Shown here: positions 1 to 49,222 of the stretch, one piece after another
Layout of the letters: each line of letters opens with the position of its first letter
How positions within the stretch are numbered: position 1 is the first letter of the stretch
DNA from: a virus
DNA: 49,222 bases
Reading direction: 5' to 3' (one strand)
IMG/VR virus record: IMGVR_UViG_3300031553_000005
Span: 1 to 49,222 of that record
The notes under the pieces: generated by a model
The model's database searches: none
The model's input: the letters and a program-made list of their open reading frames with translations, nothing else
Told to the model about the DNA's origin: nothing
Program-made: the position numbers and the translations under genes

Positions 1-95
1 CGTACGCCGACGAGATGGAGCTGCCGGACGCGTCGAAGTACAAGACGAAGGCGGCGCTGCTCGCGGCGATCGAGAAGGCGTTCCCGGAGGAATAA
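1..95 (+). CDS. Duplicate 3' fragment of CDS 48735..49190 (lies in the overlap)
   Basis: Reads ...YADEMELPDASKYKTKAALLAAIEKAFPEE*, as at 49096..49190. Confidence 0.85.
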   Translation, partial: YADEMELPDASKYKTKAALLAAIEKAFPEE

Positions 96-127
96 CGCGA
101 CATGCCCGGCGATATGGACGAGAAGGA
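1..127. repeat. Terminal direct repeat, copy 1 (identical to 49096..49222): circular-assembly overlap or terminal redundancy
   Basis: cgtacgccgacgagatggag...gatatggacgagaagga occurs at both window ends; position 1 aligns with 49096 and 127 with 49222. Confidence 0.95.
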
Positions 128-380
128 GTACGGGGCGCTCCTGACCAAGATGGATAGTGTCCTGGGGCGGGTCGAGGACATGGGAAAGAAGCTCGACCGT
201 GTCCTCGACCCTGAGGAGGGGCTCTATCCCCAGGTGTCAACCCTGCAGACGGCCGCGGAGCAGAACGTGCGGGAACACAGGACGTTCTGGCGTCTCTTCC
301 GAGTTGTGCTCATCGCGCTGGTGGTCATCCTGGTGATACTCGGTCCTGAGGCACTGGCCTGGATCCTGAAGGCGCTCTGA
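102..380 (+). CDS. Small C-terminally anchored membrane protein, first gene of lysis cassette (holin/antiholin candidate)
   Basis: 92 aa; single C-terminal hydrophobic helix FWRLFRVVLIALVVILVILGPEALAWIL; stop is 1 nt before the endolysin ATG. Confidence 0.55.
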   Translation: MPGDMDEKEYGALLTKMDSVLGRVEDMGKKLDRVLDPEEGLYPQVSTLQTAAEQNVREHRTFWRLFRVVLIALVVILVILGPEALAWILKAL

Positions 381-381
381 G

Positions 382-894
382 ATGAGCCTTCGCTTCAAGG
401 CGGGGCGATCATTTGTGCTGCTCGACGAGCTGGAGCGCTGCGACCTGCGGCTCAAGCTGTTGGCTCTGTCGGTGATGGGATTCGTCGATCGCCACTTCCG
501 CAAGGACGTGGTGGTCACCGAGATCTACCGCACCGAAGCCCAGCAGCGATCGTACTACCCGGGCCAACCCTACAAGCCGAGCGTCCACCAGTTCGGCCGC
601 GGGATCGACTTCGGGATCCGGGAGTACCAGGCATCCGAGCTCGACCCCTGGCCGCACCAGACCCTCCAGGGCGTGCCCGCGCTCAAGCCGGGGGAGATCG
701 CCTACCTGGACGCCTTCTTCAGCGCGGTGATCTCCTACGATGACGAGCGGCCGGAGTACGACTCCATGGTCCACCACAACGTCGGGCTGGGAGACCACCT
801 CCACATGCAGGTCTCCTGGAGGGCCACGACCCGGCTGAGGAGCGATCGGGGCCGACTGCAGCTGGTGGGCCAGCAGCTGGGGGTGACGCTGTGA
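382..894 (+). CDS. Endolysin, peptidase M15-like zinc peptidase (VanY / L-Ala-D-Glu peptidase type)
   Basis: SVHQFGRGIDF (H-x6-D zinc ligands) and GDHLHMQV (HxH) motifs; flanked by membrane-protein genes. Confidence 0.75.
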   Translation: MSLRFKAGRSFVLLDELERCDLRLKLLALSVMGFVDRHFRKDVVVTEIYRTEAQQRSYYPGQPYKPSVHQFGRGIDFGIREYQASELDPWPHQTLQGVPALKPGEIAYLDAFFSAVISYDDERPEYDSMVHHNVGLGDHLHMQVSWRATTRLRSDRGRLQLVGQQLGVTL

Positions 895-1118
895 AGCGCC
901 GGACCCTGACCGAGAAGCTGGAGAGCACCAAGCTCCAGCAGAGCTGGTACATCCTGATCGTGGCCACAGTGATGAGGATCCTGGATCTGATCCCTGCCGA
1001 TGTCTGGCTGGGTGCATGCGGGATCTCCCAGGGGATCTACGCCCTGGCCAACGTCCGGCAGCACCAGATCTACGCCCAGGATCAGCCCGACCCCGGGGTG
1101 GGAGTGGACGATCCGTGA
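891..1118 (+). CDS. Holin-like protein with two predicted TM helices
   Basis: GTGA overlap with endolysin stop; 75 aa; hydrophobic segments WYILIVATVMRILDLI and VWLGACGISQGIYALANV. Confidence 0.55.
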   Translation: MKRRTLTEKLESTKLQQSWYILIVATVMRILDLIPADVWLGACGISQGIYALANVRQHQIYAQDQPDPGVGVDDP

Positions 1119-1759
1119 AGCAGACCCTCCTGACCGCGGGGCTGATCCTGTTGGTGGGGATCCTGGCGACCGAGTGGTGGGCGGTCCGGCTCGAGCGGAA
1201 TGCCCTCCTGGCCGTTGAGCAGTACGATCGGAGCCTGCAACAGCTCGCCGAGGGGCGCTGGAGGATCTTGGCGCAGCGGGTGCGGAGCGAGAGAGCCATC
1301 CGGGCGGAGATCTCGGCCGAGAACTCGGACATGGCGCGGGACCTGCGGCGGGCCCGGGCCCGGATCGCCTCCCTCACCCAGGCCACCATCACCGCCCCAC
1401 CGGAGACGCTGGTCGTTTCATCGTCCCCCCCTGAGCGTTCCACAGAAGGGGGGAATCGTCCCGGGATCCGGGAGTACCGTTTCGACTTCGCCGGCGCGGG
1501 TGTCCACGTGAGAGTGGACAGCCTCGATACCGCTCAGGCCTCGATCGACTACCGACCGGTCGACCTCACCACAGTGATCTACCGTCGGCCGGACCGGTCC
1601 TGGTGGGCCGACGTGGAGCTCTCTCCTCCCTGGGAGGTCGGACAGCTGCAGGTGATGGTCCACGATCCGGGCCCGAACTGGTGGGAGCGGAACGACCTAT
1701 GGATCGGGGCCGCAGCGGGGGGGACACTCATCTATCTGCTCGTGCGGGCCGTTCGGTAG
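1115..1759 (+). CDS. Spanin-like / lysis accessory membrane protein (N-terminal TM, Arg-rich helical segment, C-terminal TM)
   Basis: GTG at 1115 overlaps previous stop (GTGA). N-terminus is VKQTLLTAGLILLVGILATEWW, followed by the helical segment LERNALLAVEQYDRSLQQLAEGRWRILAQRVRSERAIRAEI, and the C-terminus is IGAAAGGTLIYLLVRAV. The upstream part of ORF 1016..1759 overlaps the holin and is not used. Confidence 0.45.
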   Translation: MKQTLLTAGLILLVGILATEWWAVRLERNALLAVEQYDRSLQQLAEGRWRILAQRVRSERAIRAEISAENSDMARDLRRARARIASLTQATITAPPETLVVSSSPPERSTEGGNRPGIREYRFDFAGAGVHVRVDSLDTAQASIDYRPVDLTTVIYRRPDRSWWADVELSPPWEVGQLQVMVHDPGPNWWERNDLWIGAAAGGTLIYLLVRAVR

Positions 1760-1771
1760 GTCTACACCCGT

Positions 1772-1797
1772 CAAGGACTCCGCAAGGACTCCGCAAG
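1772..1797 (+). repeat. Tandem 11-bp repeat CAAGGACTCCG x2.3 carrying two TCCGCAA boxes (putative integrase arm-type sites, P arm)
   Basis: TCCGCAA at 1779 and 1790, 11 bp apart. The same heptamer pair with the same spacing and orientation lies at 2044 and 2055, on the other side of the core. Confidence 0.5.
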
Positions 1798-1813
1798 CAC
1801 CTGCACCCGACTA

Positions 1814-1911
1814 TGGTATCTGGTGGTACACCGTGACCGTGACCGACTCCCCCTCGGCCCGCACGTAACCTGAATTGGTGCATGATATGGCGTATCGTGG
1901 TATCTGGTGGT
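1814..1911 (+). repeat. 14-bp direct repeat TGGTATCTGGTGGT (1814..1827 and 1898..1911) inside attP
   Basis: Exact 14-mer twice within 100 bp of non-coding DNA between the lysis cassette and the tRNA-like core; GTGACC GTGACC tandem at 1832..1843. Confidence 0.45.
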
Positions 1912-1928
1912 CATGTGCCCCGACCGGC

Positions 1929-1973
1929 CTCCGGAGCATGAGGTCACAGGTTCGAATCCTGTTCGGGGTACCA
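1929..1973 (+). other. attP core: 3' portion of a tRNA-Arg(CCG)-like gene (anticodon loop to CCA); not an intact tRNA
   Basis: CTCCGGA (loop with CCG anticodon) GCATG AGGTC ACAGG TTCGAAT CCTGT TCGGGGT A CCA. No D-arm and no matching 5' anticodon stem upstream. The fragment ends exactly where the integrase stop codon begins. Confidence 0.7.
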
Positions 1974-3083
1974 TCATAAGCCCTTGCGAGGGCGCGAGAT
2001 ACGGGGACGGGGGCGCTTCGCCCCTGTTTTCGTTGAGGGGGTTTCCGCAAGAATTCCGCAAACCTCGGGACCGTCCAACTCGAAGTGGATCCGCTCGGCC
2101 TCGCGCGCCAGGTGGGGATCCGAGGGGTCGAAATAGTGCCGGCGGATCACCTCCGGAGTGGCTCCGACCAGGTGGGCGAGGGTAGAGACCGGCACGCCCG
2201 ACTCCAGTGCCCGGGTGATGTAGGTGGCTCGGAAGGCATGGATCGTGCCCGAGATCCCCAGCCGGTCAAGGTGCCGGCGGAAGTGGCGGTAGACCACGTT
2301 GCGGTCGGCGAACGGGGCGATCCCGCCGAAGAAGTAGGGGGCGTCTGTGCTCTGGCCGAGGACCCGCTGGAGGGCGATTGTGATCGGGATGGAGCGGGTC
2401 CGGCCCCCCTTGGCCTGGCGGATCTCCAGGTGGTCGCCCTGGACGTGATCGCGGCGGATTGCCAGTGTCTCGCTCAGCCGCGCCCCGGAGTGGAGCAGGA
2501 ACAGCCAGAGCATCCTGTGGCGGCGGTCTCCTCCCACATGAGCGAAGATGCGCTGCAGTTCCTCGTCAGTGTAGGCCCGGCGGCGCCCCTTCCGGGCTCC
2601 CTGCCGGGGCTTGACTGCCGCGGCCGGGTTGTGGGTGAGGGTCCCCATCTCCACCGCCCACTGCAATGCCCGCCGGATGTGCCGCCGATGGACGTCCACG
2701 GTAGCCGGCGCCAGGCCCGATGAGGCCAGCTCTGCCAGGTGCCGTTCAATGTGCTGCCGGTTGATCCGGTCCAGGGTGGCCACCCCGCACGATGAGAAGA
2801 AGCGGGGCAGGACCTGCTGGTCGATCTCCACCGTGGAGGGATGCTTTTCGGCAGCCCGGACTGCCAAGTAGTCCTTCAGAAACCGCCCGAAGGGCAGCGC
2901 CTCGCTCCGTCCGGTCTGATGACGGGCGATCCGCTCCTCCTGGCGGCTGAGCTCGCGTTCGGCCTGCCGGCGCTCCCGGGTGCCGGTGCTGTAGCGGTGC
3001 ATTCTCCCGTCCAGGCTCAGGCTGGCAGGGATGTAGATGTACCAGTAGCCGTTACGCTCGAGGAAGAGGTGGAGGGCGTCCAT
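1974..3083 (-). CDS. int: Tyrosine recombinase / phage integrase
   Basis: SAM-like N-terminal domain, then catalytic residues in order: HSGARLSE (Arg), HAFRATYI (His-x-x-Arg), LVGATPEVIRRHY (His/Tyr). Abuts the tRNA-like attP core. Confidence 0.9.
   Translation of the reverse strand: MDALHLFLERNGYWYIYIPASLSLDGRMHRYSTGTRERRQAERELSRQEERIARHQTGRSEALPFGRFLKDYLAVRAAEKHPSTVEIDQQVLPRFFSSCGVATLDRINRQHIERHLAELASSGLAPATVDVHRRHIRRALQWAVEMGTLTHNPAAAVKPRQGARKGRRRAYTDEELQRIFAHVGGDRRHRMLWLFLLHSGARLSETLAIRRDHVQGDHLEIRQAKGGRTRSIPITIALQRVLGQSTDAPYFFGGIAPFADRNVVYRHFRRHLDRLGISGTIHAFRATYITRALESGVPVSTLAHLVGATPEVIRRHYFDPSDPHLAREAERIHFELDGPEVCGILAETPSTKTGAKRPRPRISRPRKGL
2044..2061 (+). repeat. Two TCCGCAA boxes 11 bp apart (putative P' arm-type sites, inside the 3' end of int)
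   Basis: tTTCCGCAAgaaTTCCGCAAacc; same orientation and spacing as the 1779/1790 pair. Confidence 0.45.
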
Positions 3084-3089
3084 TGATGA

Positions 3090-3335
3090 CTATTCTGATT
3101 CGTGCGGCCCAGCTATCTCCTTCAGGTATCTCAGCGCCTCGCCCATGCCACTGAATAAGGCCCAGATTGTGAGACCCCATAGAAAGGCCCCTCCGGCCAT
3201 AATCCAGTGAAGGTCTGTGATCACTTCCCCGGCGGAGATGACGATCAGAAAGGCGGCGGCGATCCCCGCCATGAGCTGGAAGAATCCTATGCCCTGAAGA
3301 ACGGGCGCAACGCTGGCCTGCTTCTTGGCTTTCAT
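3090..3335 (-). CDS. Small membrane protein (2-3 TM), moron
   Basis: 81 aa; hydrophobic segments GIGFFQLMAGIAAAFLIVISA and GGAFLWGLTIWALFSGM; lower-GC DNA; co-oriented 18 nt downstream of the beta-barrel gene. Confidence 0.6.
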   Translation of the reverse strand: MKAKKQASVAPVLQGIGFFQLMAGIAAAFLIVISAGEVITDLHWIMAGGAFLWGLTIWALFSGMGEALRYLKEIAGPHESE

Positions 3336-3352
3336 CGTGGATTCCCTTCGGT

Positions 3353-3949
3353 TCAGTGTGGCCTCTTCGGCTTGCTGCAGAATCCAGCACTTATCCAGAT
3401 GGTATCTGAGTAGACATCAGCAGATATTCCCAGACCCGATAGCCTCGCGTTGAGTCGATTGATTCGTAATCCAAATCCGAGGGGTGGCGCCATGATAAGT
3501 ATGCCCGCACCGTAGCCGATACCGCCCTCTACGTTGATGCCAGCCTTGGGATCAAAGGTCCACGATGAATAGTTGAGGTTGGCATGGATAGTAAGCCAAG
3601 TCTCTGAATTCTGAAATGTCGTGACGTATGCCGGTCCTACCCAGATAACGCCGTGTTGCAGTGACACATCATATCCAGTGATGGGTCGGTAAACACTGAA
3701 GTCATATCCCATGATTAATCCTCGATCGATCCACCAGAAGACAGTCTGAGTGGAAAAGGACAGCTCGGCGCTCATGTCGAAATCCACGCCCGTCTTCTGC
3801 GACGACATACCACCCATGACTGGGCCCGCGCACAAGGTCCACGCGGAAAGGGCACCCTGGGTGGTATCGGGCTGATTCTGGGCGCAGGCGCGAGGGGTAG
3901 TGAGGGGTGAGACGAAGACTAGAAAAGCCGTCAGGATGACACTCTTCAA
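3353..3949 (-). CDS. Secreted outer-membrane beta-barrel-like protein (OmpX/Ail/Lom-type size), moron
   Basis: TTG start preceded by GGAGGAG. Signal peptide MKSVILTAFLVFVSPLTTPRACA|Q (AxA site). The mature part (~175 aa) has alternating aromatic/hydrophobic strands (YDFSVY, VIWVGPAYV, WLTIHANLNY, GYGAGILI, IWISAGF). One hand-counted 60-nt line was 48% GC. Confidence 0.5.
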   Translation of the reverse strand: MKSVILTAFLVFVSPLTTPRACAQNQPDTTQGALSAWTLCAGPVMGGMSSQKTGVDFDMSAELSFSTQTVFWWIDRGLIMGYDFSVYRPITGYDVSLQHGVIWVGPAYVTTFQNSETWLTIHANLNYSSWTFDPKAGINVEGGIGYGAGILIMAPPLGFGLRINRLNARLSGLGISADVYSDTIWISAGFCSKPKRPH

Positions 3950-3996
3950 GGGGGCTCTCCTCCTCTGGTTGTGGGCCGCCTCAATGTTGGCCGCAT

Positions 3997-4440
3997 CTAC
4001 TTCCCCCTGTCATCCGATCCATCAATCATGCGAGCTAGTTCTTCTAGTATGCGGCGGACGGTTCTGGGTTGCATTCCTCGCACAGGCAAATCGGTAGCCG
4101 ATTCGTGGACGCGGCCATCTCCTACGGAGATCTCTATCCCCTCGTATTCGGCGATGAGCTCGGCCCAGGTGACCCCTAGACCGGTAGCGATCTTTATCTG
4201 GGTTTCGGGGCCGGGCATGACGTGTCCATTCTCGATGCGACTGATCTGACTTGCAGCGACCCCCGACCCCTCCGCCAGCTCTGTCTGCTCCATCCCGGCG
4301 CGAACCCGTAAGCGCTTGATGGCATTGCCCATCTGCTTTCGGTTAATCGGCATGGGCGGAGCGTATTCCGTCCTGCGCGCTTGCGCAATGTGAGAGGGCA
4401 CCACAGCACGGCCAGGAATCATTATTGACTTGTCACGCAT
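3997..4440 (-). CDS. CI-like repressor, XRE-family HTH (start uncertain: 4440 or internal ATG at 4353)
   Basis: NAIKRLRVRAGMEQTELAEGSGVAASQISRIENG helix-turn-helix. Divergent from the 4488 gene. No S24 peptidase motif in the C-terminal part. Confidence 0.75.
   Translation of the reverse strand: MRDKSIMIPGRAVVPSHIAQARRTEYAPPMPINRKQMGNAIKRLRVRAGMEQTELAEGSGVAASQISRIENGHVMPGPETQIKIATGLGVTWAELIAEYEGIEISVGDGRVHESATDLPVRGMQPRTVRRILEELARMIDGSDDRGK
4374..4387. promoter_or_regulatory. Candidate operator, inverted repeat TGCGC-N4-GCGCA (copy 1)
   Basis: TGCGCgcttGCGCA; same half-sites as 4449..4462; lies in the divergent cI/cro region if cI starts at 4353. Confidence 0.35.
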
Positions 4441-4447
4441 ATTTCGC

Positions 4448-4477
4448 TTGCGCGCCCGCGCATCGTTCTTGTATTAT
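4448..4477 (+). promoter_or_regulatory. Candidate rightward early promoter (TTGCGC-18 nt-TATTAT)
   Basis: Hexamers at 4448..4453 and 4472..4477, 10 nt upstream of the 4488 ATG. Confidence 0.3.
4449..4462. promoter_or_regulatory. Candidate operator, inverted repeat TGCGC-N4-GCGCA (copy 2)
   Basis: TGCGCgcccGCGCA, overlapping the -35 of the candidate rightward promoter. Confidence 0.35.
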
Positions 4478-4487
4478 CGCCGCACCT

Positions 4488-4691
4488 ATGGATACCACTG
4501 ACCAGATCATCGGAACCCGCGAAGTGGCCGAGCTCATCGGCAAGTCCCAGCGCTGGGTGCAGATGGAAGCCTCTGAGGGCGGTTGTCTCTCGCACATCGC
4601 GCACCATGCTGGCCGGTGGCTCGTATTCCGCCGCTCGGACATCGACGCTTGGCTGGAGGAGCACACGGTCCAGCCTACGGCGTCGCGCTGA
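4488..4691 (+). CDS. Cro-like / excisionase-family (MerR-type, HTH_17-like) DNA-binding protein
   Basis: MDTTDQIIGTREVAELIGKSQRWVQMEASEG...VFRRSDIDAWLEE pattern typical of AlpA/Xis-type HTH; divergent from the repressor. Confidence 0.6.
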   Translation: MDTTDQIIGTREVAELIGKSQRWVQMEASEGGCLSHIAHHAGRWLVFRRSDIDAWLEEHTVQPTASR

Positions 4692-4724
4692 TCCACCCAA
4701 GGCACTACCCGGGGGGAGGATGCC

Positions 4725-5195
4725 ATGAACTACGACCCATCACGCGATCCTGTCTTCCGGGTCCTCCATGAGCTCTATGGAGAGTCCCGGATCAACGCCG
4801 GCATCATCCAGGAGGTCCTGGGGATGGCCCGGCGAACGGCCTTCAACCGCATGGAAGGCATCACTCAGCTGCGGCCGGGTGAGATCCTCGAGCTGAGCGT
4901 GAGGCTGGGCACGCCCCGCCTGCTCAACGCCTGGCTGCGCCACATGGGCTACCCCTACCGGATCCGGCCGGTCCTCACCGCCGATCAGGTGGCCAGACCC
5001 GAGCACATCGCCCAGGCGGAGGTCCGAGCCCTGGGCAAGGCCACTGACACCTACCGCCGCATCAACGAGATCCTGGCCGATAGCCGTGTGACCCGCGAGG
5101 AGCGAGCGGAGATCCACCGGATGGTCGAGGAGCTGGTCGATGAGACCCTGGCGGTGCCGCTGGGTGTGCTGGGGCAGGAGGAGGCCCTGGTATGA
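4725..5195 (+). CDS. Putative CII-like transcriptional regulator
   Basis: 156 aa. HTH-like IIQEVLGMARRTAFNRMEG, followed by a helical C-terminus. Sits immediately after the cro-like gene. Confidence 0.35.
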   Translation: MNYDPSRDPVFRVLHELYGESRINAGIIQEVLGMARRTAFNRMEGITQLRPGEILELSVRLGTPRLLNAWLRHMGYPYRIRPVLTADQVARPEHIAQAEVRALGKATDTYRRINEILADSRVTREERAEIHRMVEELVDETLAVPLGVLGQEEALV

Positions 5196-5332
5196 CCTGG
5201 CTGCGCCGCATCTGGGAGTGGGCACGGCGAGCATGGCGGGATGCCCGGAGGGTTGGAGGAGTAGCCACTCCTATTGAGAAGGCCACCTGGGCCTATACCC
5301 ACAGCCGCGAGTACCTGGAGGCCCGGGCGTGA
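5192..5332 (+). CDS. Small basic protein (46 aa), not in supplied ORF track
   Basis: ATGA overlap with 4725 ORF stop and GTGA overlap with next start; MTWLRRIWEWARRAWRDARRVGGVATPIEKATWAYTHSREYLEARA. Confidence 0.4.
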   Translation: MTWLRRIWEWARRAWRDARRVGGVATPIEKATWAYTHSREYLEARA

Positions 5333-5568
5333 GCCGATGGCTCAACATCAACCGCGCTGCGGAGTACTTCGACGTCGACCGCTCGACGCTTCGGTCATGG
5401 ATCGATCAAGGCCTGATCCCGCCGGACGCTGTGATGGTGATCCCAAGCGGCAGGCGACCTACCCGACGGATTGACGTAGAGGCGGTGGAACGGGCCCGAG
5501 CCGGCGCCCGGCCCAAGGGCCGTCCACGCACCCTGGACGTCCAGACGTCCCCGGAGGGATCCGGATGA
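5329..5568 (+). CDS. MerR/excisionase-family HTH protein (Xis candidate)
   Basis: WLNINRAAEYFDVDRSTLRSWIDQGLIP, followed by a basic tail. Confidence 0.55.
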   Translation: MSRWLNINRAAEYFDVDRSTLRSWIDQGLIPPDAVMVIPSGRRPTRRIDVEAVERARAGARPKGRPRTLDVQTSPEGSG

Positions 5569-6938
5569 GCCAGGACAGCAGTTCTCGACAGGGGGGAACC
5601 CAACACGAGGGGGAGATCATGAGTGAGACCACCGCGCTGGAGCGGGCCGCACTGGCCGCGCCCAGCGACGAACAGATCGCGCAGCTGAGGGCCAAGGGGA
5701 CCTCCCTGGTCCAATACAAACGCGAGCTCAACGAGCTGACCCGGATGATCGAGGGTCTGGAGTGGGGTAGCGGGAACCAGGTCGTGAAGGGTTCCAACTT
5801 CTCGGTCCAGACTCGCTACGCCCTGGCCCAGCTCTGCCGTATCACCGGGGCCAATCCCATGACCCACATCGACATCTTGGGGGGACGGCCCTACTTCAAC
5901 GCCACCTTCTGGTCCGACCGGATCAGTTCGGACGCCTACTTCCACCACTTCCAGCAGGAGAGCCTGTCTCCCTCGACCGAGAAGGGTCTGCGGGAGAAGG
6001 CCAAGAAGTTCCGAGAGGATGCCGCCGCCCTCAAGGAGGGCAACCCCGTCAAGAGCGCTGAGATGCTCACCCAGGCGATCGACCAGGAGGGCAAGGCCGA
6101 CTGGATGGCCGAGGAGCGCCGGGCCTGGGATGTGCCCGAGTGGGCGCAGGTGGTGGTCCTCACCACGGTCTACCGCTTCATGGAAGCGGCCCCGATCGAG
6201 CAAATCAAGTCCGGGGAGATCCGCGACTTCGAGCGCTACCTGATCCGGGTCGAGGAGGTCAACTACGCCGGCGGGCGACCCAAGGAGCGCAAGAAGAACC
6301 GCCAGACGGGGGAGTGGTACGAGTACCAGTCCGATCCGGTGGGAGAGGCCGAGCCCTCCAAGACCGCCCGGACCCGCTCGCTACGCCGCTGTGCCTCCAG
6401 GGCGTTCAGCGCCTGGATGCAGCAGTACGAGAAGCAGATCTCGAAGGCCGAGAAGGCCGTCGAGGCCGAGTTCGAGGTCGTCGAGGAGCAGAAACAGACC
6501 GAGGCGGAAGTCCTGCCGGGCTCGGGTGAGCCCCAGGCGGTCGCCACCGGCGCCGGGGAGCCCTCCGCGGCCCGGGCTGACCAGGCCCAGGACCTGCCGG
6601 AGGTCGGGGCCGAGCCTCCACAGGCCGAGCCGACCGAGGAGGAGAAGCAGCTGGCGGCCCCGCCGCCCTTCGACCGGGCCGACTGGCACCGGAAGTACTT
6701 CGCGCTCCTCAAGGAGGCGGGGATCGATGATCGGGTCCGGTGGCAGGTCGATAACTACCTGCCCGAGTCGACCAAGAAGTGGGAGGAGTTCAACTACCGG
6801 AAGGCCTGCGGGATCCTCGAGGAGCTGATTCGGGAGGGTGCTGAGGCCCTGGCTGAGGCGAACACGCCGGACCACGCCCGCGAGTCCCTAGACCAGGCAA
6901 GAGAAGAGAAGCGGCAGCGGGATCTGGGGCTCTCATGA
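5565..6938 (+). CDS. Single-strand annealing protein, Red-beta/RecT-superfamily-like, with acidic/Pro-rich C-terminal extension
   Basis: RYALAQLCRITGANPMTHIDILGGRPYFNATFWSDRI and PSKTARTRSLRRCASRAFSAW parallel the lambda Bet segments FIALLIVANQYGLNPWTKEIYAF...GVDGWSRII and HPKRMLRHKAMIQCARLAFGF; sits upstream of nuclease genes. Confidence 0.5.
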   Translation: MSQDSSSRQGGTQHEGEIMSETTALERAALAAPSDEQIAQLRAKGTSLVQYKRELNELTRMIEGLEWGSGNQVVKGSNFSVQTRYALAQLCRITGANPMTHIDILGGRPYFNATFWSDRISSDAYFHHFQQESLSPSTEKGLREKAKKFREDAAALKEGNPVKSAEMLTQAIDQEGKADWMAEERRAWDVPEWAQVVVLTTVYRFMEAAPIEQIKSGEIRDFERYLIRVEEVNYAGGRPKERKKNRQTGEWYEYQSDPVGEAEPSKTARTRSLRRCASRAFSAWMQQYEKQISKAEKAVEAEFEVVEEQKQTEAEVLPGSGEPQAVATGAGEPSAARADQAQDLPEVGAEPPQAEPTEEEKQLAAPPPFDRADWHRKYFALLKEAGIDDRVRWQVDNYLPESTKKWEEFNYRKACGILEELIREGAEALAEANTPDHARESLDQAREEKRQRDLGLS

Positions 6939-7492
6939 GGTTGGCTCCCGGGAAACCGCTACCCGTCCACCTCTGGCGACGGCTCATCGATTACGTCGAG
7001 AGACGGATCGACACAGCCGGAGACTGCTGGCTGTGGACGGGTAGTAGGAACAGGCTCGGCTATGGTCGAATCATCACGTGCGAGGGCAAGGAGAAGAGGT
7101 ATGACCTCCTTGCCCATCGTGTGGTCTACTTCCTCGCTACTGGTCATGACCCCATCGGCTTCCAGGTCTGTCATTCCTGCGATAACCCATCCTGTGTGAA
7201 TCCTGCCCACCTGTTTCTAGGGTCCGCCGCGGACAACGCTGCAGACGCTAAGGAGAAGATGCGCCACCGCCGGGGTGACGATCACGCCTTCGCGAAGCTT
7301 GACACCAAGACGGTGCTACGGGCGAGGCGGGTCTATCGCAATGGCGGCGTGAGCATGCAGGCGATAGCCGAAGAAGTAGGAATCGACCGACGGACGCTAG
7401 GTGAAGCCATCCGCGGTATCACCTGGGCGCACCTCCCCGAAGCAGTGTCCATCGAAGAACATTCCGAAAAGAGGTCATCATGCGTTGCCTAG
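6935..7492 (+). CDS. HNH endonuclease (HNH_3-type) with C-terminal HTH
   Basis: CWLWTGSRNRLGYGRI...LAHRVVYFLATG...VCHSCDNPSCVNPAHL; C-terminus MQAIAEEVGIDRRTLGEAIRG. Confidence 0.85.
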   Translation: MRLAPGKPLPVHLWRRLIDYVERRIDTAGDCWLWTGSRNRLGYGRIITCEGKEKRYDLLAHRVVYFLATGHDPIGFQVCHSCDNPSCVNPAHLFLGSAADNAADAKEKMRHRRGDDHAFAKLDTKTVLRARRVYRNGGVSMQAIAEEVGIDRRTLGEAIRGITWAHLPEAVSIEEHSEKRSSCVA

Positions 7493-8625
7493 CCACGTCT
7501 GACCTCCATCTCGGTTTTCGCCAGTTCGCGGCTACCGAGGGAGGACGTAATGCGCGTGAACTCGACGTAGAGCACGCTTGGTACCACCTGGTCGATCGCG
7601 CCGTCGAGCTGCAGCCGGATCTCATCACGATTGCAGGCGACGTGTTTCATCATCCACGTTCCGGCTTCCACGCCGTCATGGCCTACCGGGACGGGATCCG
7701 GCGCATGCACCAGAAGACCAGGGCTACGATCGTCATCGTGCAGGGAAACCACGACGCGGTCCGGACCGCTGATGCCCTCTCGCCCATCGTGATCCCGAAC
7801 GACTACGAGCGGGTCCACATCCTCACCGAGCCCGGCCGGGTGTCCTTCGAGACCCAGGCGGGGGAGAAGGTCGCTGTCGCCTGCTTCCCCTTCGTGGGGA
7901 TGGGCGAGCCGAAGACCTACCGGCTCGAGCCCGATCCCGAGTTCAACGTCAACGTCCTGCTGCTCCATGCCGCGGTGAAGTCCTCGGAGAATCCCAAGGC
8001 CCTGCCGTGGTTCTACCAGGGGCCGCACTCGCTGGATGTGGGCCGGGAGGCGGAGCGCTGGGATGTGATCGCCTGCGGCGACTTCCACGAGTACACCCGT
8101 CTCCACCCGGAGCGGGCGGTCTTCTACTCCGGGTCGATCGAGCGGACCTCGAGCAACATCTGGGACGAGCACAAGCCGAAGGGATTCGTGGTCTGCGAGA
8201 CGAAGCTCACCGGGGAGGTCTCGGTCGAGTTCTGCGAGATTCCGACCCGGATGGTCTACGACGAGACCGCCGACGACGGCGACAGCGTCGAGTGTCTGAA
8301 CCTCGGTCTCGAATCCCGGCTTGCGGATCCGTCCACCAAGGACGCGATCACCCGCCTGAAGGTCGACGCCTTCCCCCGCTCCCAGCGGGACGCCATCGAC
8401 TGGTCCCTGGTCCGCCAGCTCAAGGCCCACTGCCTGCACTTCTACCTCGACCTGCGTTTCGCCACCGACGAGAGCGCGGAGATCTCCGACCGCCGGCAGG
8501 CCCGGAGCCTCCAGGAGGAGGCCACCGAGTTCCTGGCCGGCGAGGAGGAGGCGGTGCTGGAGTGCGCCCTGGGCTACCTGCAGCCCCCGATTGAGGATCT
8601 CGAACCCGAGGAGGTGGAGGCATGA
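7480..8625 (+). CDS. sbcD: SbcD/Mre11-family metallophosphoesterase nuclease
   Basis: Calcineurin-like motifs in order: SDLHLG, AGDVFH, GNHD, LLLHA, CGDFH. Confidence 0.9.
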   Translation: MRCLATSDLHLGFRQFAATEGGRNARELDVEHAWYHLVDRAVELQPDLITIAGDVFHHPRSGFHAVMAYRDGIRRMHQKTRATIVIVQGNHDAVRTADALSPIVIPNDYERVHILTEPGRVSFETQAGEKVAVACFPFVGMGEPKTYRLEPDPEFNVNVLLLHAAVKSSENPKALPWFYQGPHSLDVGREAERWDVIACGDFHEYTRLHPERAVFYSGSIERTSSNIWDEHKPKGFVVCETKLTGEVSVEFCEIPTRMVYDETADDGDSVECLNLGLESRLADPSTKDAITRLKVDAFPRSQRDAIDWSLVRQLKAHCLHFYLDLRFATDESAEISDRRQARSLQEEATEFLAGEEEAVLECALGYLQPPIEDLEPEEVEA

Positions 8626-8924
8626 GCAAGGTCAAGTTCGCTGGGTTCACGCCCGAGGAGATGGGGCACGTCGACAAGATCACCACCCGCGCGATCCCGC
8701 TTTTCGCGAAGGTCGGCGTCCACGTCGACCGGCTTGACGTCGTGATGGACCTGGCGGCTACGCACAAGACATGCCCGCTCGACCTCGCTGCTATGGCAGA
8801 CGGCCGGGAAGAAGACTTCGCCCACGACATCGGCGGAATCCGCCGCCACCTCAACCGGATCACGGGAGAGCTCGAAGACTGCTTCGTACCTCGGTTCGCC
8901 CGCCGCACGGCGGTGCCGGTATGA
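8622..8924 (+). CDS. Conserved-looking hypothetical protein inserted between sbcD and sbcC
   Basis: 100 aa; ATGA overlaps at both ends (8622 and 8921). Confidence 0.6.
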   Translation: MSKVKFAGFTPEEMGHVDKITTRAIPLFAKVGVHVDRLDVVMDLAATHKTCPLDLAAMADGREEDFAHDIGGIRRHLNRITGELEDCFVPRFARRTAVPV

Positions 8925-11368
8925 AGCTCATCGACCTGCACCTGAAAAGCTTCCGCCAGCACCGGGATTCCTACATCCGCTTCCCCGAGGAAGGCCTGAT
9001 CGGGATCCTCGGCCCCAACGAGGGGGGCAAGTCCACCGTGCTGGAGGGGATCACCTTCGCCCTCTACGGCGCACCGGCCACCCGGGGCACCGTCGGCTCC
9101 ATCCGCTCCAACAGGGCGGTGGGCAGCGAGCAGGCCTCGGTGGAGCTGCGCTTCGAAGTGGGCGGGAAGACCTACCGGATCCGCCGGACCCAGAAGCAGG
9201 CCTGGATGTGGGAGGGTGAGGAGCAGATCGCCCGCTCCATCTCCGGGGTTAACTCCCGGGCCGCTCGCATCGTGGGGATGACTCTGGAGGAGTTCCAGTC
9301 GACCTACCTGGCAACTCAGAAGGATCTGGGCCGGCTGAAGTCCCTGGGGGGCGTGGAGCGCAGGCAGTTCGTGCTGGGGGTGGTAGGACTGCGCCGGGTC
9401 GACGAGGCGCTGCGGGCCTGCCGGGCCCGCAAGAACACCCTGGCCACCGAGCGGGAAGGCCTGGAGGCCGGCCTGGGGCCGCGTGAGCCGCTCGAGCAGA
9501 CGGTGGCAGAGGCTTCCGATGGGATCGAGAAGGCACTGGCGGCTGCTGGGGATGCCAACGACAGACTGGATGAAGCTACCGGGATTGCAGGTGATGCGAA
9601 CGACCGGCTCGCCGAGTCCACAACCCGCAAGGAGAAGTACGAGACCCTCCGTCGGCAGCAGGAGCAGGCCGGCCGGGACCAGAGCACCGCGCTCGAGGAA
9701 CTGAAGACTCTCGGCGAGCGCATCGCCCGGGCCGGGGAAGCTGTTGAGCGGATCGCCGATGCCGAGGCCCAACTGGCAGCCCTACCCGAGCTGCGGGAGC
9801 GCTATGTCGAAGGCAAGGAGGCCAAGGCCCGGGCGGAGGAGCGGAGGCGCCTGGTCCACCAGGTGGGCACCCTGGCCCAGGAGCTCGAGCAGATGCAGGG
9901 CCGGATCACCGAGCTGCGCACCCAGCTGGGGGAGGAGCCGGCCGCGGCCGACACCCTCCAGGCCCAGCTCGCCAGTCTCCAGGCCCGGCTCGAGAAGCTC
10001 AAGTCCGAACGACTCGAGCAGATCGCCCTGGCCAAGTCCAGTGCCGAGGTCGCCCTGGCCGAGGCCGAGAAGGCGGCTGCCAAAGCCTCCAAGATCGAGA
10101 AGCTGGGCACCGAGGGGGAGTGCCCGACCTGCACCCGGCCCCTGGGGGAGCACTACCGCCCCGTCCTGGAGGGTCTGCGCGAGATCGAGCGAACCCACCT
10201 GGCCGACCACAAGGATCTGGCCGGCAAGGCCCGCGAGCTCTCCATGGTGCCCGACATCGAGATGGACCTGGACCTCGAGCTCGGTCAGCTCCGCAAGCAG
10301 CTGGAAGAGGCGCAGTTGGCGGCCGAGCGTCACCGGACCGCCACGACACGCATCACCGAGATCGAGGCCGAGATCTCCCGGCGGACCGAGCAGAAGGCCG
10401 AGGTGGAGAAGACCCTGGCTGGGATCCCCAAAGCCCAGGTGGACGAGGAGGTCCTTAAGCACCAGGCGGCGCGCATCACCCAGCTGGAGGAGCTGGAACG
10501 CCGCACCGCCCAGGATCGGGCCACCGCGGCCACCCTGGAGGCCCTGGAGCAGGACCGGGCCCGGGCGGAGGAGAAACGGGCCCGGGCGGAAGCCGCTATC
10601 AACGAGCTCGATGAGGCCATCACCGGGACCGGCTTCAGCCCGATTGCCCACCAGGACCTGGTCACACAGGCCGAGTCCGCCCGCAGGAGCCACGAGGAGG
10701 CCAAGCTGGCCCAGGTGAGGGCCGAGGAGGCGCTCAAGGCCGCCCAGGAGGCCCACAGGCGCGCCAGGAAGGCCCTGGAGGACTGGGACGGCCGGGCAGG
10801 GCGCCTGCACGAGGTGGCCGAGGACCTGCGGATCCACGAGCGGACCGCGGCCCGTCTGAACGACTTCCGGACCGCCATGGCCTCCTCGATCCGGCCCGAG
10901 CTCGAGGAACTGGTCAGCGCCTTCGTCCACACGCTCACCGACGGCCGGCACGAGTCGGTCACCCTCACCGAGGACTTCGAAGTGGTCCTGCAGGAGGGAG
11001 GCACCGACGTCGAGGTCGTCTCCGGAGGGGCTGAGGACGTCACCAGCCTGGCCCTGCGCCTGGCAATCAGCCACCTGATCGCCTCCCGGGCCGGGCATCC
11101 CCTGAGCCTGCTGATCCTGGACGAGCCCTTCGGGAGCCTGGACGAGGTGCGTCGACGTAACGTGGTCGACCTGCTGCAGCACCTGCGCGGGGTCTTCGCC
11201 CAGGTCCTGGTCATCTCCCACGTCGAGGACACCAAGGACGCGGTCGACTACGCCCTGCACGTGGACTTCGACGAGGGGCGGGGGACCAGCGTGATCACGC
11301 CCAGCTGGGACATGCAGGGGCAGGAGACGGAGACAGAGCAGGTCGAGGCTGAGTTGGCCACAGCCTGA
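8921..11368 (+). CDS. sbcC: SbcC/Rad50-family SMC-like ATPase with zinc hook
   Basis: Start MKLIDLHLKSF. Walker A GPNEGGKST. Long Ala/Glu/Arg coiled coil with a central CPTC hook (10121..10132). Signature SGGAEDVTSLALRLA, Walker B LLILDEPFGSLD, and ISHV. Confidence 0.9.
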   Translation: MKLIDLHLKSFRQHRDSYIRFPEEGLIGILGPNEGGKSTVLEGITFALYGAPATRGTVGSIRSNRAVGSEQASVELRFEVGGKTYRIRRTQKQAWMWEGEEQIARSISGVNSRAARIVGMTLEEFQSTYLATQKDLGRLKSLGGVERRQFVLGVVGLRRVDEALRACRARKNTLATEREGLEAGLGPREPLEQTVAEASDGIEKALAAAGDANDRLDEATGIAGDANDRLAESTTRKEKYETLRRQQEQAGRDQSTALEELKTLGERIARAGEAVERIADAEAQLAALPELRERYVEGKEAKARAEERRRLVHQVGTLAQELEQMQGRITELRTQLGEEPAAADTLQAQLASLQARLEKLKSERLEQIALAKSSAEVALAEAEKAAAKASKIEKLGTEGECPTCTRPLGEHYRPVLEGLREIERTHLADHKDLAGKARELSMVPDIEMDLDLELGQLRKQLEEAQLAAERHRTATTRITEIEAEISRRTEQKAEVEKTLAGIPKAQVDEEVLKHQAARITQLEELERRTAQDRATAATLEALEQDRARAEEKRARAEAAINELDEAITGTGFSPIAHQDLVTQAESARRSHEEAKLAQVRAEEALKAAQEAHRRARKALEDWDGRAGRLHEVAEDLRIHERTAARLNDFRTAMASSIRPELEELVSAFVHTLTDGRHESVTLTEDFEVVLQEGGTDVEVVSGGAEDVTSLALRLAISHLIASRAGHPLSLLILDEPFGSLDEVRRRNVVDLLQHLRGVFAQVLVISHVEDTKDAVDYALHVDFDEGRGTSVITPSWDMQGQETETEQVEAELATA

Positions 11369-11937
11369 GAGAGCAGGGGGCGATGCAGAGCGGATCACTG
11401 GACAGGATCGGGAAACTTCCCGCGCCGATGCCTGAGGGCTCAGGGCGGCAGAAAACCGGCCTGTGGGCTGACACACCCGCAGGTAAACCCGTCCGCCGCC
11501 ATGACGTATCGCCCCCGATGAGCAGCGAGGGGCGGGGAGATGGCACCCGAAGCAAGGAGGGGAGCGATGCACCTATGAGAGAGCCCCGTCCCTCCAAGGA
11601 ACTTCGCACCGTGGCAGCGCGGAAAGCAGACGTGCGGGACATACGGCGGACCCGTCAGAGCGAGCCCATACGACCCATGCTGGCGGGAGACAGCCTTCGA
11701 TGCCGTATCAAGTGGGCAGCCGGAGTAGCGCCCGGCCCACGGTGCGAACTGAACATGGAGGAGGCACCCAGCGCTGGGACTCTGGGGTCCGGCAAGGACA
11801 GCGCAAGGGGCTACAAGTACGCTCCCTCCACTATTCACGCGGGGTCGTCCGAACCATCACGACTCCCGAGGCCCGCAGTTACCCACTGTCCGGCCTGGGT
11901 CCCCACGGGCGGCCCCGCACTATTGATGAGGAGTGAC
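11369..11937 (+). other. About 570 bp with no convincing coding signal (candidate structured RNA, origin or decayed gene)
   Basis: The only long + ORF (11383..) translates to a P/S/G/R-rich sequence with many codons rare elsewhere in the phage (ata, aga, cta, ttg, tca, cga, gta). A proper GAGGAG-N6-ATG start appears only at 11938. Several + strand hairpins need G-U pairs. Confidence 0.4.
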
Positions 11938-12123
11938 ATGCCAGAGGAAACCGACAGGTCCGCTCCGTGTGTCTGCGGGCATCCACGGTGGATGCACTCC
12001 ACCGGGGACTACCTGCACAGCCCATTCGGTGATGCGCCACTGACCGATGGACCGTGCGGTGGCATGAACAAGGAGGACACCGGCACCTGTTCCTGTCAGC
12101 GATTCGTTCCGGCTGACCGATGA
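11938..12123 (+). CDS. Small Cys/His-rich (zinc-binding-like) protein
   Basis: GAGGAG 6 nt upstream of the ATG; 61 aa with CVCGH...H...CGG...CSC. Confidence 0.55.
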   Translation: MPEETDRSAPCVCGHPRWMHSTGDYLHSPFGDAPLTDGPCGGMNKEDTGTCSCQRFVPADR

Positions 12124-12284
12124 AGCGCGTCTGCTGCATCTGCGGAGCCCACTTCGGCGACAAGCCGCCCCTGGACAGTGATGAGGAGACCGGGGGCATC
12201 TGCCCGAAGTGCGAGCCCGCCGAGCGGGAGCGCGTGAGAAAGGAGATCGCCGAGCATGACCGACTCACGGCACGGATGGGGTGA
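12120..12284 (+). CDS. Zn-ribbon mini-protein (54 aa), not in supplied ORF track
   Basis: ATGA overlap; MKRVCCICGAHF...GGICPKCEPAE (CxxC...CxxC). Confidence 0.5.
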   Translation: MKRVCCICGAHFGDKPPLDSDEETGGICPKCEPAERERVRKEIAEHDRLTARMG

Positions 12285-12393
12285 AGTCCTGCTGAGCGAC
12301 GGGTTCCACCGGGTGCTGTTGCTGGTCTGCGCGGTGCTGGGGCTGATCGTGCTGATCTACCAGCTCGGTCTGCCGAGAGGGTGGTGGGGATGA
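12256..12393 (+). CDS. Single-TM mini-protein (45 aa), not in supplied ORF track
   Basis: AGGAG upstream; FHRVLLLVCAVLGLIVLIYQL; its stop overlaps the next ATG (ATGA). Confidence 0.4.
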   Translation: MTDSRHGWGEVLLSDGFHRVLLLVCAVLGLIVLIYQLGLPRGWWG

Positions 12394-12596
12394 GCGATAC
12401 GAGATACAGCACGGTCGGTGGTGAAGTCTGCCGAGAGTGCGGGCGTCGGTTCAAGATGGTGTGGAGCGCACCGGATGACGTCTGGGAGCGGGTTGTCGGT
12501 GATGAGGACGGTAGCCTTTGCCCGGACTGCTTCGACCGATTGGCGGCCTTCAAAAATGTGCCGATTCGTTGGCTGTGTATGGGGACTGACCAGTGA
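12390..12596 (+). CDS. Zn-ribbon protein
   Basis: MSDTRYSTVGGEVCRECGRRF...SLCPDCFDRL (CxxC...CxxC); ATGA coupled. Confidence 0.55.
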   Translation: MSDTRYSTVGGEVCRECGRRFKMVWSAPDDVWERVVGDEDGSLCPDCFDRLAAFKNVPIRWLCMGTDQ

Positions 12597-12817
12597 CCCG
12601 CCTACTCCGCTTCCTATCTCCCCTGGCTTGGTCGAGTGGATTCCGCTGGGGGTTCAAGCTCGGCCGCCTCGCCGTCGAGATCCGGCTGGCCTACGAATAC
12701 AAGCGCCTCCGGTATGCCCCCCGCAGGACGAGGGAGGCGACCCGGGACGCCACGATGCACTTCGCCCCCGAGCGGTCGAGGCTGCTCAAGGAGATGGGGA
12801 TCGATGCAGAGGACTGA
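12593..12817 (+). CDS. Hypothetical basic protein
   Basis: GTGA overlap with previous stop; 74 aa. Confidence 0.45.
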   Translation: MTRLLRFLSPLAWSSGFRWGFKLGRLAVEIRLAYEYKRLRYAPRRTREATRDATMHFAPERSRLLKEMGIDAED

Positions 12818-12845
12818 GCCGGTACGTCGGCCGACCCCGGGAGGT

Positions 12846-13046
12846 ATGGGACGCCGTGTCACGATGATGGCAGGTCTACTCGCCCTGATCGGGGCTGGGA
12901 CCTTCAGCAATCCGACGGGTGGCAGCGGCCACGCTGAGGGCCGCACAGGCAAACTCCCGAAGGCGGCGGCCCGCCGCCGGCGCCGCAACAAGATCGCTCG
13001 GGCGTCCCGGACCTACAACCGGATGGCGGCGAAAGGGAAGCGATGA
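12846..13046 (+). CDS. Small protein with N-terminal hydrophobic segment and Arg/Lys-rich tail
   Basis: GGGAGG upstream of the ATG; MGRRVTMMAGLLALIGAGTF...KAAARRRRRNKIARASR. Confidence 0.45.
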   Translation: MGRRVTMMAGLLALIGAGTFSNPTGGSGHAEGRTGKLPKAAARRRRRNKIARASRTYNRMAAKGKR

Positions 13047-13300
13047 TGCCCGGAACCGAGTCCATCCCCGATCGGTTGGCACATATCAAGGCGCGGGTCG
13101 AATACAACCTTGGCCTGTCACCAGAGGACGCCCGCTTCATCAACGACCTGCTCTGGCGATACAAGAAGGCGCTGGAGGGCCTGACTCCAGGTGGCTCCGA
13201 GTTCGTCAACGACCCCGAGCGATGCGCTGAGTTTGTCCGCGAACGAAGCCGGGGCCTAATCCGCGCGATGGCAGAGCAGAAGCGGAGGTTGGCCCGATGA
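13043..13300 (+). CDS. Hypothetical protein
   Basis: ATGA coupled; 85 aa, helical-looking. Confidence 0.5.
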   Translation: MMPGTESIPDRLAHIKARVEYNLGLSPEDARFINDLLWRYKKALEGLTPGGSEFVNDPERCAEFVRERSRGLIRAMAEQKRRLAR

Positions 13301-13533
13301 CCACGACCCATCTCCGCGGCCACAGGGTGATCTGGACTCACGATAACCCGGTCTGGCGGTATGAGGACACCGGCGAACCCATCGGTGACGGAGATCGGCC
13401 TTGCAAGCACTGTGGATGGCCGCCCACGGCAGAGGGCGATGACGCCTGTCTAGGGCACATCCCTGGAGCTGCTTCTGCCTGCTGTGGACATGGGGTGGCT
13501 CTGTCTTTCGTGGTATGGGAGGGAAGGTCATGA
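13297..13533 (+). CDS. Cys-rich protein with ACCGHG motif
   Basis: ATGA coupled; ...CKHCGWPP...DACLGHIPGAASACCGHGV...; motif shared with 17271..17519. Confidence 0.5.
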   Translation: MTTTHLRGHRVIWTHDNPVWRYEDTGEPIGDGDRPCKHCGWPPTAEGDDACLGHIPGAASACCGHGVALSFVVWEGRS

Positions 13534-13799
13534 CCGACCACCAGCGCCAGCTCGCCCGCGAATGTGTGGACGCCGCGATCCGCTGGTGGGGAGAGCTGGG
13601 AGCCTTCCCGGCCCGGTACCCACGGCTGCGCCGGAGGATCGGCCTCATCGCCGGCCGGCGGGAGCTGGATCCGGACTGGGCCGAGCGCCTCCGCAACGTC
13701 TCCTCCCTGGCCGAACTCCATGAGCTGCGGGAGGAGCTCTTTCACGGGCCCGCGGACGATGGCACTCCCGCGGCCGAGAGCGCCAAGAGAGACTCATGA
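13530..13799 (+). CDS. Hypothetical protein
   Basis: ATGA coupled at both ends; 89 aa. Confidence 0.5.
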   Translation: MTDHQRQLARECVDAAIRWWGELGAFPARYPRLRRRIGLIAGRRELDPDWAERLRNVSSLAELHELREELFHGPADDGTPAAESAKRDS

Positions 13800-13945
13800 T
13801 CGAGTACTTCCTGTTCCTCGGCGCGGTGTTCCTGGCCTTCCTGTTCTTCGGCCTGGGCTTCGCCTACATGCTGTTCCGCCTGCTCTGCCGCTGGCTGGAT
13901 CGGAACGACCTGGTGATCAGCAAGAAGGGATGGAAGGAGCGATGA
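13796..13945 (+). CDS. Single-TM mini-protein (49 aa), not in supplied ORF track
   Basis: MIEYFLFLGAVFLAFLFFGLGFAYMLFRLLC...; ATGA coupled at both ends. Confidence 0.45.
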   Translation: MIEYFLFLGAVFLAFLFFGLGFAYMLFRLLCRWLDRNDLVISKKGWKER

Positions 13946-14037
13946 TCCACGACCTGCTCGCCCTGCTCTGCGCCCTGCTGGTCCTGGCCTATGGACTCTG
14001 GAGTATCGGGCGCATCGCCAGGAGACGACGGCCGTGA
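13942..14037 (+). CDS. Single-TM mini-protein (31 aa), not in supplied ORF track
   Basis: MIHDLLALLCALLVLAYGLWSIGRIARRRRP; ATGA and GTGA coupled. Confidence 0.4.
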   Translation: MIHDLLALLCALLVLAYGLWSIGRIARRRRP

Positions 14038-14321
14038 CCGCCCAGCTCTCCATGACGCTCCCGGAGCGACAGGTGCGACCGGGGTCGAATCCGAACTGGA
14101 GTCCGGAGGGAGAGCGGTCGGCCTGCTTCTGGCTCTTCTATCGCAACTACGGCCACAACGTGCCGCTCCCGATCATCCAGCTGGAGGTCTCCGAGAACAA
14201 GTACACCCAGCGGATCAGCGAGGTACGGGCGTGGATCCGCCCCCAGGGTCACGACATCAAGTGGAACCGCGACAACAACGATCCCGCCTACATGATGTGC
14301 CCACTGACGGAGGCACCATGA
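14034..14321 (+). CDS. Hypothetical protein (possible winged-helix DNA-binding)
   Basis: GTGA start overlap; YTQRISEVRAWIRPQGHDI resembles wHTH recognition segments. Confidence 0.4.
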   Translation: MTAQLSMTLPERQVRPGSNPNWSPEGERSACFWLFYRNYGHNVPLPIIQLEVSENKYTQRISEVRAWIRPQGHDIKWNRDNNDPAYMMCPLTEAP

Positions 14322-15013
14322 AAGAGCACCCCATCATCTTCAGTGGTCCGATGGTCCGGGCCATCTTGGAAGGCCGGAAGACACAGACGCGGCGGGTGGT
14401 GAAGTTACCCGGCCGGATGGAAGTGGCCGCCCTGGCAACGCCGGATGAATGGAACGCCGGCCGCGCAGACTCGCGGATGCGAACATGGCACGACTGGAAT
14501 GACGAATCCAAGGCCCGATATCACCTGGTTCGCCTGGGCACGGGCGGCGTGGCTGGCATCCCCTGCCCATACGGCATCCCGGGCGACCGGCTGTGGGTGC
14601 GGGAAACGTGGTGCCAGCCGACAACCCAGCACCTAAACCTGACCCATCCAGCGCGAGCCCACCAGGTACTGTATGCAGCGGATGACGGACGGGAACGCCA
14701 TGAAAACCTAATGAACTGGTATCAGCGCAACCGGGACTTCAAGTGGCGTCCCTCCATTCACATGCCACGCTGGGCCAGCCGGATCACCCTGGAAGTCACT
14801 GGTGTCCAGGTGCAGCGACTGCGGGAAATCAGCGACCAGGACGCGAAGGCCGAAGGATGCCCCGGCGAGTTCTGGAAAGATGGCACCATGACGCTTTCGC
14901 CGATCGCGCAGTTCCTTCGTCTATGGGATTCCCTGAACGGGAAGAAGCCCGGCCACGACTGGGCATCGAACCCCTGGGTATGGGTTATCGGGTTCAGAGT
15001 GGTGAAGGAATGA
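14318..15013 (+). CDS. ASCH/PUA-like domain protein common in phages
   Basis: MKEHPIIFSGPMVRAILEGRKTQTRRV, GDRLWVRETW, PSIHMPRWASRITLEVTGVQVQRLREISDQDAKAEG, NPWVWVIGF. Confidence 0.65.
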   Translation: MKEHPIIFSGPMVRAILEGRKTQTRRVVKLPGRMEVAALATPDEWNAGRADSRMRTWHDWNDESKARYHLVRLGTGGVAGIPCPYGIPGDRLWVRETWCQPTTQHLNLTHPARAHQVLYAADDGRERHENLMNWYQRNRDFKWRPSIHMPRWASRITLEVTGVQVQRLREISDQDAKAEGCPGEFWKDGTMTLSPIAQFLRLWDSLNGKKPGHDWASNPWVWVIGFRVVKE

Positions 15014-15348
15014 GCGACTCCCTGGCCATCCTCCGCACCCGCCACGACTCCGAAGAGGTGAAGCTGGAGTCTACCTATCGGCTGGAGTTCGTCGAGGCCC
15101 TGAAGGCCGCTGTGCCGCACACGGACCGAGAGGCGGTCTACGAGCCGTGGGATGAGGTTGTCGAGGGTCTCAAGAAGTTCAAGCACTGGACCTTCCGCGC
15201 CTTCTGGTGGGACCGGGTCGTCGCCCTGGTGCGGGACCACTACTTCGAGGCCTACCACGAGCACACCAACGAGGCCGGGGAGGTCGAGAAGACGGACCTG
15301 ATCACCGGGGCCAGGTTGGGCATGTTCACCACGCACGAGCAGGAGTAG
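15010..15348 (+). CDS. Hypothetical protein
   Basis: ATGA coupled; 112 aa. Confidence 0.5.
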   Translation: MSDSLAILRTRHDSEEVKLESTYRLEFVEALKAAVPHTDREAVYEPWDEVVEGLKKFKHWTFRAFWWDRVVALVRDHYFEAYHEHTNEAGEVEKTDLITGARLGMFTTHEQE

Positions 15349-15351
15349 GGG

Positions 15352-15708
15352 ATGGCCAAGGAGAAGGCGCCGGCATTCCAGGTCTACCCCCGAGAGTTCG
15401 AGGGCGACGAGAACGTCAAGGCGATGACCCTGGAGGAGTTCGGGGCCTACCACCGGCTCCTGTATGTCAGCTGGTTCGAGGTGGGGATACCGGACGACCT
15501 GGATCTACTCGCCCGCATCCTCCATGTCACGCCGGCCAAGATGAAGAAGCTCTGGGTCCGCCTCGCCCCATGCTGGAAGTCGAACAGCCAAGGGAGGCTC
15601 GTCAATAAGCGGCAGGAGCGGGAGCGGGACAAGCAGCGAAGGTATCGGGAACACCAATCCAAGGCCGGAAAGAAGGGGGCCGCAAGTCTCCATGACAAAC
15701 GAAGATAG
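15352..15708 (+). CDS. DUF1376 (YdaU-like) replication-associated protein
   Basis: FQVYPREFEGDENVKAMTLEEFGAYHRLLYVSWFEVGIPDD matches the DUF1376 N-terminal pattern as I recall it. Confidence 0.6.
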   Translation: MAKEKAPAFQVYPREFEGDENVKAMTLEEFGAYHRLLYVSWFEVGIPDDLDLLARILHVTPAKMKKLWVRLAPCWKSNSQGRLVNKRQERERDKQRRYREHQSKAGKKGAASLHDKRR

Positions 15709-16174
15709 CAGACACCGCCAGGAGGTGGACAGGGCGGCGCCATGTCCGGAGGCTGGCTTTCCTGTTTCCGGTTTCCATACTCCAGTAGGAACTACAACTA
15801 CTCTCCGCGATGCGGAGCGGAAACAGACTCGATCCTTCCGTGACTGGTGCGCCTGGGTGCAGGAGAAGACCGACTCCCGTCAGGTCTGGAACGGGCGCTA
15901 CCGAGACACCTGGAACCACTACCTCGAGACCTTCGGCTTGGAAGTGATGGTGGGCCTGCTCATGGAGCGGGACTTCGAGCTGGTGGAGTATGCGATCAAG
16001 GCCCTGCAGGCGGTCGAGCGGCACCCAAAGTCAGCTTACATCCAGACGGTCTGTCGGGAGCGATACCTGGCGGCACAGAAGGCGGAAGACACGGCGGCCA
16101 TGACGGAGGTGATCGACGAGGCGGTGGACTTCAACGGGCTGGCGGCGCAGCTGGCCGGAGAATGGTCGGTATGA
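15692..16174 (+). CDS. Hypothetical protein (start uncertain; N-terminal about 50 codons coincide with iteron-like repeats)
   Basis: The C-terminal two thirds look protein-like (WNHYLETFGLEVMVGLLMERDFELVEYAIKALQAVE); stop overlaps the next ATG. Confidence 0.45.
   Translation: MTNEDSRHRQEVDRAAPCPEAGFPVSGFHTPVGTTTTLRDAERKQTRSFRDWCAWVQEKTDSRQVWNGRYRDTWNHYLETFGLEVMVGLLMERDFELVEYAIKALQAVERHPKSAYIQTVCRERYLAAQKAEDTAAMTEVIDEAVDFNGLAAQLAGEWSV
15758..15825. repeat. Iteron-like repeats and inverted repeats (candidate replication origin)
   Basis: TTTCC at 15758, 15765 and 15772 (7-bp phase); TGTTTCCG (15763) inverted with CGGAAACA (15818); AACTAC x2; CTCCGCgatGCGGAG hairpin at 15803..15817. Confidence 0.3.
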
Positions 16175-16626
16175 GCCGCAGGAAGACAAGGCCCGTCCCC
16201 AATTCTGAAGACTATGCCGAGAAGCTCAAGAATCCTAGATGGCAGAAGAAGAGACTTCAGATACTTGAGCGAGACGGGTGGATGTGCCAGCGATGCCTCG
16301 ACACGGAGACAACACTTCACGTGCACCACAGAACATATGTCAGCGGCCGGGAGCCATGGGATGTGCCGGACGAGCTCTTGGTGACTCTCTGTGAGGGCTG
16401 TCACAAGGAGGAAACCGAAAGGCGAAAGGCCTACGAGAAGCAGCTTCTTGAGGCACTACGGTACCACTTCTTCTTCGACGATATAGAAGAACTCGCCGTG
16501 GCGTTCGCGGACATGAAAAGCGATCACCGGGGCAGCACCATCTCTTCTGCGTTGAGCCACGTGATCAGCGATGAATCGAGCCTGGCAATTCTTGTCGAGG
16601 CATACATGGACCACATTGGAGCATGA
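16171..16626 (+). CDS. HNH endonuclease (small YajD-like type)
   Basis: RWQKKRLQILERDGWMCQRCLDTETTLHVHHRTY...LVTLCEGCH. Confidence 0.8.
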   Translation: MSRRKTRPVPNSEDYAEKLKNPRWQKKRLQILERDGWMCQRCLDTETTLHVHHRTYVSGREPWDVPDELLVTLCEGCHKEETERRKAYEKQLLEALRYHFFFDDIEELAVAFADMKSDHRGSTISSALSHVISDESSLAILVEAYMDHIGA

Positions 16627-16636
16627 GGGGGCCGCA

Positions 16637-16840
16637 ATGAGGTGTCGATGCCAGCGCTACGAGGGCCGGATCCGGGTGGTCGCGGCCGATGGGACCGAGC
16701 GGATGGTCTGCTGGTCCTGCTACTTCCGCGAAGGCTGGAACGTGGAGAAGGAGCCTCTCGTCCAGCGCCGGACGGTCCCGACCCGGCAGGTGCCGGGCAA
16801 GATGGTGGGCTCTGAGATCATCGCGCAGGGGGCACGATGA
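16637..16840 (+). CDS. Small Cys-containing protein
   Basis: GAGGGGG upstream; MRCRCQRYEG...MVCWSCYF; stop overlaps the XRE gene start. Confidence 0.45.
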   Translation: MRCRCQRYEGRIRVVAADGTERMVCWSCYFREGWNVEKEPLVQRRTVPTRQVPGKMVGSEIIAQGAR

Positions 16841-17271
16841 GCGCGGCCCCTACCTTCGCCGAGCGCTTGGCGTCCGCCCGGGAGCGCCAGGGCTTGAACC
16901 GTAACGAGTTGGCCGATCGGCTCGGGACTACCTATGCGAATATCTACTCCTACGAGAGCGGGAAGAGCCAGCCCAGTGTCGACCGTCTGGCGGTGCTCTG
17001 CCGGGCGCTGGAGATCTCGGCCGACGAGCTGCTGGGGATCGAGAAGCGGGAGGATCCGCCCGAGCTGAGTGGGGAACGGCACGTCAGCCGGCCCATCGAG
17101 CGGGATCTGCCCAACCGGCTTCTGGCCTGGAGACGGGCGGCCGGGGAGGTCCGGGCCCGCCTCGAGGATCCTGCCCAGCTCAAGCTGATCGCCGCCGCCG
17201 ACGAGGCCCTGGACGCCCTGCTGTGCCGGCTGCTGCCCGAGGTGATCCGGCTGGGGGCGGGGAAGTCCTGA
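16837..17271 (+). CDS. XRE-family HTH regulator
   Basis: FAERLASARERQGLNRNELADRLGTTYANIYSYESGKSQPSVDRLAVLCRALEISADELLG. Confidence 0.8.
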   Translation: MSAAPTFAERLASARERQGLNRNELADRLGTTYANIYSYESGKSQPSVDRLAVLCRALEISADELLGIEKREDPPELSGERHVSRPIERDLPNRLLAWRRAAGEVRARLEDPAQLKLIAAADEALDALLCRLLPEVIRLGAGKS

Positions 17272-17519
17272 TGTGCCGTTGGGGGACAAGCAGGATGGTC
17301 CGGCTCTGCCAGCCGAAGGAGGTCAGCGGCCGGACCGAGGTACCGGTGGACGCCTGTATCGCCCCCCTGGTGCAGATGCTCAATGACTTCGGTGTGCACA
17401 CCACCGGGGCCTGCTGCGGACACAGCAAGGCCCCGGGGTGGATCTCCTATGAGCAGGACGGTGAACAACGAGAGATGAGGATCCAGACGAACTGCCAGGA
17501 GACGCCAGCCCATGCCTGA
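17271..17519 (+). CDS. Cys-rich protein with ACCGH motif
   Basis: TGATG overlap; VDACIAPLVQMLNDFGVHTTGACCGHSKAPGWI. Confidence 0.5.
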   Translation: MCRWGTSRMVRLCQPKEVSGRTEVPVDACIAPLVQMLNDFGVHTTGACCGHSKAPGWISYEQDGEQREMRIQTNCQETPAHA

Positions 17520-17910
17520 GCTGTCCGTCCTGCCCGCCTGGCGCTCCCAGGCCTACCGCGACTTCCTGCGCGACCACATCACCTGGTGCCAGCGGTGCGG
17601 AGCTGCAGGACCCACCGAGGAGGCACACGGTCCTCGGCGCCGGCCGTGGATAGGGATGGTCCACGGCACGTTCAGTCCCGGCCGGGAAAAGGCGTCGGAC
17701 TTCTCCATCCTCCGGGAGTGCCACGCCTGCAACATGCTGGAGAGCGACGATCCCCGCGGTGCCTGGCCGGACCCCCGAGAGCGGGACCGGATCGCGCTGC
17801 AGAATCTGATCGCCTATGTCGCCCACCTGGACCCGGGCATCAACCTCGAGGCGGAGATCCTGGAGTGGGTGCAGGAGAGGGTGGCCGAAATGGAGACCGA
17901 ACATGGCTGA
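17512..17910 (+). CDS. DUF968-like zinc/HNH-fold protein
   Basis: WRSQAYRDFLRDHITWCQRCG...EEAH...KASDFSILRECHACN. Confidence 0.4.
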   Translation: MPELSVLPAWRSQAYRDFLRDHITWCQRCGAAGPTEEAHGPRRRPWIGMVHGTFSPGREKASDFSILRECHACNMLESDDPRGAWPDPRERDRIALQNLIAYVAHLDPGINLEAEILEWVQERVAEMETEHG

Positions 17911-18085
17911 TCACAGCAAGAAGGACAACGGGGCGCTATACGCGGCCGCGGGCTGGCTGATGATGGTGCTGGCCGTCTCCTTATTCCAGGTGGTCGGGCT
18001 GATCCGGGGCGGGCTATGTGAGGCTGGCATGTTCGCGACGGTCTACGCGGTGGGCTACTGGATGGGGTGGAAGCGGAAGGACTGA
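17903..18085 (+). CDS. Two-TM small membrane protein
   Basis: LYAAAGWLMMVLAVSLFQVVGLI and GMFATVYAVGYWMGW. Confidence 0.5.
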   Translation: MADHSKKDNGALYAAAGWLMMVLAVSLFQVVGLIRGGLCEAGMFATVYAVGYWMGWKRKD

Positions 18086-18107
18086 AGCCAGGAGAGGAGA
18101 GCGAGGG

Positions 18108-18326
18108 ATGAGACCGACCAGATACGAGATTCTAGTCCGCGAGGTCCCGAGCGGCCGGTGCACCGTGACGCTTAAGATCAAGTTTCACGGCGAGCCGGAG
18201 CGACGCGTGCCCCTTGGGAGCCGTACGACCTGGAGCCGGGCATGGGCGTTGGCGCACCGAGAGGCGCGGGCCATCTGCGCCGTACGCCTGCGGGAGACCC
18301 GTGATGGCGAGGCCCGTGATGCCTGA
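18108..18326 (+). CDS. Hypothetical basic protein
   Basis: GAGGAGAGCGAGGG upstream of the ATG; 72 aa. Confidence 0.45.
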   Translation: MRPTRYEILVREVPSGRCTVTLKIKFHGEPERRVPLGSRTTWSRAWALAHREARAICAVRLRETRDGEARDA

Positions 18327-18351
18327 CCGGACGTGCGGGACGTGCAAAAAG

Positions 18352-18367
18352 TTAAGCAAGTGCTTAA
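18352..18367. promoter_or_regulatory. Perfect palindrome TTAAGCA-ag-TGCTTAA in an AT-richer 143-bp intergenic gap
   Basis: 7-bp arms. Preceded by GACGTGC GGGACGTGC direct repeats (18330..18346). This is the largest gap inside the early operon. Confidence 0.4.
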
Positions 18368-18469
18368 TCGACCTTGCTGAAACCTGTAGTCCCGGAGATA
18401 AGGCACCTCCATTTGACCTTCATAAAGCCCGACCCGACTGCTGGACTCCCCGCCAGGAAGGAGAGGACG

Positions 18470-18856
18470 ATGAGTGAGCCGACGAGATACAGGCCGTACT
18501 ACTTTGCCCTTGATGACGAAGTAGTTATGCACGACGAGGACGACGGCGAGTACGTCACCTACGCTGACCACGTGGCCCGCCTTGAAGCGGCAGAACGGAT
18601 AGCAGATGACCTTGTAGCCTGTGCTCATGTGAACGGGCACAGTCAGTTGGATAGGGCGAAGAAGAAGGGTGACGAGGGGGATAGTGAAGGAGCGAACTGG
18701 CATCAGGGCTATTGGGTAGCCTGTGAGGAGATTCTTATGCGAGCGGAGGACGAGCACGGCATCGACAGACGCGAGGCTTTGGCCAGAATGGAAAAGCGAT
18801 GGGATGAGGAACCCGAGTCTGCCCCCACCCCGGAGGTGTCCCATGATAACCGTTGA
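18470..18856 (+). CDS. Highly acidic protein (DNA-mimic / anti-restriction candidate)
   Basis: GGAGAGGA upstream; 128 aa rich in D/E (HDEDDGEY, DEGDSEG, WDEEPES); lower-GC DNA. Confidence 0.5.
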   Translation: MSEPTRYRPYYFALDDEVVMHDEDDGEYVTYADHVARLEAAERIADDLVACAHVNGHSQLDRAKKKGDEGDSEGANWHQGYWVACEEILMRAEDEHGIDRREALARMEKRWDEEPESAPTPEVSHDNR

Positions 18857-19046
18857 CGGCAAGAAATATCGAGTGACAGAGAACCTCGGTTTCCAGGGCG
18901 GCTATTACGCCAAAGTTGTTGCAACCGATACCGGGGAGCGCGTTGCAGTGAAAAGGGGAGGCCAGTGGACATGGTGGAAAGCACAAGACCGTCTACGGCC
19001 CGGAGGACAATACGTTGGACAAACCCCGGAGGCACACGATGAGTAA
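18843..19046 (+). CDS. Hypothetical protein
   Basis: 67 aa; overlaps neighbours at both ends. Confidence 0.45.
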   Translation: MITVDGKKYRVTENLGFQGGYYAKVVATDTGERVAVKRGGQWTWWKAQDRLRPGGQYVGQTPEAHDE

Positions 19047-19437
19047 GATGGCAGACTTCGCAGCCGAACTTGAGGACTTGCGATCAGAGAACGCCGCTCT
19101 CCACTCCCGCCTCCAAGCGGCAGAGCGGGTGCTGAACGCCACCAACCTGATAAAACCCTACATGCTCACCGAACCCGGCACAATCGAACCGATACGTATA
19201 GCACTAAAGATAATCGCAGAGGAGAGGGAAGCTTGCCACGATGCCCCCACCCCGGAGGAACACCCGATACTCGGGGCAATGCGGGCGCTGACCGACGGTG
19301 GCCTACTCGTGTACCGGCGACCCGACGGAAGGGAAGGATACCACGTCGTGGACTTGAGCGCGGAGAGGCTTCGGGCGGCCCGCGACGCGGCTTTCCCTCC
19401 GGAACGAACCCCCACCGAGGAGCCCTCCCATGCCTGA
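19039..19437 (+). CDS. Hypothetical protein with N-terminal coiled-coil segment
   Basis: 132 aa; AAELEDLRSENAALHSRLQAAERVL. Confidence 0.45.
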   Translation: MSKMADFAAELEDLRSENAALHSRLQAAERVLNATNLIKPYMLTEPGTIEPIRIALKIIAEEREACHDAPTPEEHPILGAMRALTDGGLLVYRRPDGREGYHVVDLSAERLRAARDAAFPPERTPTEEPSHA

Positions 19438-19699
19438 CCGACAGACGGTGACCGTGGGTGGAGTCGGCGTGTTCGAGAAGGTGGGAGACTCCTGGTATCA
19501 CGAAGGAGCCCCCCAGCATCCAGAAAAGAGATACTACCTCAACACCATTCTGGCCGAGAAGCAACGACGGGAGCAGGCCGAGGCCGACGTGCGGTTTCTG
19601 CTGACACTTGCGCCAAAGTGCCCGTTCTACTACTCGGACCGTGTCGGCCTTGATTCTGTTCGTGCCCGCTACCCCCAAGAGGAGGCAGACCCCGCGTGA
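19430..19699 (+). CDS. Hypothetical protein
   Basis: 89 aa; overlapping starts and stops. Confidence 0.45.
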   Translation: MPDRQTVTVGGVGVFEKVGDSWYHEGAPQHPEKRYYLNTILAEKQRREQAEADVRFLLTLAPKCPFYYSDRVGLDSVRARYPQEEADPA

Positions 19700-19956
19700 C
19701 CCCAGCCGCCCTGATCTTGCCCCACCTGGGAGCGAAGTCCTGGACCGAGCTCTACGAGCGCACGGTATCGGGTCCTCGAGAGGGGGATCTCATGCAGGCG
19801 CTCCTGAGCGAAGGACTGGTCAGTGAGGTAGATCTGCGCAAGAGAATGATCCGTGAGAGACTGCAAGGAGCAAAGAGCAAGACTGACGAGGCCCGTGCGA
19901 TCGCCGACCGCTACGGCATGACGGAATCCGCAGTACGGAGTATGGCCTACCGATAA
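19696..19956 (+). CDS. Small protein with C-terminal sigma-region-4-like HTH (late-gene regulator candidate)
   Basis: TDEARAIADRYGMTESAVRSMAYR at the C-terminus; last gene before the hairpin and the packaging operon. Confidence 0.4.
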   Translation: MTPAALILPHLGAKSWTELYERTVSGPREGDLMQALLSEGLVSEVDLRKRMIRERLQGAKSKTDEARAIADRYGMTESAVRSMAYR

Positions 19957-20134
19957 GTTGTTGCAATCGTGCCACAACCGGCACTTTCCCACTGACAATT
20001 GCCATACCTCTGCCGCATGATGGAATAGAAGGGTTGATCGTCGACTCCGGAGGGGGACATCGGCGGTGATCACTTCTCCCGGGGCCTAAACTCCCCCCAG
20101 GGTTCCTCCCCGGGGACATAGTAGTCGGACCGAG

Positions 20135-20175
20135 CCCCCCGTTGTCACGTGACGGCAGCGGGGGGTTGTCTATTT
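20135..20175 (+). terminator. Terminator-like nested hairpin followed by T-rich tract
   Basis: CCCCCCG tt GTCACGTGAC ggcag CGGGGGG ttgtctattt; 7-bp GC stem enclosing a 10-bp palindrome. Confidence 0.45.
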
Positions 20176-20185
20176 GGAGGATGCT

Positions 20186-21368
20186 GTGGCGGCAAAGCTC
20201 AACATCGAGATGGTCGCTCCCCGGGATCTGAATCCCGCTGCATATAATCCCAGAAAAATCAGTGAGGAAGCCCTTCGGCGCCTGCGCCGCGGGATCCGCG
20301 AGTTCGGAATGGTGGACCCCATCGTGGCGAGGCGTAAGGGCAAGGTCGTCATTGGTGGCCACCAGCGGCTACGAGCTGCCATCGAGGAGGGGATAACCGA
20401 GGTACCCGTGGTGTTCCTATCAGGCCTGAGCGAAGAGAAGGCCAAGGCGCTGAACGTCCTGCTGAACAACCCGGGCGCCCAGGGCGAGTGGGACACCGGG
20501 AAACTTGAGGAGTTGCTTTCCGAGCTGGACGCCGACGGATTCGACATAACACTGACCGGATTCGATGACGACGAACTCGCCAAGATGCTCAACCGTGGAG
20601 ACGGGAGTGAGGACGAGTTCGACCCCGAGCCCCCCACGAAGCCGAAGTCGAAGCGCGGCGAGGTGTACGAACTCGGACCGCACCGCCTGATGTACGGGGA
20701 TGCGACGAGCGCGGAGGACGTGGGGATTCTTCTGGCCGGGGTGGAACCCCACCTCATGGTCACCGATCCGCCATACGGGGTGGGATACTCTCCGGAGTGG
20801 CGAGCCCAGGCCGGTGTCAACCGCAACAAGAAGAAGCTGGGGAACATCACCAACGACAACCGTGCCGACTGGCGTGAGGCCTGGGCACTCTTCCCTGGCT
20901 CAGTCGCCTATGTGTGGCACGAAGCCCTCCATGCACCAGTAGTGCTGGAGAGCCTCATCGCGGTCGGATTCCAGGTGCGAAGCCAGATTATCTGGGTCAA
21001 GGACCGGTTCGCTCTTAGCCGAGGCCACTATCATTGGCAGCACGAGCCCTGCTGGTATGTGGTCAGGGGGGGGGGGGCACTGGACCGGAGGACGCGGGCA
21101 GTCGACGGTGTGGCACATCCCGGCACGAGAGGACTCCGGCCATGGGCATGGAGCCCAGAAGCCGGTCGAGGCCATGCGGCGCCCGATGCTTAACAATTCC
21201 TCCCCGGGGCAGGCTGTATACGACCCCTTCGTCGGTTCCGGCACAACCATCATCGCAGCCGAGCAGACAGGAAGGGTCTGCTATGCGATGGAGATCGACC
21301 CGGGTTACTGCGATGTGGTGCGGAGACGCTATGCCGAGTTCACGGGCAGGCAGGAGCTCATGCCGTGA
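20186..21368 (+). pseudogene. ParB-like N-terminal domain fused to N6A/N4C DNA methyltransferase; frame broken at a G12 tract
   Basis: GTG at 20186, 5 nt after GGAGG. ParB-like VIGGHQRLRAAIEEG. Motif IV LMVTDPPYGV in frame 2. After GGGGGGGGGGGG the family sequence continues in frame 0 (GQSTVWHIP...HGAQKPVEAM...VYDPFVGSGTTIIAAEQTGRVCYAMEIDPGY). Confidence 0.8.
21066..21077 (+). repeat. Homopolymeric G12 tract
   Basis: Counted directly: ggtca + 12 g + cac. G11 or G14 would fuse the two methyltransferase halves. Confidence 0.95.
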
Positions 21369-21946
21369 GCACGGCGAAGAAGTCGAAGAAGAAGGCTGCC
21401 GCCAAGAAGAAGGCTCCAGCGAAGAAGAAAGCGCCAGCACGGAAGAAGAAGAACAAGACCGCGACCAAGAAAAAGACGGCCACGAGGAAGAAGAAGGCTC
21501 CGGCTAAAAAGAAGGTCGTGAAGAAGTCCTCAGCCAAGAAGGCGACCGCGAAGAAGAAGGCTCCGGCTAAAAAGAAGACCGCCGCCAAGAAAAGCAAGGG
21601 TGGACGGCCGCCGCTCAAACTCGATAAGCGGCAGATCGAGACCCTAGCCAAGATCAACTGCACCCATGAAGAGATAGCTGCCGTCATGGGCTGCTCGACC
21701 GACACAATCGCTCGCCGTTATGCGGAGCTAATAAACAAGGCTCGACTGGACGGAAGAAGCAGTCTGCGCCGTGCCCAGTGGGCGAAGGCGCTTGGCGGCA
21801 ATCCCACGATGTTGATTTGGCTAGGCAAGCAGGAGCTGGGGCAGAGAGACCGCCTCGAGCACGAGCACTCCGGGCCCGATGGAGGACCCATCCCGGGGCA
21901 GATCAACGTTCGACTGGTCAAGTCTGATGAGCCTGGCGACGGTTGA
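21365..21946 (+). CDS. terS: Terminase small subunit with about 78-aa Lys/Ala-rich histone-H1-like N-terminal extension
   Basis: KKAPAKKK-type repeats, then GGRPPLKLDKRQIETLAKINCTHEEIAAVMGCSTDTIARRY...GGNPTMLIWLGKQELGQRD (TerS HTH pattern); immediately upstream of terL. Confidence 0.7.
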   Translation: MSTAKKSKKKAAAKKKAPAKKKAPARKKKNKTATKKKTATRKKKAPAKKKVVKKSSAKKATAKKKAPAKKKTAAKKSKGGRPPLKLDKRQIETLAKINCTHEEIAAVMGCSTDTIARRYAELINKARLDGRSSLRRAQWAKALGGNPTMLIWLGKQELGQRDRLEHEHSGPDGGPIPGQINVRLVKSDEPGDG

Positions 21947-23132
21947 GGTCGAACTCCCGGAGGCCCTGAGCTTCCTGCTCGACCCCCCCCTGGGGAGTGT
22001 CCGCTACCGGGTGGCCTACGGAGGGCGGGGGAGTGCTAAGTCCTGGAACTATGCCCGGGCGCTCCTGCTCCACGGCACCCAGACACCCCTAAGAATCCTC
22101 TGCGCCCGGGAATACCAGGTCTCCATCCAGGATAGTGTCCACCAGCTACTATCCGACCAGGTGAGCGCAATGAGCCTGGACGGATTCTATGCGGTGCAGA
22201 AGAACGCTATCACCGGCATGAACGGCACCGACTTCCTCTTCAAGGGACTCCGAAGGAACATCCGGGAGATCAAGTCGACCGAGGGCATCGACATCTGCTG
22301 GGTGGAGGAGGCCGAGGCCGTCAGTGACCAGTCCTGGCGGATCCTGATCCCCACGGTCCGTAAGCCCGGCTCGGAGATCTGGGTGTCGTTCAACCCCGCC
22401 CTGGCATCTGATCCCACCTATCGCCGCTTCGTTCAGGATCCCCCCTCCCGTAGCATCGTCCGGTTTGTGTCCTGGAAGGACAACCCCTGGTTGCCGGAGG
22501 TGCTCCAGAACGAGGCCGAGGAGCTCCGCCGGAAAGATCCCGAGGCCCATGCCCACGTCTGGGGGGGCGAGCCCTGGCAGCGCTCTGACGCCCAGGTGCT
22601 GGCCGGCAAGTGGACGGTCGAGGACTTTGAGCCCCTGGAGAGCTGGGACGGTCCCTACTTCGGTGGCGATTGGGGCTTCGCCCTGGACCCCACCGTCCTC
22701 GTGAAGGTCTGGATCGCGGACTCTCGGCTCTACCTCGAGTACGACAACGGCGCCCCCCAGATGACCCTGGATGATATCGAACGAGAGTGGCGCAAGGTCC
22801 CGGATGCCGGCAAGTACGTGATCCGGGCGGACAGCGCGAGGCCGGAGACGATCAACGAGATGGCCTCCCGCGGCTGGCGTATCGAGGGCGTGAAGAAGTG
22901 GCCGGGATCCGTCGAGGACGGGATCGAACACCTCCGTAGCTATGAGAAGATCGTCATCCACCCGCGGTGCCGGCGGGCCCGGGAGGAGGCCCGGCTCTGG
23001 AGCTACAAGACCGACCCCCGCACCGACGACGTGCTGCCCAAGCTCAAGGACGGCTTCGAGCACGTCTGGGATGCCGTCCGCTATGCCCTGGCACCGATCA
23101 TCATGAAGGGCACGAACTTCATGTTCCGATGA
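21927..23132 (+). CDS. terL: Terminase large subunit (PBSX/Terminase_3-like)
   Basis: Walker A YGGRGSAKS, Walker B-like ICWVEEAE, nuclease half GGDWGF...IRADSARPE...VWDAVRYA. Alternative upstream start at 21879. Confidence 0.85.
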   Translation: MSLATVEVELPEALSFLLDPPLGSVRYRVAYGGRGSAKSWNYARALLLHGTQTPLRILCAREYQVSIQDSVHQLLSDQVSAMSLDGFYAVQKNAITGMNGTDFLFKGLRRNIREIKSTEGIDICWVEEAEAVSDQSWRILIPTVRKPGSEIWVSFNPALASDPTYRRFVQDPPSRSIVRFVSWKDNPWLPEVLQNEAEELRRKDPEAHAHVWGGEPWQRSDAQVLAGKWTVEDFEPLESWDGPYFGGDWGFALDPTVLVKVWIADSRLYLEYDNGAPQMTLDDIEREWRKVPDAGKYVIRADSARPETINEMASRGWRIEGVKKWPGSVEDGIEHLRSYEKIVIHPRCRRAREEARLWSYKTDPRTDDVLPKLKDGFEHVWDAVRYALAPIIMKGTNFMFR

Positions 23133-23755
23133 CGATCGCCTGCGTACTCCGAAGCGGTGGCGATTTCGACCGCCGGTGGGTAGAAGCCCTGAGAGTTGGC
23201 ATGGAGCTGCATGCCCCCGTGCATCGGTTCATCTGTCTCACCGACACCTCTTCAGAGCCCGACGACATCCCGCTCGAGCATGATTGGCCGAAGTGGTGGT
23301 CGAAGATGGAGCTCTTCCGCCCTGGGCTCTTCAGTGGACCTGTGCTGTACGTGGACCTGGACACGCTACCGGTGGGGGACCTCTCGCAGATTGCCGGCTA
23401 CCGCGGTCCGCTGGCGATGCTCAGCGACTTCTACAAACCGAGCAGGGCGCAGAGCGGGGTGATGGCCTTCACGCCGGGCCCGGTTACCGAGGGCCTATGG
23501 GAGATGTGGATCGCCAATACCGCGATGCAGATACACCGCTACCGCGGGGATGGGGAGTGGCTGCACGCCCACTGCGGTCCCGATCGGCTGCAGGAGCTCT
23601 TCCCGGGCCAGATCGTGAGTCTGAAAACACACTGCAAGCCACCGAAAGCGAAAGGGCCGCCGAAGGGGGCGAGACTGGTGTGTCTGCATGGTAGGCCGCG
23701 TCCCAACAGCCCAAAGGCAGGCTGGGCATACGACCTGTGGAAGGAGCGAGCATGA
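23129..23755 (+). CDS. Glycosyltransferase, GT-A fold-like (DxD)
   Basis: ATGA overlap with terL stop; WWSKMELFRPGLFSGPVLYVDLDTLPVGDL...SGVMAF...GDGEWL. Confidence 0.6.
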   Translation: MTIACVLRSGGDFDRRWVEALRVGMELHAPVHRFICLTDTSSEPDDIPLEHDWPKWWSKMELFRPGLFSGPVLYVDLDTLPVGDLSQIAGYRGPLAMLSDFYKPSRAQSGVMAFTPGPVTEGLWEMWIANTAMQIHRYRGDGEWLHAHCGPDRLQELFPGQIVSLKTHCKPPKAKGPPKGARLVCLHGRPRPNSPKAGWAYDLWKERA

Positions 23756-24456
23756 TCGCCTGGTGGTCACAGTCTCCCAAGCCGGGCAACCTGGGGGATG
23801 TACTCACTCCAATCATCCTCCAGGGAATGGGAGTGGATGTGAAGTGGGCACCCCGCAGAAAAGCCCGTCTGCTGGCCATCGGGAGCATCATACGCTTCGC
23901 AGTCCCCGGACAGTATGTGTGGGGCTCGGGAGCTATGTGGTCACACGATGTTCCGAGCCCCCGGGCTCGTTACCTGGCGGTGCGAGGACCCTTGACCCGG
24001 GCGGTGGTGCAACGTGCCGGCGGGGAATGTCCGCAAGTCTACGGGGATCCGGCGTTGCTACTTCCCCGGATCCACAATGGAGCGGTGGAGCAGCAGCACG
24101 ACGTTGCGATCGTGCCGCATTACGTGGATGAGAGGGGCGTGCGGGCCCGGTATCCGGGCTGGCACATCATAAGTTCGCTGCGGGCCAATCCCCTCCAGGT
24201 GGTGGATGAGATCCGCTCCTGTAAGGCCATTCTATCCTCTTCCCTGCACGGCATCATCGTCGCTCATGCCTATGGGATCCCCGCGGCCTGGGTCCGCTTC
24301 TCAAACCTGCTGGACGGCGATGACACCAAGTTCCGGGACCATGCTGCCGCGGTGGGAGTGAGTCTGCCGCCCTACAAGAGCCCGGAGAAGGCCGAGCCCG
24401 TACTGGGAACACTGGATACAGGTCCTCTGATGAAGGCACTGGAGGCGATACGGTGA
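23752..24456 (+). CDS. Polysaccharide pyruvyl transferase-like protein
   Basis: PGNLGDVLTPIIL near the N-terminus, AIGSI, and SSSLHGIIVAHAYGIPAAWV near the C-terminus. Confidence 0.6.
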   Translation: MIAWWSQSPKPGNLGDVLTPIILQGMGVDVKWAPRRKARLLAIGSIIRFAVPGQYVWGSGAMWSHDVPSPRARYLAVRGPLTRAVVQRAGGECPQVYGDPALLLPRIHNGAVEQQHDVAIVPHYVDERGVRARYPGWHIISSLRANPLQVVDEIRSCKAILSSSLHGIIVAHAYGIPAAWVRFSNLLDGDDTKFRDHAAAVGVSLPPYKSPEKAEPVLGTLDTGPLMKALEAIR

Positions 24457-25022
24457 ACGTGGTCCTGGTCAGCTTCTACACCCCGACCTGGGAGTATCCG
24501 GCGCACGCTCGGAGGCTAAGAAACGAGTGTGAAGTACTCGGCGTGGACCACCACATCGTTGAGAGAGAGGACGTGAAAGGCTGGCTGGCCAATACCCGTC
24601 AGAAGCCGCTGGTCCTGTTGGAAGCACTGCGCGAACTGAAGCGGCCCATCCTATGGACCGACGTGGACGGGTCCCTCTGCCGTAGGCCGGTAGGGCTGCG
24701 AAAGGACGTTGACTTCATGGCCCGGGCCCGACCGCCCAAGCAGGAACGGGCCTGGCACGTGGACACGCTCTACTTCAACACCACTCCGAGGGCTGAGGAG
24801 CTGTTGGAGCTGTGGATTGAGCATCTCACCGATCACTCCGATGGTCTGGCCCTGCATCAAGCATGGCAGTCCGGACGCTGGGGGGGGCGGTCTGCCCCAC
24901 TGCCTGCGGAGTACTATCCGGGTGCGAAGGCCCCTGTCATCCAGTACCGACGCTCGACGAGTCCGGGGAAGCGGGCCGATCAACGCCGGCTCAAGAGGGA
25001 GGGGCGTTATGCACCACTCTGA
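24453..25022 (+). CDS. Nucleotide-diphospho-sugar transferase-like protein
   Basis: GTGA overlap; VVLVSFYTPTWEY...NTRQKPLVLLEALRELKRPILWTDVDG. Confidence 0.45.
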   Translation: MNVVLVSFYTPTWEYPAHARRLRNECEVLGVDHHIVEREDVKGWLANTRQKPLVLLEALRELKRPILWTDVDGSLCRRPVGLRKDVDFMARARPPKQERAWHVDTLYFNTTPRAEELLELWIEHLTDHSDGLALHQAWQSGRWGGRSAPLPAEYYPGAKAPVIQYRRSTSPGKRADQRRLKREGRYAPL

Positions 25023-25584
25023 GCGCCGGGCCCGGGAGTTGCTCGGACGGCTGGACATCGTGAGCCCCTATGGTGCCGAGATAGGTGTCTGGAAGGGGGA
25101 GATGTCCCGAAACCTGCTCATGCTTAATCCCCTTCTCCGGCTGCTGATGGTCGACAACTGGAAGTCAGCAAGAGAACGGAGCAAGGCATACCGGATATCC
25201 GGGGACTACATCGCACGGGTAAATGTCCAGCGCATGGGACTGGCCAAGAGACAGGCCCATGAATCCACCGAGTTTGCTGCCGGGCGCCGTACAATTCTGT
25301 ATACCGATTCACTGGACGCTGCGGGTCTCGTCCCGAAGGCCTCCCTGGACTTCGTGTTCATCGACGCCGAGCACACCTATGAGGCCGCGACCGCCGACAT
25401 CCAGGCGTGGTTGCCGGCCATCAAACCCGGAGGGCTGCTGAGTGGCCATGACTACAGCCCGCCGGGTGAACTCAGCCCGAAAGGCTGGCCCGGGGTGGTC
25501 AGGGCCGTGGACGAGTTCGTAGAGAGAGGCGGCCTAACCCTCGACCGTGGAGAGCAGGCGACATGGTTCATCCGGCTGCCATAA
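25009..25584 (+). CDS. Class I SAM-dependent methyltransferase (Methyltransf_24 / O-MT family 3-like)
   Basis: GAEIGVWKGEMS...LDFVFIDAEHTYEAATADIQAWLPAIKPGGLLSGHDY...GVVRAVDEF. Confidence 0.65.
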   Translation: MHHSERRARELLGRLDIVSPYGAEIGVWKGEMSRNLLMLNPLLRLLMVDNWKSARERSKAYRISGDYIARVNVQRMGLAKRQAHESTEFAAGRRTILYTDSLDAAGLVPKASLDFVFIDAEHTYEAATADIQAWLPAIKPGGLLSGHDYSPPGELSPKGWPGVVRAVDEFVERGGLTLDRGEQATWFIRLP

Positions 25585-26288
25585 ACACCCGCGACCAGTG
25601 GGCCGAGATCGCGATCGCCGCCTACTCGGCCATGGTCACTGATCGCATGCACTTTGCCCAGGCAGCCTACCGGGACGGGGAGTGGTACTGCATCGGCGGC
25701 AGCAGCGGGAAGACCATCAATGCCGAGGAGTTCAATCCCGAACTGGGGAACCTATTGGCCCGAACCCTACTCGAGCCTGTCGGCCAGTGGTGCGTGCTCT
25801 GGTGGAAGCATCCCAGGATGGGCAGGCAGGCATTCAACATCGCAAAGAAGTGGATCGCTACCCACAAGCCCGATGTGCGTTGGATTCCCGATCGCCCCAT
25901 CAGCCGGGCGAATGAGATCGGCATGGCCGCACCCTTCTGGCAGGCCTGCAGGAGTCGAAGGGTGGTGGCTGTCGGACCTGCACACATGGCCAATCTGGAT
26001 CTGTTCGACATCGCCGAGCATATCATCGTGCCCCCCAGGGTGGCCTGGAAGCACACCAACAGTGTCTGCGAGCAGGTCCTGACCGTCTATCGACCGCATG
26101 ATCTGATTCTCTTTGCCGCCGGCATGGGCTCGAACCTGATGATATGGAAGCTCTGGCCGCAGCTGAGAGGCAAGGCAACGCTGCTGGATATCGGAGCCGC
26201 GCTGGACCCCTACTGTGGCCACTTCAGCCGAGGCATCTTCCGCGAACCCGGATGGCAGGAGAACATCATGCCCAGGAATATCCCGTGA
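25563..26288 (+). CDS. GT-D (DUF1792)-like glycosyltransferase candidate
   Basis: YRDGEWYCIGG (compare the RxGDGE motif) and LFAAGMGSNLMIWKLW...ATLLDIGAALDPY. Confidence 0.4.
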   Translation: MVHPAAINTRDQWAEIAIAAYSAMVTDRMHFAQAAYRDGEWYCIGGSSGKTINAEEFNPELGNLLARTLLEPVGQWCVLWWKHPRMGRQAFNIAKKWIATHKPDVRWIPDRPISRANEIGMAAPFWQACRSRRVVAVGPAHMANLDLFDIAEHIIVPPRVAWKHTNSVCEQVLTVYRPHDLILFAAGMGSNLMIWKLWPQLRGKATLLDIGAALDPYCGHFSRGIFREPGWQENIMPRNIP

Positions 26289-27307
26289 GGCTGCTCATCA
26301 CTGGGCACACGGGCTTCAAGGGCGCCTGGCTGAGCCTTCTGGCCGAACAGGAGGGCCACGAGGTGGGTGGATATGGTCTGTCCCGAACCGCCGGCCCGTC
26401 GTTTTATAAGGTGGCCCGCATCCGAGAGCACCTGGCCTTTGAGAGGCGAGAAGACGTTACGGACATGCTCGCACTCCGACAGGCGGTGGCCGCCTTCCGT
26501 CCTGAGGTTGTCTTTCATCTCGCGGCCCGCGCCATTCTCCTGGAGTCGTTCGGTGCCCCGGTGGGGACCATACGCAACAACGTGATTGGAACAGCCGCGG
26601 TCCTGGAAGCGGTAAGGCACTGCCCGGGTGTTGCTGGAACCGTCATTGTGACCACCGACAAGGTCTACCGCAACGACGGAAGAAGCGATGGATATAAGGA
26701 GACAGATCGACTGGGTGGACTGGATCCTTATGGAGCAAGCAAGGCGGCCGCAGAGCTGGTGGTGGACAGCTATCGACACACCTATGCCCTGAATGTTGCC
26801 ACGGCCCGGAGCGGGAATGTTATCGGAGGGGGCGATTGGGGACCGCGCAGGTTGGTACCCACCTGCTTGGAGGCATTCAGCAGGGGCGAAGAGCCGACCA
26901 TCTATGATGCTGCCCGCCCGTTCCTGCATGTGCTGGATACCCTGCGTGGATACCTGCTGCTGGCTGAGAGGCTATGTGTGGAACCGGAGATCTCCGGGGG
27001 ATACAACTTCGGTCCCGGTCAGGTAACTCCACTGTATGAGGTTGCTGACCATATCGCAGCCCGCATGGGTGGGTTCTACCGGAAGGCGGGCAAACCCCCG
27101 GGCGAAGCATCCATGCTTGCGCTTGATAGCAGCAAGGCCCGAAAGGTCCTCGGGTGGGCGCCACGATGGGGCATCGCCGAGATACTGGATCGGACCGTGG
27201 AGTGGTATCAGGCATGGCGTCTGGGCTCAGACATGGAACTAGTGAGTATCGAGCAGATTGACGCACACCGCAGTGAGTCGGTCCGCGAAGAGGATGTGGT
27301 GGTATGA
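26285..27307 (+). CDS. Extended SDR NDP-sugar 4,6-dehydratase (CDP-glucose 4,6-dehydratase-like)
   Basis: GTGA overlap; LITGHTGFKGAWLSLLL-type N-terminus (ITGHTGFKGAWL), VFHLAA, TTDKVY, YGASKAAAE (YxxxK). Confidence 0.7.
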   Translation: MRLLITGHTGFKGAWLSLLAEQEGHEVGGYGLSRTAGPSFYKVARIREHLAFERREDVTDMLALRQAVAAFRPEVVFHLAARAILLESFGAPVGTIRNNVIGTAAVLEAVRHCPGVAGTVIVTTDKVYRNDGRSDGYKETDRLGGLDPYGASKAAAELVVDSYRHTYALNVATARSGNVIGGGDWGPRRLVPTCLEAFSRGEEPTIYDAARPFLHVLDTLRGYLLLAERLCVEPEISGGYNFGPGQVTPLYEVADHIAARMGGFYRKAGKPPGEASMLALDSSKARKVLGWAPRWGIAEILDRTVEWYQAWRLGSDMELVSIEQIDAHRSESVREEDVVV

Positions 27308-27867
27308 GGGGCATCGTGTTGGGCGGCGCAGCCTGTATCTGGAAGGACGTGGACCGGCTGGAGGCCATGATCGGCCAGCAGTGGAATGAGATCGTGGTGG
27401 CGGCGAACGATATCGGGTGTCATTGGCCGCGGGAGATGCATGGCTGGTGTTCACTCCATCCCGAGAAGATGGACCAGTGGGTGAAAATCCGGGAGCGTAA
27501 GAGGCTGCCCGGAGGATTCATCACCTATGCAAAAGACGGGAGAAAGAGAAGGGGCATCGACGCCACGGTGCGCCACCGATTCGGAAGCGGCTCGTCAGGT
27601 CTACTGGGCGTCTCAGTGGCCCTACATCTTGGATGTACGAAGATCGTGCTGTGCGGAATCCCCATGACCCGGGAGCCCTACTTCGCGGAGTCCGAGGTCC
27701 ACCCTAAGGGTAAGGCATTCTCCTCGGCGGACTCCCACTGGAGAAAGTGGCTGCTGTATGCGGAGAAGATGCAGGGCACCGTTAAGTCGATGAGTGGACG
27801 CACCAGGGACCTACTTGGAGAACCTACACTGGAATGGTTGGGTGAAGACGATGGCAAAGACCCCTGA
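27304..27867 (+). CDS. DUF115/Maf-like (MptE-like fold) putative glycan transferase
   Basis: ATGA overlap; IVLGGAACIW...VVAANDIG...GSGSSGLLGVSVALHLGCTKIVLCGIPM. Confidence 0.35.
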   Translation: MRGIVLGGAACIWKDVDRLEAMIGQQWNEIVVAANDIGCHWPREMHGWCSLHPEKMDQWVKIRERKRLPGGFITYAKDGRKRRGIDATVRHRFGSGSSGLLGVSVALHLGCTKIVLCGIPMTREPYFAESEVHPKGKAFSSADSHWRKWLLYAEKMQGTVKSMSGRTRDLLGEPTLEWLGEDDGKDP

Positions 27868-29347
27868 GTATCGAGGCGGCGGATGGTATCAGCTTCCCGA
27901 TGGGAGCAAAGTCAAAGGTAGGCAGGCAGCCCTTCGGGCGACGAACACGGAAGCCGATACGCATACGCTTCAACGGTTGGACTTCGCTTCCCGGGCGGGC
28001 CTACAGTACGGAGAAGATCGGGATATCTACAAGGTTGCGGGCTACAAGAAGACGCCGACCTTCAAGGATTATTGGGCCTACTACGACCGCCACCCCATCG
28101 CAGGCCGCATTGTCGACCTTGCAGCCAAGACCACCTGGCGTGAGCCCCCGGATATCGTTGAGCCCGAGAAGGAAGATGGCACCGAGTTCACTAAGGCGGT
28201 CACGGAGATGGCGGATCGGCTAAAGCTATGGAGCCGGTTCGAGTCTGCGGATAGGCTGAGCCGTATCGGTCAATACAGTGTGCTGTTCATCGGCGTGAAG
28301 GGCGGAACAGATGATATGAGCATACCGCTGGAACGTCTCTCGGATCCCGATGATGTGGCCTATCTGATGCAGTACTCTGAGCAGTATGCGAAGATCGTCG
28401 AATGGGTGACCGACCCTACCGACGAGCGATTCGGCCTGCCCAAACTCTACGAGATCGACTTCTCCCGCCGGAACTCCAAGTTCAGGGTCAGACGCTCCAA
28501 GGTCCACTGGTCGAGGGTGCTGCACATCGCAGAGGACCCTCTCGAGGACGACGTATATGGACGCCCCATCCTCAAGCGTGTCCTCAACACGATCTTCAAC
28601 GATGACAAGGTGGATGCCGCGAGTGCGGAAGCGTTCTGGCAACTCGCGGACAAGATACTCCAACTGAAGATCGACCCTGAAGCGCAACTGTCCGAGGACG
28701 ACAAAGATGATGTAGACGAGAAACTGCAGTTACTCTACCACGACCTGCGCAAGTATTTCACCCTTCAGGGTGGCGAACTCTCCTGGCTGGGTGGAGAGAC
28801 CGCCGACCCTACGGCGATATCCGAGATCCTGGCCATGAAGATGGCAGCTGGCAGTGGATATCCCCGGAGAATCCTGTTCGGGGCCGAGCAGGGAGAACTT
28901 GCCTCCAGTCAGGACGAGCGCAACTACCGGGGCACGATATCCGAGCGGCAGGAACAACATGCAGAGCCCAACATGGTCCGGGCCTTCATTGATCGGCTCA
29001 TAGAACTCGGTGCGCTACCGACACCAGGACCAGAGGGCTATGATGTGTTGTGGCCCGAACTCTACGAGGCCACCGACGAGGAGAAGGCCACGACCGCCAA
29101 GGCTCGTGCCGACACCGCCAAGATACTCACACCCATAGGGGGCGATCCCTATGAGCTAGTCACGGTCGACGACGAGGGCATGGTACGGTTGCGCACCTCA
29201 GAAGAGGTGTGGGCCGAGCGGGAAGCCATGCCCGAGCCCGAACCCGGATTCATCCTTCCGCCCGAACCCGGGGGCGAAGAAGAAGAAGAAATCGCAGCTC
29301 GTAGCCGCTGGTGGCCACAGAGGAAGAGGAGGCCGCATGAAAGCTGA
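27851..29347 (+). CDS. Portal protein (DUF1073-type)
   Basis: 498 aa. Acidic, Glu-rich C-terminus. Lies upstream of the Mu F-like gene. YGRPILKRV segment. Alternative GTG start at 27794. Confidence 0.7.
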   Translation: MAKTPEYRGGGWYQLPDGSKVKGRQAALRATNTEADTHTLQRLDFASRAGLQYGEDRDIYKVAGYKKTPTFKDYWAYYDRHPIAGRIVDLAAKTTWREPPDIVEPEKEDGTEFTKAVTEMADRLKLWSRFESADRLSRIGQYSVLFIGVKGGTDDMSIPLERLSDPDDVAYLMQYSEQYAKIVEWVTDPTDERFGLPKLYEIDFSRRNSKFRVRRSKVHWSRVLHIAEDPLEDDVYGRPILKRVLNTIFNDDKVDAASAEAFWQLADKILQLKIDPEAQLSEDDKDDVDEKLQLLYHDLRKYFTLQGGELSWLGGETADPTAISEILAMKMAAGSGYPRRILFGAEQGELASSQDERNYRGTISERQEQHAEPNMVRAFIDRLIELGALPTPGPEGYDVLWPELYEATDEEKATTAKARADTAKILTPIGGDPYELVTVDDEGMVRLRTSEEVWAEREAMPEPEPGFILPPEPGGEEEEEIAARSRWWPQRKRRPHES

Positions 29348-29519
29348 AGACCTGGCCAAGCTCGGACAGAACGCAAAGGCCTTCGCCAAGGCCTATGTGC
29401 AGCTGAAGGAAGAGCTGATCCGTCAGGGGGTTGAGGCTGAGGAGGCGAAGGTGGTCGCTCGCTCGGCGGCCATGATGACCATCTTCAATCCCGACGAGGA
29501 GAAGCCGTGGGACACGTAG
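29337..29519 (+). CDS. Small helical hypothetical protein
   Basis: 60 aa, overlapping portal stop and Mu F-like start. Confidence 0.45.
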   Translation: MKAEDLAKLGQNAKAFAKAYVQLKEELIRQGVEAEEAKVVARSAAMMTIFNPDEEKPWDT

Positions 29520-31504
29520 TCTGTGTTCACCATGCCCACAATAGGGCTGCCGGTCCTTCTTCCCGCACTCACCGTATCGTTCGGCGCATTGCGGACCGCT
29601 ACGGATCCAACATCGCGGACGCCTTCCTGACTGCTCTCTCCCGATTGGATGCGGGCATCGATAAGGTGGAACTGTCAAGTGCGGTCGCCTCAGGGGATGT
29701 CAATGCCATCGTGGCCGCTATCGGCCCGTCGCGGTTGGGGGCGATCTTCGCCGGCGGTGACTCACTTTCGAAGGTCTTGCAGGACACGGCGGCGGCCAGC
29801 GGCGGGTTGGGTATGGATGTTCTGAGCGAGGTCACCGGTATGCAGGCCAGCTTCAATGCCGTGGATCCCAATGTGGTGATGTTCGCCCGCGAGAGGGCTG
29901 CCCGCCTGGTGGTCGATGTGACCGAGGACGTGATCGAGGCTGTGCGTATCGTGATTGCTGCGGGTGCTGCTGAGGGGCTGACCACCGTGCAGCAAGCGCG
30001 AGCAATCCGGGAGGTTGTGGGCCTGCCGCCCAACTGGGCCGAGGCTCCCTCACGGCTTGCCTCCGAGCTTCGTGCGGGGCGATTCACCTCCAGCCGACGC
30101 CTTTCAGCAATCGACAAAGCCCGTATCCGCAAGAGACTGAAAGAGGGGACGATCACCGAGGACTTCATCTCCGAGATACAGGCGAATTACGCCCGCAGCC
30201 TGACCAATCGCAGAGCACTCAACATCGCCCGCACCGAGAGCGCTACCTCGGCCAATCATGGTATGCGTACCGGCTGGAGACAGGCACGAGATCAGGGTGT
30301 GCTGTCCGAGGACGTGAAGCGCATCGTGGTAGTCACCCACGACGAGGAGTTGAGGGAGACACATGCCGCCGTCCCGTTCATGAATCAGGGGGGCGTAGGC
30401 CTGGATGAACCCTTCGAAACCCCCTGGGGGCCTCTCATGGGCCCGCCCTGGGATCCCGACCCTTACAACTGCCTACTGCCCGGCACTCCCGTAAGGGGTC
30501 GGTTCGTGGCTGGGGTTCGTGCCCACTATCGCGGCGAAGTAATCACCATCCATACTGCCGGGGGGCGCAAGCTCGCCGTCACCTCGAATCACCCAGTACT
30601 CACCCGCGACGGCTTCGTTGCGGCCCAGCGTGTGCGCGATGGACACCAGCTTCTCTGCTACAGCGGGGACGCGCATGGGGCAACCGCGCCGGGGGCGCAC
30701 GAACACGGGGCGCCAGCCGCTGTTGACGATGTGTTCCATGCGCTCGGCAAGCTTTGGGGCCAGGAGCTCCGAGACCTTTCTGTTGAAGATCTCCACGGCG
30801 ACGCGGCAGGCACTGATGGTAAGGTCGATGTTGTACGGCCCGACAGGGTATTGCTGGTCGACGGGCTCGCCCAACCTCTCGATGGCGGCGGCAATAGCAT
30901 TCTCGTACTTACCACGCCGCCCACCATTTCGGTAGCGAGTGAGGGCTCGGGCGGCCATGGCCTCGGAGCTGTCCACGCGACCGCGCGCAGCGGCGTGGGC
31001 GGGGCCGAGCTGCCTGCGAACGGCTTCAGGGTCCGCCTTGAGTTGTTGCCATTTCAGCTTCTCGGCTTCGGAGCGCCCCCGGAGTTGTATCCCGGCGCGT
31101 TTGAGTCGATGGGCAATCACGCTACGGTCGTGCCCGGTTCTCTCGCTGATCGCCTTGACCGATTCGCCCGAGAGATAGGCGGCGCTGATGCCGGGCACGT
31201 CGATCTTCTTCCAAAGGTGGTGCTTCCGCCCAACGGAGGACTTCATCGGCCGGGCCGGCAGCCTCCATTCGATACGCCTCTGTCTCACGGTGGCAGTACT
31301 GACTCCAAGCTCGCTCGCGACCTCTTGGAGCGTCATGCTGGATTGGTAGAGCTGGACGAAGTGGTCGCGGTCGATGTCAGCTCGTGGCATGGGCATGTGT
31401 ACGACCTCCAGTCGGTTACGGGCTTTAATATCGCATCTGATGTCTTTGTTAGCAACTGCCGCTGTGGTGAAGGGCTGATCTTCCCTGGGGGCGGGGTGCT
31501 GTGA
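29507..31504 (+). CDS. Mu F / SPP1 gp7-like minor head protein interrupted by an intein
   Basis: Phage_Mu_F-like NRRALNIARTESATSANHG...; the N-extein ends PWDPDPYN and the C-extein resumes CRCGEGLIF, recreating the family NCRC motif. Confidence 0.8.
   Translation: MGHVVCVHHAHNRAAGPSSRTHRIVRRIADRYGSNIADAFLTALSRLDAGIDKVELSSAVASGDVNAIVAAIGPSRLGAIFAGGDSLSKVLQDTAAASGGLGMDVLSEVTGMQASFNAVDPNVVMFARERAARLVVDVTEDVIEAVRIVIAAGAAEGLTTVQQARAIREVVGLPPNWAEAPSRLASELRAGRFTSSRRLSAIDKARIRKRLKEGTITEDFISEIQANYARSLTNRRALNIARTESATSANHGMRTGWRQARDQGVLSEDVKRIVVVTHDEELRETHAAVPFMNQGGVGLDEPFETPWGPLMGPPWDPDPYNCLLPGTPVRGRFVAGVRAHYRGEVITIHTAGGRKLAVTSNHPVLTRDGFVAAQRVRDGHQLLCYSGDAHGATAPGAHEHGAPAAVDDVFHALGKLWGQELRDLSVEDLHGDAAGTDGKVDVVRPDRVLLVDGLAQPLDGGGNSILVLTTPPTISVASEGSGGHGLGAVHATARSGVGGAELPANGFRVRLELLPFQLLGFGAPPELYPGAFESMGNHATVVPGSLADRLDRFAREIGGADAGHVDLLPKVVLPPNGGLHRPGRQPPFDTPLSHGGSTDSKLARDLLERHAGLVELDEVVAVDVSSWHGHVYDLQSVTGFNIASDVFVSNCRCGEGLIFPGGGVL
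30470..31456 (+). mobile_element. Intein (329 codons) in the Mu F-like gene
   Basis: Begins CLLPGTPVRG (block A), contains VTSNHPVLT (block B TxxH), and ends HGHVYDLQSVTGFNIASDVFVSN followed by +1 Cys. Confidence 0.75.
30473..31396 (-). CDS. Antisense-encoded homing-endonuclease candidate: two HTH segments plus Vsr/DUF559-like PD-(D/E)xK nuclease
   Basis: ATG at 31396 preceded by GGAGG (8-nt spacer). High GC3 on this strand. HTH-like segments LQEVASELGVSTATVRQRR and VKAISERTGHDRSVIAHRLKRAG. Nuclease-like YENAIAAAIERLGEPVDQQYPVGPYNIDL...VAVEIFNRK...GWRPVFVR. Confidence 0.65.
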   Translation of the reverse strand: MPMPRADIDRDHFVQLYQSSMTLQEVASELGVSTATVRQRRIEWRLPARPMKSSVGRKHHLWKKIDVPGISAAYLSGESVKAISERTGHDRSVIAHRLKRAGIQLRGRSEAEKLKWQQLKADPEAVRRQLGPAHAAARGRVDSSEAMAARALTRYRNGGRRGKYENAIAAAIERLGEPVDQQYPVGPYNIDLTISACRVAVEIFNRKVSELLAPKLAERMEHIVNSGWRPVFVRPRRGCPMRVPAVAEKLVSIAHTLGRNEAVAGEYWVIRGDGELAPPGSMDGDYFAAIVGTNPSHEPTPYGSAGQ

Positions 31505-31698
31505 GCACAACTCAAACCGAGAGGCTCACTGAGTCGGCCCGCAATGCACTGGCGTATTTCGAGCGGCGTCTACGTGATGGGCACAGTGGCAGCATTACGT
31601 TTGAATGTTTAGAGGGTGGTGTGCGGGACATCAAAGAAAGCCGCACAGTTAAGTTAAAGGAGTTGAACGGGAAGAAGTGGCTATCTCATAACACTTGA
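31501..31698 (+). CDS. Hypothetical protein
   Basis: GTGA overlap with the Mu F-like stop; 65 aa; lower GC. Confidence 0.45.
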   Translation: MSTTQTERLTESARNALAYFERRLRDGHSGSITFECLEGGVRDIKESRTVKLKELNGKKWLSHNT

Positions 31699-31723
31699 CC
31701 ATGTCGTACACTCATGGTAGGAT
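31695..31723 (+). promoter_or_regulatory. Sigma70-like promoter TTGACC-17 nt-TAGGAT
   Basis: Hexamers at 31695..31700 and 31718..31723 in an AT-richer gap. Confidence 0.45.
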
Positions 31724-31788
31724 AGCATCTGTGAAATAGCACGACATACCGGCAGTTAATTCTCTCTGCCATCAGGCGGACAGGAATG

Positions 31789-31839
31789 AGCCCCGGCGCA
31801 CTCTCCAGTAGGAGAGAGGTGTCGGGGCTTTCTGCGTTT
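31789..31839 (+). terminator. Strong hairpin plus T-rich tail between the promoter and the protease/scaffold gene
   Basis: AGCCCCGGC/GTCGGGGCT outer stem (one G-U) and CTCTCC agta GGAGAG inner stem, then TTTCTGCGTTT; SD GAGGGG and ATG 31849 follow. Confidence 0.5.
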
Positions 31840-31848
31840 GAGGGGACT

Positions 31849-33267
31849 ATGGCCGAACACATACAGGTAGTGACCAACCTCTCCGGTCCGATCCGTCGTG
31901 AGAAGTACATGGGCCGTGAACACGTTGTGGTCTCTGCGGTGCTCGTGAAAGGCATGGTACTCCACAACAACCTGGGCCGCACCTATCTGCCCCCCGAGGA
32001 CATCACCCCTGAATGGGCGGAAACGGCCAACGGAGCACCGGCGGTCTCCGATCATCCCAACCGTTCCGCCCGCAATCCCGACGTGCTGAACAAGATGGGT
32101 GTGGGCTTCCTCTACCGGGCCCGGGCGCAGAACGGGGCGCTCAAGGCCGACGTGTTCATCGATCCGGATCGCACCAGTGAAGTGGAGGACTTGGGTGTCA
32201 TTCTCGCCAAGCTGGACAAGGACGAGAAGGTGGAAGTCTCTACCGGGTTTCCAGTGACCCTCGAAGAGTCCTCGGGTGTGCTGAACGGAGAAGAATACGA
32301 CAAGATCATCCACCCCGCCGGGTTCGACCATCTCGCGATATTCGCAGAGAACGTTGGAGCCTGTTCGGTGGATGACGGATGCGGACTGGCACAGAACAAG
32401 GACGACCTGCCGGATCCACCCGATTCCCCCGAGGCCGTTGCCGAGTCTTCAGCCTGGAAGACATTCCTGCAGAAAGCCGCTCGATTCCTCGGCTTCCATC
32501 CATCGGACAACGAATCCGACGAGGACCGCAAGGAGCTTCTACGCAGTGCCCTGGTGGAGCGATTCGGGGCAGACGACCGGTATCTCTGGGTCGATTCAAT
32601 CTACAGCGAGGACGGGTTGGTAGTGTTCGAAGTAGAAAGTCGTAGTGGAGGTGATTCGGGGCTCTTCCGGGTGACCTTCGAGGTCGATGAAGCAGGGACC
32701 GTGACGTTGGGAGAGCCCGAAGAAGTCCGTCGGGTCACCACGTTCGAGCCCGTGGCCAACGCCGCGGAAACACCCCAAGACAAGGGGAGCAACATGAACA
32801 GGGACGAGATGATCGCACAGCTGGTCAAAGCCGGCCCGCTCGAGAAGGAGGCGCTGGAGAAGCTGAGCGATTGTCAGCTCGTAGCGCTTTCCGGGGCAGG
32901 CGAGGTGGAGGGCGTCGAAGAGGGCGATACCCTCGCGTGGCAGAAGGTCCGCGAGTGGAGGGAGAAGTTCGAGTCGCTCGATGCCGAGACCAAGAACGCG
33001 CGTCAGGCCGAGGAGAAGGAGCGGACCGGTCTTCTGGACGACCTGCTCTACAACTCCAAGCAGCTGCCGTGGTCGGAGACCGAGATCCGGGGCATGGACA
33101 TCGTGCAGCTCCGCAAGGTCCACAAGACCGTGTTCCCGAAGCGTGCCGACTTCAGCGGTCGGGGCGTGCCGGCCAGTGAGACGGGCTCCTACGACTTCGT
33201 GCATCCGATCATGGACGGGCCGGCAGGTGCTTCCGTCCTCGACGGTGACCGGAAGGGGGTCAACTAA
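31849..33267 (+). CDS. Prohead protease/scaffold fusion (DUF2213-like N-terminus, acidic helical C-terminus)
   Basis: Lies between Mu F-like and capsid genes. N-terminus ...GREHVVVSAVLVKGMVLHNN...WAETANGAPAVSDHP. The C-terminal half is coiled and acidic. Confidence 0.55.
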   Translation: MAEHIQVVTNLSGPIRREKYMGREHVVVSAVLVKGMVLHNNLGRTYLPPEDITPEWAETANGAPAVSDHPNRSARNPDVLNKMGVGFLYRARAQNGALKADVFIDPDRTSEVEDLGVILAKLDKDEKVEVSTGFPVTLEESSGVLNGEEYDKIIHPAGFDHLAIFAENVGACSVDDGCGLAQNKDDLPDPPDSPEAVAESSAWKTFLQKAARFLGFHPSDNESDEDRKELLRSALVERFGADDRYLWVDSIYSEDGLVVFEVESRSGGDSGLFRVTFEVDEAGTVTLGEPEEVRRVTTFEPVANAAETPQDKGSNMNRDEMIAQLVKAGPLEKEALEKLSDCQLVALSGAGEVEGVEEGDTLAWQKVREWREKFESLDAETKNARQAEEKERTGLLDDLLYNSKQLPWSETEIRGMDIVQLRKVHKTVFPKRADFSGRGVPASETGSYDFVHPIMDGPAGASVLDGDRKGVN

Positions 33268-33701
33268 TGGCGCGGAACACGATCCTACTCAGGGGCAAGG
33301 CGCGTGAAGAAGGCCGCCTGGCGGATTGCTACGTGCTCACGCCCGGGATGCTCGTGGAGCTGGCAGATGCCGGCACGGTCATCCCCCATACCACCGACGG
33401 TGGTCAGGCAGCGCCCATCTTCGTGCGCGAACAGTGGGAGAACGACGGCGCCGACATCGACGACGACATCGCCCTCGATGACGAAGCCATCCTCATCTTC
33501 CCCGAGATGGGAGCGAAGATCAACGCTTACACCTCCGACACGATCGAAGAAGGCGACACGGTCTGTTCGGACGGAGAGGGCGGTGTGCGGCTGGCCGATT
33601 CCGGCGATTACGTGATCGGGACCGCCGCAGAGGACTCAGACCTCACTGGCACCAACGGTCGCGTCGAGATCTATGTCTGGCCGCTCGGCGTGTCGGCCTA
33701 A
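33267..33701 (+). CDS. DUF2190-like head decoration protein candidate
   Basis: 144 aa directly upstream of the major capsid gene; TAATG overlap. Confidence 0.5.
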   Translation: MARNTILLRGKAREEGRLADCYVLTPGMLVELADAGTVIPHTTDGGQAAPIFVREQWENDGADIDDDIALDDEAILIFPEMGAKINAYTSDTIEEGDTVCSDGEGGVRLADSGDYVIGTAAEDSDLTGTNGRVEIYVWPLGVSA

Positions 33702-33719
33702 CAGGAGGAGAGAGGAACC

Positions 33720-34745
33720 ATGACAAACCAGACTCTTGGCGGGCCGATCATCACCAAGATCCCTCGCAACTTCATCCGTAACGGGGTGGTCGACCGTCGC
33801 GCGATGTATCAGGAACTCGTGGAGAACGAGGTTCTGCGCGAGGACGAGACCCGAGAGATCGAGGAGGCACTCACCCGCGTGGCAAGGCGCGACCTGGTGG
33901 CCGTGGCCGACCTGCGTCAGATGGGACTCACGGTGAACCTGCGAAACATCGGGGTGACCACCTACGAGTTCGACCGCGTCACGCCCGTAGGTGAGGCGAC
34001 GCAGTCGATGTCCATCCTCAACCTCGGCGACAGGGACCTGGTCACCTTCGCCCGCACGGCGATCCCCGTACCGGTGACTGCCTCGCAGTTCGAGCTCGAC
34101 GCCCGTAGGGCCGCTGCCGGGACTACGCTCGGTGAACCCGTGAGCCTCACGAACGTCGAGGAGCACACCCGAGCCGTGGCGGAGAAGCTGGAGGACACGC
34201 TGGTGAACGGCTCCGATGTGGTGCTGGGCTCGAACGATCTGCCCGGCTACACCAACTTCACGAGCCGTGAGCAGCTGTCCTTCTCGGACGTGGCCTGGAA
34301 CGATATCTCGGGTGCTCCCGAAGCGGCCGTGATCGATGTGCTGGCCATGCGGGCGGCGCTTCGGGAAAACGGTTACACCGGACCCTACATCGTCTATGTC
34401 CCGAGTAACTTCGACGGGACGATCGACGAGGACTACAAGTCCGAGAGCGACCGGACGCTGCGGGAACGGTTGATGTCCATCAACGGAGTCGAGCAGGTGA
34501 AGGTGCTGCCCTCCCTGGCCGACGACAACGTCCTGATGGTGCAGATGACCCGGTCGGTCGTGCAAACAGCGATCGGGCAGGACATCACCACCGTGACCTG
34601 GGACATGATGGGCGGGCTCGCGAACTACTGGGCCATCCTCGCGGTGATGACGTTTGCCCTCAAGGTCAGTGCGGCTCGCGCCCCGCTGTCCTCGGGCACA
34701 CTGCCATCTCTGACGACGGCCAGCGGTATCGCACACCTGGCCTAA
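33720..34745 (+). CDS. Major capsid protein (HK97 fold, encapsulin/linocin-like family)
   Basis: Strong SD AGGAGGAGAGAGG; 341 aa; synteny and family-like segments (NLGDRDLVTFARTAIPVPV..., YIVYVPSNF..., LMVQMTRSVVQ...). Confidence 0.75.
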   Translation: MTNQTLGGPIITKIPRNFIRNGVVDRRAMYQELVENEVLREDETREIEEALTRVARRDLVAVADLRQMGLTVNLRNIGVTTYEFDRVTPVGEATQSMSILNLGDRDLVTFARTAIPVPVTASQFELDARRAAAGTTLGEPVSLTNVEEHTRAVAEKLEDTLVNGSDVVLGSNDLPGYTNFTSREQLSFSDVAWNDISGAPEAAVIDVLAMRAALRENGYTGPYIVYVPSNFDGTIDEDYKSESDRTLRERLMSINGVEQVKVLPSLADDNVLMVQMTRSVVQTAIGQDITTVTWDMMGGLANYWAILAVMTFALKVSAARAPLSSGTLPSLTTASGIAHLA

Positions 34746-34771
34746 CCGCCAGGTATGGAAGCGACCGAAGG

Positions 34772-34798
34772 GGCACCGGGGCAGGTATGCCCGGTGCC
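34772..34798 (+). terminator. 9-bp GC hairpin after the capsid gene (partial terminator or RNA-stabilising element)
   Basis: GGCACCGGG gcaggtatg CCCGGTGCC; no clear T tract. Confidence 0.35.
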
Positions 34799-34825
34799 GA
34801 GGTATAACCCAAGTCGGAGAGAGAG

Positions 34826-35266
34826 ATGCCACAGACACTGGAGCAGGCACAGGCCCAGCGCATACAGGATGTCGAGTCCAACCGTGGGGTGGGCGTAATC
34901 CCCTACAAGTCGGGCGAGGAACAGTCCGACCGGATCTTCGAGGTGGTCGAGGGCTACAAGCATCTACCAGGCGGAATCCGCCTGGGACCGGGGCAGCGGT
35001 TCCACCCGACCGTCAAGCAGGTCAGAACCGGAGCCCTCAGGGGCAAGGCGCGTGAACTCACCCGGGATGAGCACCGGAGCATGACCGGTAAGGTCTTTTC
35101 CGGGGCCGACATCGGTATCCGGGCGCTCCCCATGGCCGATACCACCCGGGAGATGGCCCTCAAGGCGGGTCTGAGGGAGTCCGACTTCGAAGGCATCGAG
35201 CCGGGCTTCGAGGGCCGCTTCACGCGCAGCCAGGTGCAGAGGATCATCGACGGCAAGGATGCGTGA
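34826..35266 (+). CDS. Hypothetical structural-module protein
   Basis: 146 aa; GGAGAGAGAG upstream. Confidence 0.5.
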   Translation: MPQTLEQAQAQRIQDVESNRGVGVIPYKSGEEQSDRIFEVVEGYKHLPGGIRLGPGQRFHPTVKQVRTGALRGKARELTRDEHRSMTGKVFSGADIGIRALPMADTTREMALKAGLRESDFEGIEPGFEGRFTRSQVQRIIDGKDA

Positions 35267-35553
35267 TGAAGCCGGGCATCTACCGCAACCGGGGGGCCGG
35301 ATGGATGCGGTCCGATGGGACACGTGTCGAGCGGGGCGATGAGTTCGTCCCGACCGAGGAAGAGCTCCGTCGCCGAGCCTACAAGCTCCGATATGTCGGC
35401 CCTGCAGACGAGTTCGCCCATGAGCCCCCATACGCCCCCCCGAACGGTGGAAACGTAGAGGACTATTCTCTCGGCGGTGGCTGGTACATGGTCGGAGGGG
35501 TGAAGGTGCAGGGGCGGGAAAGGGCAGAGGAACTGCTCCATGGCCAGGACTGA
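35263..35553 (+). CDS. Hypothetical protein with C-terminal GGGWY motif
   Basis: LGGGWYMVGGVKVQGRERAEELL resembles the portal N-terminus RGGGWYQLPDGSKVKGRQAALRA. Confidence 0.5.
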   Translation: MMKPGIYRNRGAGWMRSDGTRVERGDEFVPTEEELRRRAYKLRYVGPADEFAHEPPYAPPNGGNVEDYSLGGGWYMVGGVKVQGRERAEELLHGQD

Positions 35554-35911
35554 CGAGACGCTCGTTGCAACGGTCATCGAGACCAGCCTCACCTCCGAAC
35601 AGATCAACGCTTTCATCGATAGCGCTTCTCTGTGGGTGGATGGAAACCTGGTAGGTCGGGGGCTATCTGCGAGTCTGCTTGCAGAGATCGAGAAGTACTT
35701 GGCCTGCCACCTCATCACGCTGCGGGATCCCAGGCTGAGCAGTACCAAGGTGAGTGATGTGGCCGAGACCTACCAGCGTGACACCCAGATTACCGAATAC
35801 CTGAAGGCCGCGGCCGCGCTTGACCCGACAGGGCGGGTGCGTGAGGACTTCATGACTCCTGCCAATACCCGGCGGTTCAGCGCCTTGGCGGGTACGGGAT
35901 ACGACTCGTGA
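35540..35911 (+). CDS. Head-tail connector/adaptor candidate (gp6-like)
   Basis: 123 aa; position and size. Confidence 0.45.
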   Translation: MARTDETLVATVIETSLTSEQINAFIDSASLWVDGNLVGRGLSASLLAEIEKYLACHLITLRDPRLSSTKVSDVAETYQRDTQITEYLKAAAALDPTGRVREDFMTPANTRRFSALAGTGYDS

Positions 35912-36237
35912 CCATCACGCTCTCACGTCGCGTGAGCCTGGAGACCGTCGGGATTGAGGTCTATGGCGGACGAGACGGACAGGGCATGGCCGAATATGAA
36001 ACCGAGCAGGAGATCGAGGCCCGGGTAGTACGGGAAGATGCCGTTGTCGTCGGAAGTGACGGCACGGACGTGAAGACCAGCCTGACACTCTGGGTGCCGG
36101 GTGATCAGAACCCGCTCCCCGGAGATCAGGACCGGATCACCTATGAGTCGGAGGCCTTCATCGTGATCGACCGCAAGGAAGCCAAGACCCTGGCCGGCGT
36201 GGTCGACCACGTGCGCGTGAGGTGCCGGGAGGCGTGA
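35908..36237 (+). CDS. Head-closure protein candidate
   Basis: GTGA overlap; 109 aa; position. Confidence 0.4.
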   Translation: MTITLSRRVSLETVGIEVYGGRDGQGMAEYETEQEIEARVVREDAVVVGSDGTDVKTSLTLWVPGDQNPLPGDQDRITYESEAFIVIDRKEAKTLAGVVDHVRVRCREA

Positions 36238-36644
36238 TGGGCAAGACCACCGACAGCTTCGACCACCTGCGCCGGAAGATCGACGCCCTAAGCCGGAGCG
36301 GCCCCCAGATCCTGGATCCGGGCCTCAGGATGATCGGCGAGGAAATCATGACGGACGTGAAGGCCTCGCGCCCGGGCAGGGGAGTGCCCAGGGATGAGGG
36401 CACCCTTGCGAACTCAGGGATTGTGGAGGGTCCGGTCAATCACGTGGTGACGCTCTCTTTCGGGGGCGCTGCCGAGAAGTATGCGCTCGTCCAGCACGAG
36501 CGGCTGGACTTTCACCACACCCTGGGCGAGGCCCGCTACCTGGTGCGTGGAGTGGAACGCTGGAGACCGAATCAGGGTGCAGCGCTCGCAACACTCCAGC
36601 TGGAGGCCATCAAGGCCGTCATGGAAGCGAGGAAGGTGCCCTGA
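36237..36644 (+). CDS. HK97 gp10-like tail-completion/neck protein
   Basis: RPGRGVPRDEGTLANSG matches the gp10-family (V)P(x)DTG(x)L(x)xS pattern. Confidence 0.5.
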   Translation: MGKTTDSFDHLRRKIDALSRSGPQILDPGLRMIGEEIMTDVKASRPGRGVPRDEGTLANSGIVEGPVNHVVTLSFGGAAEKYALVQHERLDFHHTLGEARYLVRGVERWRPNQGAALATLQLEAIKAVMEARKVP

Positions 36645-37060
36645 TGGGCGTGGTGGAAGACGTACAGTCTTACCTCGTCTCGGAAGGAGTCGTAGACGGG
36701 TCTACCGACTGGCCCTCAGTGCGACGCAACCGCCACGACGACAGCGACCGTCTGGTGGTGATCACCGAGGACGGGGGACCGGCCCCGCAGATCGCTCGCG
36801 ACGAGGGGATCGGCGATGCGGCGGTGAAGGATTGTGGGGTCCACATCCTGGTACGGGCCGAGCGCCAGAATGGGGACGCCGCCTATGAGAAGGCCCGGGA
36901 GATCATGGACGCCCTGCACGGATTGGCCGGGGAAGAGCTCGGAAGCACCGAGTACATCCGGGTGATGGCACTCACAAGCGAGCCGGTCTTCTTGCGGGAT
37001 GAGACCGAGAGGCCGCTGTTCACGATCGCGTTTCGACTGATGGCGCCTGTGGGCGCATAG
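36644..37060 (+). CDS. Tail terminator candidate
   Basis: 138 aa directly upstream of the tube gene. Confidence 0.4.
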   Translation: MGVVEDVQSYLVSEGVVDGSTDWPSVRRNRHDDSDRLVVITEDGGPAPQIARDEGIGDAAVKDCGVHILVRAERQNGDAAYEKAREIMDALHGLAGEELGSTEYIRVMALTSEPVFLRDETERPLFTIAFRLMAPVGA

Positions 37061-37069
37061 GAGGTCACG

Positions 37070-37495
37070 ATGGGATACATCGCACACGGCACCGCGTACT
37101 CATTCAACAGCGTCGAGGTCGGGGGCCTGATATCCATAACTCCCGGAGGACGGACCAAGGGAGATGTGAAGACCAGCGACAACGACAGCGAGTTCGACGA
37201 GGAGTACGTCCCCGGCATCCGCGAAGGCGGCACACTTACTCTAGAGATGATGCACGAGCCGCTCGATACGGGGCAACAGGAACTGGCTGCCAACTATGAG
37301 GCGGATCGCGAAGTGGTCGAGAACATCATCACGCTTCCCGAGGGGGCAAGCGCCGGGAGTGGACAGACCACGTTCACCTTCGACGGCTATGTGAATGACA
37401 TGACTCCGCCGACCCTGCCGCTGAACTCCAATGATCCCGCCACCCGCAGTGTGGTCATCAAGGTGGCCGGACCTATCACGGAGGTGGCGACCTGA
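37070..37495 (+). CDS. Major tail tube protein
   Basis: GGAGG SD; 141 aa; immediately upstream of the G/GT chaperone pair and tape measure. Confidence 0.6.
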   Translation: MGYIAHGTAYSFNSVEVGGLISITPGGRTKGDVKTSDNDSEFDEEYVPGIREGGTLTLEMMHEPLDTGQQELAANYEADREVVENIITLPEGASAGSGQTTFTFDGYVNDMTPPTLPLNSNDPATRSVVIKVAGPITEVAT

Positions 37496-37848
37496 TGCCG
37501 CCCCTGAATGGAATACGCATCGAGCTGGGCGGCAAGGATCGGGTGCTGCGCTTCACCAACCGCTCCCGGGCCCGCCTGGAGACCGCCTTCGGACTCACGC
37601 TCAGCCAGGCGGCGATGCAGGGAGGACTCCAGAACAGCATCCTGGCCATCTCCCGCATGCTCTGGGCGGCCCTTCTCCACGAGGAGCCAGACCTACAGGT
37701 CGACCAGTGCATCGACCTGATCGATGCCTACCGGGAGAAGGATATCTGTGACGCCCTGGGAAGCGCGATGCTGCAGTACTTCGGGATTGATGAGGAAGAC
37801 TTAAAGGAGCAGCCCGAAGAGGGAAAAGCGGAAACGGCCACGGACTGA
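37495..37848 (+). CDS. Tail assembly chaperone (gpG-like)
   Basis: Position before the tape measure; acidic C-terminus; contains the slippery site. Confidence 0.7.
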   Translation: MPPLNGIRIELGGKDRVLRFTNRSRARLETAFGLTLSQAAMQGGLQNSILAISRMLWAALLHEEPDLQVDQCIDLIDAYREKDICDALGSAMLQYFGIDEEDLKEQPEEGKAETATD

Positions 37849-38150
37849 CACTCGAGGAGATGTGGTGTCATGCCGTGGCGGCGGGGATATCCGATGAGCT
37901 GTTCTGGAATTGCACGCTGGGCGAGGTGGCCATGCTGTACGAGCGCATTATCGATGAGCAGGTCGAGGCCGAACGTCGTGCCGTCCTCCGCGCCGGACTG
38001 ATAGCGTCTGCGACCTACAACGCTCGGGCAGGGAAAGTGGTGTGTCGCCCCGAAGACTTCCTGGCTCAACCCACCCGTGAAATAACTCCCGGACAGATGG
38101 CCGATGTTCTACGTGGCTGGGCCGGTGGTCGGCTAAGGAAGGCGAACTGA
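37495..38150 (+). CDS. gpGT-like frameshift fusion product (37495..37827 joined to 37827..38150)
   Basis: -1 slip at GGGAAAA gives ...EEGKSGNGHGLTLEEMWCHAVAAG...; classical siphovirus arrangement. Confidence 0.6.
37821..37827 (+). promoter_or_regulatory. Programmed -1 ribosomal frameshift slippery heptamer G GGA AAA
   Basis: In the zero frame reads gaG GGA AAA gcg. The -1 frame from 37821 is open and runs into ORF 37860..38150. Confidence 0.7.
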
Positions 38151-40147
38151 TGGCCGGGACCACCGTTCTGCACCGCGCCGCCATCGAACTCTACGGCGAC
38201 GACAAGAAGCTGATCTCGGGGATGGCCTCAGCCAGGCGGATGACCCAGGAGTCCGGCAAGGAGCTGGAGAAGGTCGCCGACGACGTCTCGAAGAAGTTCG
38301 ATGTCGTCGGCCAGCACCTGACCAACGTCGGGGCCGGTCTTACTGCGGGTGTCACGCTTCCCATCATGGCCGCCGGCGTACTCGTCACCGTTGCTGCCGA
38401 TCGGCAGATCCAGGCGGAGACCCGGCTGACGGCAGCCATTGCCGCGGCGGGTGGACAGGTCGACAAGGAGCTGTCCAGGTTTAAGGCCTATGCTGCCGGC
38501 TTGCAGGAGGTCACGATCGTCGGGGATGAAGCCACCCTGGCGAATATCCAGGTCGCCCGGAGTATGGGTCTGGGGGCGGACGGTTCGGCCCGTGCGGCCA
38601 AGAACGCAGTCGCCCTGGCAGCCGCTTTCGGAATCAATGAGCGCTCTGCGATTCGGTATACAGCGGCCCTGGAGCAGGGCGATACCACGATGCTCAACCG
38701 CTACATCCCGACGCTGAGGAACATCGAAGACCAGGGCAAGCGGGTGGCGGAGGCCCAGAAGATCCTCGCCGGCGCCTTCGATGTGGCGAAGGCCTCGGCC
38801 GAGAGGGGTTCAGGACCGCTCAAGCAGTTCCGAAACGACCTCGGGGATCTCCAGGAGCAATTCGGGACCATAGTCTTTGATGGCATCAACCCCTTCATCC
38901 AGGAACTACGGAAAGGTGTAAAGGCCCTTCAGGATATCCCCGAGCCCACCAAGCGGGTGATCGTCGGCGTGGCCGGGCTGGCCGCCACGATAGGCCCCGC
39001 ACTGATCGGGGTGGGTCTGTTCACCAAGGCCCTGCGGCAGTGGCCGACGTTGCTCTATCACGTCGATAAGGCCCTGATTGGGCTGAAGACTACCAGCGGC
39101 GGCACGCTGCTCCTGTTGGCGGTGGCCGCTGCCGCCTATGCCAAGTTCGCTGCCGCCGCCAACAAGGCGGAAGCCGATATCGACGAGTCGACCGACGCCA
39201 TCATCCGGGCCTCGGAAGCGCTCGATCCGTGGATGGATAAGATCAACCGCCTGAAGACCGTCAATCACGAGGTGTTCCAGGACTTCAAGGCCAAGGTTCA
39301 GGAGCTGCGAGCCGGTGGTATGGAGACCTCTGAGGCCTGGGTGAAGGCGTGGAAGGAAGTCGGGGCCGCCACCATTCTGGCAGCTGCTGATGTTGAAAAG
39401 GCTGCCAAGCAGATGGAGCGGTCGCGGCAGCACGCCGAGAATTATGCAGAGATGCTGCTGGTCGCCGCCGAGAACACCAAGATTCTGGCCCGGCACTCCA
39501 AGGGGCTGCAGGAGGACCTACCCGACGCGATCGAGCTGCCCCCGGTCGACCCCGACGCCTATGTGAACAGTCTGCTACTGGTACGGGCCAATCAGGAGAC
39601 CTTGAAGCGGCACCTGCAGGAGGACATGGAGGATCTGCCCGACTACATCACGGTGCCCACCGAGAAGCTCGAGTCCAAGTTCAGCGACGCCGGCAAGGAG
39701 TCCGGCCGTGCTCTGGTCGAGGGGATCGTGAAGGGGGTCGGAGCCAACGAGCTCTGGGAGAGAGTCCTCAACATCTTCGAAGATAGGCTGCTCGGCGAGA
39801 TCTACAAAATGTTCAAGATCGCGTCCCCTTCGAAAGTCTTTGAACAGGTCGGAGGGAATCTCGTGCTGGGGCTAGAGCGTGGGATCGCCTCCGGGATGGG
39901 TGCAGCCGCGGCCGCCTTCGGGTCCATCATTCCCACTCAAGTAGCTATGAGTCCTGCTGCCATGTCCTCCCCGGCCTCCGGCATGGGAGGCGTGATGGTC
40001 CACCAGCAGATCCCGATCACGATCCAGGCCATCGACCGGCGCGATGTCGTGGCGTTCTTCGAGGAGAACAGAGGTCTGGTGGCGGCCTATGCGATGGAAG
40101 GCATCACCCATAGCGAGGGCGCCATGCGTGCGCTCAGGGGAGACTGA
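38150..40147 (+). CDS. Tape measure protein
   Basis: 665 aa, Ala-rich helical with hydrophobic segments (GAGLTAGVTLPIMAAGVLVTVAA, VIVGVAGLAATIGPALIGVGLF); position. Confidence 0.8.
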   Translation: MAGTTVLHRAAIELYGDDKKLISGMASARRMTQESGKELEKVADDVSKKFDVVGQHLTNVGAGLTAGVTLPIMAAGVLVTVAADRQIQAETRLTAAIAAAGGQVDKELSRFKAYAAGLQEVTIVGDEATLANIQVARSMGLGADGSARAAKNAVALAAAFGINERSAIRYTAALEQGDTTMLNRYIPTLRNIEDQGKRVAEAQKILAGAFDVAKASAERGSGPLKQFRNDLGDLQEQFGTIVFDGINPFIQELRKGVKALQDIPEPTKRVIVGVAGLAATIGPALIGVGLFTKALRQWPTLLYHVDKALIGLKTTSGGTLLLLAVAAAAYAKFAAAANKAEADIDESTDAIIRASEALDPWMDKINRLKTVNHEVFQDFKAKVQELRAGGMETSEAWVKAWKEVGAATILAAADVEKAAKQMERSRQHAENYAEMLLVAAENTKILARHSKGLQEDLPDAIELPPVDPDAYVNSLLLVRANQETLKRHLQEDMEDLPDYITVPTEKLESKFSDAGKESGRALVEGIVKGVGANELWERVLNIFEDRLLGEIYKMFKIASPSKVFEQVGGNLVLGLERGIASGMGAAAAAFGSIIPTQVAMSPAAMSSPASGMGGVMVHQQIPITIQAIDRRDVVAFFEENRGLVAAYAMEGITHSEGAMRALRGD

Positions 40148-40755
40148 TGCCGACCTGGCCTCGCACCATCATCCCCGTGAGTATGACGGTGCCTTCCTTC
40201 CCGGGTGGATTGGACTCCTGGGGGCAGTCCGGGAAAGGACAGTTCCGCTCCACCCTGGCAGTGGGCAGGGAGTGGGAAGAGACCTATCCGCCGCTTTACA
40301 CCCGAGCCGAGGACACCAAGGAGTTCCTGGCCACCATCAATGCCTACTGGCGCAACCGCACCGTCTTCGACATCGGGCACCGCTACTACCAGACCCAGAT
40401 GGGTGATGGGGGTGGAACCCCCAAGGTGGATGGTGCCGACCAGACAGGCTCGAGCCTTGACACGGACGGATGGCCGGCCAGCACGGAAGTCCTCAAGGCA
40501 GGGGACATCATCAAGGTCGCGGGTGTGCCCTACATCCTGGACGTGACCGAGGACGCGACGAGCGACAGCGATGGCAGCGCCACCCTCTCGATTTCACCCC
40601 CGATCTTCTCGGGCGGTTCCCCGGCCGAGGATGCGGCCATCACCTACACAGCTGTGACCTTCAAGTGTGTGCTCGCCAGGGCTCCGAACATCCCCCGCAG
40701 TGAACAATTCCTGGCCGGCCTGAGCCTGGTCTTCCGGGAGGTGATCTCGGTATGA
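40147..40755 (+). CDS. Minor/distal tail protein
   Basis: TGATG overlap; 202 aa; position after the tape measure. Confidence 0.5.
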   Translation: MPTWPRTIIPVSMTVPSFPGGLDSWGQSGKGQFRSTLAVGREWEETYPPLYTRAEDTKEFLATINAYWRNRTVFDIGHRYYQTQMGDGGGTPKVDGADQTGSSLDTDGWPASTEVLKAGDIIKVAGVPYILDVTEDATSDSDGSATLSISPPIFSGGSPAEDAAITYTAVTFKCVLARAPNIPRSEQFLAGLSLVFREVISV

Positions 40756-41378
40756 CCCGCTCGCTCGAAGCCGGCATGCTGTCCTCGATCGCCGCCCAGA
40801 GCGGCCGGGAGATCCTGCACCTGATCTCCATCGACCTGCCCACCGTGGGCACGCTCTACCTGTGCACGGCTCCCCATGACGTGGACTGGGATAGCGAGAC
40901 TTGGGAGGGTATCGGCGGCGCGATCGGCTTCGAGGGTGTGGCCGAGTCCGAGGATAAGAAATCCGGCAGAGTCAAAATCACGGTTAGCGGGGTTGACCAG
41001 GCGGTGCTTGCATCGCTGTTGACCTACAACATCCGGGGCCGGGTGGTCGAGCTTTACTATGCTCACCTCAACACGGAGACCGGGGCAATCGTCTCCGACC
41101 CCTTCCTGCTGTTCCAGGGTTACGCCAACGAGGGAATCCAGGTCGAGGAGATACGGGACACCCGAGGACGGGGCACGGTCGATATCAAGCTCACGGCTGT
41201 AGACCGGTTCATCTACATCGGTCGAGGAAGGGGCATCGAATGTAACACCGCCAGCCACCAGCGGCACTTCTCGGGCGATACCTTCTTCCAGCACGTGCCC
41301 AAGCTCATGGGCAAAACCATCGAGTGGCGAGGGACCCGAAAGCGGGGGATATCAGCCCTCACACCAGGGGAACACTGA
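40752..41378 (+). CDS. Minor tail protein (DUF2163-like)
   Basis: ATGA overlap; 208 aa; position. Confidence 0.45.
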   Translation: MTRSLEAGMLSSIAAQSGREILHLISIDLPTVGTLYLCTAPHDVDWDSETWEGIGGAIGFEGVAESEDKKSGRVKITVSGVDQAVLASLLTYNIRGRVVELYYAHLNTETGAIVSDPFLLFQGYANEGIQVEEIRDTRGRGTVDIKLTAVDRFIYIGRGRGIECNTASHQRHFSGDTFFQHVPKLMGKTIEWRGTRKRGISALTPGEH

Positions 41379-43225
41379 TGTCCTGGCTTTCACGTTTCAT
41401 CACGGGCGCGGCGGCCCTAGCCGCAAGTTTCATCCCGGGAATCGGGCAGTTTCTCTCTCTGGGTCTGAGGATGTTCGCTCTCAATCAGGCCAAGTCCCTC
41501 ATCCCTCGGCTCACGAAGTGGACCCAGCTGGCCAGAGAGAACATCACGGACACCAAGGTCCGGGTGCCCCTGATCTATGGCCGGGCCAAGGTGGGGGTAC
41601 GCATCATCGATGTGCGGGAGAACACCTCAGGATATCTGTGGATGGTGGGAGCACTCTGTGCCGGATCACGTAGCGACGATGGGATCAGCGGCGTCCACGA
41701 ACTCTACCTGGACGAAGAGCTGGCGGTGAACTCCGGGGGCTCGGTGGTCGGGCGCTTCGATGGCAAGCTGACGAAGGATACTACCCGCACGGGCTCGTCT
41801 ACCCAGACCGTGCTCACTGCGCTGAACACGGACTTCCCGACCTCCTGGCCTGCATCCGCCCGGGGCAGGGGAGTGGCCTACGTGGCCCTCAAGCTCAAGC
41901 CCGACAAGGACACCTGGTCGTCTATCCCCGATATCACGGCCATCGTGGATGGACGGGAGGTCTACGATCCCAGGGACGAGACCTGGAAGTACTCGAACAA
42001 CCCTGCGCTCTGCATCCGGGACTACCTGCTGGACACCGTACACGGCCCGGGCCTCGACGAGAGTGAGCTCATCGACTCCGACTTCGAAGACGAGGCCGAC
42101 TACTGCGACGACCTGGTCAGTGTCCCAGACGGTGAAGGGGGCTCCACGACTCAGAAGCGCTTCACGTGCGATGGTGTGCTCGATACCGCCCGACACTGGT
42201 ATGAAAACCTGGCCGACATGGAGTCCTCGTGTCTGGGGCACGTGGTCCCGAGGGGCAATGGCAAGATCGGCTTCTACATTCGCAAGGTGAAGGCGCCCAC
42301 CTCATTCAAGCTGAACGAAGACAACATCGTCGGCGACTGGAACTTCGAGAAGGCCAAGAGCAAGGACGTCGCCAACCTCGTGCGGGCGACCTTTATCGAC
42401 CCCGACCGGGAATGGCAGCCTTTCGTGTCGCAGTTCCCCGAACTGGACGCCGCGAACCCCTACCTGACCGCCGACAATGACTTCGAGTCCACAATGGACA
42501 TCGACCTGCCGTTTACCACCGACTTCTACCGGGCCGCACAGATCGCACAAGTGATGCTCAATGAATCGCGCCAGGACCTGGCCTGTGCCCTCACCGCAAA
42601 GGAGGAAGCGCAGCAACTGGTGATCGGGGACGTGGTGCCGGTCTCTCACTCAACCCCGGGCTGGGATGAGAAGCCCATGTGGGTGGCGGGGCTGCATATC
42701 TCCCCGGCAGGCCTGGTGCGGCCCATCCTCTCCGAGTACGACGCCGCAGCCTACTCGCTGGATACCCTCTCGGACAAGGACACCACACCCGACACCAACC
42801 TTCCGGATCCGTACACGGTAGCGGCTCCCACCGGCCTGACCCTGCTGAGCGATGAGACCACGGCCCTGACCTCCGGCACCGGCGGTCCGGTTCCGCGCAT
42901 CAAGGTCACCTGGACGAACTCGACGCACCCCTGGCTGGATTACACGGAAGTCTTCGCCCGCAAGCAGGGCGACAGCGACTGGGATCCGATCGCGCGGGTG
43001 GACTCCCGGGACCCGGAACTCGTGTACGTGATGGACGTCTCGGCCGGCGAGACCTGGGAGGTGGGGATCCGGGCGGTGAACACGCTGGGCGTGAAGTCCA
43101 CGCTGGTGACCGATACCGTGGTGATCCCGAATCCCACCGAGCCTCCGCACGTCAACGACCCGCCGGACGCCCCGACCAGCGTCGAGCTGACGGTCACGCG
43201 CGGTAAGCTCGAGGTGGTGGCCTGA
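41378..43225 (+). CDS. Host-specificity/central tail fibre protein (lambda gpJ / GTA g15-like)
   Basis: NNPALCIRDYLLDTVHGPGL...FEDEADYCDDLV...KRFTCDGVL pattern; FN3-like C-terminus. Confidence 0.65.
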   Translation: MSWLSRFITGAAALAASFIPGIGQFLSLGLRMFALNQAKSLIPRLTKWTQLARENITDTKVRVPLIYGRAKVGVRIIDVRENTSGYLWMVGALCAGSRSDDGISGVHELYLDEELAVNSGGSVVGRFDGKLTKDTTRTGSSTQTVLTALNTDFPTSWPASARGRGVAYVALKLKPDKDTWSSIPDITAIVDGREVYDPRDETWKYSNNPALCIRDYLLDTVHGPGLDESELIDSDFEDEADYCDDLVSVPDGEGGSTTQKRFTCDGVLDTARHWYENLADMESSCLGHVVPRGNGKIGFYIRKVKAPTSFKLNEDNIVGDWNFEKAKSKDVANLVRATFIDPDREWQPFVSQFPELDAANPYLTADNDFESTMDIDLPFTTDFYRAAQIAQVMLNESRQDLACALTAKEEAQQLVIGDVVPVSHSTPGWDEKPMWVAGLHISPAGLVRPILSEYDAAAYSLDTLSDKDTTPDTNLPDPYTVAAPTGLTLLSDETTALTSGTGGPVPRIKVTWTNSTHPWLDYTEVFARKQGDSDWDPIARVDSRDPELVYVMDVSAGETWEVGIRAVNTLGVKSTLVTDTVVIPNPTEPPHVNDPPDAPTSVELTVTRGKLEVVA

Positions 43226-46200
43226 TGTCCATCGAGCTGCAGATCACGACGTTCGACTTCTGGATCGAGGTCGAGTACGAGAAGGACGCCCTGTTCGACA
43301 CATTCGAGTTCCGCGTGTACGAGGACGGCGGCGACCCCGAGAGGGCCGAGATACTGAAGTCCGAGGGGTTCGGGAGTGACCCGTACACGATCTTCATGCC
43401 GCGGCAGCGGAAGGGGACCGGGATCGGCGAGGACTGGTATGCCGACGTCCGGGTGCGGAACGTGGACGGGCAGGTCTCGGACTGGGCGTCGAGCGCGAAG
43501 GAGACCGGGACCGGGGACGACATCTCGGTGCTCGAGCAGGAGGGGATCTATGTCGCGGCCGACTTCATCACCCGGGACGGCGCGACCCCGCTGATCGACG
43601 ACTGGGACGCCGGCCCGTTCGAGATCCGGGCGGAGACCTTCGAGAGTGACGTGATTACCGGCACGGCTCCCCTCACGGTCGCCTCGACTACGCTGGTCTC
43701 CAACCTCAACGCCGACCTGCTGGACGGGCAGGAGGGAACCCACTTCCTAGACTCGGCCAACTTCACCGGGACTGACTGGACGGACCTGACAGACGCGGGA
43801 GCCACAACGCTCCACAAGCATGACCACGGTGGGTTAGACGGTCTAGGAGACGACGACCACACGCAGTACCTCCTGGCGAACGCTACTCGCGGAGTGAGTG
43901 CGAATTGGGATATCGGGGACTACCAACTCCGGGCCAAGCAGTTCTACTCGGATACGGATGGAGCAACAGGTGGGATTCTCCTCGGTAGCGATACACAGTT
44001 TTATCAGAGCGCAAGCAACACGATATACACGCCGGATGCTCTGGGGGTGGGTGGGGTTGCCTCTTTTGGGCACTCTTTGTCCATAACGGATGCCACGGAT
44101 ACAAAACTATATCTCCGCAGTCCCGGTGGCTCTGGAAACACTCAGATTATTTTAGAGGACAATGACGGTACGGATAGGTGGTCGTTCGTACAATATGACG
44201 AGGGAGGACTCCTTCGCCTATACAACTTTACCCTGTCTGGTGCCCACGTAGACTTCAACCTTGACGGCACAACCGATTTTGAAGGCGGGAATGTTTCTCT
44301 AGGCACGCACTCTCTCTTGTTCGGCACCTTCGGTAGTGAAGATGTCAACCTCTACCGTAGTGCTGCTAACGTACTCAAGACAGATGATTCGTTCATCGTG
44401 GGCGGCGACGTGACGGTTGGGGACGACCTGTTCCTTAACACCGATGCGGCCAATATCTATATCGGTGCTGACGACGATTTGCAGATCACCCACAGTGGGA
44501 CCGGCGGGACCATCAACAGCCTGACTGGGGGTCTGTCGCTAAAGTCTGTCGCCAGCCTGCACCTCCAGGACGCGACCGCCCAGAACATCTACGTGTTCCA
44601 GGACCTCACCAGTGGCAACCCAGTTATTGACTTCTTCGGATGGGACTCTGGGTCGGGCTCACAGAAGTACGGGGAATTGGGGGTCAACTCCAGCGGAGAG
44701 GCGTTCTTCCAGTACCAAAACAAAGCGAATCTTCGGCTCAGGAGTTACACGATATTGGAGACGGATGCTGGAAGTTCTATGTACTTCGACGCCGGGAACC
44801 TGTTTACATGGCGTGATGTAGACGATGGCAAGGCCACCCGCATGAGCCTCGACAGCGCGACGGGTCTGCTGACCGTCACGGGTAAGCACATTGATTCTAC
44901 TGCCGAGACGTTGCAGCACTGGGCGTTGGATGAGGACACGAATAGTTATCTGAGGGTTGGGAATATTACTGGCATTAATGCAATGTTCAAGCCCATGATT
45001 TATGGCCGACAGAGTGGGGTAGGCGAAGCACTTTTCTTTGTAGGCGCAACGACTACTGACACAGGTGTTCTTGGCGCCATTGCTTTCGATGGGCGACTTG
45101 TTGCTGCGCCACTTGCGACTCGCCCAATCATGACAATAGCGAACTACGGGACAAAGAAATGGACGCTTTCTGCCAGTGGTGCTGTATGGATGACAAACAA
45201 TCTTTATATGCCCGGCCTCGACATCGGCTCCACGGCGAGTGAGATAGGGAACATCTATCAGGGAGACTCCAAGGTTATTTACTGGGGTGCCGACCAAGAT
45301 GCCTACGCTTTTCACGATGGCTCCAACTTCTATCTAAAGAACTACACCGGGGAAACCCGGTTCTGGATGGGGGCCGAGACGGCCCTGACGATGGTGAAGG
45401 ACGGTGCCGTCACCCTCTACTGGAACAATACACCGAAGTTCGCCACGGCCACGGGCGGCGTCAGCGTCACGGGTTCGATCACCACGCCGGCGACGACCGA
45501 CCTGACGCTCGCGCCGACCGGCGACCTGATCCTCGACCCGGCCGGCGGGGAGACGTTCGTCGACGGGACGCTGGTCTCGGACGAGACGTTCGCGTCCGGG
45601 GTGTTCGGCTCCGGGTGGCGCGTCTCGAAGGTCAGCGACGAGTGGTCGGCCGAGTTCGACCGGCTGACGGTGCGGGGCACCCTCGAGGCCTTCGTCTTCA
45701 AGAAGCACATCGTGCAGGCGTCGAACGCCCTGCTCCTGGTGACGGATTCCTGCAAGCTCGACGACGACGTCACGGCGATCCAGACGGCCCTGACGGTCGT
45801 GGAGAACACGCTGGCCGCGAACGACGTCGTGCTGATCCAGGACGAGATCGGCGGGAACATCTACCGCGAGATCGTGACGGTGACCTCGGTCGCAGGGGAC
45901 ACGGTCAACGTCACGCGCGCGGTCGTCGGCACCGCCCGGGCCTGGCCCGGCGGGACGGTGCTGACCCGGATCGGGAACACCGCGACGGGAGCCAGGCAGG
46001 GCTCGATCCTGCTCGACGCGGGCACGGCGAACGCACCGTTCATCGACATCCTCGGCGTCGAGGACACGAGCGACTTCAGCGCGACCTACACCGAGTCGGT
46101 CACGAACGCCATCGGGAAGGTCAAGGTCCGGCTCGGCCAGCTCTCGGGGATCACCGACGCCGCCGTCGGCCTGTCCGGCTCGGACGAGTTCGGGCTGTAT

Positions 46201-48429
46201 GCGTCGAACGCGTACCTCAAGGGCCGGCTGCGGGCCACCCTGATCGAGACGGCCGCGTCCGGCCAGCGGGTGGAGATCGACGGCACGGAGAACGAGCTGA
46301 CGATCTACGATGGCGACGACAACGCGTGGATCGGCCTCGGGAAGGTGTTGCCGGGCGACGACTTCGGGCTGGAACTCGGCTACCTGGGGATGAGCGCGTC
46401 CACGGTAGTCGCGTACGTCCACGGCAGGATGGTCGTCAGCGACCTGTTCGCGTACACCACGGTCATCAACAACGACGCCGTCGGCACGCTCCAGGCGGAC
46501 TTTTACTCCAACCAGGCGGACGACATCCTGTTCGATGCCGCCCACTTCTCCGTCACCGACGGGACGGACACGCACTTCTACTTCGACACCGGTTCGGGCG
46601 AGTTCCAGGTGTCCGGGTACGTCACGTTCATGGACGGGGCGACGCGCCTGGGGTTCCTGACCGACAACGAGGTCGACATCGGTGAGTCGGACCACCGGGC
46701 GCGGTGGATCTACGCGTACGACGGCAGCTTCGCGGACGACCTCTTCGTCGGGGACGATATCGTGATGGGGGCCGCGATCGCCGAGATCCGGATGGACACC
46801 GCGGACGGCTCGGACAACAAGGGACTCTCGATCGCCGGCGGCGGGACCGCGGGCAGCACGCGGGGCGCGGACTTCTACCTCTACGGGAACGAGCACGCCT
46901 CGCACCCCGGCAGGATATTCCTACGCACCGGCGCGATCGTCGGGACGTACATGGAGTTCGAGGTCAACGGGACGAAGTTCTGGATGGACGAGTCGGACTT
47001 CTACTCGGACTCCGTGCACAACCTGGGGCAGTCGGGTAACTATTTCGGCACGGCTTACCTCACCACCGTCGACCTCGGCACCGACACGATAGAGGATGGC
47101 GACCCGACGGACTGGAACGCGGCTTACGGGTGGGGCGACCACGCGGAGGCCGGATACGCCCCGGCGGCGAGCCCCACGTTCACCGGCACGGTTACGATCC
47201 CCTCGACGGCGGACGACGCGACCTACACCGGGATCGTCACCAACGACGGCGGGGTGCTCAAGTACCGGACCAAGGCCCAGATGCTCTCCGACATCGCCGC
47301 CCTGCCGCTCGCCGGCGGCACGATGGACGGCGACATCGACCTTGATGGGAACAGCCTGGCGGCCGCGCTCAACGTGACCATGACCGGCTACCTGGACGTC
47401 GGATCGTTCGCGTACTTTGCTGAGTACCTCTACCACACCGAGGACTCGAACACCTACATCCGGTTCTTGACCGACACGGTTGAGATCTCGGCCGGTGGCC
47501 ACGTGCTGACGCTCGACGATGACGGACTGTCGTGGAACTGGGCCGTTGGTATCACGGTCGGTAGCTCCGACCCGATGACCGTCAGCATGTCGGGCGCGTG
47601 GGATGACCAGGTGATTAACCCGATAAGGATGCGAGGAACGGTGTCCGGCGGCGCGGACATCGGGTTCGGGGCCTCGCTCGACTTCGACCTCGAGAACGCA
47701 GCCGACACCGGCTACGTCGAGGACGTGGCCAGGATCGCGGCCGTATGGACCGACGTGACGGACTCGGCCGAGCACGCCCGGCTGGAGTTGTGGGGCATGG
47801 CCGACGGCGACTCCGAGTTGTTCGCGATCTTCGAGGACGGGGACGTCGCGTTCTTCGCGGGTACTGCATTCGAGGGCTGCTTTACTCATGAGAACACGGC
47901 CGACCGGATCTACACCTTCCCGGACAAGGCCGGCACCGTGGCCATGACGAGCGACATCTCGGAGGCCACCGCCGACGTGTGGATCCCGCTCGGACCCTGG
48001 CAGGACGCGAAGGCCACCGGCACGGGCACGGCCGCGACGAGTCCGACCTACACGACGAGCTGGAGCAAGCATCTCAATCTATCCCCTGATGACACCGGCG
48101 AGATACTGGTGGCCGAGGTCCTATATGTGCACGACGACTCTCACTCCACCATCCGCATGCGATACGCGGCCTGGATAACCGGAGACACGTTCAAGGCAAC
48201 CTACCGCGTCCGGTTCAAGGTGGACGGAGTCGAGAAGTTCTACGACGCCATCGCGGAGGAGACCGAGACGAACCTCTACTATGACTGGCCGATATCGGGC
48301 ATGACGGCGGGCGTCGGCTATGCCCTACAGATGACGATCCGAGGAACGACGGATGCGCTGTGGGACGGGGATGACGTGTACTTCCGGCACAACCCGAAGA
48401 AGACCATGTTCTACGCAAATGCGGCGTGA
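43225..48429 (+). CDS. Giant tail fibre (1734 aa), compositionally mosaic
   Basis: Fibre motifs SNLNADLLDGQEGTHF, TTLHKHDHGGLDGLGDDDHTQYLL, RIYTFPDKAGTVAMTSD; internal low-GC block from about 43.9 to 45.35 kb. Confidence 0.8.
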   Translation: MSIELQITTFDFWIEVEYEKDALFDTFEFRVYEDGGDPERAEILKSEGFGSDPYTIFMPRQRKGTGIGEDWYADVRVRNVDGQVSDWASSAKETGTGDDISVLEQEGIYVAADFITRDGATPLIDDWDAGPFEIRAETFESDVITGTAPLTVASTTLVSNLNADLLDGQEGTHFLDSANFTGTDWTDLTDAGATTLHKHDHGGLDGLGDDDHTQYLLANATRGVSANWDIGDYQLRAKQFYSDTDGATGGILLGSDTQFYQSASNTIYTPDALGVGGVASFGHSLSITDATDTKLYLRSPGGSGNTQIILEDNDGTDRWSFVQYDEGGLLRLYNFTLSGAHVDFNLDGTTDFEGGNVSLGTHSLLFGTFGSEDVNLYRSAANVLKTDDSFIVGGDVTVGDDLFLNTDAANIYIGADDDLQITHSGTGGTINSLTGGLSLKSVASLHLQDATAQNIYVFQDLTSGNPVIDFFGWDSGSGSQKYGELGVNSSGEAFFQYQNKANLRLRSYTILETDAGSSMYFDAGNLFTWRDVDDGKATRMSLDSATGLLTVTGKHIDSTAETLQHWALDEDTNSYLRVGNITGINAMFKPMIYGRQSGVGEALFFVGATTTDTGVLGAIAFDGRLVAAPLATRPIMTIANYGTKKWTLSASGAVWMTNNLYMPGLDIGSTASEIGNIYQGDSKVIYWGADQDAYAFHDGSNFYLKNYTGETRFWMGAETALTMVKDGAVTLYWNNTPKFATATGGVSVTGSITTPATTDLTLAPTGDLILDPAGGETFVDGTLVSDETFASGVFGSGWRVSKVSDEWSAEFDRLTVRGTLEAFVFKKHIVQASNALLLVTDSCKLDDDVTAIQTALTVVENTLAANDVVLIQDEIGGNIYREIVTVTSVAGDTVNVTRAVVGTARAWPGGTVLTRIGNTATGARQGSILLDAGTANAPFIDILGVEDTSDFSATYTESVTNAIGKVKVRLGQLSGITDAAVGLSGSDEFGLYASNAYLKGRLRATLIETAASGQRVEIDGTENELTIYDGDDNAWIGLGKVLPGDDFGLELGYLGMSASTVVAYVHGRMVVSDLFAYTTVINNDAVGTLQADFYSNQADDILFDAAHFSVTDGTDTHFYFDTGSGEFQVSGYVTFMDGATRLGFLTDNEVDIGESDHRARWIYAYDGSFADDLFVGDDIVMGAAIAEIRMDTADGSDNKGLSIAGGGTAGSTRGADFYLYGNEHASHPGRIFLRTGAIVGTYMEFEVNGTKFWMDESDFYSDSVHNLGQSGNYFGTAYLTTVDLGTDTIEDGDPTDWNAAYGWGDHAEAGYAPAASPTFTGTVTIPSTADDATYTGIVTNDGGVLKYRTKAQMLSDIAALPLAGGTMDGDIDLDGNSLAAALNVTMTGYLDVGSFAYFAEYLYHTEDSNTYIRFLTDTVEISAGGHVLTLDDDGLSWNWAVGITVGSSDPMTVSMSGAWDDQVINPIRMRGTVSGGADIGFGASLDFDLENAADTGYVEDVARIAAVWTDVTDSAEHARLELWGMADGDSELFAIFEDGDVAFFAGTAFEGCFTHENTADRIYTFPDKAGTVAMTSDISEATADVWIPLGPWQDAKATGTGTAATSPTYTTSWSKHLNLSPDDTGEILVAEVLYVHDDSHSTIRMRYAAWITGDTFKATYRVRFKVDGVEKFYDAIAEETETNLYYDWPISGMTAGVGYALQMTIRGTTDALWDGDDVYFRHNPKKTMFYANAA

Positions 48430-48447
48430 GCCGAGGAGGAGGGCGAC

Positions 48448-48720
48448 GTGGTGACGAAAGCCGAAGCAGCATCATTCTACGACCAGTTCAAGGAGACGTG
48501 CGGGCGGGCGCGCCGGAAGGCCGCCGGGGTCGTTCGGGCGGCGAACACGGCCCAGGAGATCGGGCAGCGCCTGAAGGACGAGAAGGGACTGAGCCCGCTG
48601 GTCCGTGCGGTGGCGGAGGCGCGCGGGGAGACGTTGAAGTCGCTGACCGATCAGTGTGCGTCGGCGACGAAGGCGGCCGCGGCGGTGGTTGAGGCGTGGC
48701 CCGAACTCGGAACCGAGTGA
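48448..48720 (+). CDS. Hypothetical helical protein
   Basis: GGAGGAGGG upstream of the GTG; 90 aa. Confidence 0.45.
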   Translation: MVTKAEAASFYDQFKETCGRARRKAAGVVRAANTAQEIGQRLKDEKGLSPLVRAVAEARGETLKSLTDQCASATKAAAAVVEAWPELGTE

Positions 48721-48734
48721 GAGAGGAGACCTAT

Positions 48735-49190
48735 ATGTCGAAGCGAACGAAGAGGGGCGAGAACTCGCGGTCGGCCGGAGCGCCGAAGGCGCGCGAGATC
48801 GGCCTGTTCAACGAGTACATCGACGCGGTAACGGGGCTGTCCCAGACCGAGGAGCGGTTCAAGGCCATGGTCGAGCAGCTCCGTGCCAAGCGTGAGGAGA
48901 TCGAGGCCGACAAGAACCGTGCGTCCCGGTTCCAGTCGTACCTGAAGTGGCAGGCCTCGCTGGACTACGGGAGCCCCGAGAAGGTGAAGCGGGACCTCGC
49001 GCAAATCGAGGACACCCTGGCCAAGCTCGAGGGCACGTACAAGTGGCCGGCGCCCGGCGAGCATCTGAAGAAGATGACCCTGCCGGAGCTACGCGCGTAC
49101 GCCGACGAGATGGAGCTGCCGGACGCGTCGAAGTACAAGACGAAGGCGGCGCTGCTCGCGGCGATCGAGAAGGCGTTCCCGGAGGAATAA
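48735..49190 (+). CDS. Hypothetical protein with C-terminal Rho_N/HeH-like motif
   Basis: GAGAGGAGA SD; C-terminus MTLPELRAYADEMELPDASKYKTKAALLAAIEKA. Confidence 0.5.
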   Translation: MSKRTKRGENSRSAGAPKAREIGLFNEYIDAVTGLSQTEERFKAMVEQLRAKREEIEADKNRASRFQSYLKWQASLDYGSPEKVKRDLAQIEDTLAKLEGTYKWPAPGEHLKKMTLPELRAYADEMELPDASKYKTKAALLAAIEKAFPEE

Positions 49191-49222
49191 CGCGACATGC
49201 CCGGCGATATGGACGAGAAGGA
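49096..49222. repeat. Terminal direct repeat, copy 2
   Basis: Base-for-base identical to 1..127. Confidence 0.95.

Follow-up and report, generated by a model that had tools for sequence, protein, structure and literature searches.

What occupies the 569 nucleotides that separate two gene modules in the early operon of a temperate phage is the question raised by this locus. The window analyzed here, meaning the whole stretch of 49,222 nucleotides, is a complete 49.2-kb IMG/VR virus record whose ends are 127-nt direct terminal repeats; the phage DNA came from salt-marsh metagenomes, and an integrase gene is located at ~2-3 kb on the minus strand. In the early operon a recombination module (annealase, HNH, sbcD, DUF6874 and sbcC) lies upstream and a run of mini-protein genes lies downstream, while the stretch in between (11369-11937, + strand) displayed no codon periodicity, no Rfam match and no homologue. 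The gap is most likely a fast-changing spacer between the two gene modules with some local RNA folding, and our preferred, still tentative explanation is that of a non-coding inter-module spacer which, if active at all, acts in cis on the mRNA. Intercistronic spacers and leaders in mosaic slots of phage genomes are already known as a kind of element; the present example has no relatives.

Both limits of the gap were correct as initially described, with the sbcC stop codon (TGA, 11366-11368) at one side and, at the other, the next ATG with a GAGGAG at 11938; the distance between that GAGGAG, the Shine-Dalgarno sequence of the downstream gene (11928-11933, + strand), and its ATG is 4 nt and not 6 as had been given. 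We placed sbcC at 8921-11368 (+ strand), in an 815-aa form with Pfam matches to SMC_N, AAA_23 and SbcC_Walker_B, a start supported by the gene call on L013, a separately assembled contig which is 100% identical to the window over 8.8 kb. The 8921 start is favoured by the gene callers and by all the relatives (794-833 aa), and it overlaps the DUF6874 gene by 4 nt; the 865-aa ORF starting at 8771 is probably too long. The genes called on L013 overlap by 4-29 nt throughout, which bears out the earlier remark that the operon is otherwise free of gaps and makes the 569-nt hole exceptional. Contigs of other samples match positions 11528-11811 with zero differences, thus the sequence is not an assembly artefact or a chimera; the contig cover from other runs has holes at 11410-11530 and 11840-12020, and these carry no evidential weight. 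SbcC relatives at 31-38% identity come almost all from Gemmatimonadota MAGs, which makes that phylum, for which few phages have been described, the likely host.

The coding signal ends abruptly at the sbcC stop, GC3 collapsing at 11369 from 0.87-0.97 in sbcC to 0.6-0.72 in every phase. A chi2 of base by codon position, a measure that needs no codon table, was 6.2 (p 0.41) over the 185 codons of the gap, whereas 88 windows of 555 nt taken from real genes all reached at least 27.6, with a median of 93.5. Periodicity was absent from every 180-nt sub-window of the gap as well, and the aperiodic run to which it belongs (11251-12240) is the longest of the genome, spanning 28 windows versus 15 for the runner-up. 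Since periodicity is wholly absent, a conventional protein gene in the gap is very unlikely and a recent gene wreck is unlikely; the decayed gene proposed as one candidate by the preliminary description had to be judged in the same way, given that no sub-window retains residual periodicity and six-frame searches returned no relic. The description of the region as apparently non-coding proved right: it lacks periodicity, it has no homologue in any frame, and no frame is consistent between the two alleles discussed below.

Codon usage pointed in the same direction. The codons reported as rare in neighbouring genes were indeed found among the 185 gap codons (ATA twice, AGA, CTA, TTG, TCA three times, CGA four times and GTA twice), while the 815 codons of sbcC include ATA and TCA 0 times, CGA 3 times and GTA once. 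The codon score of the gap frame was -0.15, against 0.63 +/- 0.20 (mean) for confident genes. However, the real 61-aa gene at 11938 also scores low (-0.22), thus codon usage alone cannot decide.

The main rival of the spacer reading is a young or unconstrained translated ORF, ahead of inert DNA, a new large RNA and a DNA site, in that order. Such an ORF would begin at ATG 11383, coupled to sbcC termination, and would encode a disordered basic protein of ~185 aa, which in this strain would run in frame into the Cys-rich mini-protein to give a 246-aa fusion; selection would act on the open frame or on the act of translation (e.g. polarity avoidance), not on the amino-acid sequence. We consider it unlikely, although the least so of the alternatives. 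As had been noted, 11383-12123 (+ strand, 246 aa) is the sole long sense ORF across the gap; it is called by automatic gene finders, and its ATG, 15 nt past the sbcC stop, is preceded by a G-rich stretch. The frame in phase with the gene at 11938 has zero stops over ~190 codons, as compared with 3-6 in each of the other five; the chance of an open frame, estimated from 20,000 dinucleotide shuffles, was 0.0076 in phase, 0.023 for any sense frame and 0.098 for any of the six. This stop-free in-phase frame (P 0.0076) supports translation and is not predicted by a pure spacer, and the operon being otherwise without non-coding gaps and the flat composition of the real gene at 11938 also speak for the young ORF. 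Against it stand the absence of periodicity (chi2 of 6.2, below every one of the real-gene windows) and the low codon score, together with the results of the homology searches.

Residues 1-189 of the ORF found no homologue among 1.84 billion representatives or in the 5.8-billion set, in searches that took in shorter and similar length classes, and the public protein sets contain the 246-aa ORF as this one sequence only. No match was obtained with Pfam in five gap reading frames (three sense and two antisense ORFs) or with PHROG in four of the five gap reading frames searched, and tblastn of the 246-aa ORF versus phages gave nothing; the ESM Atlas model of the ORF has a pLDDT of 0.49. Among the 1.84 billion representatives only residues 190-246 match anything, namely P0122 (79 aa), with 72% identity over 57 residues, from which it follows that the real gene is 11938-12123 (+ strand), encoding a 61-aa Cys/His-rich mini-protein. 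Its strong GAGGAG and its ATG stand at the exact start of the P0122 homology, a further point against the longer frame, and in P0122's own contig an unrelated overlapping gene lies directly upstream of the P0122 gene. In its open frame called by gene finders, lack of homologues and low predicted order the gap is similar to phage ORFan genes and disordered mini-proteins; however, ORFans of GC-rich phages retain codon-position bias, of which the gap has none. For annotation this has a practical value, as gene finders call a 246-aa protein that is already in public protein sets and of which only the last 61 residues are supported; should the open frame be translated, it would offer a rare snapshot of a coding frame without a codon signature.

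A single close strain was available for comparison, split over short contigs that cover 54 nt (L005) and ~75 nt (L011/L012) of the gap in one other allele. Contig L005 has 1 mismatch against window positions 8574-11259, followed by 16 mismatches in 110 nt plus indels, and it covers the first 54 nt of the gap, where it has indels of 3 and 6 nt; L011 and L012 start at the equivalent of 11860, are 74% identical to the window as far as the next gene, and are 99.7% identical from 12121 onward. These breakpoints place the gap within an island of ~860 nt (~11260-12120, comprising the sbcC tail, the gap and the first small gene) which was exchanged by recombination between two otherwise near-identical strains, with boundaries at ~11260 and 12121.

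The substitutions between the alleles argue against a protein. At the 5' end of the gap 14 substitutions were counted in 45 nt, distributed 5/6/3 over the codon positions, and at the 3' end the perfectly conserved blocks CAGTTACCCA and GGCGGCCCCGCA are spaced 22 nt in one allele versus 27 nt in the other, thus lying in different frames; in L011, moreover, every one of the three frames is closed by a stop in the 12 nt before its next gene. Codon-periodic conservation of the 246-aa frame, which the preliminary description had named as contrary to its proposal, did not appear, as over the outer 45-75 nt of the one allele compared the changes were not codon-like. In favor of the translated frame, both the ATG at 15 nt from the sbcC stop and the G-rich stretch preceding it are retained in L005, whose 6-nt indel is in-frame. 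Divergence at the gap ends (26-31%) is comparable to that at third positions of the sbcC tail (~22%), which indicates that constraint is weak.

In the small gene that follows, the two strains carry unrelated mini-protein genes in the same place (window 11938-12120 vs L011 85-273; 61 aa Cys/His-rich vs 62 aa), and the exchange has its endpoint exactly at the start codon of the gene that comes after them, which is ATG in one of the strains and GTG in the other. An exact look-up of the 62-aa protein of L011 returned L011 and L012 only. No relative came out of IMG/VR scans that used SbcC alone, conserved blocks of the gap or words specific to an allele, a single 17-mer match (L014) being due to chance, and a single metagenome scan with the 3' blocks recovered L011 only, plus 7 chance matches. 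A 185-nt contig (X9) from a 2023 marine-sediment metatranscriptome library carries the other allele's sbcC tail and covers 11199-11375 only, and is for both reasons uninformative on expression of the gap; it reveals that a relative is present in another study and habitat, while transcription is not demonstrated by it.

The position of the gap exactly within a recombination-swapped island, and the near-neutral divergence of its ends, fit with functionless DNA, that is, either the remains of illegitimate or homeologous recombination at a mosaic junction or the wreck of a very old gene, which deletion has yet to remove. The comparison with relatives, in which the slot proved variable, is in line with this possibility as well. 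Among the relatives whose SbcC is 35-50% identical, the usual arrangement is a small gene overlapping the sbcC stop. The gap itself is specific to this lineage: nothing similar to it, as DNA or in six frames, was found beside SbcC in 9 metagenome contigs, 11 viral contigs and 80 loci of Gemmatimonadota and other genomes, no similar DNA exists among GenBank phages, and a comparison with 401 Gemmatimonadota genomes gave one 35-nt match only (L118). This match lies inside an unannotated 406-aa ORF, with 9 of 12 residues in common with one frame, and was judged to be chance.

Non-coding stretches do occur at the same position in other members of the group. Both L002 (identical to L107) and L104, which are IMG/VR and metagenome contigs with SbcC 43-45% identical, have an aperiodic spacer of ~210-255 nt after sbcC, with stops in all frames, whose first 95 nt are 84% conserved and are followed by frame-breaking indels; L111 has an aperiodic stretch after sbcC too. 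The group thus shows a recurring non-coding and variable slot behind sbcC, without sequence conservation between lineages. The L002/L107/L104 spacer resembles the gap of the window in position, in lacking periodicity and in having a GC-rich hairpin near its 5' end, but it is shorter, has no stop-free frame, folds unexceptionally (z ~ -1) and bears no detectable sequence or covariance-model similarity to the gap. When the first 120-140 nt after sbcC were folded in ten relatives, no exceptional structure was found in common.

The ORFs located right after sbcC in the nearest relatives (L002 8463-8720, 85 aa; L103 7433-7684, 83 aa) are low-complexity, basic and rich in Gly/Ser/Lys/Arg, that of L103 having a normal GC3 (0.83). 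Small low-complexity basic ORFs in this slot count for the young translated frame; the one of L002, however, is broken by indels in L104, for which reason it is probably not a gene, and this counts against.

Functionless DNA is further favoured by the lack of any homologue, motif or repeat in the gap, although we hold it to be distinctly unlikely. Phage genomes are compact and useless DNA is lost from them quickly; chance would have to act twice and independently, at ~2-3% each, to yield both the open frame and a folding window in the top 0.15%; the missing residual periodicity is not that of a recent wreck; and a hairpin is kept across the alleles despite an indel, as described below.

The idea favoured by the preliminary description was a large structured RNA, here understood as a free-standing non-coding RNA of ~570 nt of a class not yet described, and we find it improbable. 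The GC content of the gap is flat at 0.66, the level of coding DNA, in contrast to 0.53 in the other aperiodic stretches of the genome (3241-3900 and 31381-31920), which would fit with such an RNA, as would the retention of both gap ends in the diverged allele; on the other hand, the near-neutral divergence of those ends would not. Rfam at gathering score gave nothing over the whole window, and cmscan of 10800-12600 at E<=10, the check that had been suggested, matched neither GOLLD, ROOL and HEARO nor group I/II introns, the only hits being sub-threshold chance matches to unrelated small families. ARAGORN detected 0 tRNA/tmRNA genes. Neither strand carries a promoter-like site and the + strand of 10800-12700 carries no terminator-like one, in a scan that is blind to the U-less terminators of GC-rich bacteria, so a free-standing RNA would have no such signals of its own.

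Folding gave a divided picture. The four hairpins quoted in the preliminary description are all present where it placed them, and perfect long-range inverted repeats of 12 nt and 9 nt, each enclosing ~122 nt, are in keeping with a large RNA; however, the gap as a whole folds with z -1.5 on the + strand and +0.24 on the - strand, its middle domains reaching z -1.3, -1.5 and -0.4. Among these, the central domain (11603-11748, + strand), closed by the perfect 12-nt inverted repeat (11603-11614 with 11737-11748), is unexceptional with z -1.28, and the central ~300 nt of the gap display no sign of function. A large structured RNA was thus not supported in the form proposed; two end domains alone, of ~120-145 nt, are unusually stable on the sense strand, and these also count in its favor.

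The 5' domain (11374-11518, + strand, z -4.69) forms a three-way junction, and its closing helix of 11 bp (11376-11386 with 11506-11516) starts 8 nt past the sbcC stop. The MFE structure of this domain makes up 0.2 of the ensemble and recurs within the whole-gap MFE, and the domain ranks 3rd of 2046 in an unbiased genome-wide scan of 145-nt windows, with z -2.76 on the minus strand. Both ATG 11383 and its G-run are buried in the closing helix, which argues against their use for translation. A small hairpin, CGGGA-AACU-UCCCG, keeps its stem in L005 with a changed loop. The 3' domain (11820-11937, + strand, z -3.94, compared with -0.94 on the - strand) contains a 13-bp helix (11839-11851 with 11906-11918), also present in the whole-gap MFE, and a CUCC-type anti-SD pairing with GAGGAG. 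This pairing with the ribosome-binding site varies with the folding window, the site being free in the whole-gap fold.

Separate folds of window 11860-11937 and of L011 1-84, with their alignment, showed that the hairpin at 11865-11900 (+ strand) is kept in the second allele (L011 8-44), where the 5-nt insertion pairs with bases that are loop in the window and the 11865-11900 stem is lengthened. Immediately 5' of this hairpin, both alleles have a CUCC-type sequence able to pair with the downstream gene's GAGGA(G).

The limits of the domains were chosen after the fold was seen, and among coding windows 7009-7153 has z -4.1 and 34657-34801 has z -3.9, so that the stability of the end domains belongs to the tail of the genome distribution and is not beyond it. 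Covariance models, one per end domain and each built from a single sequence, had no significant match in 48 related and comparison loci besides the window itself; the 3'-domain model gave a weak partial-length match to allele L011 (16.5 bits, E 0.25). The failure to find a related element in those loci, or by sequence in the 401 Gemmatimonadota genomes, tells against a large RNA. GOLLD, ROOL and HEARO are RNAs of 400-800 nt often found in prophages (Rfam; PMC5737381; bioRxiv 10.1101/2024.12.08.627333). The gap shares with them the size class, a coding-like GC content and the lack of an ORF signal, and differs from them in having no covariance-model match at any threshold, ordinary whole-region folding and no conserved relatives. 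A more specific form, quite improbable in our estimation, is that of a new lineage-restricted phage RNA of ~570 nt with 3-4 domains, each of 120-150 nt and closed by a helix. Processing of the early transcript of a Gemmatimonadota phage would release it, after which it would work in trans or serve the downstream mini-protein genes as a sensing leader.

The remaining proposal was a DNA site on which the neighbouring SbcCD/annealase module would act, for instance an origin of replication or a site for recombination or packaging. Its vicinity to recombination genes and the perfect 12-nt inverted repeat would be expected of such a site; nevertheless, the gap has no iterons, no AT-rich unwinding stretch, no long palindrome and no GC-skew shift, the genome ends, being the 127-nt direct repeats, are far from it, and the folding advantage is strand-specific, which is not predicted for DNA sites. 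No repeat families or arrays, CRISPR-like or tandem, were detected in the gap, the only repeats besides the 12-nt inverted one being short and two-copy. We therefore regard a DNA site as very improbable.

Weighing these rivals (a translated frame without periodicity, junk that needs two oddities, and a large RNA that lacks family, stability, signals and relatives), we prefer, tentatively, a non-coding spacer whose ends would act in cis. On this reading the 569 nt would be transcribed, would lack conventional protein coding and would space the recombination module (annealase, HNH, sbcD, sbcC) from the mini-protein genes; the slot they occupy is one that recombination exchanges between strains and that varies across the phage group. 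From their placement we infer cis-regulatory roles for the end domains: the 5' domain, 8 nt after the sbcC stop, could end, process or stabilize the sbcC message, with the first AUG after that stop hidden in it, and in the 3' domain CUCC-type sequences might pair with the ribosome-binding site of the gene at 11938, by which we propose that translation of this gene would be uncoupled from sbcC. Against the spacer reading, in addition to the open frame, count the ordinary whole-gap fold, the coding windows with similar z, the near-neutral divergence of the gap ends, the lack of covariance-model relatives and of a promoter or terminator, and the window dependence of the pairing with the ribosome-binding site.

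In phage early operons, as at the T7 RNase III sites and in lambda sib retroregulation, structured RNA between genes of one transcript sets message ends, stability or downstream translation. By analogy, the gap would resemble these elements in that one stable domain directly follows a stop codon and another covers the next ribosome-binding site; the T7 and lambda elements, however, are single hairpins of ~50-100 nt with mapped cleavage, while the gap is 569 nt long. If it is true that the end domains control message ends or translation, the locus would illustrate module uncoupling in a GC-rich phage in a simple form. The gap also points to a variable slot behind sbcC that recombination swaps, in a phage group that is poorly known and probably of Gemmatimonadota. 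Neither such control nor a translated open frame would, short of experiments, alter current thinking.

Some minor observations were made elsewhere in the genome and among the protein matches. Window 7009-7153 (+ strand), within the HNH endonuclease gene, is the most stable composition-corrected 145-nt RNA window of the genome, its MFE structure making up 17% of the ensemble, and further strongly folding windows are found at 4753-4897 (+ strand) and 34657-34801 (- strand). The unrelated repeat protein P0123 (556 aa) has seven matches to the Cys-rich mini-protein (E 3e-5), which are probably low-complexity noise. Finally, within 43801-45360, inside a late gene encoding 1734 aa (43225-48429), two stretches of 52% GC without periodicity look like foreign or fast-evolving inserts.

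Follow-up and report, generated by a model that had tools for sequence, protein, structure and literature searches.

The DNA analysed here, hereafter the window, is the whole 49,222-nucleotide stretch of IMG/VR record IMGVR_UViG_3300031553_000005. It is the complete circular 49.1-kb genome, with a 127-bp terminal overlap, of a high-G+C, uncultured temperate phage. Its late/packaging operon begins with a DNA methyltransferase gene, which has small phage ORFs upstream and the genes for the small and large terminase subunits (terS and terL) downstream. No res or hsd gene adjoins it, and an Rfam scan of the whole window gave no match. The features of the locus are as follows:

19992 to 20021, plus strand: weak match to a sigma-70-like promoter that precedes the late operon (9/12 in a consensus scan, with about 0.5 expected by chance; context only)
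20133 to 20167, plus strand: terminator-like G+C hairpin (14 pairs, including 9 G-C; C6/G6 arms) with a T-rich tail behind it
20186 to 21193, plus strand: frame-2 ORF as sequenced with G12, 335 aa, GTG start
21066 to 21077, plus strand: G12 homopolymer, a slip-prone tract in a loop-coding segment
21078 to 21368, plus strand: frame-0 methyltransferase continuation (HWTGGRGQSTVW...QKPVEAM...), with motif I (DPFVGSGTT) at 21222-21248 and the stop TGA at 21366-21368
21186 to 21193, plus strand: ATGCTTAA, the frame-0 ATG (Met of a conserved RPML) overlapping the TAA of the frame-2 ORF
21365 to 21946, plus strand: terS (PHROG 309, E = 1.9e-13)
21927 to 23132, plus strand: terL (Terminase_3 and Terminase_3C Pfam matches)

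The hairpin sits immediately 5' of the ribosome-binding site of the methyltransferase gene (GGAGGA, 20176-20181); it is likely the boundary of the late operon and would be its antitermination point. At the other end of the gene, the TGA overlaps the GTG start of terS (21365-21367) in the sequence GTGA, and terS has its own AGGAG at 21352-21356.

As sequenced, frame 2 reads ...HEPCWYVVRGGG and then runs through 38 out-of-frame codons to the TAA at 21191-21193. It contains a ParB_N domain (PF02195; residues 7-91, nt 20204-20458; E = 5.8e-10, above the curated cut-off), a linker and the N-terminal half of a methyltransferase, with motif IV (DPPY) at 20765-20776. Frame 0 (21057-21368) reads ...GGGGHWTGGRGQSTVWHIP...QKPVEAM...DPFVGSGTT. 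With G12, the two halves of the N6_N4_Mtase domain (PF01555) are found in separate frames, the C-terminal part by itself matching profile positions 139-219; only in a reconstruction with eleven G does PF01555 match as one stretch, residues 189-378, across the junction. Judged by these domains and motifs, the split gene is a ParB_N-fused beta-class (DPPY...FxGxG) DNA methyltransferase, with predicted N6-adenine activity. Gene callers divide the locus into a 'ParB' protein of 335 aa and a fragment of 60 aa, which masks a methyltransferase; the 60-aa gene is called at 21186 by metagenome pipelines, and the 335-aa product is also called on three other contigs.

Direct reading of the window sequence gave exactly twelve G between the flanks ...GGTCA and CACTGG.... 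In frame 2 the tract supplies the codons AGG GGG GGG GGG, for R294 to G297, and leaves one surplus G after them. The number of G determines whether the gene, intact apart from the tract, is read in one frame: tracts of 8, 11 or 14 G give the full enzyme (393 aa for G11, 394 aa for G14), those of 9, 12 or 15 G stop at 21191, and those of 10 or 13 G continue to 21505. The G11 reconstruction aligned without gaps to 29 homologues, and its RGGGHW loop has the same length as theirs and is identical in two of them (P0007 and P0014). In an AF2 model the tract residues form a loop between strands 286-293 and 308-311, and among homologues this loop differs in length by 2-5 residues. Because the loop varies within the family and is modelled as a loop, length changes in multiples of three bases should be tolerated. 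The initial annotation had described a G12 run, a ParB-methyltransferase split between frame 2 and frame 0, repair by loss of one G or gain of two, a stop codon overlapping the terS start, and a tract lying between motifs IV and I; all of this agrees with the sequence, the frames and the Pfam matches given above.

The tract is the longest homopolymer of the window, the runners-up being one G8 (24880-24887) and one C8 (21983-21990). Runs of G or C number 21 at length 6, four at length 7 and two at length 8, about fourfold fewer with each extra base, and then comes the single run of 12. Under an independent-base model, which over-predicts the shorter runs about threefold, 0.12 G/C runs of at least 12 bases are expected per window. 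No such run was found in 1.48 Mb of related phage and prophage DNA, in which only five reached at least 9 bases. Of 80 homologous methyltransferase genes compared (93 kb in total), 75 contain runs of at most 5 bases, and the longest run anywhere in the set is a single G8. The use of AGG and three GGG codons has a probability of 0.0025 given the phage's own codon usage, and none of the 12 other GGG tripeptides encoded in its ORFs is coded in the AGG/GGG style of the tract; with multiple testing allowed for, this codon-usage argument is only modest.

The sequence beyond the tract shows no decay. The downstream 96 codons are open, every family-invariant residue is kept, and there is no second lesion. 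Identity to homologues is 66-71% after the tract as against 68% before it. That the post-tract segment is as conserved as the pre-tract segment indicates that the break is either recent or not inactivating.

The tract has the same length of 12 in all four assemblies in which the locus was found: the window, JGI 3300031864, Logan SRR9707467 and Logan SRR9700529. These represent at least two sequencing runs and two pipelines, and no contig breaks at the tract. With G12 and 100% identical flanks in common, they stand for one clonal population. A literature search on the sample and run identifiers gave no result. Tract length did not vary among the four assemblies, which, as consensus sequences of that single population, are a weak test of polymorphism. 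None of the products predicted for G9, G10, G11, G13, G14 or G15 had an exact match in a 15-billion-protein collection, and the ON form of this phage was thus observed neither in the four assemblies nor in that collection. A DNA pattern with the exact flanks and a tract of 6-20 bases had no match in the IMG/VR and metagenome contig collections searched, neither of which includes this phage. The comparison with related contigs proposed initially gave a uniform G12 in every assembly of this phage, but no relative that carries the tract. The best protein relative is 60% identical; at the homologous site all 80 viral homologues have at most 5 identical bases; and neither the tract nor a split gene occurs in the 80 viral loci or the top 120 database homologues, each of which is a single ORF. 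A search of genome contigs for relatives found distant prophages only. In the absence of a close relative with the tract, there is no sign that selection maintains it.

The explanation that we prefer, and in which we place about even confidence, is that the G12 tract is a contingency-type ON/OFF locus driven by slipped-strand mispairing and currently OFF. In the G12 state, translation would end at 21191, after the ParB domain and the N-terminal half of the enzyme, so that the OFF product would lack motif I, which binds AdoMet. The ATG at 21186 is a possible reinitiation point, from which a 60-aa fragment with motif I might be made in the OFF state. A tract of 8, 11 or 14 G would correspond to ON and yield the single-chain enzyme that is normal for the family. 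Slippage during replication would lengthen and shorten the tract at high frequency. As the lesion is one extra G in a slipping tract, it would be both recent and reversible. The locus may in this way toggle methylation of progeny phage DNA, the OFF allele being dominant in the sampled population and the ON genomes presumably a minority. The pay-off would likely be one of bet-hedging: methylated virions would escape classical restriction-modification systems, and unmethylated virions would escape methylation-dependent (Type IV-like) restriction. The tract is a slip-prone repeat inside an ORF, longer than those documented in phages (7-11 G; 8-10 G in the bpm gene of Bordetella phages). The phase-variable switch proposed in the initial annotation is retained as the most plausible mechanism, with bpm as a precedent in the same Pfam family, but the length polymorphism that defines such a locus was not found.

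The break could also be a plain, recent pseudogene, an explanation that we consider unlikely. One G would have been gained by slippage in a G11 codon run that arose by chance, inactivating a methyltransferase no longer needed in the present host, and the broken allele would have swept or drifted to fixation, with no adaptive switching. The broken form is indeed the only one seen in the four assemblies, and the tract is unique to this lineage. With TerL as the query for related phages, the closest phage (L083, 84%) was found to carry a methyltransferase with a different catalytic core; that the entire core has been swapped shows that the methyltransferase gene turns over quickly. Moreover, since terS has its own ribosome-binding site, packaging should be independent of the methyltransferase frame. 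Against this stand the 96 downstream codons, which show neither decay nor a second lesion, and the G run itself: as a run of 12 G is intrinsically reversible at a high rate, a permanently dead state is physically unlikely, barring further mutations. The pseudogene and the ON/OFF locus differ mainly in adaptive meaning and not in mechanism.

A sequencing or consensus artefact would imply a true G11 and an intact gene, to which miscalling or slippage during library PCR added one G. Long G runs are recognised sites of sequencing error. G11 would restore the exact architecture of the family, and the undecayed downstream part is as expected for an intact gene. However, G12 was called by two pipelines from at least two runs, on four contigs of which none is broken at the tract, and a consensus error that recurs in this way is unlikely. 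The 127-bp terminal overlap points to short-read de Bruijn assembly, in which the majority k-mer path wins. Short-read data rarely give a majority +1 call at a 12-mer, and slippage in PCR tends to remove bases rather than add them. Both the G8 and the C8 run of the window also lie inside open reading frames, and there is thus no sign of a general homopolymer error. We therefore regard an artefact as distinctly unlikely; the simple consensus error that had been named at the outset as a refutation is weakened both by the four concordant assemblies and by the lack of alternative products.

Programmed recoding, in which G12 is fixed and a fraction of transcripts or ribosomes yields the full-length enzyme, seems to us improbable. 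By one route, the P-site tRNA-Gly would re-pair from GGG to GGG in a +1 ribosomal shift, with the rare codon GCA in the A site. A Shine-Dalgarno-like stimulator 3 nt upstream, as in prfB, would be provided by AGGGGG at the 5' end of the run. By the other route, RNA polymerase slippage would drop one G. Either way, the outcome would be a set ratio of truncated ParB protein to full ParB-methyltransferase, with VVRGGGHWTGGR as the trans-frame peptide. In favour of recoding, every assembly has the same G12, the frame beyond the tract is conserved throughout, a +1 shift would allow perfect re-pairing, and GCA accounts for only 10% of Ala codons. AGGGGG, the 3-nt spacer and the shift codon mimic the prfB layout, a comparison drawn from established knowledge. 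Homologues of a gene with a prfB-like site would be expected to keep both the site and the division into two frames, but neither the shift site nor the split gene occurs in the 80 viral relatives or the 120 top database hits. GCA is a sense codon, and the A site holds neither a stop nor a clearly hungry codon. Nor is downstream RNA structure significant (z = +1.2), the RNA fold around and after the tract being no more stable than those of shuffled sequences. Bacterial RNA polymerase slips on A or T runs from about 9 bases upward, and the run here is of G. In a transcriptome-wide survey that assayed no 12-base G run, slippage insertions were found only in A/T runs and G/C runs were judged not prone to them (PMC5574713). 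To the specific proposal that G12 is a fixed functional state in which an internal Shine-Dalgarno-like stimulator and a slippery sequence direct a programmed +1 ribosomal frameshift, we give only slight credence. The +1 shift suggested in the initial annotation keeps a small probability, but the site is common to no relative.

We think it most improbable that the 335-aa N-terminal polypeptide and a C-terminal fragment assemble into an active two-polypeptide methyltransferase, the fragment being started at ATG 21057 (103 aa) or, by reinitiation, at ATG 21186 (60 aa). Naturally split methyltransferases exist. The break is predicted by the model to fall in a surface loop, the frame-0 ATG at 21057 lies upstream of the tract, the second ATG overlaps the TAA of the first ORF, and the 103-aa fragment carries PF01555 positions 139-219, including motif I. 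However, ATG 21057 has no Shine-Dalgarno sequence and ATG 21186 only a weak one, the 60-aa fragment lacks a conserved strand and the QKPVE segment, and the arrangement is absent from relatives. Two further candidates were rejected: -1 frameshifting, since frame 1 gives a 143-codon tail with no methyltransferase motifs, and chimeric misassembly, since the four assemblies are collinear and identical.

What the present evidence shows is one frameshift, without variation, in a single clonal population. Should both ON and OFF genomes be present, the locus would be an environmental case in which a temperate phage hedges its epigenetic state. A switch of this kind would extend what has been demonstrated for agt in T-even phages, and only glimpsed for bpm in Bordetella phages, to a very common gene, the ParB-methyltransferase gene that precedes the terminase genes, and would bear on the prediction of phage host range and of escape from restriction.

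Among known systems, bacterial phasevarions involve phase-variable Type III mod and Type I genes (PMC12707154) and likewise have a slipped-strand repeat in a beta-class methyltransferase ORF that switches methylation. They are parts of host chromosomal restriction-modification systems, Type III or Type I with an adjoining res or hsdR/hsdS gene, and re-program host gene expression. In contrast, the gene described here belongs to the late operon of a phage and has neither res nor hsd beside it, and the target of its product would be phage DNA destined for packaging. The term 'phasevarion', which the initial annotation had brought in, is therefore not appropriate, as the predicted enzyme is encoded by an orphan late-operon phage gene and is not a host Type III mod. 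In domain architecture and gene position, the gene matches prophage ParB-methyltransferase fusions found beside terminase genes. ParB-methyltransferase homologues number in the thousands at 50-60% identity, including those of Aurantimonas phage AmM-1 and of many Streptococcus and Gordonia phages. In all those examined the gene is one unbroken ORF and homopolymers at the site reach 5 bases at most, whereas the gene here is split by G12.

Length-variable tracts are also found in phage genes. In Campylobacter Fletchervirus phages, hypermutable polyG tracts of 7-11 within receptor-binding genes are reported to give rise to phenotypic subpopulations (Sorensen et al. 2021, Cell Rep 35:109214, as cited in bioRxiv 10.1101/2025.10.21.683753). 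Those tracts affect host recognition, in a host lineage known for poly-G phase variation, whereas the tract here would affect DNA modification. Closer in function is agt of phage T2, whose repeat tracts switch DNA glucosylation between selection by TgvAB and selection by McrA/BC (bioRxiv 10.1101/2025.10.21.683753; Gomez, Barrick, Waters). It likewise has homopolymers in a phage DNA-modification gene that undergo reversible frameshifts, and the T2 population hedges between defences against modified and against unmodified DNA, as we propose here. It differs in that agt has A runs of 6-9 and encodes a glucosyltransferase of a lytic coliphage, for which switching and fitness have been measured, whereas the present tract is G12 in an uncultured temperate phage.

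The closest parallel is bpm of Bordetella phages, the methylase gene in which a polyG tract was noted in the same study (bioRxiv 10.1101/2025.10.21.683753). Read directly from GenBank records, the bpm tract is G8 in BPP-1 and vB_BbrP_003, where it is in frame, G9 in BIP-1 and G10 in BMP-1, as compared with 12 here, and length variation is documented for bpm only. The bpm tract lies 5 residues before motif I, and that described here about 50 residues before it, in a different loop. In addition, bpm lacks a ParB domain and belongs to an early region beside cro and a primase gene, whereas the present gene heads a late operon. Nevertheless, bpm is likewise an orphan PF01555 methyltransferase gene of temperate phages, in its case for an adenine methyltransferase, with the same DPPY...FxGxG order and an intragenic poly-G tract situated between motifs IV and I, and the length of that tract differs among near-identical phages. 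Loci of this kind are already known in other phages, and the present case would add a member.

The window carries twelve consecutive G residues at 21066-21077, in the context ...TGGTATGTGGTCA-G12-CACTGGACC..., and this tract splits a ParB-fused DNA methyltransferase gene between frames 2 and 0, as the initial annotation had proposed. Its placement between catalytic motifs IV and I and the overlap of the methyltransferase stop with the GTG start of terS, also claimed there, were both found in the window sequence:

20186 to 21191-21193, + strand: frame-2 open reading frame; GTG start with GGAGGA upstream, reads through ...HEPCWYVVRGGG, then 38 out-of-frame codons to a TAA
20765-20776, + strand: motif IV, DPPY
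21222-21248, + strand: motif I, DPFVGSGTT
continuing to 21366-21368, + strand: frame-0 continuation, in which the family sequence resumes up to a TGA overlapping the GTG of the next gene

Upon in silico translation, tracts of G8, G11 and G14 restored the enzyme frame, G9, G12 and G15 led to the stop at 21191, and G10 and G13 gave a junk tail of 143 codons. Loss of one G was thus correctly predicted to yield an intact protein: the G11 product has 393 aa, with a ParB_N match at residues 7-91 and a single unbroken N6_N4_Mtase match at residues 189-378, across the junction. The 335-aa product of G12 as sequenced matched ParB_N only among Pfam profiles, and the frame-0 remainder matched only the final third of the methyltransferase profile. 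Motif IV before motif I is the beta-class order; N6-adenine enzymes typically carry DPPY. Among solved structures, the C-terminal part is related to beta-class methyltransferases (CcrM, DpnA and M.RsrI among them), the N-terminal part to Spo0J, ParB and Noc. Alignment of the G11 reconstruction with 29 homologues was gap-free at the junction, where its loop, RGGGHW, is the same as in two homologous proteins, P0007 and P0014. As this loop differs across the family by 2-5 residues in length, and in composition, and an AlphaFold model (mean pLDDT 77) shows it as an irregular link from strand 286-293 to strand 308-311, gain or loss of whole glycine codons should be tolerated.

The tract is the longest homopolymer of the 49,222-base window, followed by one G8 and one C8. 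G/C run counts in the window drop about four-fold with each added base. Under a naive base-composition model, 0.12 G/C runs this long are expected per window; the model, however, puts shorter runs at about three times their actual number. A better null is the empirical background, namely related phage and prophage DNA totalling 1.48 Mb, which contained no G/C run of at least 12 and only five of at least 9. Among 80 homologous methyltransferase genes, 75 lack any run longer than five, the maximum being a single G8. RGGG is spelled AGG GGG GGG GGG. With GGG serving for 27-30% of glycines and AGG for 13% of arginines in this phage, such a spelling has P = 0.0025; another 12 GGG tripeptides occur in its open reading frames, and three GGG codons encode none of them. 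Given how the site was picked, this is suggestive but modest evidence for a selected tract. The two shorter slip-prone runs, C8 at 21983-21990 in the 5' part of terL and G8 at 24880-24887 in the polysaccharide block, could act as internal controls for read-level error rates. Another long G/C run within a packaging module, an in-frame C11 (5012-5022, coding for PPPP), lies at the 3' end of a terS-like open reading frame, directly 5' of terL, in L019, a relative by methyltransferase family.

Identity to homologues is 66-71% after the tract versus 68% before it (methyltransferase segments), and the post-tract segment keeps all family-invariant residues and 96 open codons; hence we see no sign of decay. 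A plain recent pseudogene, which would differ from a switch in adaptive meaning and not in mechanism, is the less probable of the two readings. The identical 335-aa product, which needs exactly G12, was called on three further contigs, each 100% identical to the window across 4.8-13.4 kb and each with G12:

Ga0315538_1000141, 46.8 kb (46,779 bp), JGI sample 3300031864
Logan contig, 23.2 kb, SRR9707467
Logan contig, 13.6 kb, SRR9700529

The concordance of G12 over four assemblies, two pipelines and at least two runs, with no contig broken at the tract, speaks against a one-off error of the consensus. The window's G8 and C8 runs, moreover, both fall inside open reading frames. A miscalled tract length, also raised in the initial annotation, is thus possible but disfavoured. 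The four assemblies evidently represent one clonal population, and tract-length polymorphism was not found among these consensus sequences, in which minority variants would not show. A database search returned no protein between 100% and 60% identity to the methyltransferase, and none of the products that G9, G10, G11, G13, G14 and G15 would give had an exact match among about 15 billion proteins. The end of contig Ga0315538_1000141 falls at window 17748. Assuming collinearity, a contig of this length would miss about 2.3 kb (~15432-17747) with an HNH and an HTH gene, and, from coordinates only, the population may vary in this region.

A programmed +1 ribosomal shift at G12 is conceivable. A tRNA-Gly could re-pair from GGG to GGG, the following codon, GCA, is rare (10%), and AGGGGG, the 5' part of the run, sits 3 nt upstream of the final GGG codon; in prfB, an internal Shine-Dalgarno sequence lies at comparable spacing before the shift codon. 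However, no relative (top 120 database homologues and 80 viral homologues) shares the site, an A-site stop is absent, and an RNA fold search found no stimulatory structure. Transcriptional slippage at the tract is unlikely, as slippage insertions were confined to A/T runs transcriptome-wide and G/C runs were judged not prone (PMC5574713). A split two-chain enzyme, its second chain starting at ATG 21057 or at ATG 21186 (overlapping the TAA in ATGCTTAA), is most improbable: a ribosome-binding site is lacking at the former and at most weak at the latter, and the family offers no precedent.

The window has a direct terminal overlap of 127 bp, so the assembly is circular and the genome measures 49,095 bp. 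With a gene content of integrase, CI-like repressor, SbcC-like protein, HNH protein, methyltransferase followed by the small and then the large terminase subunit, a polysaccharide-modifying block, and portal, head-morphogenesis, HK97-type capsid and tail genes, it is, judged by sequence, the complete genome of a temperate tailed phage. The methyltransferase probably heads the late/packaging operon, and its substrate would then be DNA that awaits packaging. Two features precede it:

19992-20021, + strand: weak promoter-like match, upstream of the hairpin
20133-20167, + strand: terminator-like hairpin of 14 pairs with C6/G6 arms, directly 5' of the methyltransferase ribosome-binding site

Both lie in a non-coding leader of 225 bp (19960-20185) ahead of the late operon. 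Both Logan contigs stop inside this leader, one at window 19993 and the other at 20117; a repeat, a variable region or a physical DNA end is suggested at this place. An AGGAG of its own, eight bases ahead of the start codon, frees terS from strict dependence on translational coupling to the methyltransferase. At 21374-21620, the N-terminus of the small terminase is extended by about 85 aa of Lys/Ala/Pro-rich repeats (KKKAPAKKK...), a histone-H1/AlgP-like low complexity. Between the large terminase and portal genes, an unusual site for a moron island, the polysaccharide-modifying block (23201-27867) encodes a glycosyltransferase (phrog_1962), a polysaccharide pyruvyl transferase, a Methyltransf_24 protein and an NAD-dependent epimerase. 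The 665-aa head-morphogenesis protein (29507-31504; phrog_3517 / phrog_15127) shows a weak, sub-threshold intein-splicing Pfam match in its C-terminal half.

G/C homopolymers of such length undergo slipped-strand mispairing at high frequency, so that G12 is expected to lose and gain G during replication. The changing number of G would move the methyltransferase in and out of frame, and the state of the tract would decide whether progeny phage DNA is methylated. The best-supported reading is that of a contingency-type ON/OFF locus, OFF in the dominant genotype now; it is plausible, with only one tract state seen. The phase-variable switch of the initial annotation has in its favour a slip-prone tract, an undecayed frame and precedent in bpm and T2 agt; length polymorphism, which defines phase variation, was not found in the four assemblies. 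A plausible pay-off would be a trade-off in which methylation evades classical restriction-modification and an unmethylated genome evades methylation-dependent nucleases.

All 80 viral homologues (50-59% identity) have an intact methyltransferase, and none has more than five identical bases at the tract position. In L083 (IMGVR_UViG_3300017989_000323), the nearest phage by large terminase (84% aa identity), the ParB-methyltransferase (2246-3541) is intact and resembles that of the window in the ParB N-terminus and the last ~45 residues. The catalytic core has been swapped, with SPPY in place of DPPY and a different middle part, which looks like exchange of a specificity module between related phages. 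Together, these comparisons indicate that the tract is private to this lineage and that the specificity module of the gene turns over quickly.

The locus is not new in kind. ParB-methyltransferase fusions 5' of terminase genes abound, homologues numbering in the thousands. ParB-like proteins activate other phage DNA-modifying enzymes (PMC13229309), which makes the truncated, ParB-containing OFF product worth a look. Bacterial phasevarions rest on the slippage principle (PMC12707154), which the window locus shares; the phasevarion label itself does not apply, as the gene lacks any res or hsd partner and belongs to the late genes of a phage, not to the regulators of a host. Closer is bpm of Bordetella phage BPP-1, an orphan adenine methyltransferase that shares its Pfam family with the window enzyme and has its own G tract five residues upstream of motif I. 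In GenBank records this tract is G8 in BPP-1 and vB_BbrP_003 (in frame), G9 in BIP-1 and G10 in BMP-1, with otherwise identical flanks. Homopolymers in the T2 DNA-modification gene agt were shown experimentally to be contingency loci that switch the phage between escape from TgvAB and escape from McrA/BC, in a study that cites the BPP-1 methylase tract and polyG tracts of Campylobacter phages as earlier sightings (bioRxiv 10.1101/2025.10.21.683753).

Follow-up and report, generated by a model that had tools for sequence, protein, structure and literature searches.

The mycobacteriophage Corndog carries a methyltransferase and three glycosyltransferases (gp35-38) between its portal and protease genes (PMC4351075). 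According to PMC12363180, virion glycosylation has been reported for the mycobacteriophages Che8, Corndog and Myrna, the virion proteins of Corndog are glycosylated, and glycosylation of its capsid requires gp38 (Freeman 2023, cited therein). A second set of genes is found in the 'putative morphogenetic' late operon of phage P1 (pmgO-pmgP-ppp-pmgQ). P1 can do without its pmgO, pmgP and pmgQ in the laboratory (PMC10695390), and any role of such genes would therefore be accessory.

A third comparison is offered by bacterial cytoplasmic O-glycosylation, in which soluble enzymes act stepwise on a protein that is later self-assembled or exported. The serine-rich-repeat adhesin pathways (GT8 GlyE-type, GT-D dGT1) and Maf/DUF115 flagellin glycosylation use the same three folds as the locus described here. 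Well-studied members of all three families glycosylate proteins in the cytoplasm: glycogenin, Skp1 Gat1 and GlyE in GT8, dGT1, which acts on the Fap1 adhesin, in GT-D, and the Maf flagellin glycosyltransferases in DUF115. To our knowledge, mycobacteriophages are so far the only phages with a demonstrated glycan coat on their virions.

Organization of the locus

We analysed a window of 49,222 nucleotides, the stretch from position 1 to 49,222 of IMG/VR virus record IMGVR_UViG_3300031553_000005. ORF and family scans showed that the gap between terL and the portal gene (23129-27867) is filled by seven co-oriented open reading frames, g1 to g7 (Table 1), and gene calling done independently on two further assemblies of this phage returned the identical seven genes. 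Start-stop overlaps of the ATGA type are found at 23129, 23752 and 27304, and of the GTGA type at 24453 and 26285. Longer overlaps join g3 and g4 (14 nt; g4 starts with the ATG at 25009), g4 and g5 (22 nt), and g7 and the portal gene (17 nt). The putative small terminase gene overlaps terL by 68 nt, and all junctions from the ParB-methyltransferase gene to the MuF-like gene, where the uninterrupted block ends, are overlapping (4 to 137 nt). The cassette is translationally coupled to the terminase and portal genes. A consensus scan of the plus strand from 20167 to 30753 gave no promoter-like or terminator-like site. The phage is temperate, and the cassette sits inside the head-assembly operon, about 20 kb from the integrase.

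In Brevundimonas phage MaInes, a cultured relative whose portal protein is 31% identical to the present one (E=1e-60), terL and the portal gene abut with no genes between them. This agrees with the premise of an earlier sequence-only reading that the two genes are normally adjacent. The seven co-oriented frames in that reading are borne out by the ORF coordinates and the Pfam families of the flanking genes, and all five start-stop overlaps and every peptide motif that it quoted were found in the sequence. The diderm host that it assumed is plausible.

Its claim that the cassette is lower in GC than the structural genes did not survive, as the values of 62.0% for the cassette and 62.35% for the portal-to-tail region show no real drop. 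The GC content is 63.3% in the whole window and 60.0% at 26401-26700, and 24% of all windows of the cassette's length have equal or lower values. Hence, horizontal acquisition loses its GC basis.

Table 1. Positions of the cassette genes and of neighbouring features in the window
Feature	Position	Strand	Assignment	Basis
Promoter-like site	19992-20021			consensus match only
Terminator-like hairpin	20133..20167	+	just 5' of the late block	14-bp stem, 9 G-C pairs; consensus match only
Small terminase gene	21365..21946	+	putative small terminase subunit	position; lysine-rich N-terminus, HTH; weak HTH matches only
terL	21879..23132	+	large terminase subunit	Terminase_3 5.9e-42, Terminase_3C 2.5e-10 (Pfam); phrog_3717
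g1	23129..23755	+	GT8-like retaining-type glycosyltransferase	phrog_1962 2.5e-43; DxD motif YVDLDT
g2	23752..24456	+	polysaccharide pyruvyl-transferase-like	PF04230 2e-12, 48.1 bits (cut-off 25.3)
g3	24453..25022	+	no family assignment	conserved W-x-D-V/A-D motif as only clue
g4	25009..25584	+	SAM-dependent methyltransferase, Methyltransf_24 (TylF-like O-methyltransferase)	PF13578 1.3e-17
g5	25563..26288	+	GT-D (DUF1792)-like glycosyltransferase	broad family profile; invariant D38-G39-E40
g6	26285..27307	+	extended SDR, CDP-glucose 4,6-dehydratase family	TIGR02622 equivalog 1.5e-100
g7	27304..27867	+	predicted sialyltransferase-like glycosyltransferase	Cst-II/DUF115 (MptE-like, Maf-type) fold
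Portal gene	27851..29347	+	portal protein	Phage_portal_3 1.6e-40; phrog_146
MuF-like gene	29507..31504	+	MuF-like head morphogenesis protein, intein-like insert	phrog_3517, phrog_15127
Decoration gene	33267-33701	+	head decoration protein	phrog_766
Capsid gene	33720-34745	+	major capsid protein	phrog_771; Linocin_M18/DUF6260

Enzyme families

The g1 protein itself has no Pfam match. It is a clear homologue of P1 PmgQ (~32% identity by tblastn) and of Citrobacter phage phiNP_030, and P7 HdmD is a further homologue. Its family profile (A5) matched solved GT8 structures, with Skp1 alpha-galactosyltransferase first (6mw5, E=4.2e-8), followed by glycogenin (~1e-4) and GlyE (5gvv, 7e-3). The PF04230 match of g2 covers only profile positions 122-277, and the score is far under the CsaB equivalog cut-off. 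Another cassette (L005) has a g2 homologue that is 56% identical. In other proteins, methyltransferase domains of the g4 class occur as fusions with g5-type domains. The g6 protein exceeds the TIGR02622 cut-off (336.8 bits against 278.45), matches GDP_Man_Dehyd and Epimerase in Pfam and carries the motifs GHTGFKG and YGASK. Neither the cassette genes nor the other window ORFs that were scanned yielded a glucose-1-phosphate cytidylyltransferase, and g6 would therefore use the host CDP-hexose pool or another substrate.

The g7 assignment comes from its fold. In a Foldseek search of the PDB with the AF2 model (pLDDT 96.8), C. jejuni Cst-II took the first five places (E=7e-5, probability 1.0, TMq 0.6) and MptE-like HPPK came next, and the BFVD matches were labelled DUF115 or MptE-like. 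The sequence profile found Cst-II alone, weakly, and the Pfam MptE-like score of 14.1 bits is under the cut-off. Of the seven calls made earlier from motifs, five are backed by the searches, namely those for g1 (DxD transferase), g2, g4, g6 and, with the limit given below, g5; the DUF115/Maf-like call for g7 agrees with its fold.

For g5, the DUF1792/GT-D-like call stands at the level of a broad family profile, while g5 itself matches nothing: a Pfam scan gave no family, and its AF2 model (pLDDT 93.5) had no significant Foldseek match in the PDB. A profile search collected 1947 clusters, and of 100 distant relatives 45 matched PF22882 and 34 matched PF08759. The broad profile (A7) aligned to dGT1 (4pfx/4phr, 2.9e-11) and to 5v4a (1.2e-9) across the DGE motif. 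The nucleotide-sugar transferase proposed for g3 had nothing but a DxD-like motif behind it, and the family searches came back empty. Nothing significant was found in Pfam (RecC_C, E=0.046, is under its cut-off), PHROG or NCBIfam, the g3 profile had no PDB match at E<=10, and hhalign detected no relation to g1. Relatives of g3 are rare (10 clusters among 5.8 billion proteins).

Comparison with Corndog and P1

As in Corndog (cluster O), a TylF/Methyltransf_24 O-methyltransferase and several glycosyltransferases are inserted in a head-assembly run, and g4 and Corndog gp35 belong to the same Pfam family. However, the insertion lies between portal and protease in Corndog and between terL and portal here, and the host lineages differ: Corndog is a mycobacteriophage, and the nearest cultured relatives of the present phage are Brevundimonas phages. 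The Corndog glycosyltransferases are weakly GT2-like and GT25-like, and neither BLAST nor profile comparison links them to g1, g3, g5 or g7. Only the present cassette has a nucleotide-sugar dehydratase and a pyruvyl-transferase-like gene. Virion glycosylation has been reported for Corndog, whereas here it is predicted. The earlier impression that a cassette at this position is undescribed overlooked gp35-38, although this exact gene set was not found in the literature that we searched.

The P1 operon and the phiNP genes 031-030-029 share with the cassette a pair of GT8-like and Cst-II/DUF115-like genes under late control. PmgO and PmgP have weak MptE-like/DUF115 matches, and both PmgO (E=1.4e-3) and phiNP_031 (E=7e-3) can be aligned with the g7 profile. 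Unlike the cassette, these genes do not lie between terL and portal, and they lack partners of the GT-D, dehydratase, methyltransferase or pyruvyl-transferase type. In P1, pmgO-pmgP-pmgQ appears to be the cassette in compact form.

Proposed function and alternative targets

The family calls and the operon structure agree with the earlier view of a late-operon cassette for glycan synthesis or decoration. We estimate at roughly one half the probability that it serves the late cytoplasmic glycosylation of virion proteins, in the manner of Corndog gp35-38 with non-homologous glycosyltransferases. Gene order, overlaps, enzyme families and the recurrence of g7, g1 and g5 homologues in head modules are observations, whereas we infer the order of reactions, the sugars and, above all, the acceptor. 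The seven genes would form a late-expressed, wholly cytoplasmic glycan-building module, in which g1, g5 and g7, and perhaps g3 as a fourth enzyme, add sugars stepwise. Tailoring of the donor or the product would fall to g6, g4 and g2: the g6 dehydratase would supply a 6-deoxy or 4-keto sugar, the g4 O-methyltransferase may work together with g5, and g2 would act as a pyruvyl-transferase-like enzyme. The likeliest acceptor would be a capsid, decoration, portal or tail subunit, glycosylated in the cytoplasm before or during assembly, so that progeny particles may carry a lineage-variable glycan coat. The head decoration and major capsid proteins are candidates. The capsid protein has a stretch rich in Ser and Thr near its C-terminus, but this falls within the region (query residues 36-339) that aligns to the capsid proteins of Brevundimonas phages and so is no special extension. 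Unlike the bacterial O-glycosylation systems, the cassette has no known acceptor repeat and is set in a phage head operon; no initiating enzyme, whether primary GtfA/B-type or confirmed Maf-type, was identified in it.

All seven proteins appear to be soluble, as judged from their sequences: none has a hydrophobic 19-residue window suggesting a membrane segment. No flippase, polymerase or Gtr-type gene was found in the cassette. These properties bear on the possibility that the enzymes act on the inner face of the membrane and alter lipid-linked intermediates of capsule, EPS or LPS (core or O-antigen). The changed cell surface could then lead to superinfection exclusion or to progeny release from cell debris. 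GT8 and GT42 do include classical LOS/LPS outer-core enzymes (LgtC, Cst-II), pyruvyl transferases and CDP-hexose 4,6-dehydratases are typical of polysaccharide pathways, sister cassettes contain a family (X250) weakly resembling GT9 heptosyltransferases, and a further locus (L016) carries a heptose-type pathway. However, the present genes are locked in a late head operon without a promoter of their own and far from the integrase, so expression in the lysogen is not expected, and their conserved neighbours are capsid, scaffold and portal genes rather than att or immunity regions. The O-antigen-converting modules of temperate phages (GtrABC, Oac) likewise modify glycans, but they differ from the cassette in three ways: they encode membrane proteins, lie beside int/att and are expressed in the lysogen. 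We consider an envelope target unlikely.

Somewhat less likely still is a tailored mono- or oligosaccharide added to modified bases before packaging, which would shield the genome from restriction and CRISPR. Phage glycosyltransferases acting on 5hmC are widespread, and their contigs often carry ParB-like, methyltransferase and terminase genes (10.1101/2023.12.21.572611). Here, genes for a ParB-N6/N4 DNA methyltransferase and terminase lie immediately upstream of the cassette, and the PHROG family matching g4 is labelled 'DNA methyltransferase'. Nevertheless, no hmC/hmU-making enzyme was found: Pfam or PHROG searches covering most of the larger ORFs that remained, with several window ORFs unassigned, gave no TET/JBP dioxygenase, thymidylate-synthase-type hydroxymethylase or C5-methyltransferase, and no TET or thymidylate-synthase-like enzyme occurs among 136 neighbours of g7 homologues. 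The families described for DNA glycosylation, whether JGT/TarP-like GT-A (R...DDD...EDY/F), 5mYOX- or ThyS-associated, or the T4-like GT-B alpha- and beta-glucosyltransferases, differ from those of the cassette, and surface glycans are where pyruvyl, sulfo, amino and acetyl tailoring is typically seen.

Homologues in other phages

Homologues of g7, g1 and g5 recur inside head modules. Of the cassette genes, g7 is the most widely conserved, and in IMG/VR a head gene lies within three genes of its homologues at 32 of 40 non-redundant loci (directly adjacent at 17), a fraction inflated by short contigs that are called viral partly by their structural genes. On contigs of at least 30 kb, a head gene is found within three genes at 9 of 14 loci and within five at 13. 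When the two genes closest to each homologue on either side are tallied by Pfam family, the Gp13-like capsid protein leads (15 members); enzymes of sugar tailoring occur there as well, and the g7 homologue is often paired with a g1 homologue. In Paracoccus phage Pkon1 the g7 homologue is directly 3' of the capsid gene, and in a Rhodobium prophage directly 5' of the tail tube gene. Homologues of g5 lie between MuF and scaffold/capsid genes or 5' of a Phage_portal_2 gene, in phages whose terminase, portal and capsid families differ. As relatives of the core enzymes adjoin capsid genes in many unrelated phages, phages with such genes probably cover their own virions with a variable glycan.

GenBank phage isolates almost entirely lack g5 and g7 homologues. 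Together with the non-essential P1 genes (PMC10695390), this would suit an accessory metabolic island without a dedicated phage target, in which genes acquired by chance boost or divert host nucleotide-sugar metabolism. We regard this as very improbable, as many unrelated phages have these families in a comparable position, the coupling is tight, and the members are mostly transferases rather than precursor-supply enzymes.

The slot itself is hypervariable, and in sister phages that share one portal, MuF and capsid lineage it holds a DegT aminotransferase, sulfotransferases, an oxidoreductase-acetyltransferase fusion or a pyruvyl transferase. Cassette exchange appears to be supported, since these sister phages hold different genes in the same slot.

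The cassette is an insertion in the packaging and head operon

The glycan cassette is a real, well-delimited feature of a temperate siphovirus-like phage. Besides the integrase, the window encodes a CI-like repressor and a CII-like protein, and its tail genes specify a tape-measure protein, Dit, Tal, a lambda-J-like central tail fibre and a major tail protein. From the exact direct repeat at its two ends (Table), the assembly is circular and complete, with a length of about 49.1 kb. Seven co-oriented genes (g1–g7), joined by ATGA and GTGA overlaps, had been placed between terL and the portal gene by the sequence-only reading, and this was reproduced at the same coordinates. Furthermore, the same seven genes were called independently in two further metagenome assemblies of this phage.

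Neighboring genes overlap by 4 to 137 nt at each junction from the ParB-methyltransferase gene (20174) through the end of the MuF-like gene (31504). A consensus scan found no plus-strand promoter-like or terminator-like sites inside 20167-30753, and it placed a strong terminator-like hairpin immediately 5' of the late gene block. The overlapping junctions and the lack of such internal sites show that the cassette belongs to the packaging and head operon. In the cultured Brevundimonas phage MaInes, whose capsid and portal proteins are 28.5% and 31% identical (E=1e-60 for the portal) to those of the window, terL abuts the portal gene directly with no intervening genes, as had been assumed to be the normal arrangement. 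Hence, in comparison with a cultured relative, the gap in the window is a real insertion. The accompanying argument that low GC marks a recent acquisition had to be abandoned: the GC content of the cassette is 62.0%, compared to 63.3% for the window and 62.35% for the portal-to-tail region, and as 24% of same-length windows have values as low or lower, it is inside the normal range.

Features of the window and of two loci from other phages (g5 and g7 are described in the text)
Feature	Position (nt)	Strand	Assignment	Evidence or detail
Terminal direct repeat	1-127 = 49096-49222			exact, 127 bp
Integrase gene	1974-3083
ParB_N + N6/N4 DNA methyltransferase, first frame	20174-21193
ParB_N + N6/N4 DNA methyltransferase, second frame	21057-21368
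terL	21879-23132	+	Terminase_3
Cassette, g1–g7	23129-27867	+
g1		+	GT8-like glycosyltransferase; P1 PmgQ / P7 HdmD homologue	phrog_1962 2.5e-43; ~32% identity to PmgQ
g2		+	pyruvyl-transferase-like	PF04230 48.1 bits vs gathering 25.3; only C-terminal half of profile covered
g3		+	no family	conserved WxDxD motif only; family of just 10 clusters
g4		+	Methyltransf_24 (TylF-like) methyltransferase	PF13578 1.3e-17
g6		+	CDP-glucose 4,6-dehydratase family (predicted substrate specificity)	NCBIfam equivalog 336.8 bits vs cut-off 278.45
Portal gene	27851-29347	+	Phage_portal_3
MuF-like head-morphogenesis gene	29507-31504	+
Insert in MuF-like gene	30470-31456		intein-like	aa 322-650
Antisense ORF	30473-31510	-		345 aa; HTH domains; weak REase_MTES_1575 match
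Protein downstream of J-like fibre	43225-48429			1734 aa; no PHROG match at E<=1e-3
Sugar-gene block, 61-kb phage contig L016	1174-10537			see text
pmgO-pmgP-ppp-pmgQ, phage P1 (L012)	3144-5702			see text

Enzymes encoded by the cassette

The enzyme calls previously made from motifs are largely right. Family searches support those for g1, g2, g4 and g6, a broad profile supports that for g5 and the fold supports that for g7, but g3, which had been read as a second nucleotide-sugar transferase, has no significant family or PDB match. For g1 itself, no Pfam family was found at E<=0.1 and the gathering threshold of Glyco_transf_8 was not reached. Its family profile A5 matches the Skp1 alpha-galactosyltransferase 6mw5 (4.2e-8), glycogenin (~1e-4) and GlyE (5gvv, 7e-3), and the alignment to these GT8 structures spans the DxD motif (L-D-L-D-T). 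The score of g2 against the CsaB equivalog, 18.6 bits, falls short of the cut-off of 213. Searches with g3 in Pfam, PHROGs and NCBIfam and a profile search of the PDB gave no significant match (the best in Pfam was RecC_C, E=0.046), and hhalign detected no significant similarity between g3 and g1. The SDR motifs GxxGxxG and YxxxK are present in g6 as GHTGFKG and YGASK. Neither the cassette genes nor the other window ORFs scanned yielded a cytidylyltransferase, so g6 would need the CDP-hexose pool of the host. None of the seven cassette proteins contains a membrane-like hydrophobic segment.

The evidence for g5 is mixed. Its model is confident (pLDDT 93.5), but Foldseek returned no significant PDB match (best E=0.06), GT-D entries were absent from the top 50, and Pfam gave no direct GT-D or other family hit for g5 itself. 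Our first view, based on the Foldseek result, was that the GT-D call is unsupported. A broader profile search reversed it. Among 1.84 billion representatives, 1947 clusters related to g5 were found, and of 100 more distant relatives 45 carry PF22882 (GT-D-like) and 34 carry PF08759 (GT-D). The broad family profile A7 matches the solved DUF1792 enzymes 4pfx/4phr (2.9e-11) and 5v4a (1.2e-9) with the DGE motif within the alignment, and this putative DxE metal-binding motif, D38-G39-E40, is invariant among g5 relatives. Thus g5 resembles a GT-D/DUF1792 glycosyltransferase at the level of its family profile rather than by its own hit or fold. In other proteins, fusions of g5-type domains with methyltransferase domains (Methyltransf_24, Methyltransf_23 or FkbM) recur, which fits the overlapping g4-g5 pair of the window.

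The model of g7 (pLDDT 96.8) matches Campylobacter jejuni Cst-II with a Foldseek probability of 1.0 and TMq of 0.58-0.61. MptE-like kinases come next, and its viral fold neighbors carry DUF115 or MptE-like labels. The segment SSGL...CGIPM aligns to ITSGV...SGIDF of Cst-II, which is the nucleotide-binding S-G ... G-x-D/P region. H52 is invariant in the family and H145 nearly so. The Pfam MptE-like score of g7 is 14.1 bits against a cut-off of 34.6. As judged from this predicted structure, g7 probably has a Cst-II/DUF115-like glycosyltransferase fold (GT42 / DUF115).

Similar cassettes recur beside head genes of unrelated phages

The main new result is that glycan cassettes of variable content, linked to phage head genes, are widespread, and that the window is one example. 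When IMG/VR was scanned with a g7-family profile, 57 loci were found, of which 40 are non-redundant. A head gene (labelled by BLAST) lies no more than three genes from the g7 homologue in 32 of these 40 loci and is directly adjacent in 17, the usual order being portal, MuF, (g1), g7, scaffold, capsid. Because short viral contigs are recognized partly via their structural genes, which biases this count, contigs of at least 30 kb were counted separately. In these, a head gene is found within three genes of the g7 homologue in 9/14 and within five genes in 13/14 (binomial P of ~2e-3 and ~1e-5, respectively, for generous background rates). Pfam annotation of 136 immediate neighbors of g7 homologues is led by the Gp13-like capsid protein (15), and methyltransferases, Mu_F, portal proteins, sulfotransferases and acetyltransferases are also common. 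Members of the g5 family, accompanied by homologues of g1 and g7, are likewise located within the head module of phages whose terminase, portal and capsid families are quite different. The common core is g1, g5 and g7; g2 is common to one other lineage, and g3 and g6 are specific to the lineage of the window.

The genes around this core vary. The portal of the window, used as a single query against IMG/VR, retrieved no relatives. Four sister phages of its portal/MuF/capsid lineage (L018, L020, L021 and L024) carry different genes in the corresponding slot, which is upstream of the portal gene and after terL where the contig includes terL: a DegT aminotransferase, sulfotransferases, a fusion of GFO/IDH/MocA with a hexapeptide acetyltransferase, a full-length pyruvyl transferase and several methyltransferases. 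The slot thus behaves like a hypervariable glycan locus. L016 has, directly upstream of a g7 homologue and the MuF and capsid genes that follow it, a block of genes for a transaldolase, an HldE-like kinase/nucleotidyltransferase, a split transketolase, dehydratases/epimerases and methyltransferases; together these resemble a pathway for heptose-type nucleotide sugars.

Cultured representatives are few. Paracoccus phage Pkon1 is the only cultured phage with a g7 homologue, located 3' of its capsid gene, and in a Rhodobium gokarnense prophage the homologue is 5' of the tail tube gene. The g5 family is confined to metagenomic phage contigs and has no homologue among cultured phages. A scan of a genome collection with the g7 profile returned only 4 loci. 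For the capsid and portal proteins of the window, the closest relatives in culture come from Brevundimonas phages, and (pro)phages of Rhodobium, Pseudaminobacter salicylatoxidans and Paracoccus, which are all Alphaproteobacteria, have more distant g7 homologues. A 73%-identical g7 homologue is located on a contig binned to a Spirochaetaceae MAG, but this contig is short (5.7 kb) and the bin is not reliable as evidence of the host. A diderm host is likely.

Proposed pathway and its acceptor

We propose a soluble pathway, co-expressed with the head proteins, in which successive transfer steps would assemble a small glycan that is also tailored. The transferases would be GT8-like g1, GT-D-like g5, Cst-II-like g7 and perhaps g3, whereas tailoring would consist of deoxygenation of a CDP-hexose donor, O-methylation and possibly pyruvylation. 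Virion proteins are the most likely acceptor, to which we assign a probability of roughly 0.5, because the cassette has no lipid-carrier or export component, because its expression is obligatorily late, and because the link to capsid, scaffold and portal genes recurs in unrelated lineages. Cytoplasmic protein O-glycosylation has paradigms in each of the folds concerned, namely glycogenin, Skp1 Gat1 and GlyE for GT8, dGT1 for GT-D and Maf for DUF115. A search for an acceptor signature found none. We considered the Ser/Thr-rich C-terminal tail of the capsid protein as a Che8-like acceptor extension and rejected it, as this stretch aligns with capsid proteins of Brevundimonas phages. The Brevundimonas phages with an alignable capsid have no tblastn match to g1, g5 or g7.

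Enzymes of the same three folds are also active on LPS and LOS, and the glycan might instead modify the host envelope. We consider this unlikely: the cassette has neither an independent promoter nor membrane proteins, and it is far from att, with the integrase gene 20 kb away. O-antigen-converting Gtr/Oac modules, in contrast, comprise a membrane transferase or flippase at int/att with lysogenic expression, and the cassette, being part of a late operon, shares none of these properties.

Glycosylation of phage DNA is still less probable. The ParB-N6/N4 methyltransferase gene just upstream of the cassette region would fit it, since 5hmC-modifying glycosyltransferases are common in phages and genes for ParB-like proteins, methyltransferases and terminases are frequently present on the contigs that encode them (10.1101/2023.12.21.572611). 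However, Pfam and PHROG searches of most larger ORFs of the window, several of which have no family, revealed no TET/5mYOX or ThyS homologue. Similarly, no TET or thymidylate-synthase-like enzyme, nor any other that generates hmC or hmU, is present among the 136 neighbors of g7 homologues, and the families of the cassette glycosyltransferases are not those of DNA glycosylation.

Relation to known phage systems

The closest precedent is mycobacteriophage Corndog, in which a TylF-type O-methyltransferase and three glycosyltransferases are encoded between the genes for portal and protease (PMC4351075). According to Freeman 2023, as relayed in PMC12363180 and PMC12619734, Corndog is among the mycobacteriophages with glycosylated virion proteins, and glycosylation of its capsid requires gp38. 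The architecture of the cassette is the same: its glycosyltransferase genes are embedded in a structural operon, as in Corndog/Che8-type systems, with overlaps from terS through MuF, and g4 belongs to the Pfam family of the Corndog methyltransferase. However, Corndog gp36-38, of which gp38 belongs to a cluster with Che8 gp110, have no BLAST or HMM similarity to g1, g3, g5 or g7, and no mycobacteriophages are among the tblastn matches of g1, g5 and g7. By analogy, the cassette would work like the Corndog system but does not belong to it by descent. The suggestion that the arrangement is undescribed must be amended to include this precedent, but it holds for the g7/g1/g5 gene set and its association with the head module, no description of which was found in the literature searched, including that on virion or capsid glycosylation outside mycobacteriophages.

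Homologues of g1 occur in P1-like phages, in Xanthomonas and Stenotrophomonas jumbo phages and in some lambdoid phages. In P1, pmgO, pmgP and pmgQ are part of a late operon under the late promoter LPpmgL, with the serine/threonine phosphatase gene ppp between them. PmgO and PmgP weakly match MptE-like/DUF115, and PmgQ is GT8-like. PmgO can be aligned with the g7 profile, and so can phiNP_031 of Citrobacter phage phiNP, where an equivalent trio sits between Rz and terS, whereas g5 shows no relation to PmgP or phiNP_029. None of the three P1 genes has an assigned function, and in the laboratory P1 can do without them (PMC10695390).

More tentatively, these loci could represent a large, unrecognized class of phage virion glycosylation systems well outside actinobacteriophages. 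A Cst-II/DUF115-like "capsid glycosyltransferase" of the g7 family, often accompanied by a PmgQ-type GT8 and a GT-D/methyltransferase unit, would form its core in the head operons of many unrelated tailed phages. Rapidly exchanging sugar-tailoring genes would flank this core and act as a hypervariable locus, comparable to that of the O-antigen, for the surface of the virion, and P1 pmgO, pmgP and pmgQ would be a compact member.

To date, virion glycosylation is documented for only a few mycobacteriophages. If the glycan is on virions, particle glycosylation would be common among environmental phages whose hosts are probably Gram-negative, with a chemistry that varies between lineages (methyl, pyruvyl, sulfo, amino and acetyl decorations). 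This would bear on antibody and innate immune recognition of therapeutic phages, on phage adhesion to mucus and biofilm, on evasion of virion-targeting defences and on the reading of "auxiliary" sugar genes in viromes, and it would give pmgO, pmgP and pmgQ a testable function. A g7-family gene beside scaffold and capsid genes is a simple genomic marker for choosing cultured phages.

Other features of the late gene region

Upstream of terL, the ParB_N and N6/N4 DNA methyltransferase domains are split over two overlapping frames (Table). The split is identical in the independent assemblies L001 and L002, and it could reflect either a frameshifted pseudogene or programmed frameshifting. An N6/N4 DNA methylase gene is also present in the slot of L021. 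The large protein encoded downstream of the central tail fibre gene is listed in the Table.

The MuF-like gene contains an intein-like insert that starts with CLLPGT and ends in HVYDLQSVTGFNIASDVFVSN, immediately before C. An antisense ORF is almost exactly co-extensive with this insert, and the third-position GC content here is 0.76 in the antisense frame versus 0.66 in the sense frame. The antisense ORF may be a homing-endonuclease-like gene within an intein.

Follow-up and report, generated by a model that had tools for sequence, protein, structure and literature searches.

The window analysed here, positions 1 to 49,222 of IMG/VR virus record IMGVR_UViG_3300031553_000005, carries a MuF-like head-morphogenesis gene directly downstream of a portal gene (PF06381). 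Its plus-strand ORF is interrupted by an intein, and a putative homing-endonuclease (HEN) gene lies opposite the intein on the complementary strand (Table 1). The extein and intein segments read ...PWDPDPYN / CLLPGTPVRG...VTSNHPVLT......HGHVYDLQSVTGFNIASDVFVSN / CRCGEGLIF..., with Cys1 encoded by TGC at 30470-30472, the terminal Asn by AAC at 31454-31456 and Cys+1 by TGC at 31457-31459. N-extein residues 18-318 correspond to PHROG 3517, 'head morphogenesis' (E=4.7e-31), close homologues of the host protein carry PF04233, and the N-extein is 56-63% identical to the intein-free homologues P0016-P0018. The in-frame insert is absent from these three and from P0024 and P0029, all of which read ...N/L-CRC...; P0016-P0018 have a contiguous N-CRC and so represent the empty site. 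For the window's protein, the predicted intein-free junction is ...CCTTACAAC/TGCCGCTGT..., which in a second writing is ...GACCCTTACAAC/TGCCGCTGTGGT.... MuF was not detected by Pfam on the unspliced precursor, but it is detected by PHROGs and in the spliced sequence: removal of the intein in silico yields a Phage_Mu_F (PF04233) match with E=3e-4 and 21.8 bits, below the 29.6 cut-off. The original prediction, made from the letters alone, had an intein interrupting a Mu F-like head protein at N/CRC and NCRC being restored on excision, and both points are borne out. Among the extein kin, the nearest relatives lack the intein and one more distant relative has it, a distribution that fits gain and loss by homing.

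The intein has the splicing residues C1, T38-S-N-H41, H309-VYDL, N329 and C+1; Ser, not His, precedes the terminal Asn. Eleven aligned loci have the same splicing blocks, all with N/C at the intein/C-extein junction. Its Pfam Intein_splicing match is weak (23 bits); phmmer matches it to PI-PkoII, the KlbA intein and the RecA intein, and 48 of the top 50 Foldseek matches of the intein model are inteins or Hedgehog Hint domains, with probabilities up to 1.00. The AF2 model has a Hint fold at its ends and a disordered centre, at an overall pLDDT of 48, which is low confidence. Within the N-terminal splicing region (pLDDT 63-89), where the plus frame is conserved more than the mirror frame, an A3 profile over blocks B and N4 matches the RecA, RadA, NrdJ-1, KlbA and DnaB intein structures (E down to 1.5e-7, for RecA). 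The C-terminal splicing region (pLDDT 61-82) aligns in phmmer with PI-PkoII 449-520 and KlbA 134-156. Ahead of block B, the Hint region lacks ~31 residues relative to the RecA, DnaB and KlbA inteins, so splicing competence is not self-evident. A passenger linker of ~240 aa had been proposed for the centre; the linker exists, but its true length is ~150 aa, since residues ~82-128 have a plus-frame signal of their own.

Table 1 Features of the interrupted head-morphogenesis gene and of the gene on its complementary strand (window coordinates).
Feature	Position	Strand	Details
Host ORF, MuF-like head-morphogenesis gene	29507..31504	+	665 codons
N-extein of MuF-like protein	29507..30469	+	321 codons; GTG start putative
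Class-1 intein	30470..31456	+	329 codons, read from sequence; Cys1 ... Ser-Asn, then Cys+1
N-terminal splicing region	30470..30661	+	Block A (CLLPGTPV), block B (TSNH, 30581-30592), N4 (GFVAAQRVRDGHQLL)
Conserved plus-frame island	30713..30853	+	Intein aa 82-128; antisense to nuclease core
Core with apparent constraint on both strands	30788..30802	both	Plus D-L-H-G-D; minus V-A-V-E-I, catalytic strand with Glu202
Mirror-image passenger linker	30857..31294	+	Intein aa ~130-275; AF2 pLDDT 20-35
C-terminal splicing region	31295..31456	+	Helix, block F (HVYDL, 31394-31408), block G (...VFVSN)
C-extein and stop codon	31457..31504	+	CRCGEGLIFPGGGVL; intein-free homologues ...N-CRC(G/S/A)EGL(I/V)F uninterrupted
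HEN gene	30473..31396	-	307 codons + stop; exact codon register with intein frame
Shine-Dalgarno GGAGG	31405..31409	-	8-nt spacer to ATG at 31396
Two helix-turn-helix (HTH) modules	31097..31369	-	HEN aa 10-43 and 67-100; Pfam Sigma70_r4_2 25.9 bits, HTH_38 25.5 bits
Vsr/DUF559-like PD-(D/E)xK nuclease core	30617..30871	-	HEN aa 176-260; Asp191 30824-30826, Glu202 30791-30793
HEN C-terminal tail	30476..30616	-	Mirror of intein blocks B and A; pLDDT <50 for aa 283-307

On the minus strand, the exact-register frame is open from 30473 to 31510, and the HEN gene within it has the signals that had been picked out by eye. Its ATG follows the Shine-Dalgarno sequence at the claimed 8 nt, inside intein codons: the Shine-Dalgarno is the complement of the block-F codons Asp312-Leu313-Gln314, and its stop is the complement of CTA (Leu2, 30473-30475), abutting the Cys1 codon as originally described. 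The start codon is complementary to the block-F His codon at 19 of 19 loci (CAT in 17, CAC in two), and 16 of the 19 have a Shine-Dalgarno-like motif at -12/-13 (range -11 to -15). The GC-rich third positions are also genuine, with GC1/2/3 of 0.67/0.50/0.78 for the HEN gene, 0.64-0.67/0.42-0.43/0.70-0.76 for neighbouring genes and 0.78/0.49/0.66 for the central plus frame. A scan of the minus strand upstream of the HEN gene for sigma-70-like promoters found none; a candidate chosen by eye (TTGCTA-19 nt-TATTAA, 31455..31425, minus strand) was rejected as too weak, and a terminator-like hairpin at 30753-30773 on the plus strand is at chance level (one found versus 0.8 expected). The two genes do overlap over nearly the whole intein, as had been noted, but this near-coextension is partly an effect of high GC, and the last ~47 HEN codons mirror blocks A and B without constraint of their own. 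There conservation belongs to the plus-strand residues, and the antisense ones track them, GEYWVIRG mirroring TSNHPVLT; the C-terminal tail of the HEN ORF is probably non-functional.

The antisense protein had been read as two HTH segments and a Vsr/DUF559-type PD-(D/E)xK nuclease, and Pfam, profile and Foldseek comparisons all support that architecture, with a helical linker between the HTH modules and the nuclease. The HTH region matches the tandem HTH of 2lvs by profile (E=1.6e-6) and by Foldseek (probability 0.99). The nuclease core matches 3hrl in a profile hmmsearch (E=6e-6) and in Foldseek (TMt 0.72, rmsd 2.8), and the HEN model (mean AF2 pLDDT 80) matches 3r3p (I-Bth0305I; probability 1.00, TMt 0.60) and 1cw0/1vsr (probability 0.94/0.91). 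At the sequence level, no match of the HEN to 3r3p was found at E<=10. Pfam detected no NUMOD modules in the HEN, whose DNA-binding matches are to HTH families alone (Sigma70_r4_2, HTH_38, HTH_23 and others). Y188, N189, D191 and E202 are invariant in HEN relatives. About half of these have a His after the VAVE strand (GGxWH), which the window's VAVEIFNRK lacks, and judged from this residue the window's nuclease may be catalytically impaired.

We next consider which of the two strands is conserved. Because blastn of the locus against GenBank phages returned no DNA match, dN/dS was replaced by codon-position identity and synonymous-codon tests on distant relatives. In tblastn, the antisense frame retrieved 59 phage records and the central plus frame none; mean identity in the centre is 0.10-0.17 in the plus frame versus 0.20-0.33 in the antisense frame. 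Central residues that are conserved in the HEN use synonymous codons freely, both Ser codon families included, whereas columns opposite the Hint blocks behave the other way round. That the opposite strand carries a real endonuclease gene is shown by fold and codon pattern as well as by conservation, and the constraint in the centre is antisense overall, with the D-[FL]-H-G-D island described below as the exception.

The arrangement is widespread. At E<=1e-30, the HEN family comprises at least 1,696 protein clusters; 13 HEN proteins are called in a 90%-identity database, two of which JGI names 'very-short-patch-repair endonuclease'. The window's HEN is 29-32% identical (E 1e-21 to 1e-24) to HENs that lie opposite MuF in Gordonia phages (Fosterous, Vivi2, Malisha and others), and tblastn also matches Mycobacterium and Rhodococcus phage MuF loci, the matches in phages of these three genera being always antisense (E down to 9e-24). 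Hosts of family phages include Proteobacteria as well as Actinobacteria, and the family reaches phages of Pseudomonas, Klebsiella, Vibrio, Cronobacter, Escherichia, Edwardsiella, Aggregatibacter and Idiomarinaceae. Both the antisense arrangement and the exact register were seen in 18 of 18 cultured, independently sequenced phage records and in both of the metagenome contigs inspected. In IMG/VR at least 120 loci match, 118 of 120 with a homologous antisense ORF, and the plus frame runs uninterrupted to block G in at least 81 of 110 by a strict motif, most of the others passing by inspection; these loci were found with a DNA pattern from the putative dual-coded core, a sample biased for the core codons and hence excluded from testing them.

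We favour, at a probability of about 0.8, a composite mobile element in which a MuF-like gene holds a contiguous class-1 intein and the complementary strand, in exact register, encodes the homing endonuclease. Translation of the precursor would run on through the disordered mirror-image linker of ~150 aa, after which the Hint ends would splice the linker-bearing intein out and restore ...N-CRC.... An antisense transcript would supply the endonuclease, which during co-infection would cut intein-free MuF alleles near the N/CRC site, and recombinational repair would copy the intein and the endonuclease gene together into the cut allele, which is homing.

The main competitor accepts the same anatomy and holds that the element is no longer mobile here, the endonuclease being dead or unexpressed and the intein a tolerated, vertically inherited passenger. 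The missing His after the VAVE strand, which many relatives keep, would suit a dead enzyme, but it is also missing from many other intact family members and so is perhaps not essential. Expression is viewed in the same two ways: the promoter scan upstream of the HEN gene came up empty on the minus strand, and yet the gene has an ATG, a strong Shine-Dalgarno, a host-like codon composition and an intact 307-codon ORF with the four invariant residues. The failure of blastn to find near-identical copies in other phages is in keeping with immobility, as is the vertical inheritance reported for several VSR-like cases (bioRxiv 10.1101/2025.01.02.630785), whereas the distribution of the intein on the extein relatives fits gain and loss. 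On balance we consider immobility improbable, at a level that still deserves weight.

A functionally split intein was the other of the two options originally offered. Here the MuF parts would trans-splice, as in a fractured gene, and the open plus frame would be incidental. Fractured genes with a Vsr-like endonuclease do exist (Dassa 2009, PMC2677866), although the trio of same-strand ORFs with stops and spacers that characterizes them is not seen in the window. The openness of the plus frame helps to choose between the options. The window itself, at 63% GC, says little, since an exact-register frame stays open fairly easily at this composition and the openness of each frame is no more than mildly improbable (P about 0.03 for either). 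In relatives of 43-53% GC, by contrast, the plus frame is open at probabilities of 1e-5 to 1e-11 given the amino-acid content, so that read-through is under selection. The endonuclease genes in turn contain no mirror-stop codons (TTA/CTA/TCA) at all. The chance of this, given the amino-acid content, is 4e-8 for Vibrio H2, 4e-6 for Aaphi23, 3e-6 for 1N2-2, 8e-4 for KMB36, 1.5e-3 for ES2 and 0.03 for the window, with a summed log10 of -28 over 11 loci, and the plus frame within them shows the same avoidance. That both frames avoid mirror-stops in low-GC relatives favours the contiguous intein with a mirror-image linker, and leaves the split form very improbable. The overlap is workable because the exact register leaves each strand just three codons to avoid.

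Two further readings are refuted. Long open antisense frames in exact register often occur in GC-rich genes, and the antisense ORF could accordingly be a chance frame, with the plus-strand centre a real, novel in-frame intein domain; the tblastn counts and the size of the HEN family speak against this, as do the confident nuclease/HTH model set beside the disordered plus-strand model, the synonymous-codon pattern and the persistence of the antisense arrangement in phages of 42-47% GC. An assembly chimera or inversion artefact, conceivable for a single JGI metagenome contig, is excluded by the recurrence of the same architecture, register and junctions in the 18 cultured-phage genomes and the IMG/VR contigs.

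Within the composite element, the central plus frame is not wholly the passenger it was first taken for: the linker qualifies, but the island opposite the nuclease core contains a motif under plus-frame constraint. The island consensus over 56 non-redundant IMG/VR loci is P..IE.VF..L ... D[FL]HGD ... V.VV; its antisense codons show synonymous-site constraint, and AF2 gives pLDDT 65-73 for residues 81-100. A profile search of the island against known Hint blocks gave no match beyond N4. Opposite D-[FL]-H-G-D, the Val, Ala and Val codons of the catalytic strand are frozen over 19 divergent loci, as GTC in 13 of 13 (P = 6e-7), GCC in 18 of 18 (P = 2e-9) and GTG in 15 of 15 (P = 1e-7). The freeze persists in 12 representatives <40% identical, and 12 control columns use 2-5 codons each. 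Much of the remaining island conservation is likely a mirror of HEN conservation, but for the HGD codons that explanation was rejected, since mirroring cannot freeze synonymous third positions. Maintenance of D-[FL]-H-G-D by frozen synonymous codons suggests, on codon usage, true two-strand coding. More tentatively, and with rather less than even confidence, we propose that both strands may be functional over ~45-85 codons (window ~30617-30853), the minus strand for the catalytic core and the plus strand for N4 and a P..IE.VF..L / D[FL]HGD / V.VV element that is perhaps a structural piece needed for splicing, displaced within a Hint domain that is unusually short.

The overlap arrangement had been thought undescribed, and in this the original prediction fails. 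In actinophages, Gosselin, Arsenault & Gogarten (bioRxiv 10.1101/2025.01.02.630785) report minor capsid proteins with full inteins that carry VSR-like HENs on the anti-sense strand, and antisense LAGLIDADG HENs in inteins go back to 1998 by the works cited there (Gorbalenya 1998, Gogarten 2002). The window's element is therefore a further example of a described arrangement and not a new kind of element. As in the actinophage cases, the intein is unsplit, its host is a minor capsid protein of MuF/SPP1-gp7 type, and a Vsr-like ORF lies antisense at the usual HEN position, where the plus frame is unstructured. Unlike them the window's element comes from an uncultured phage; its HEN ORF begins inside block F and runs back across N4, B and A, and it has a plus-strand motif conserved inside the nuclease core. 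What goes beyond the 2025 preprint is the large family size, the phages of Proteobacteria, the always-exact register and the frozen plus-strand motif D-[FL]-H-G-D. Compared by description, the antisense LAGLIDADG inteins (Synechocystis DnaX, Chloroflexus SpoVR-like) likewise have a HEN opposite a contiguous intein but differ in their hosts and in the nuclease, which in the window is Vsr-like.

Other known systems share parts of the design. Like the nucleases of fractured genes (PMC2677866) and I-Bth0305I (Taylor 2011, PMC3239194), whose structure 3r3p its fold matches, the window's HEN is a phage-borne Vsr-like nuclease that carries DNA-binding modules at its N terminus and occupies the canonical HEN insertion point. 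Those modules are NUMODs in the earlier nucleases and HTH in the window, and the EDxHD His of I-Bth0305I-type nucleases does not appear to be conserved in the HEN described here. In fractured genes, moreover, the host gene is broken: split-intein halves flank the endonuclease, all three ORFs share a strand, and stops and intergenic spacers separate them; the window has a single 665-codon ORF and its HEN on the opposite strand. Out-of-frame, same-strand nucleases, namely the HNH of the ShiLan domain (PMC11855218) and an endonuclease VII-like HEN in frame 3, are known from phage insertion elements. There too a homing nuclease overlaps a translated insertion element, but in a shifted frame of the same strand rather than antisense and in exact register. 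A literature search on 'MupF intein' found nothing.

The window's own instance adds little beyond one more member, and the significance lies with the family. Gene callers report just one of the two overlapping ORFs, be it the endonuclease or the long head-protein frame, and at locus L005 the host gene is truncated in consequence; as a result thousands of such elements, in metagenomes and phage genomes, carry a wrong label: 'hypothetical protein', 'very-short-patch-repair endonuclease' or a MuF that is too long. The family supplies ample natural replicates of long genes that overlap in antisense, with strand constraint readable directly from synonymous sites, and it is also relevant to the route by which inteins gain endonucleases ('splicing first', then invasion by a free-standing HEG). 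If the two-strand core is real, this would be a large natural family (>1,600 clusters) in which two folded domains are encoded antisense to each other in the same register. Intein and endonuclease would then be locked together, since neither could decay without harming the other, and dual coding would provide a mechanism that couples their fates.

The MuF-like ORF and the opposite-strand ORF of the original prediction are both present in the window, a complete 49,222-bp JGI metagenome contig (protein handle P0014) with the tailed-phage gene order terminase, portal, MuF, DUF2213 and tail genes. An NAD-dependent epimerase/GDP-mannose-4,6-dehydratase-like gene (26144-27307, +) lies between the genes for the large terminase (21879-23132) and portal (27794-29347), an unusual interval for a sugar-modifying gene. 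In the early region, metallophosphoesterase and SbcC/Rad50-like ATPase genes stand side by side (7480-8625 and 8771-11368, +), apparently an SbcCD-type nuclease pair.

Features of the composite element in the window and of a second-site relative (locus L141, own coordinates)
Feature	Position	Strand	Basis or remark
MuF-like host ORF with intein	29507..31504	+	665 codons
Antisense open frame	30473..31510	-	read from sequence
Asn-Cys at N-extein/intein junction	30467-30472	+	DNA reading
Intein terminal Asn	31454-31456	+	DNA reading
Cys+1	31457-31459	+	DNA reading
Endonuclease ATG	31396	-	DNA reading
GGAGG Shine-Dalgarno (SD), 8 nt upstream of endonuclease ATG	31409..31405	-	DNA reading
Endonuclease stop, complement of Leu2 codon CTA	30473-30475	-	DNA reading
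Dual-constrained core, + D-[FL]-H-G-D antisense to V-A-V-E strand	30788-30802	both	synonymous-site scan
+ frame conserved island, P..IE.VF..L / D[FL]HGD / V.VV	30713-30853	+	antisense to endonuclease catalytic strand
P0019 gene in L141	1501-3417	+	antisense endonuclease match 2254-3081 (-)

Several lines of evidence place an intein at N|CRC of the MuF-like protein, as had been proposed. The flanks match PHROG 3517 (E=4.7e-31), and empty sites were found in the nearest intein-free homologues, P0016-P0018, which are 56-63% identical over the N-extein and read uninterrupted ...N/L-CRC(G/S/A)EGL(I/V)F; in homologues P0015 and P0035 this site is occupied by an intein. Deleting the 329 codons in silico produced a sub-threshold Phage_Mu_F match across the junction (E=3e-4), and Pfam gave no such match for the unspliced precursor. 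The insert contains Cys1, TSNH (block B), an N4-like strand, HVYDL (block F) and ...SN|C, and can be aligned by phmmer to the PI-PkoII, KlbA and RecA inteins; a 20-sequence profile matched RecA, RadA, NrdJ-1, KlbA and DnaB intein structures. In the AF2 model the ends are confident and rich in beta structure, the centre falls to pLDDT 20-35, and 48 of the 50 best Foldseek matches are inteins or Hedgehog Hint domains. The stretch before block B is ~31 residues shorter than in RecA, DnaB or KlbA inteins. In many close MuF homologues (among P0020-P0034) the C terminus is extended at length and includes domains of toxin type (Zeta_toxin PF06414, ADP-ribosyltransferase PF03496); the C-extein of the window has 15 residues only.

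Codon composition in the centre fits antisense coding, as predicted: GC at codon positions 1/2/3 is 0.67/0.50/0.78 in the antisense gene, resembling flanking genes, and 0.78/0.49/0.66 in the + frame of the centre. In tblastn searches of 50,697 phage records the 307-aa antisense protein matched 59 (25-35% identity, coverage up to 96%), whereas the + frame translation of 30641-31360 had zero matches at E<=0.01 in the same records. Hosts of the matched phages include the actinobacteria Gordonia, Mycobacterium and Rhodococcus, and also Pseudomonas, Klebsiella, Vibrio, Cronobacter, Escherichia, Edwardsiella, Aggregatibacter/Haemophilus and Idiomarinaceae. In all 18 phage records inspected, a long CDS with a MuF-like, minor head or head morphogenesis annotation covers the match and runs on the opposite strand; two of the 59 records name that CDS "minor head protein with inserted intein", and one of these two, KMB36, is among the 18. 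A gene caller had called the antisense gene in two metagenome contigs of identical layout, and exact codon register between the frames holds in every inspected case (18 phage records and two contigs). At locus L005 (1175-4897, - strand ORF; 4001-4747, +) the JGI caller chose the antisense endonuclease and kept the host gene only as a shortened downstream piece; the real host ORF continues without interruption across the endonuclease gene, which illustrates the mis-annotation of loci of this kind.

The two HTH segments and Vsr/DUF559-type nuclease originally read from the antisense protein are supported by Pfam, profile searches, AF2 and Foldseek. Pfam returned two HTH matches, Sigma70_r4_2 (25.9 bits) and HTH_38, and a weak match to the restriction-endonuclease-like MTES_1575. 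Two structures matched a 14-sequence profile, the tandem HTH 2lvs (E=1.6e-6) and 3hrl, a DUF559 endonuclease-like protein (E=6e-6); the score for E. coli Vsr was E=0.19. AF2 modelled the protein confidently (mean pLDDT 80), with a pair of three-helix modules, a linker made of helices and a core of alpha/beta type. Foldseek listed 2lvs and after it 3r3p, the catalytic domain of I-Bth0305I (prob 1.00, TMt 0.60), the Vsr structures 1cw0 and 1vsr, and 3hrl (TMt 0.72, rmsd 2.8 A). Y188, N189, D191 and E202 are invariant. The protein is accordingly assigned to the Vsr-like PD-(D/E)xK group; strict membership of the EDxHD class (motif defined in PMC3239194) is not asserted because the His after the VAVE strand (GGxWH), kept by many relatives, is absent from the window and about half of the family. 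The antisense ORF of Rhodococcus phage REQ3 (L019, 1881-2507) has just 208 codons and no HTH modules, and may represent the endonuclease in a minimal or decaying form.

To compare constraint on the two strands we used codon alignments of 11, then 19 loci (median pairwise identity 24%). Where columns mirror blocks F/G and N4/B/A, the + residues are conserved and the + third positions vary. In central columns the antisense residues are conserved with free synonymous choice (Gly four codons, Arg five or six, Ser both families) and their mirror residues vary. The antisense frame is the constrained one in the centre, as anticipated, except that the nuclease core also carries constraint linked to the + frame. 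A synonymous-site scan flagged columns of two kinds only, Hint-block mirrors and a cluster in this core. The V-A-V codons of the catalytic V-A-V-E strand are fixed as GTC (13/13), GCC (18/18) and GTG (15/15; P = 6e-7, 2e-9 and 1e-7), and remain so in 12 representatives <40% identical (9/9, 11/11 and 9/9), in which 12 control conserved columns use 2-5 codons each; the freezing holds across phages of 42-69% GC. A + Phe is likewise retained where the antisense residue alternates between Lys and Glu. Over 56 non-redundant IMG/VR loci the + consensus after N4 is vP..IedVf.Al ... edFHGDG..geV.VV.adrlL, with no conservation from the island to block F. A profile search of the island against known Hint structures gave no sequence match; the island may be a part of the Hint fold that has been displaced in a short Hint domain. 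The near-coextensive overlap of intein and endonuclease is real, but partly a high-GC by-product, because the C-terminal ~47 residues of the endonuclease are a mirror of intein blocks A/B (for example, GEYWVIRG for TSNHPVLT) and model at low confidence.

With the frames in exact register, TTA, CTA or TCA on either strand is a stop on the other. We counted these codons in 11 loci, each against the Leu and Ser codon usage of its own phage, and found zero in the endonuclease genes. The chance of this is 4e-8 for Vibrio phage H2 (47% GC), 4e-6 for Aaphi23 (43%), 3e-6 for 1N2-2, 8e-4 for KMB36 and 1.5e-3 for ES2; it reaches only 0.03 for the window and falls short of significance in other high-GC phages. 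The + frame over the endonuclease gene has a single such codon, the one forming the endonuclease stop (P down to 2e-11). Because mirror-stops are avoided on both strands, selection keeps both reading frames open, which argues for a contiguous intein with read-through and an expressed endonuclease. Of the two options first offered, the contiguous intein with a mirror-image linker is therefore favoured over a functionally split one. In the fractured genes of Dassa every ORF is on one strand and the host gene is broken; here the host gene is unbroken and the endonuclease is on the opposite strand.

In 19/19 loci the endonuclease starts at the complement of the block-F His codon. Seventeen loci use CAT for this His, among them every high-GC phage, although CAC is the codon expected there; the other two use CAC, which makes the start GTG. 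An SD-like GGAG/GAGG lies 8-9 nt upstream in 16/19, where it is complementary to the (D/N)-L-(Q/E) codons, with CTC for the + Leu in 16/18. Because start and SD mirror these codons, the most conserved C-terminal motif of the intein would also serve as the ribosome-binding site and start of the endonuclease. A promoter scan upstream of the gene on the minus strand of the window found none. By eye, a putative promoter-like TTGCTA-19 nt-TATTAA (31455..31425, -) occurs ~28 nt upstream of the ATG in an AT-richer stretch mirroring block G, its spacing outside the scan criterion.

The dual-coded-core DNA pattern occurs in at least 120 IMG/VR contigs; among the matches listed, a homologous ORF occurs on the antisense strand in 118 of 120, both ORFs reach >=200 codons in 110, and CRC is the commonest +1 context. 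The + frame is unbroken from HGD to block G in 81/110 by strict motif, and in most others on inspection. Against 1.84 billion cluster representatives (50% identity), the endonuclease profile matched 6,879 clusters at E<=1e-10, of which 1,696 reach E<=1e-30. Nearly all of 30 sampled best matches (within P0039-P0183) end in the mirror-of-block-B tail, so these relatives also lie within inteins; their N-terminal HTH repeats number about two to six. The MuF homologue P0019 (L141) has an intact NCRC and, at a second site ARTE|T, a related intein with an exact-register antisense endonuclease (junctions ..NIARTE|C...TGN|TLRAS..), which suggests that the composite element moved to a new target inside the same gene.

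Gosselin, Arsenault and Gogarten (bioRxiv 10.1101/2025.01.02.630785) described VSR-like endonucleases encoded antisense within full inteins of minor capsid proteins in actinophages, with an HHpred link to 3R3P, and also review antisense LAGLIDADG endonucleases, known since 1998/2002; our literature search found no further description of the arrangement. The window intein shares this layout and therefore belongs to a recently described kind, and the anatomy first proposed is correct, but the original suggestion of novelty does not stand. Splicing, antisense expression and homing are inferences. What may be new at the level of the family is its range beyond actinophages, the invariable exact register with stop-avoidance on both strands, initiation signals made from the block-F mirror, and the dual-constrained nuclease core.
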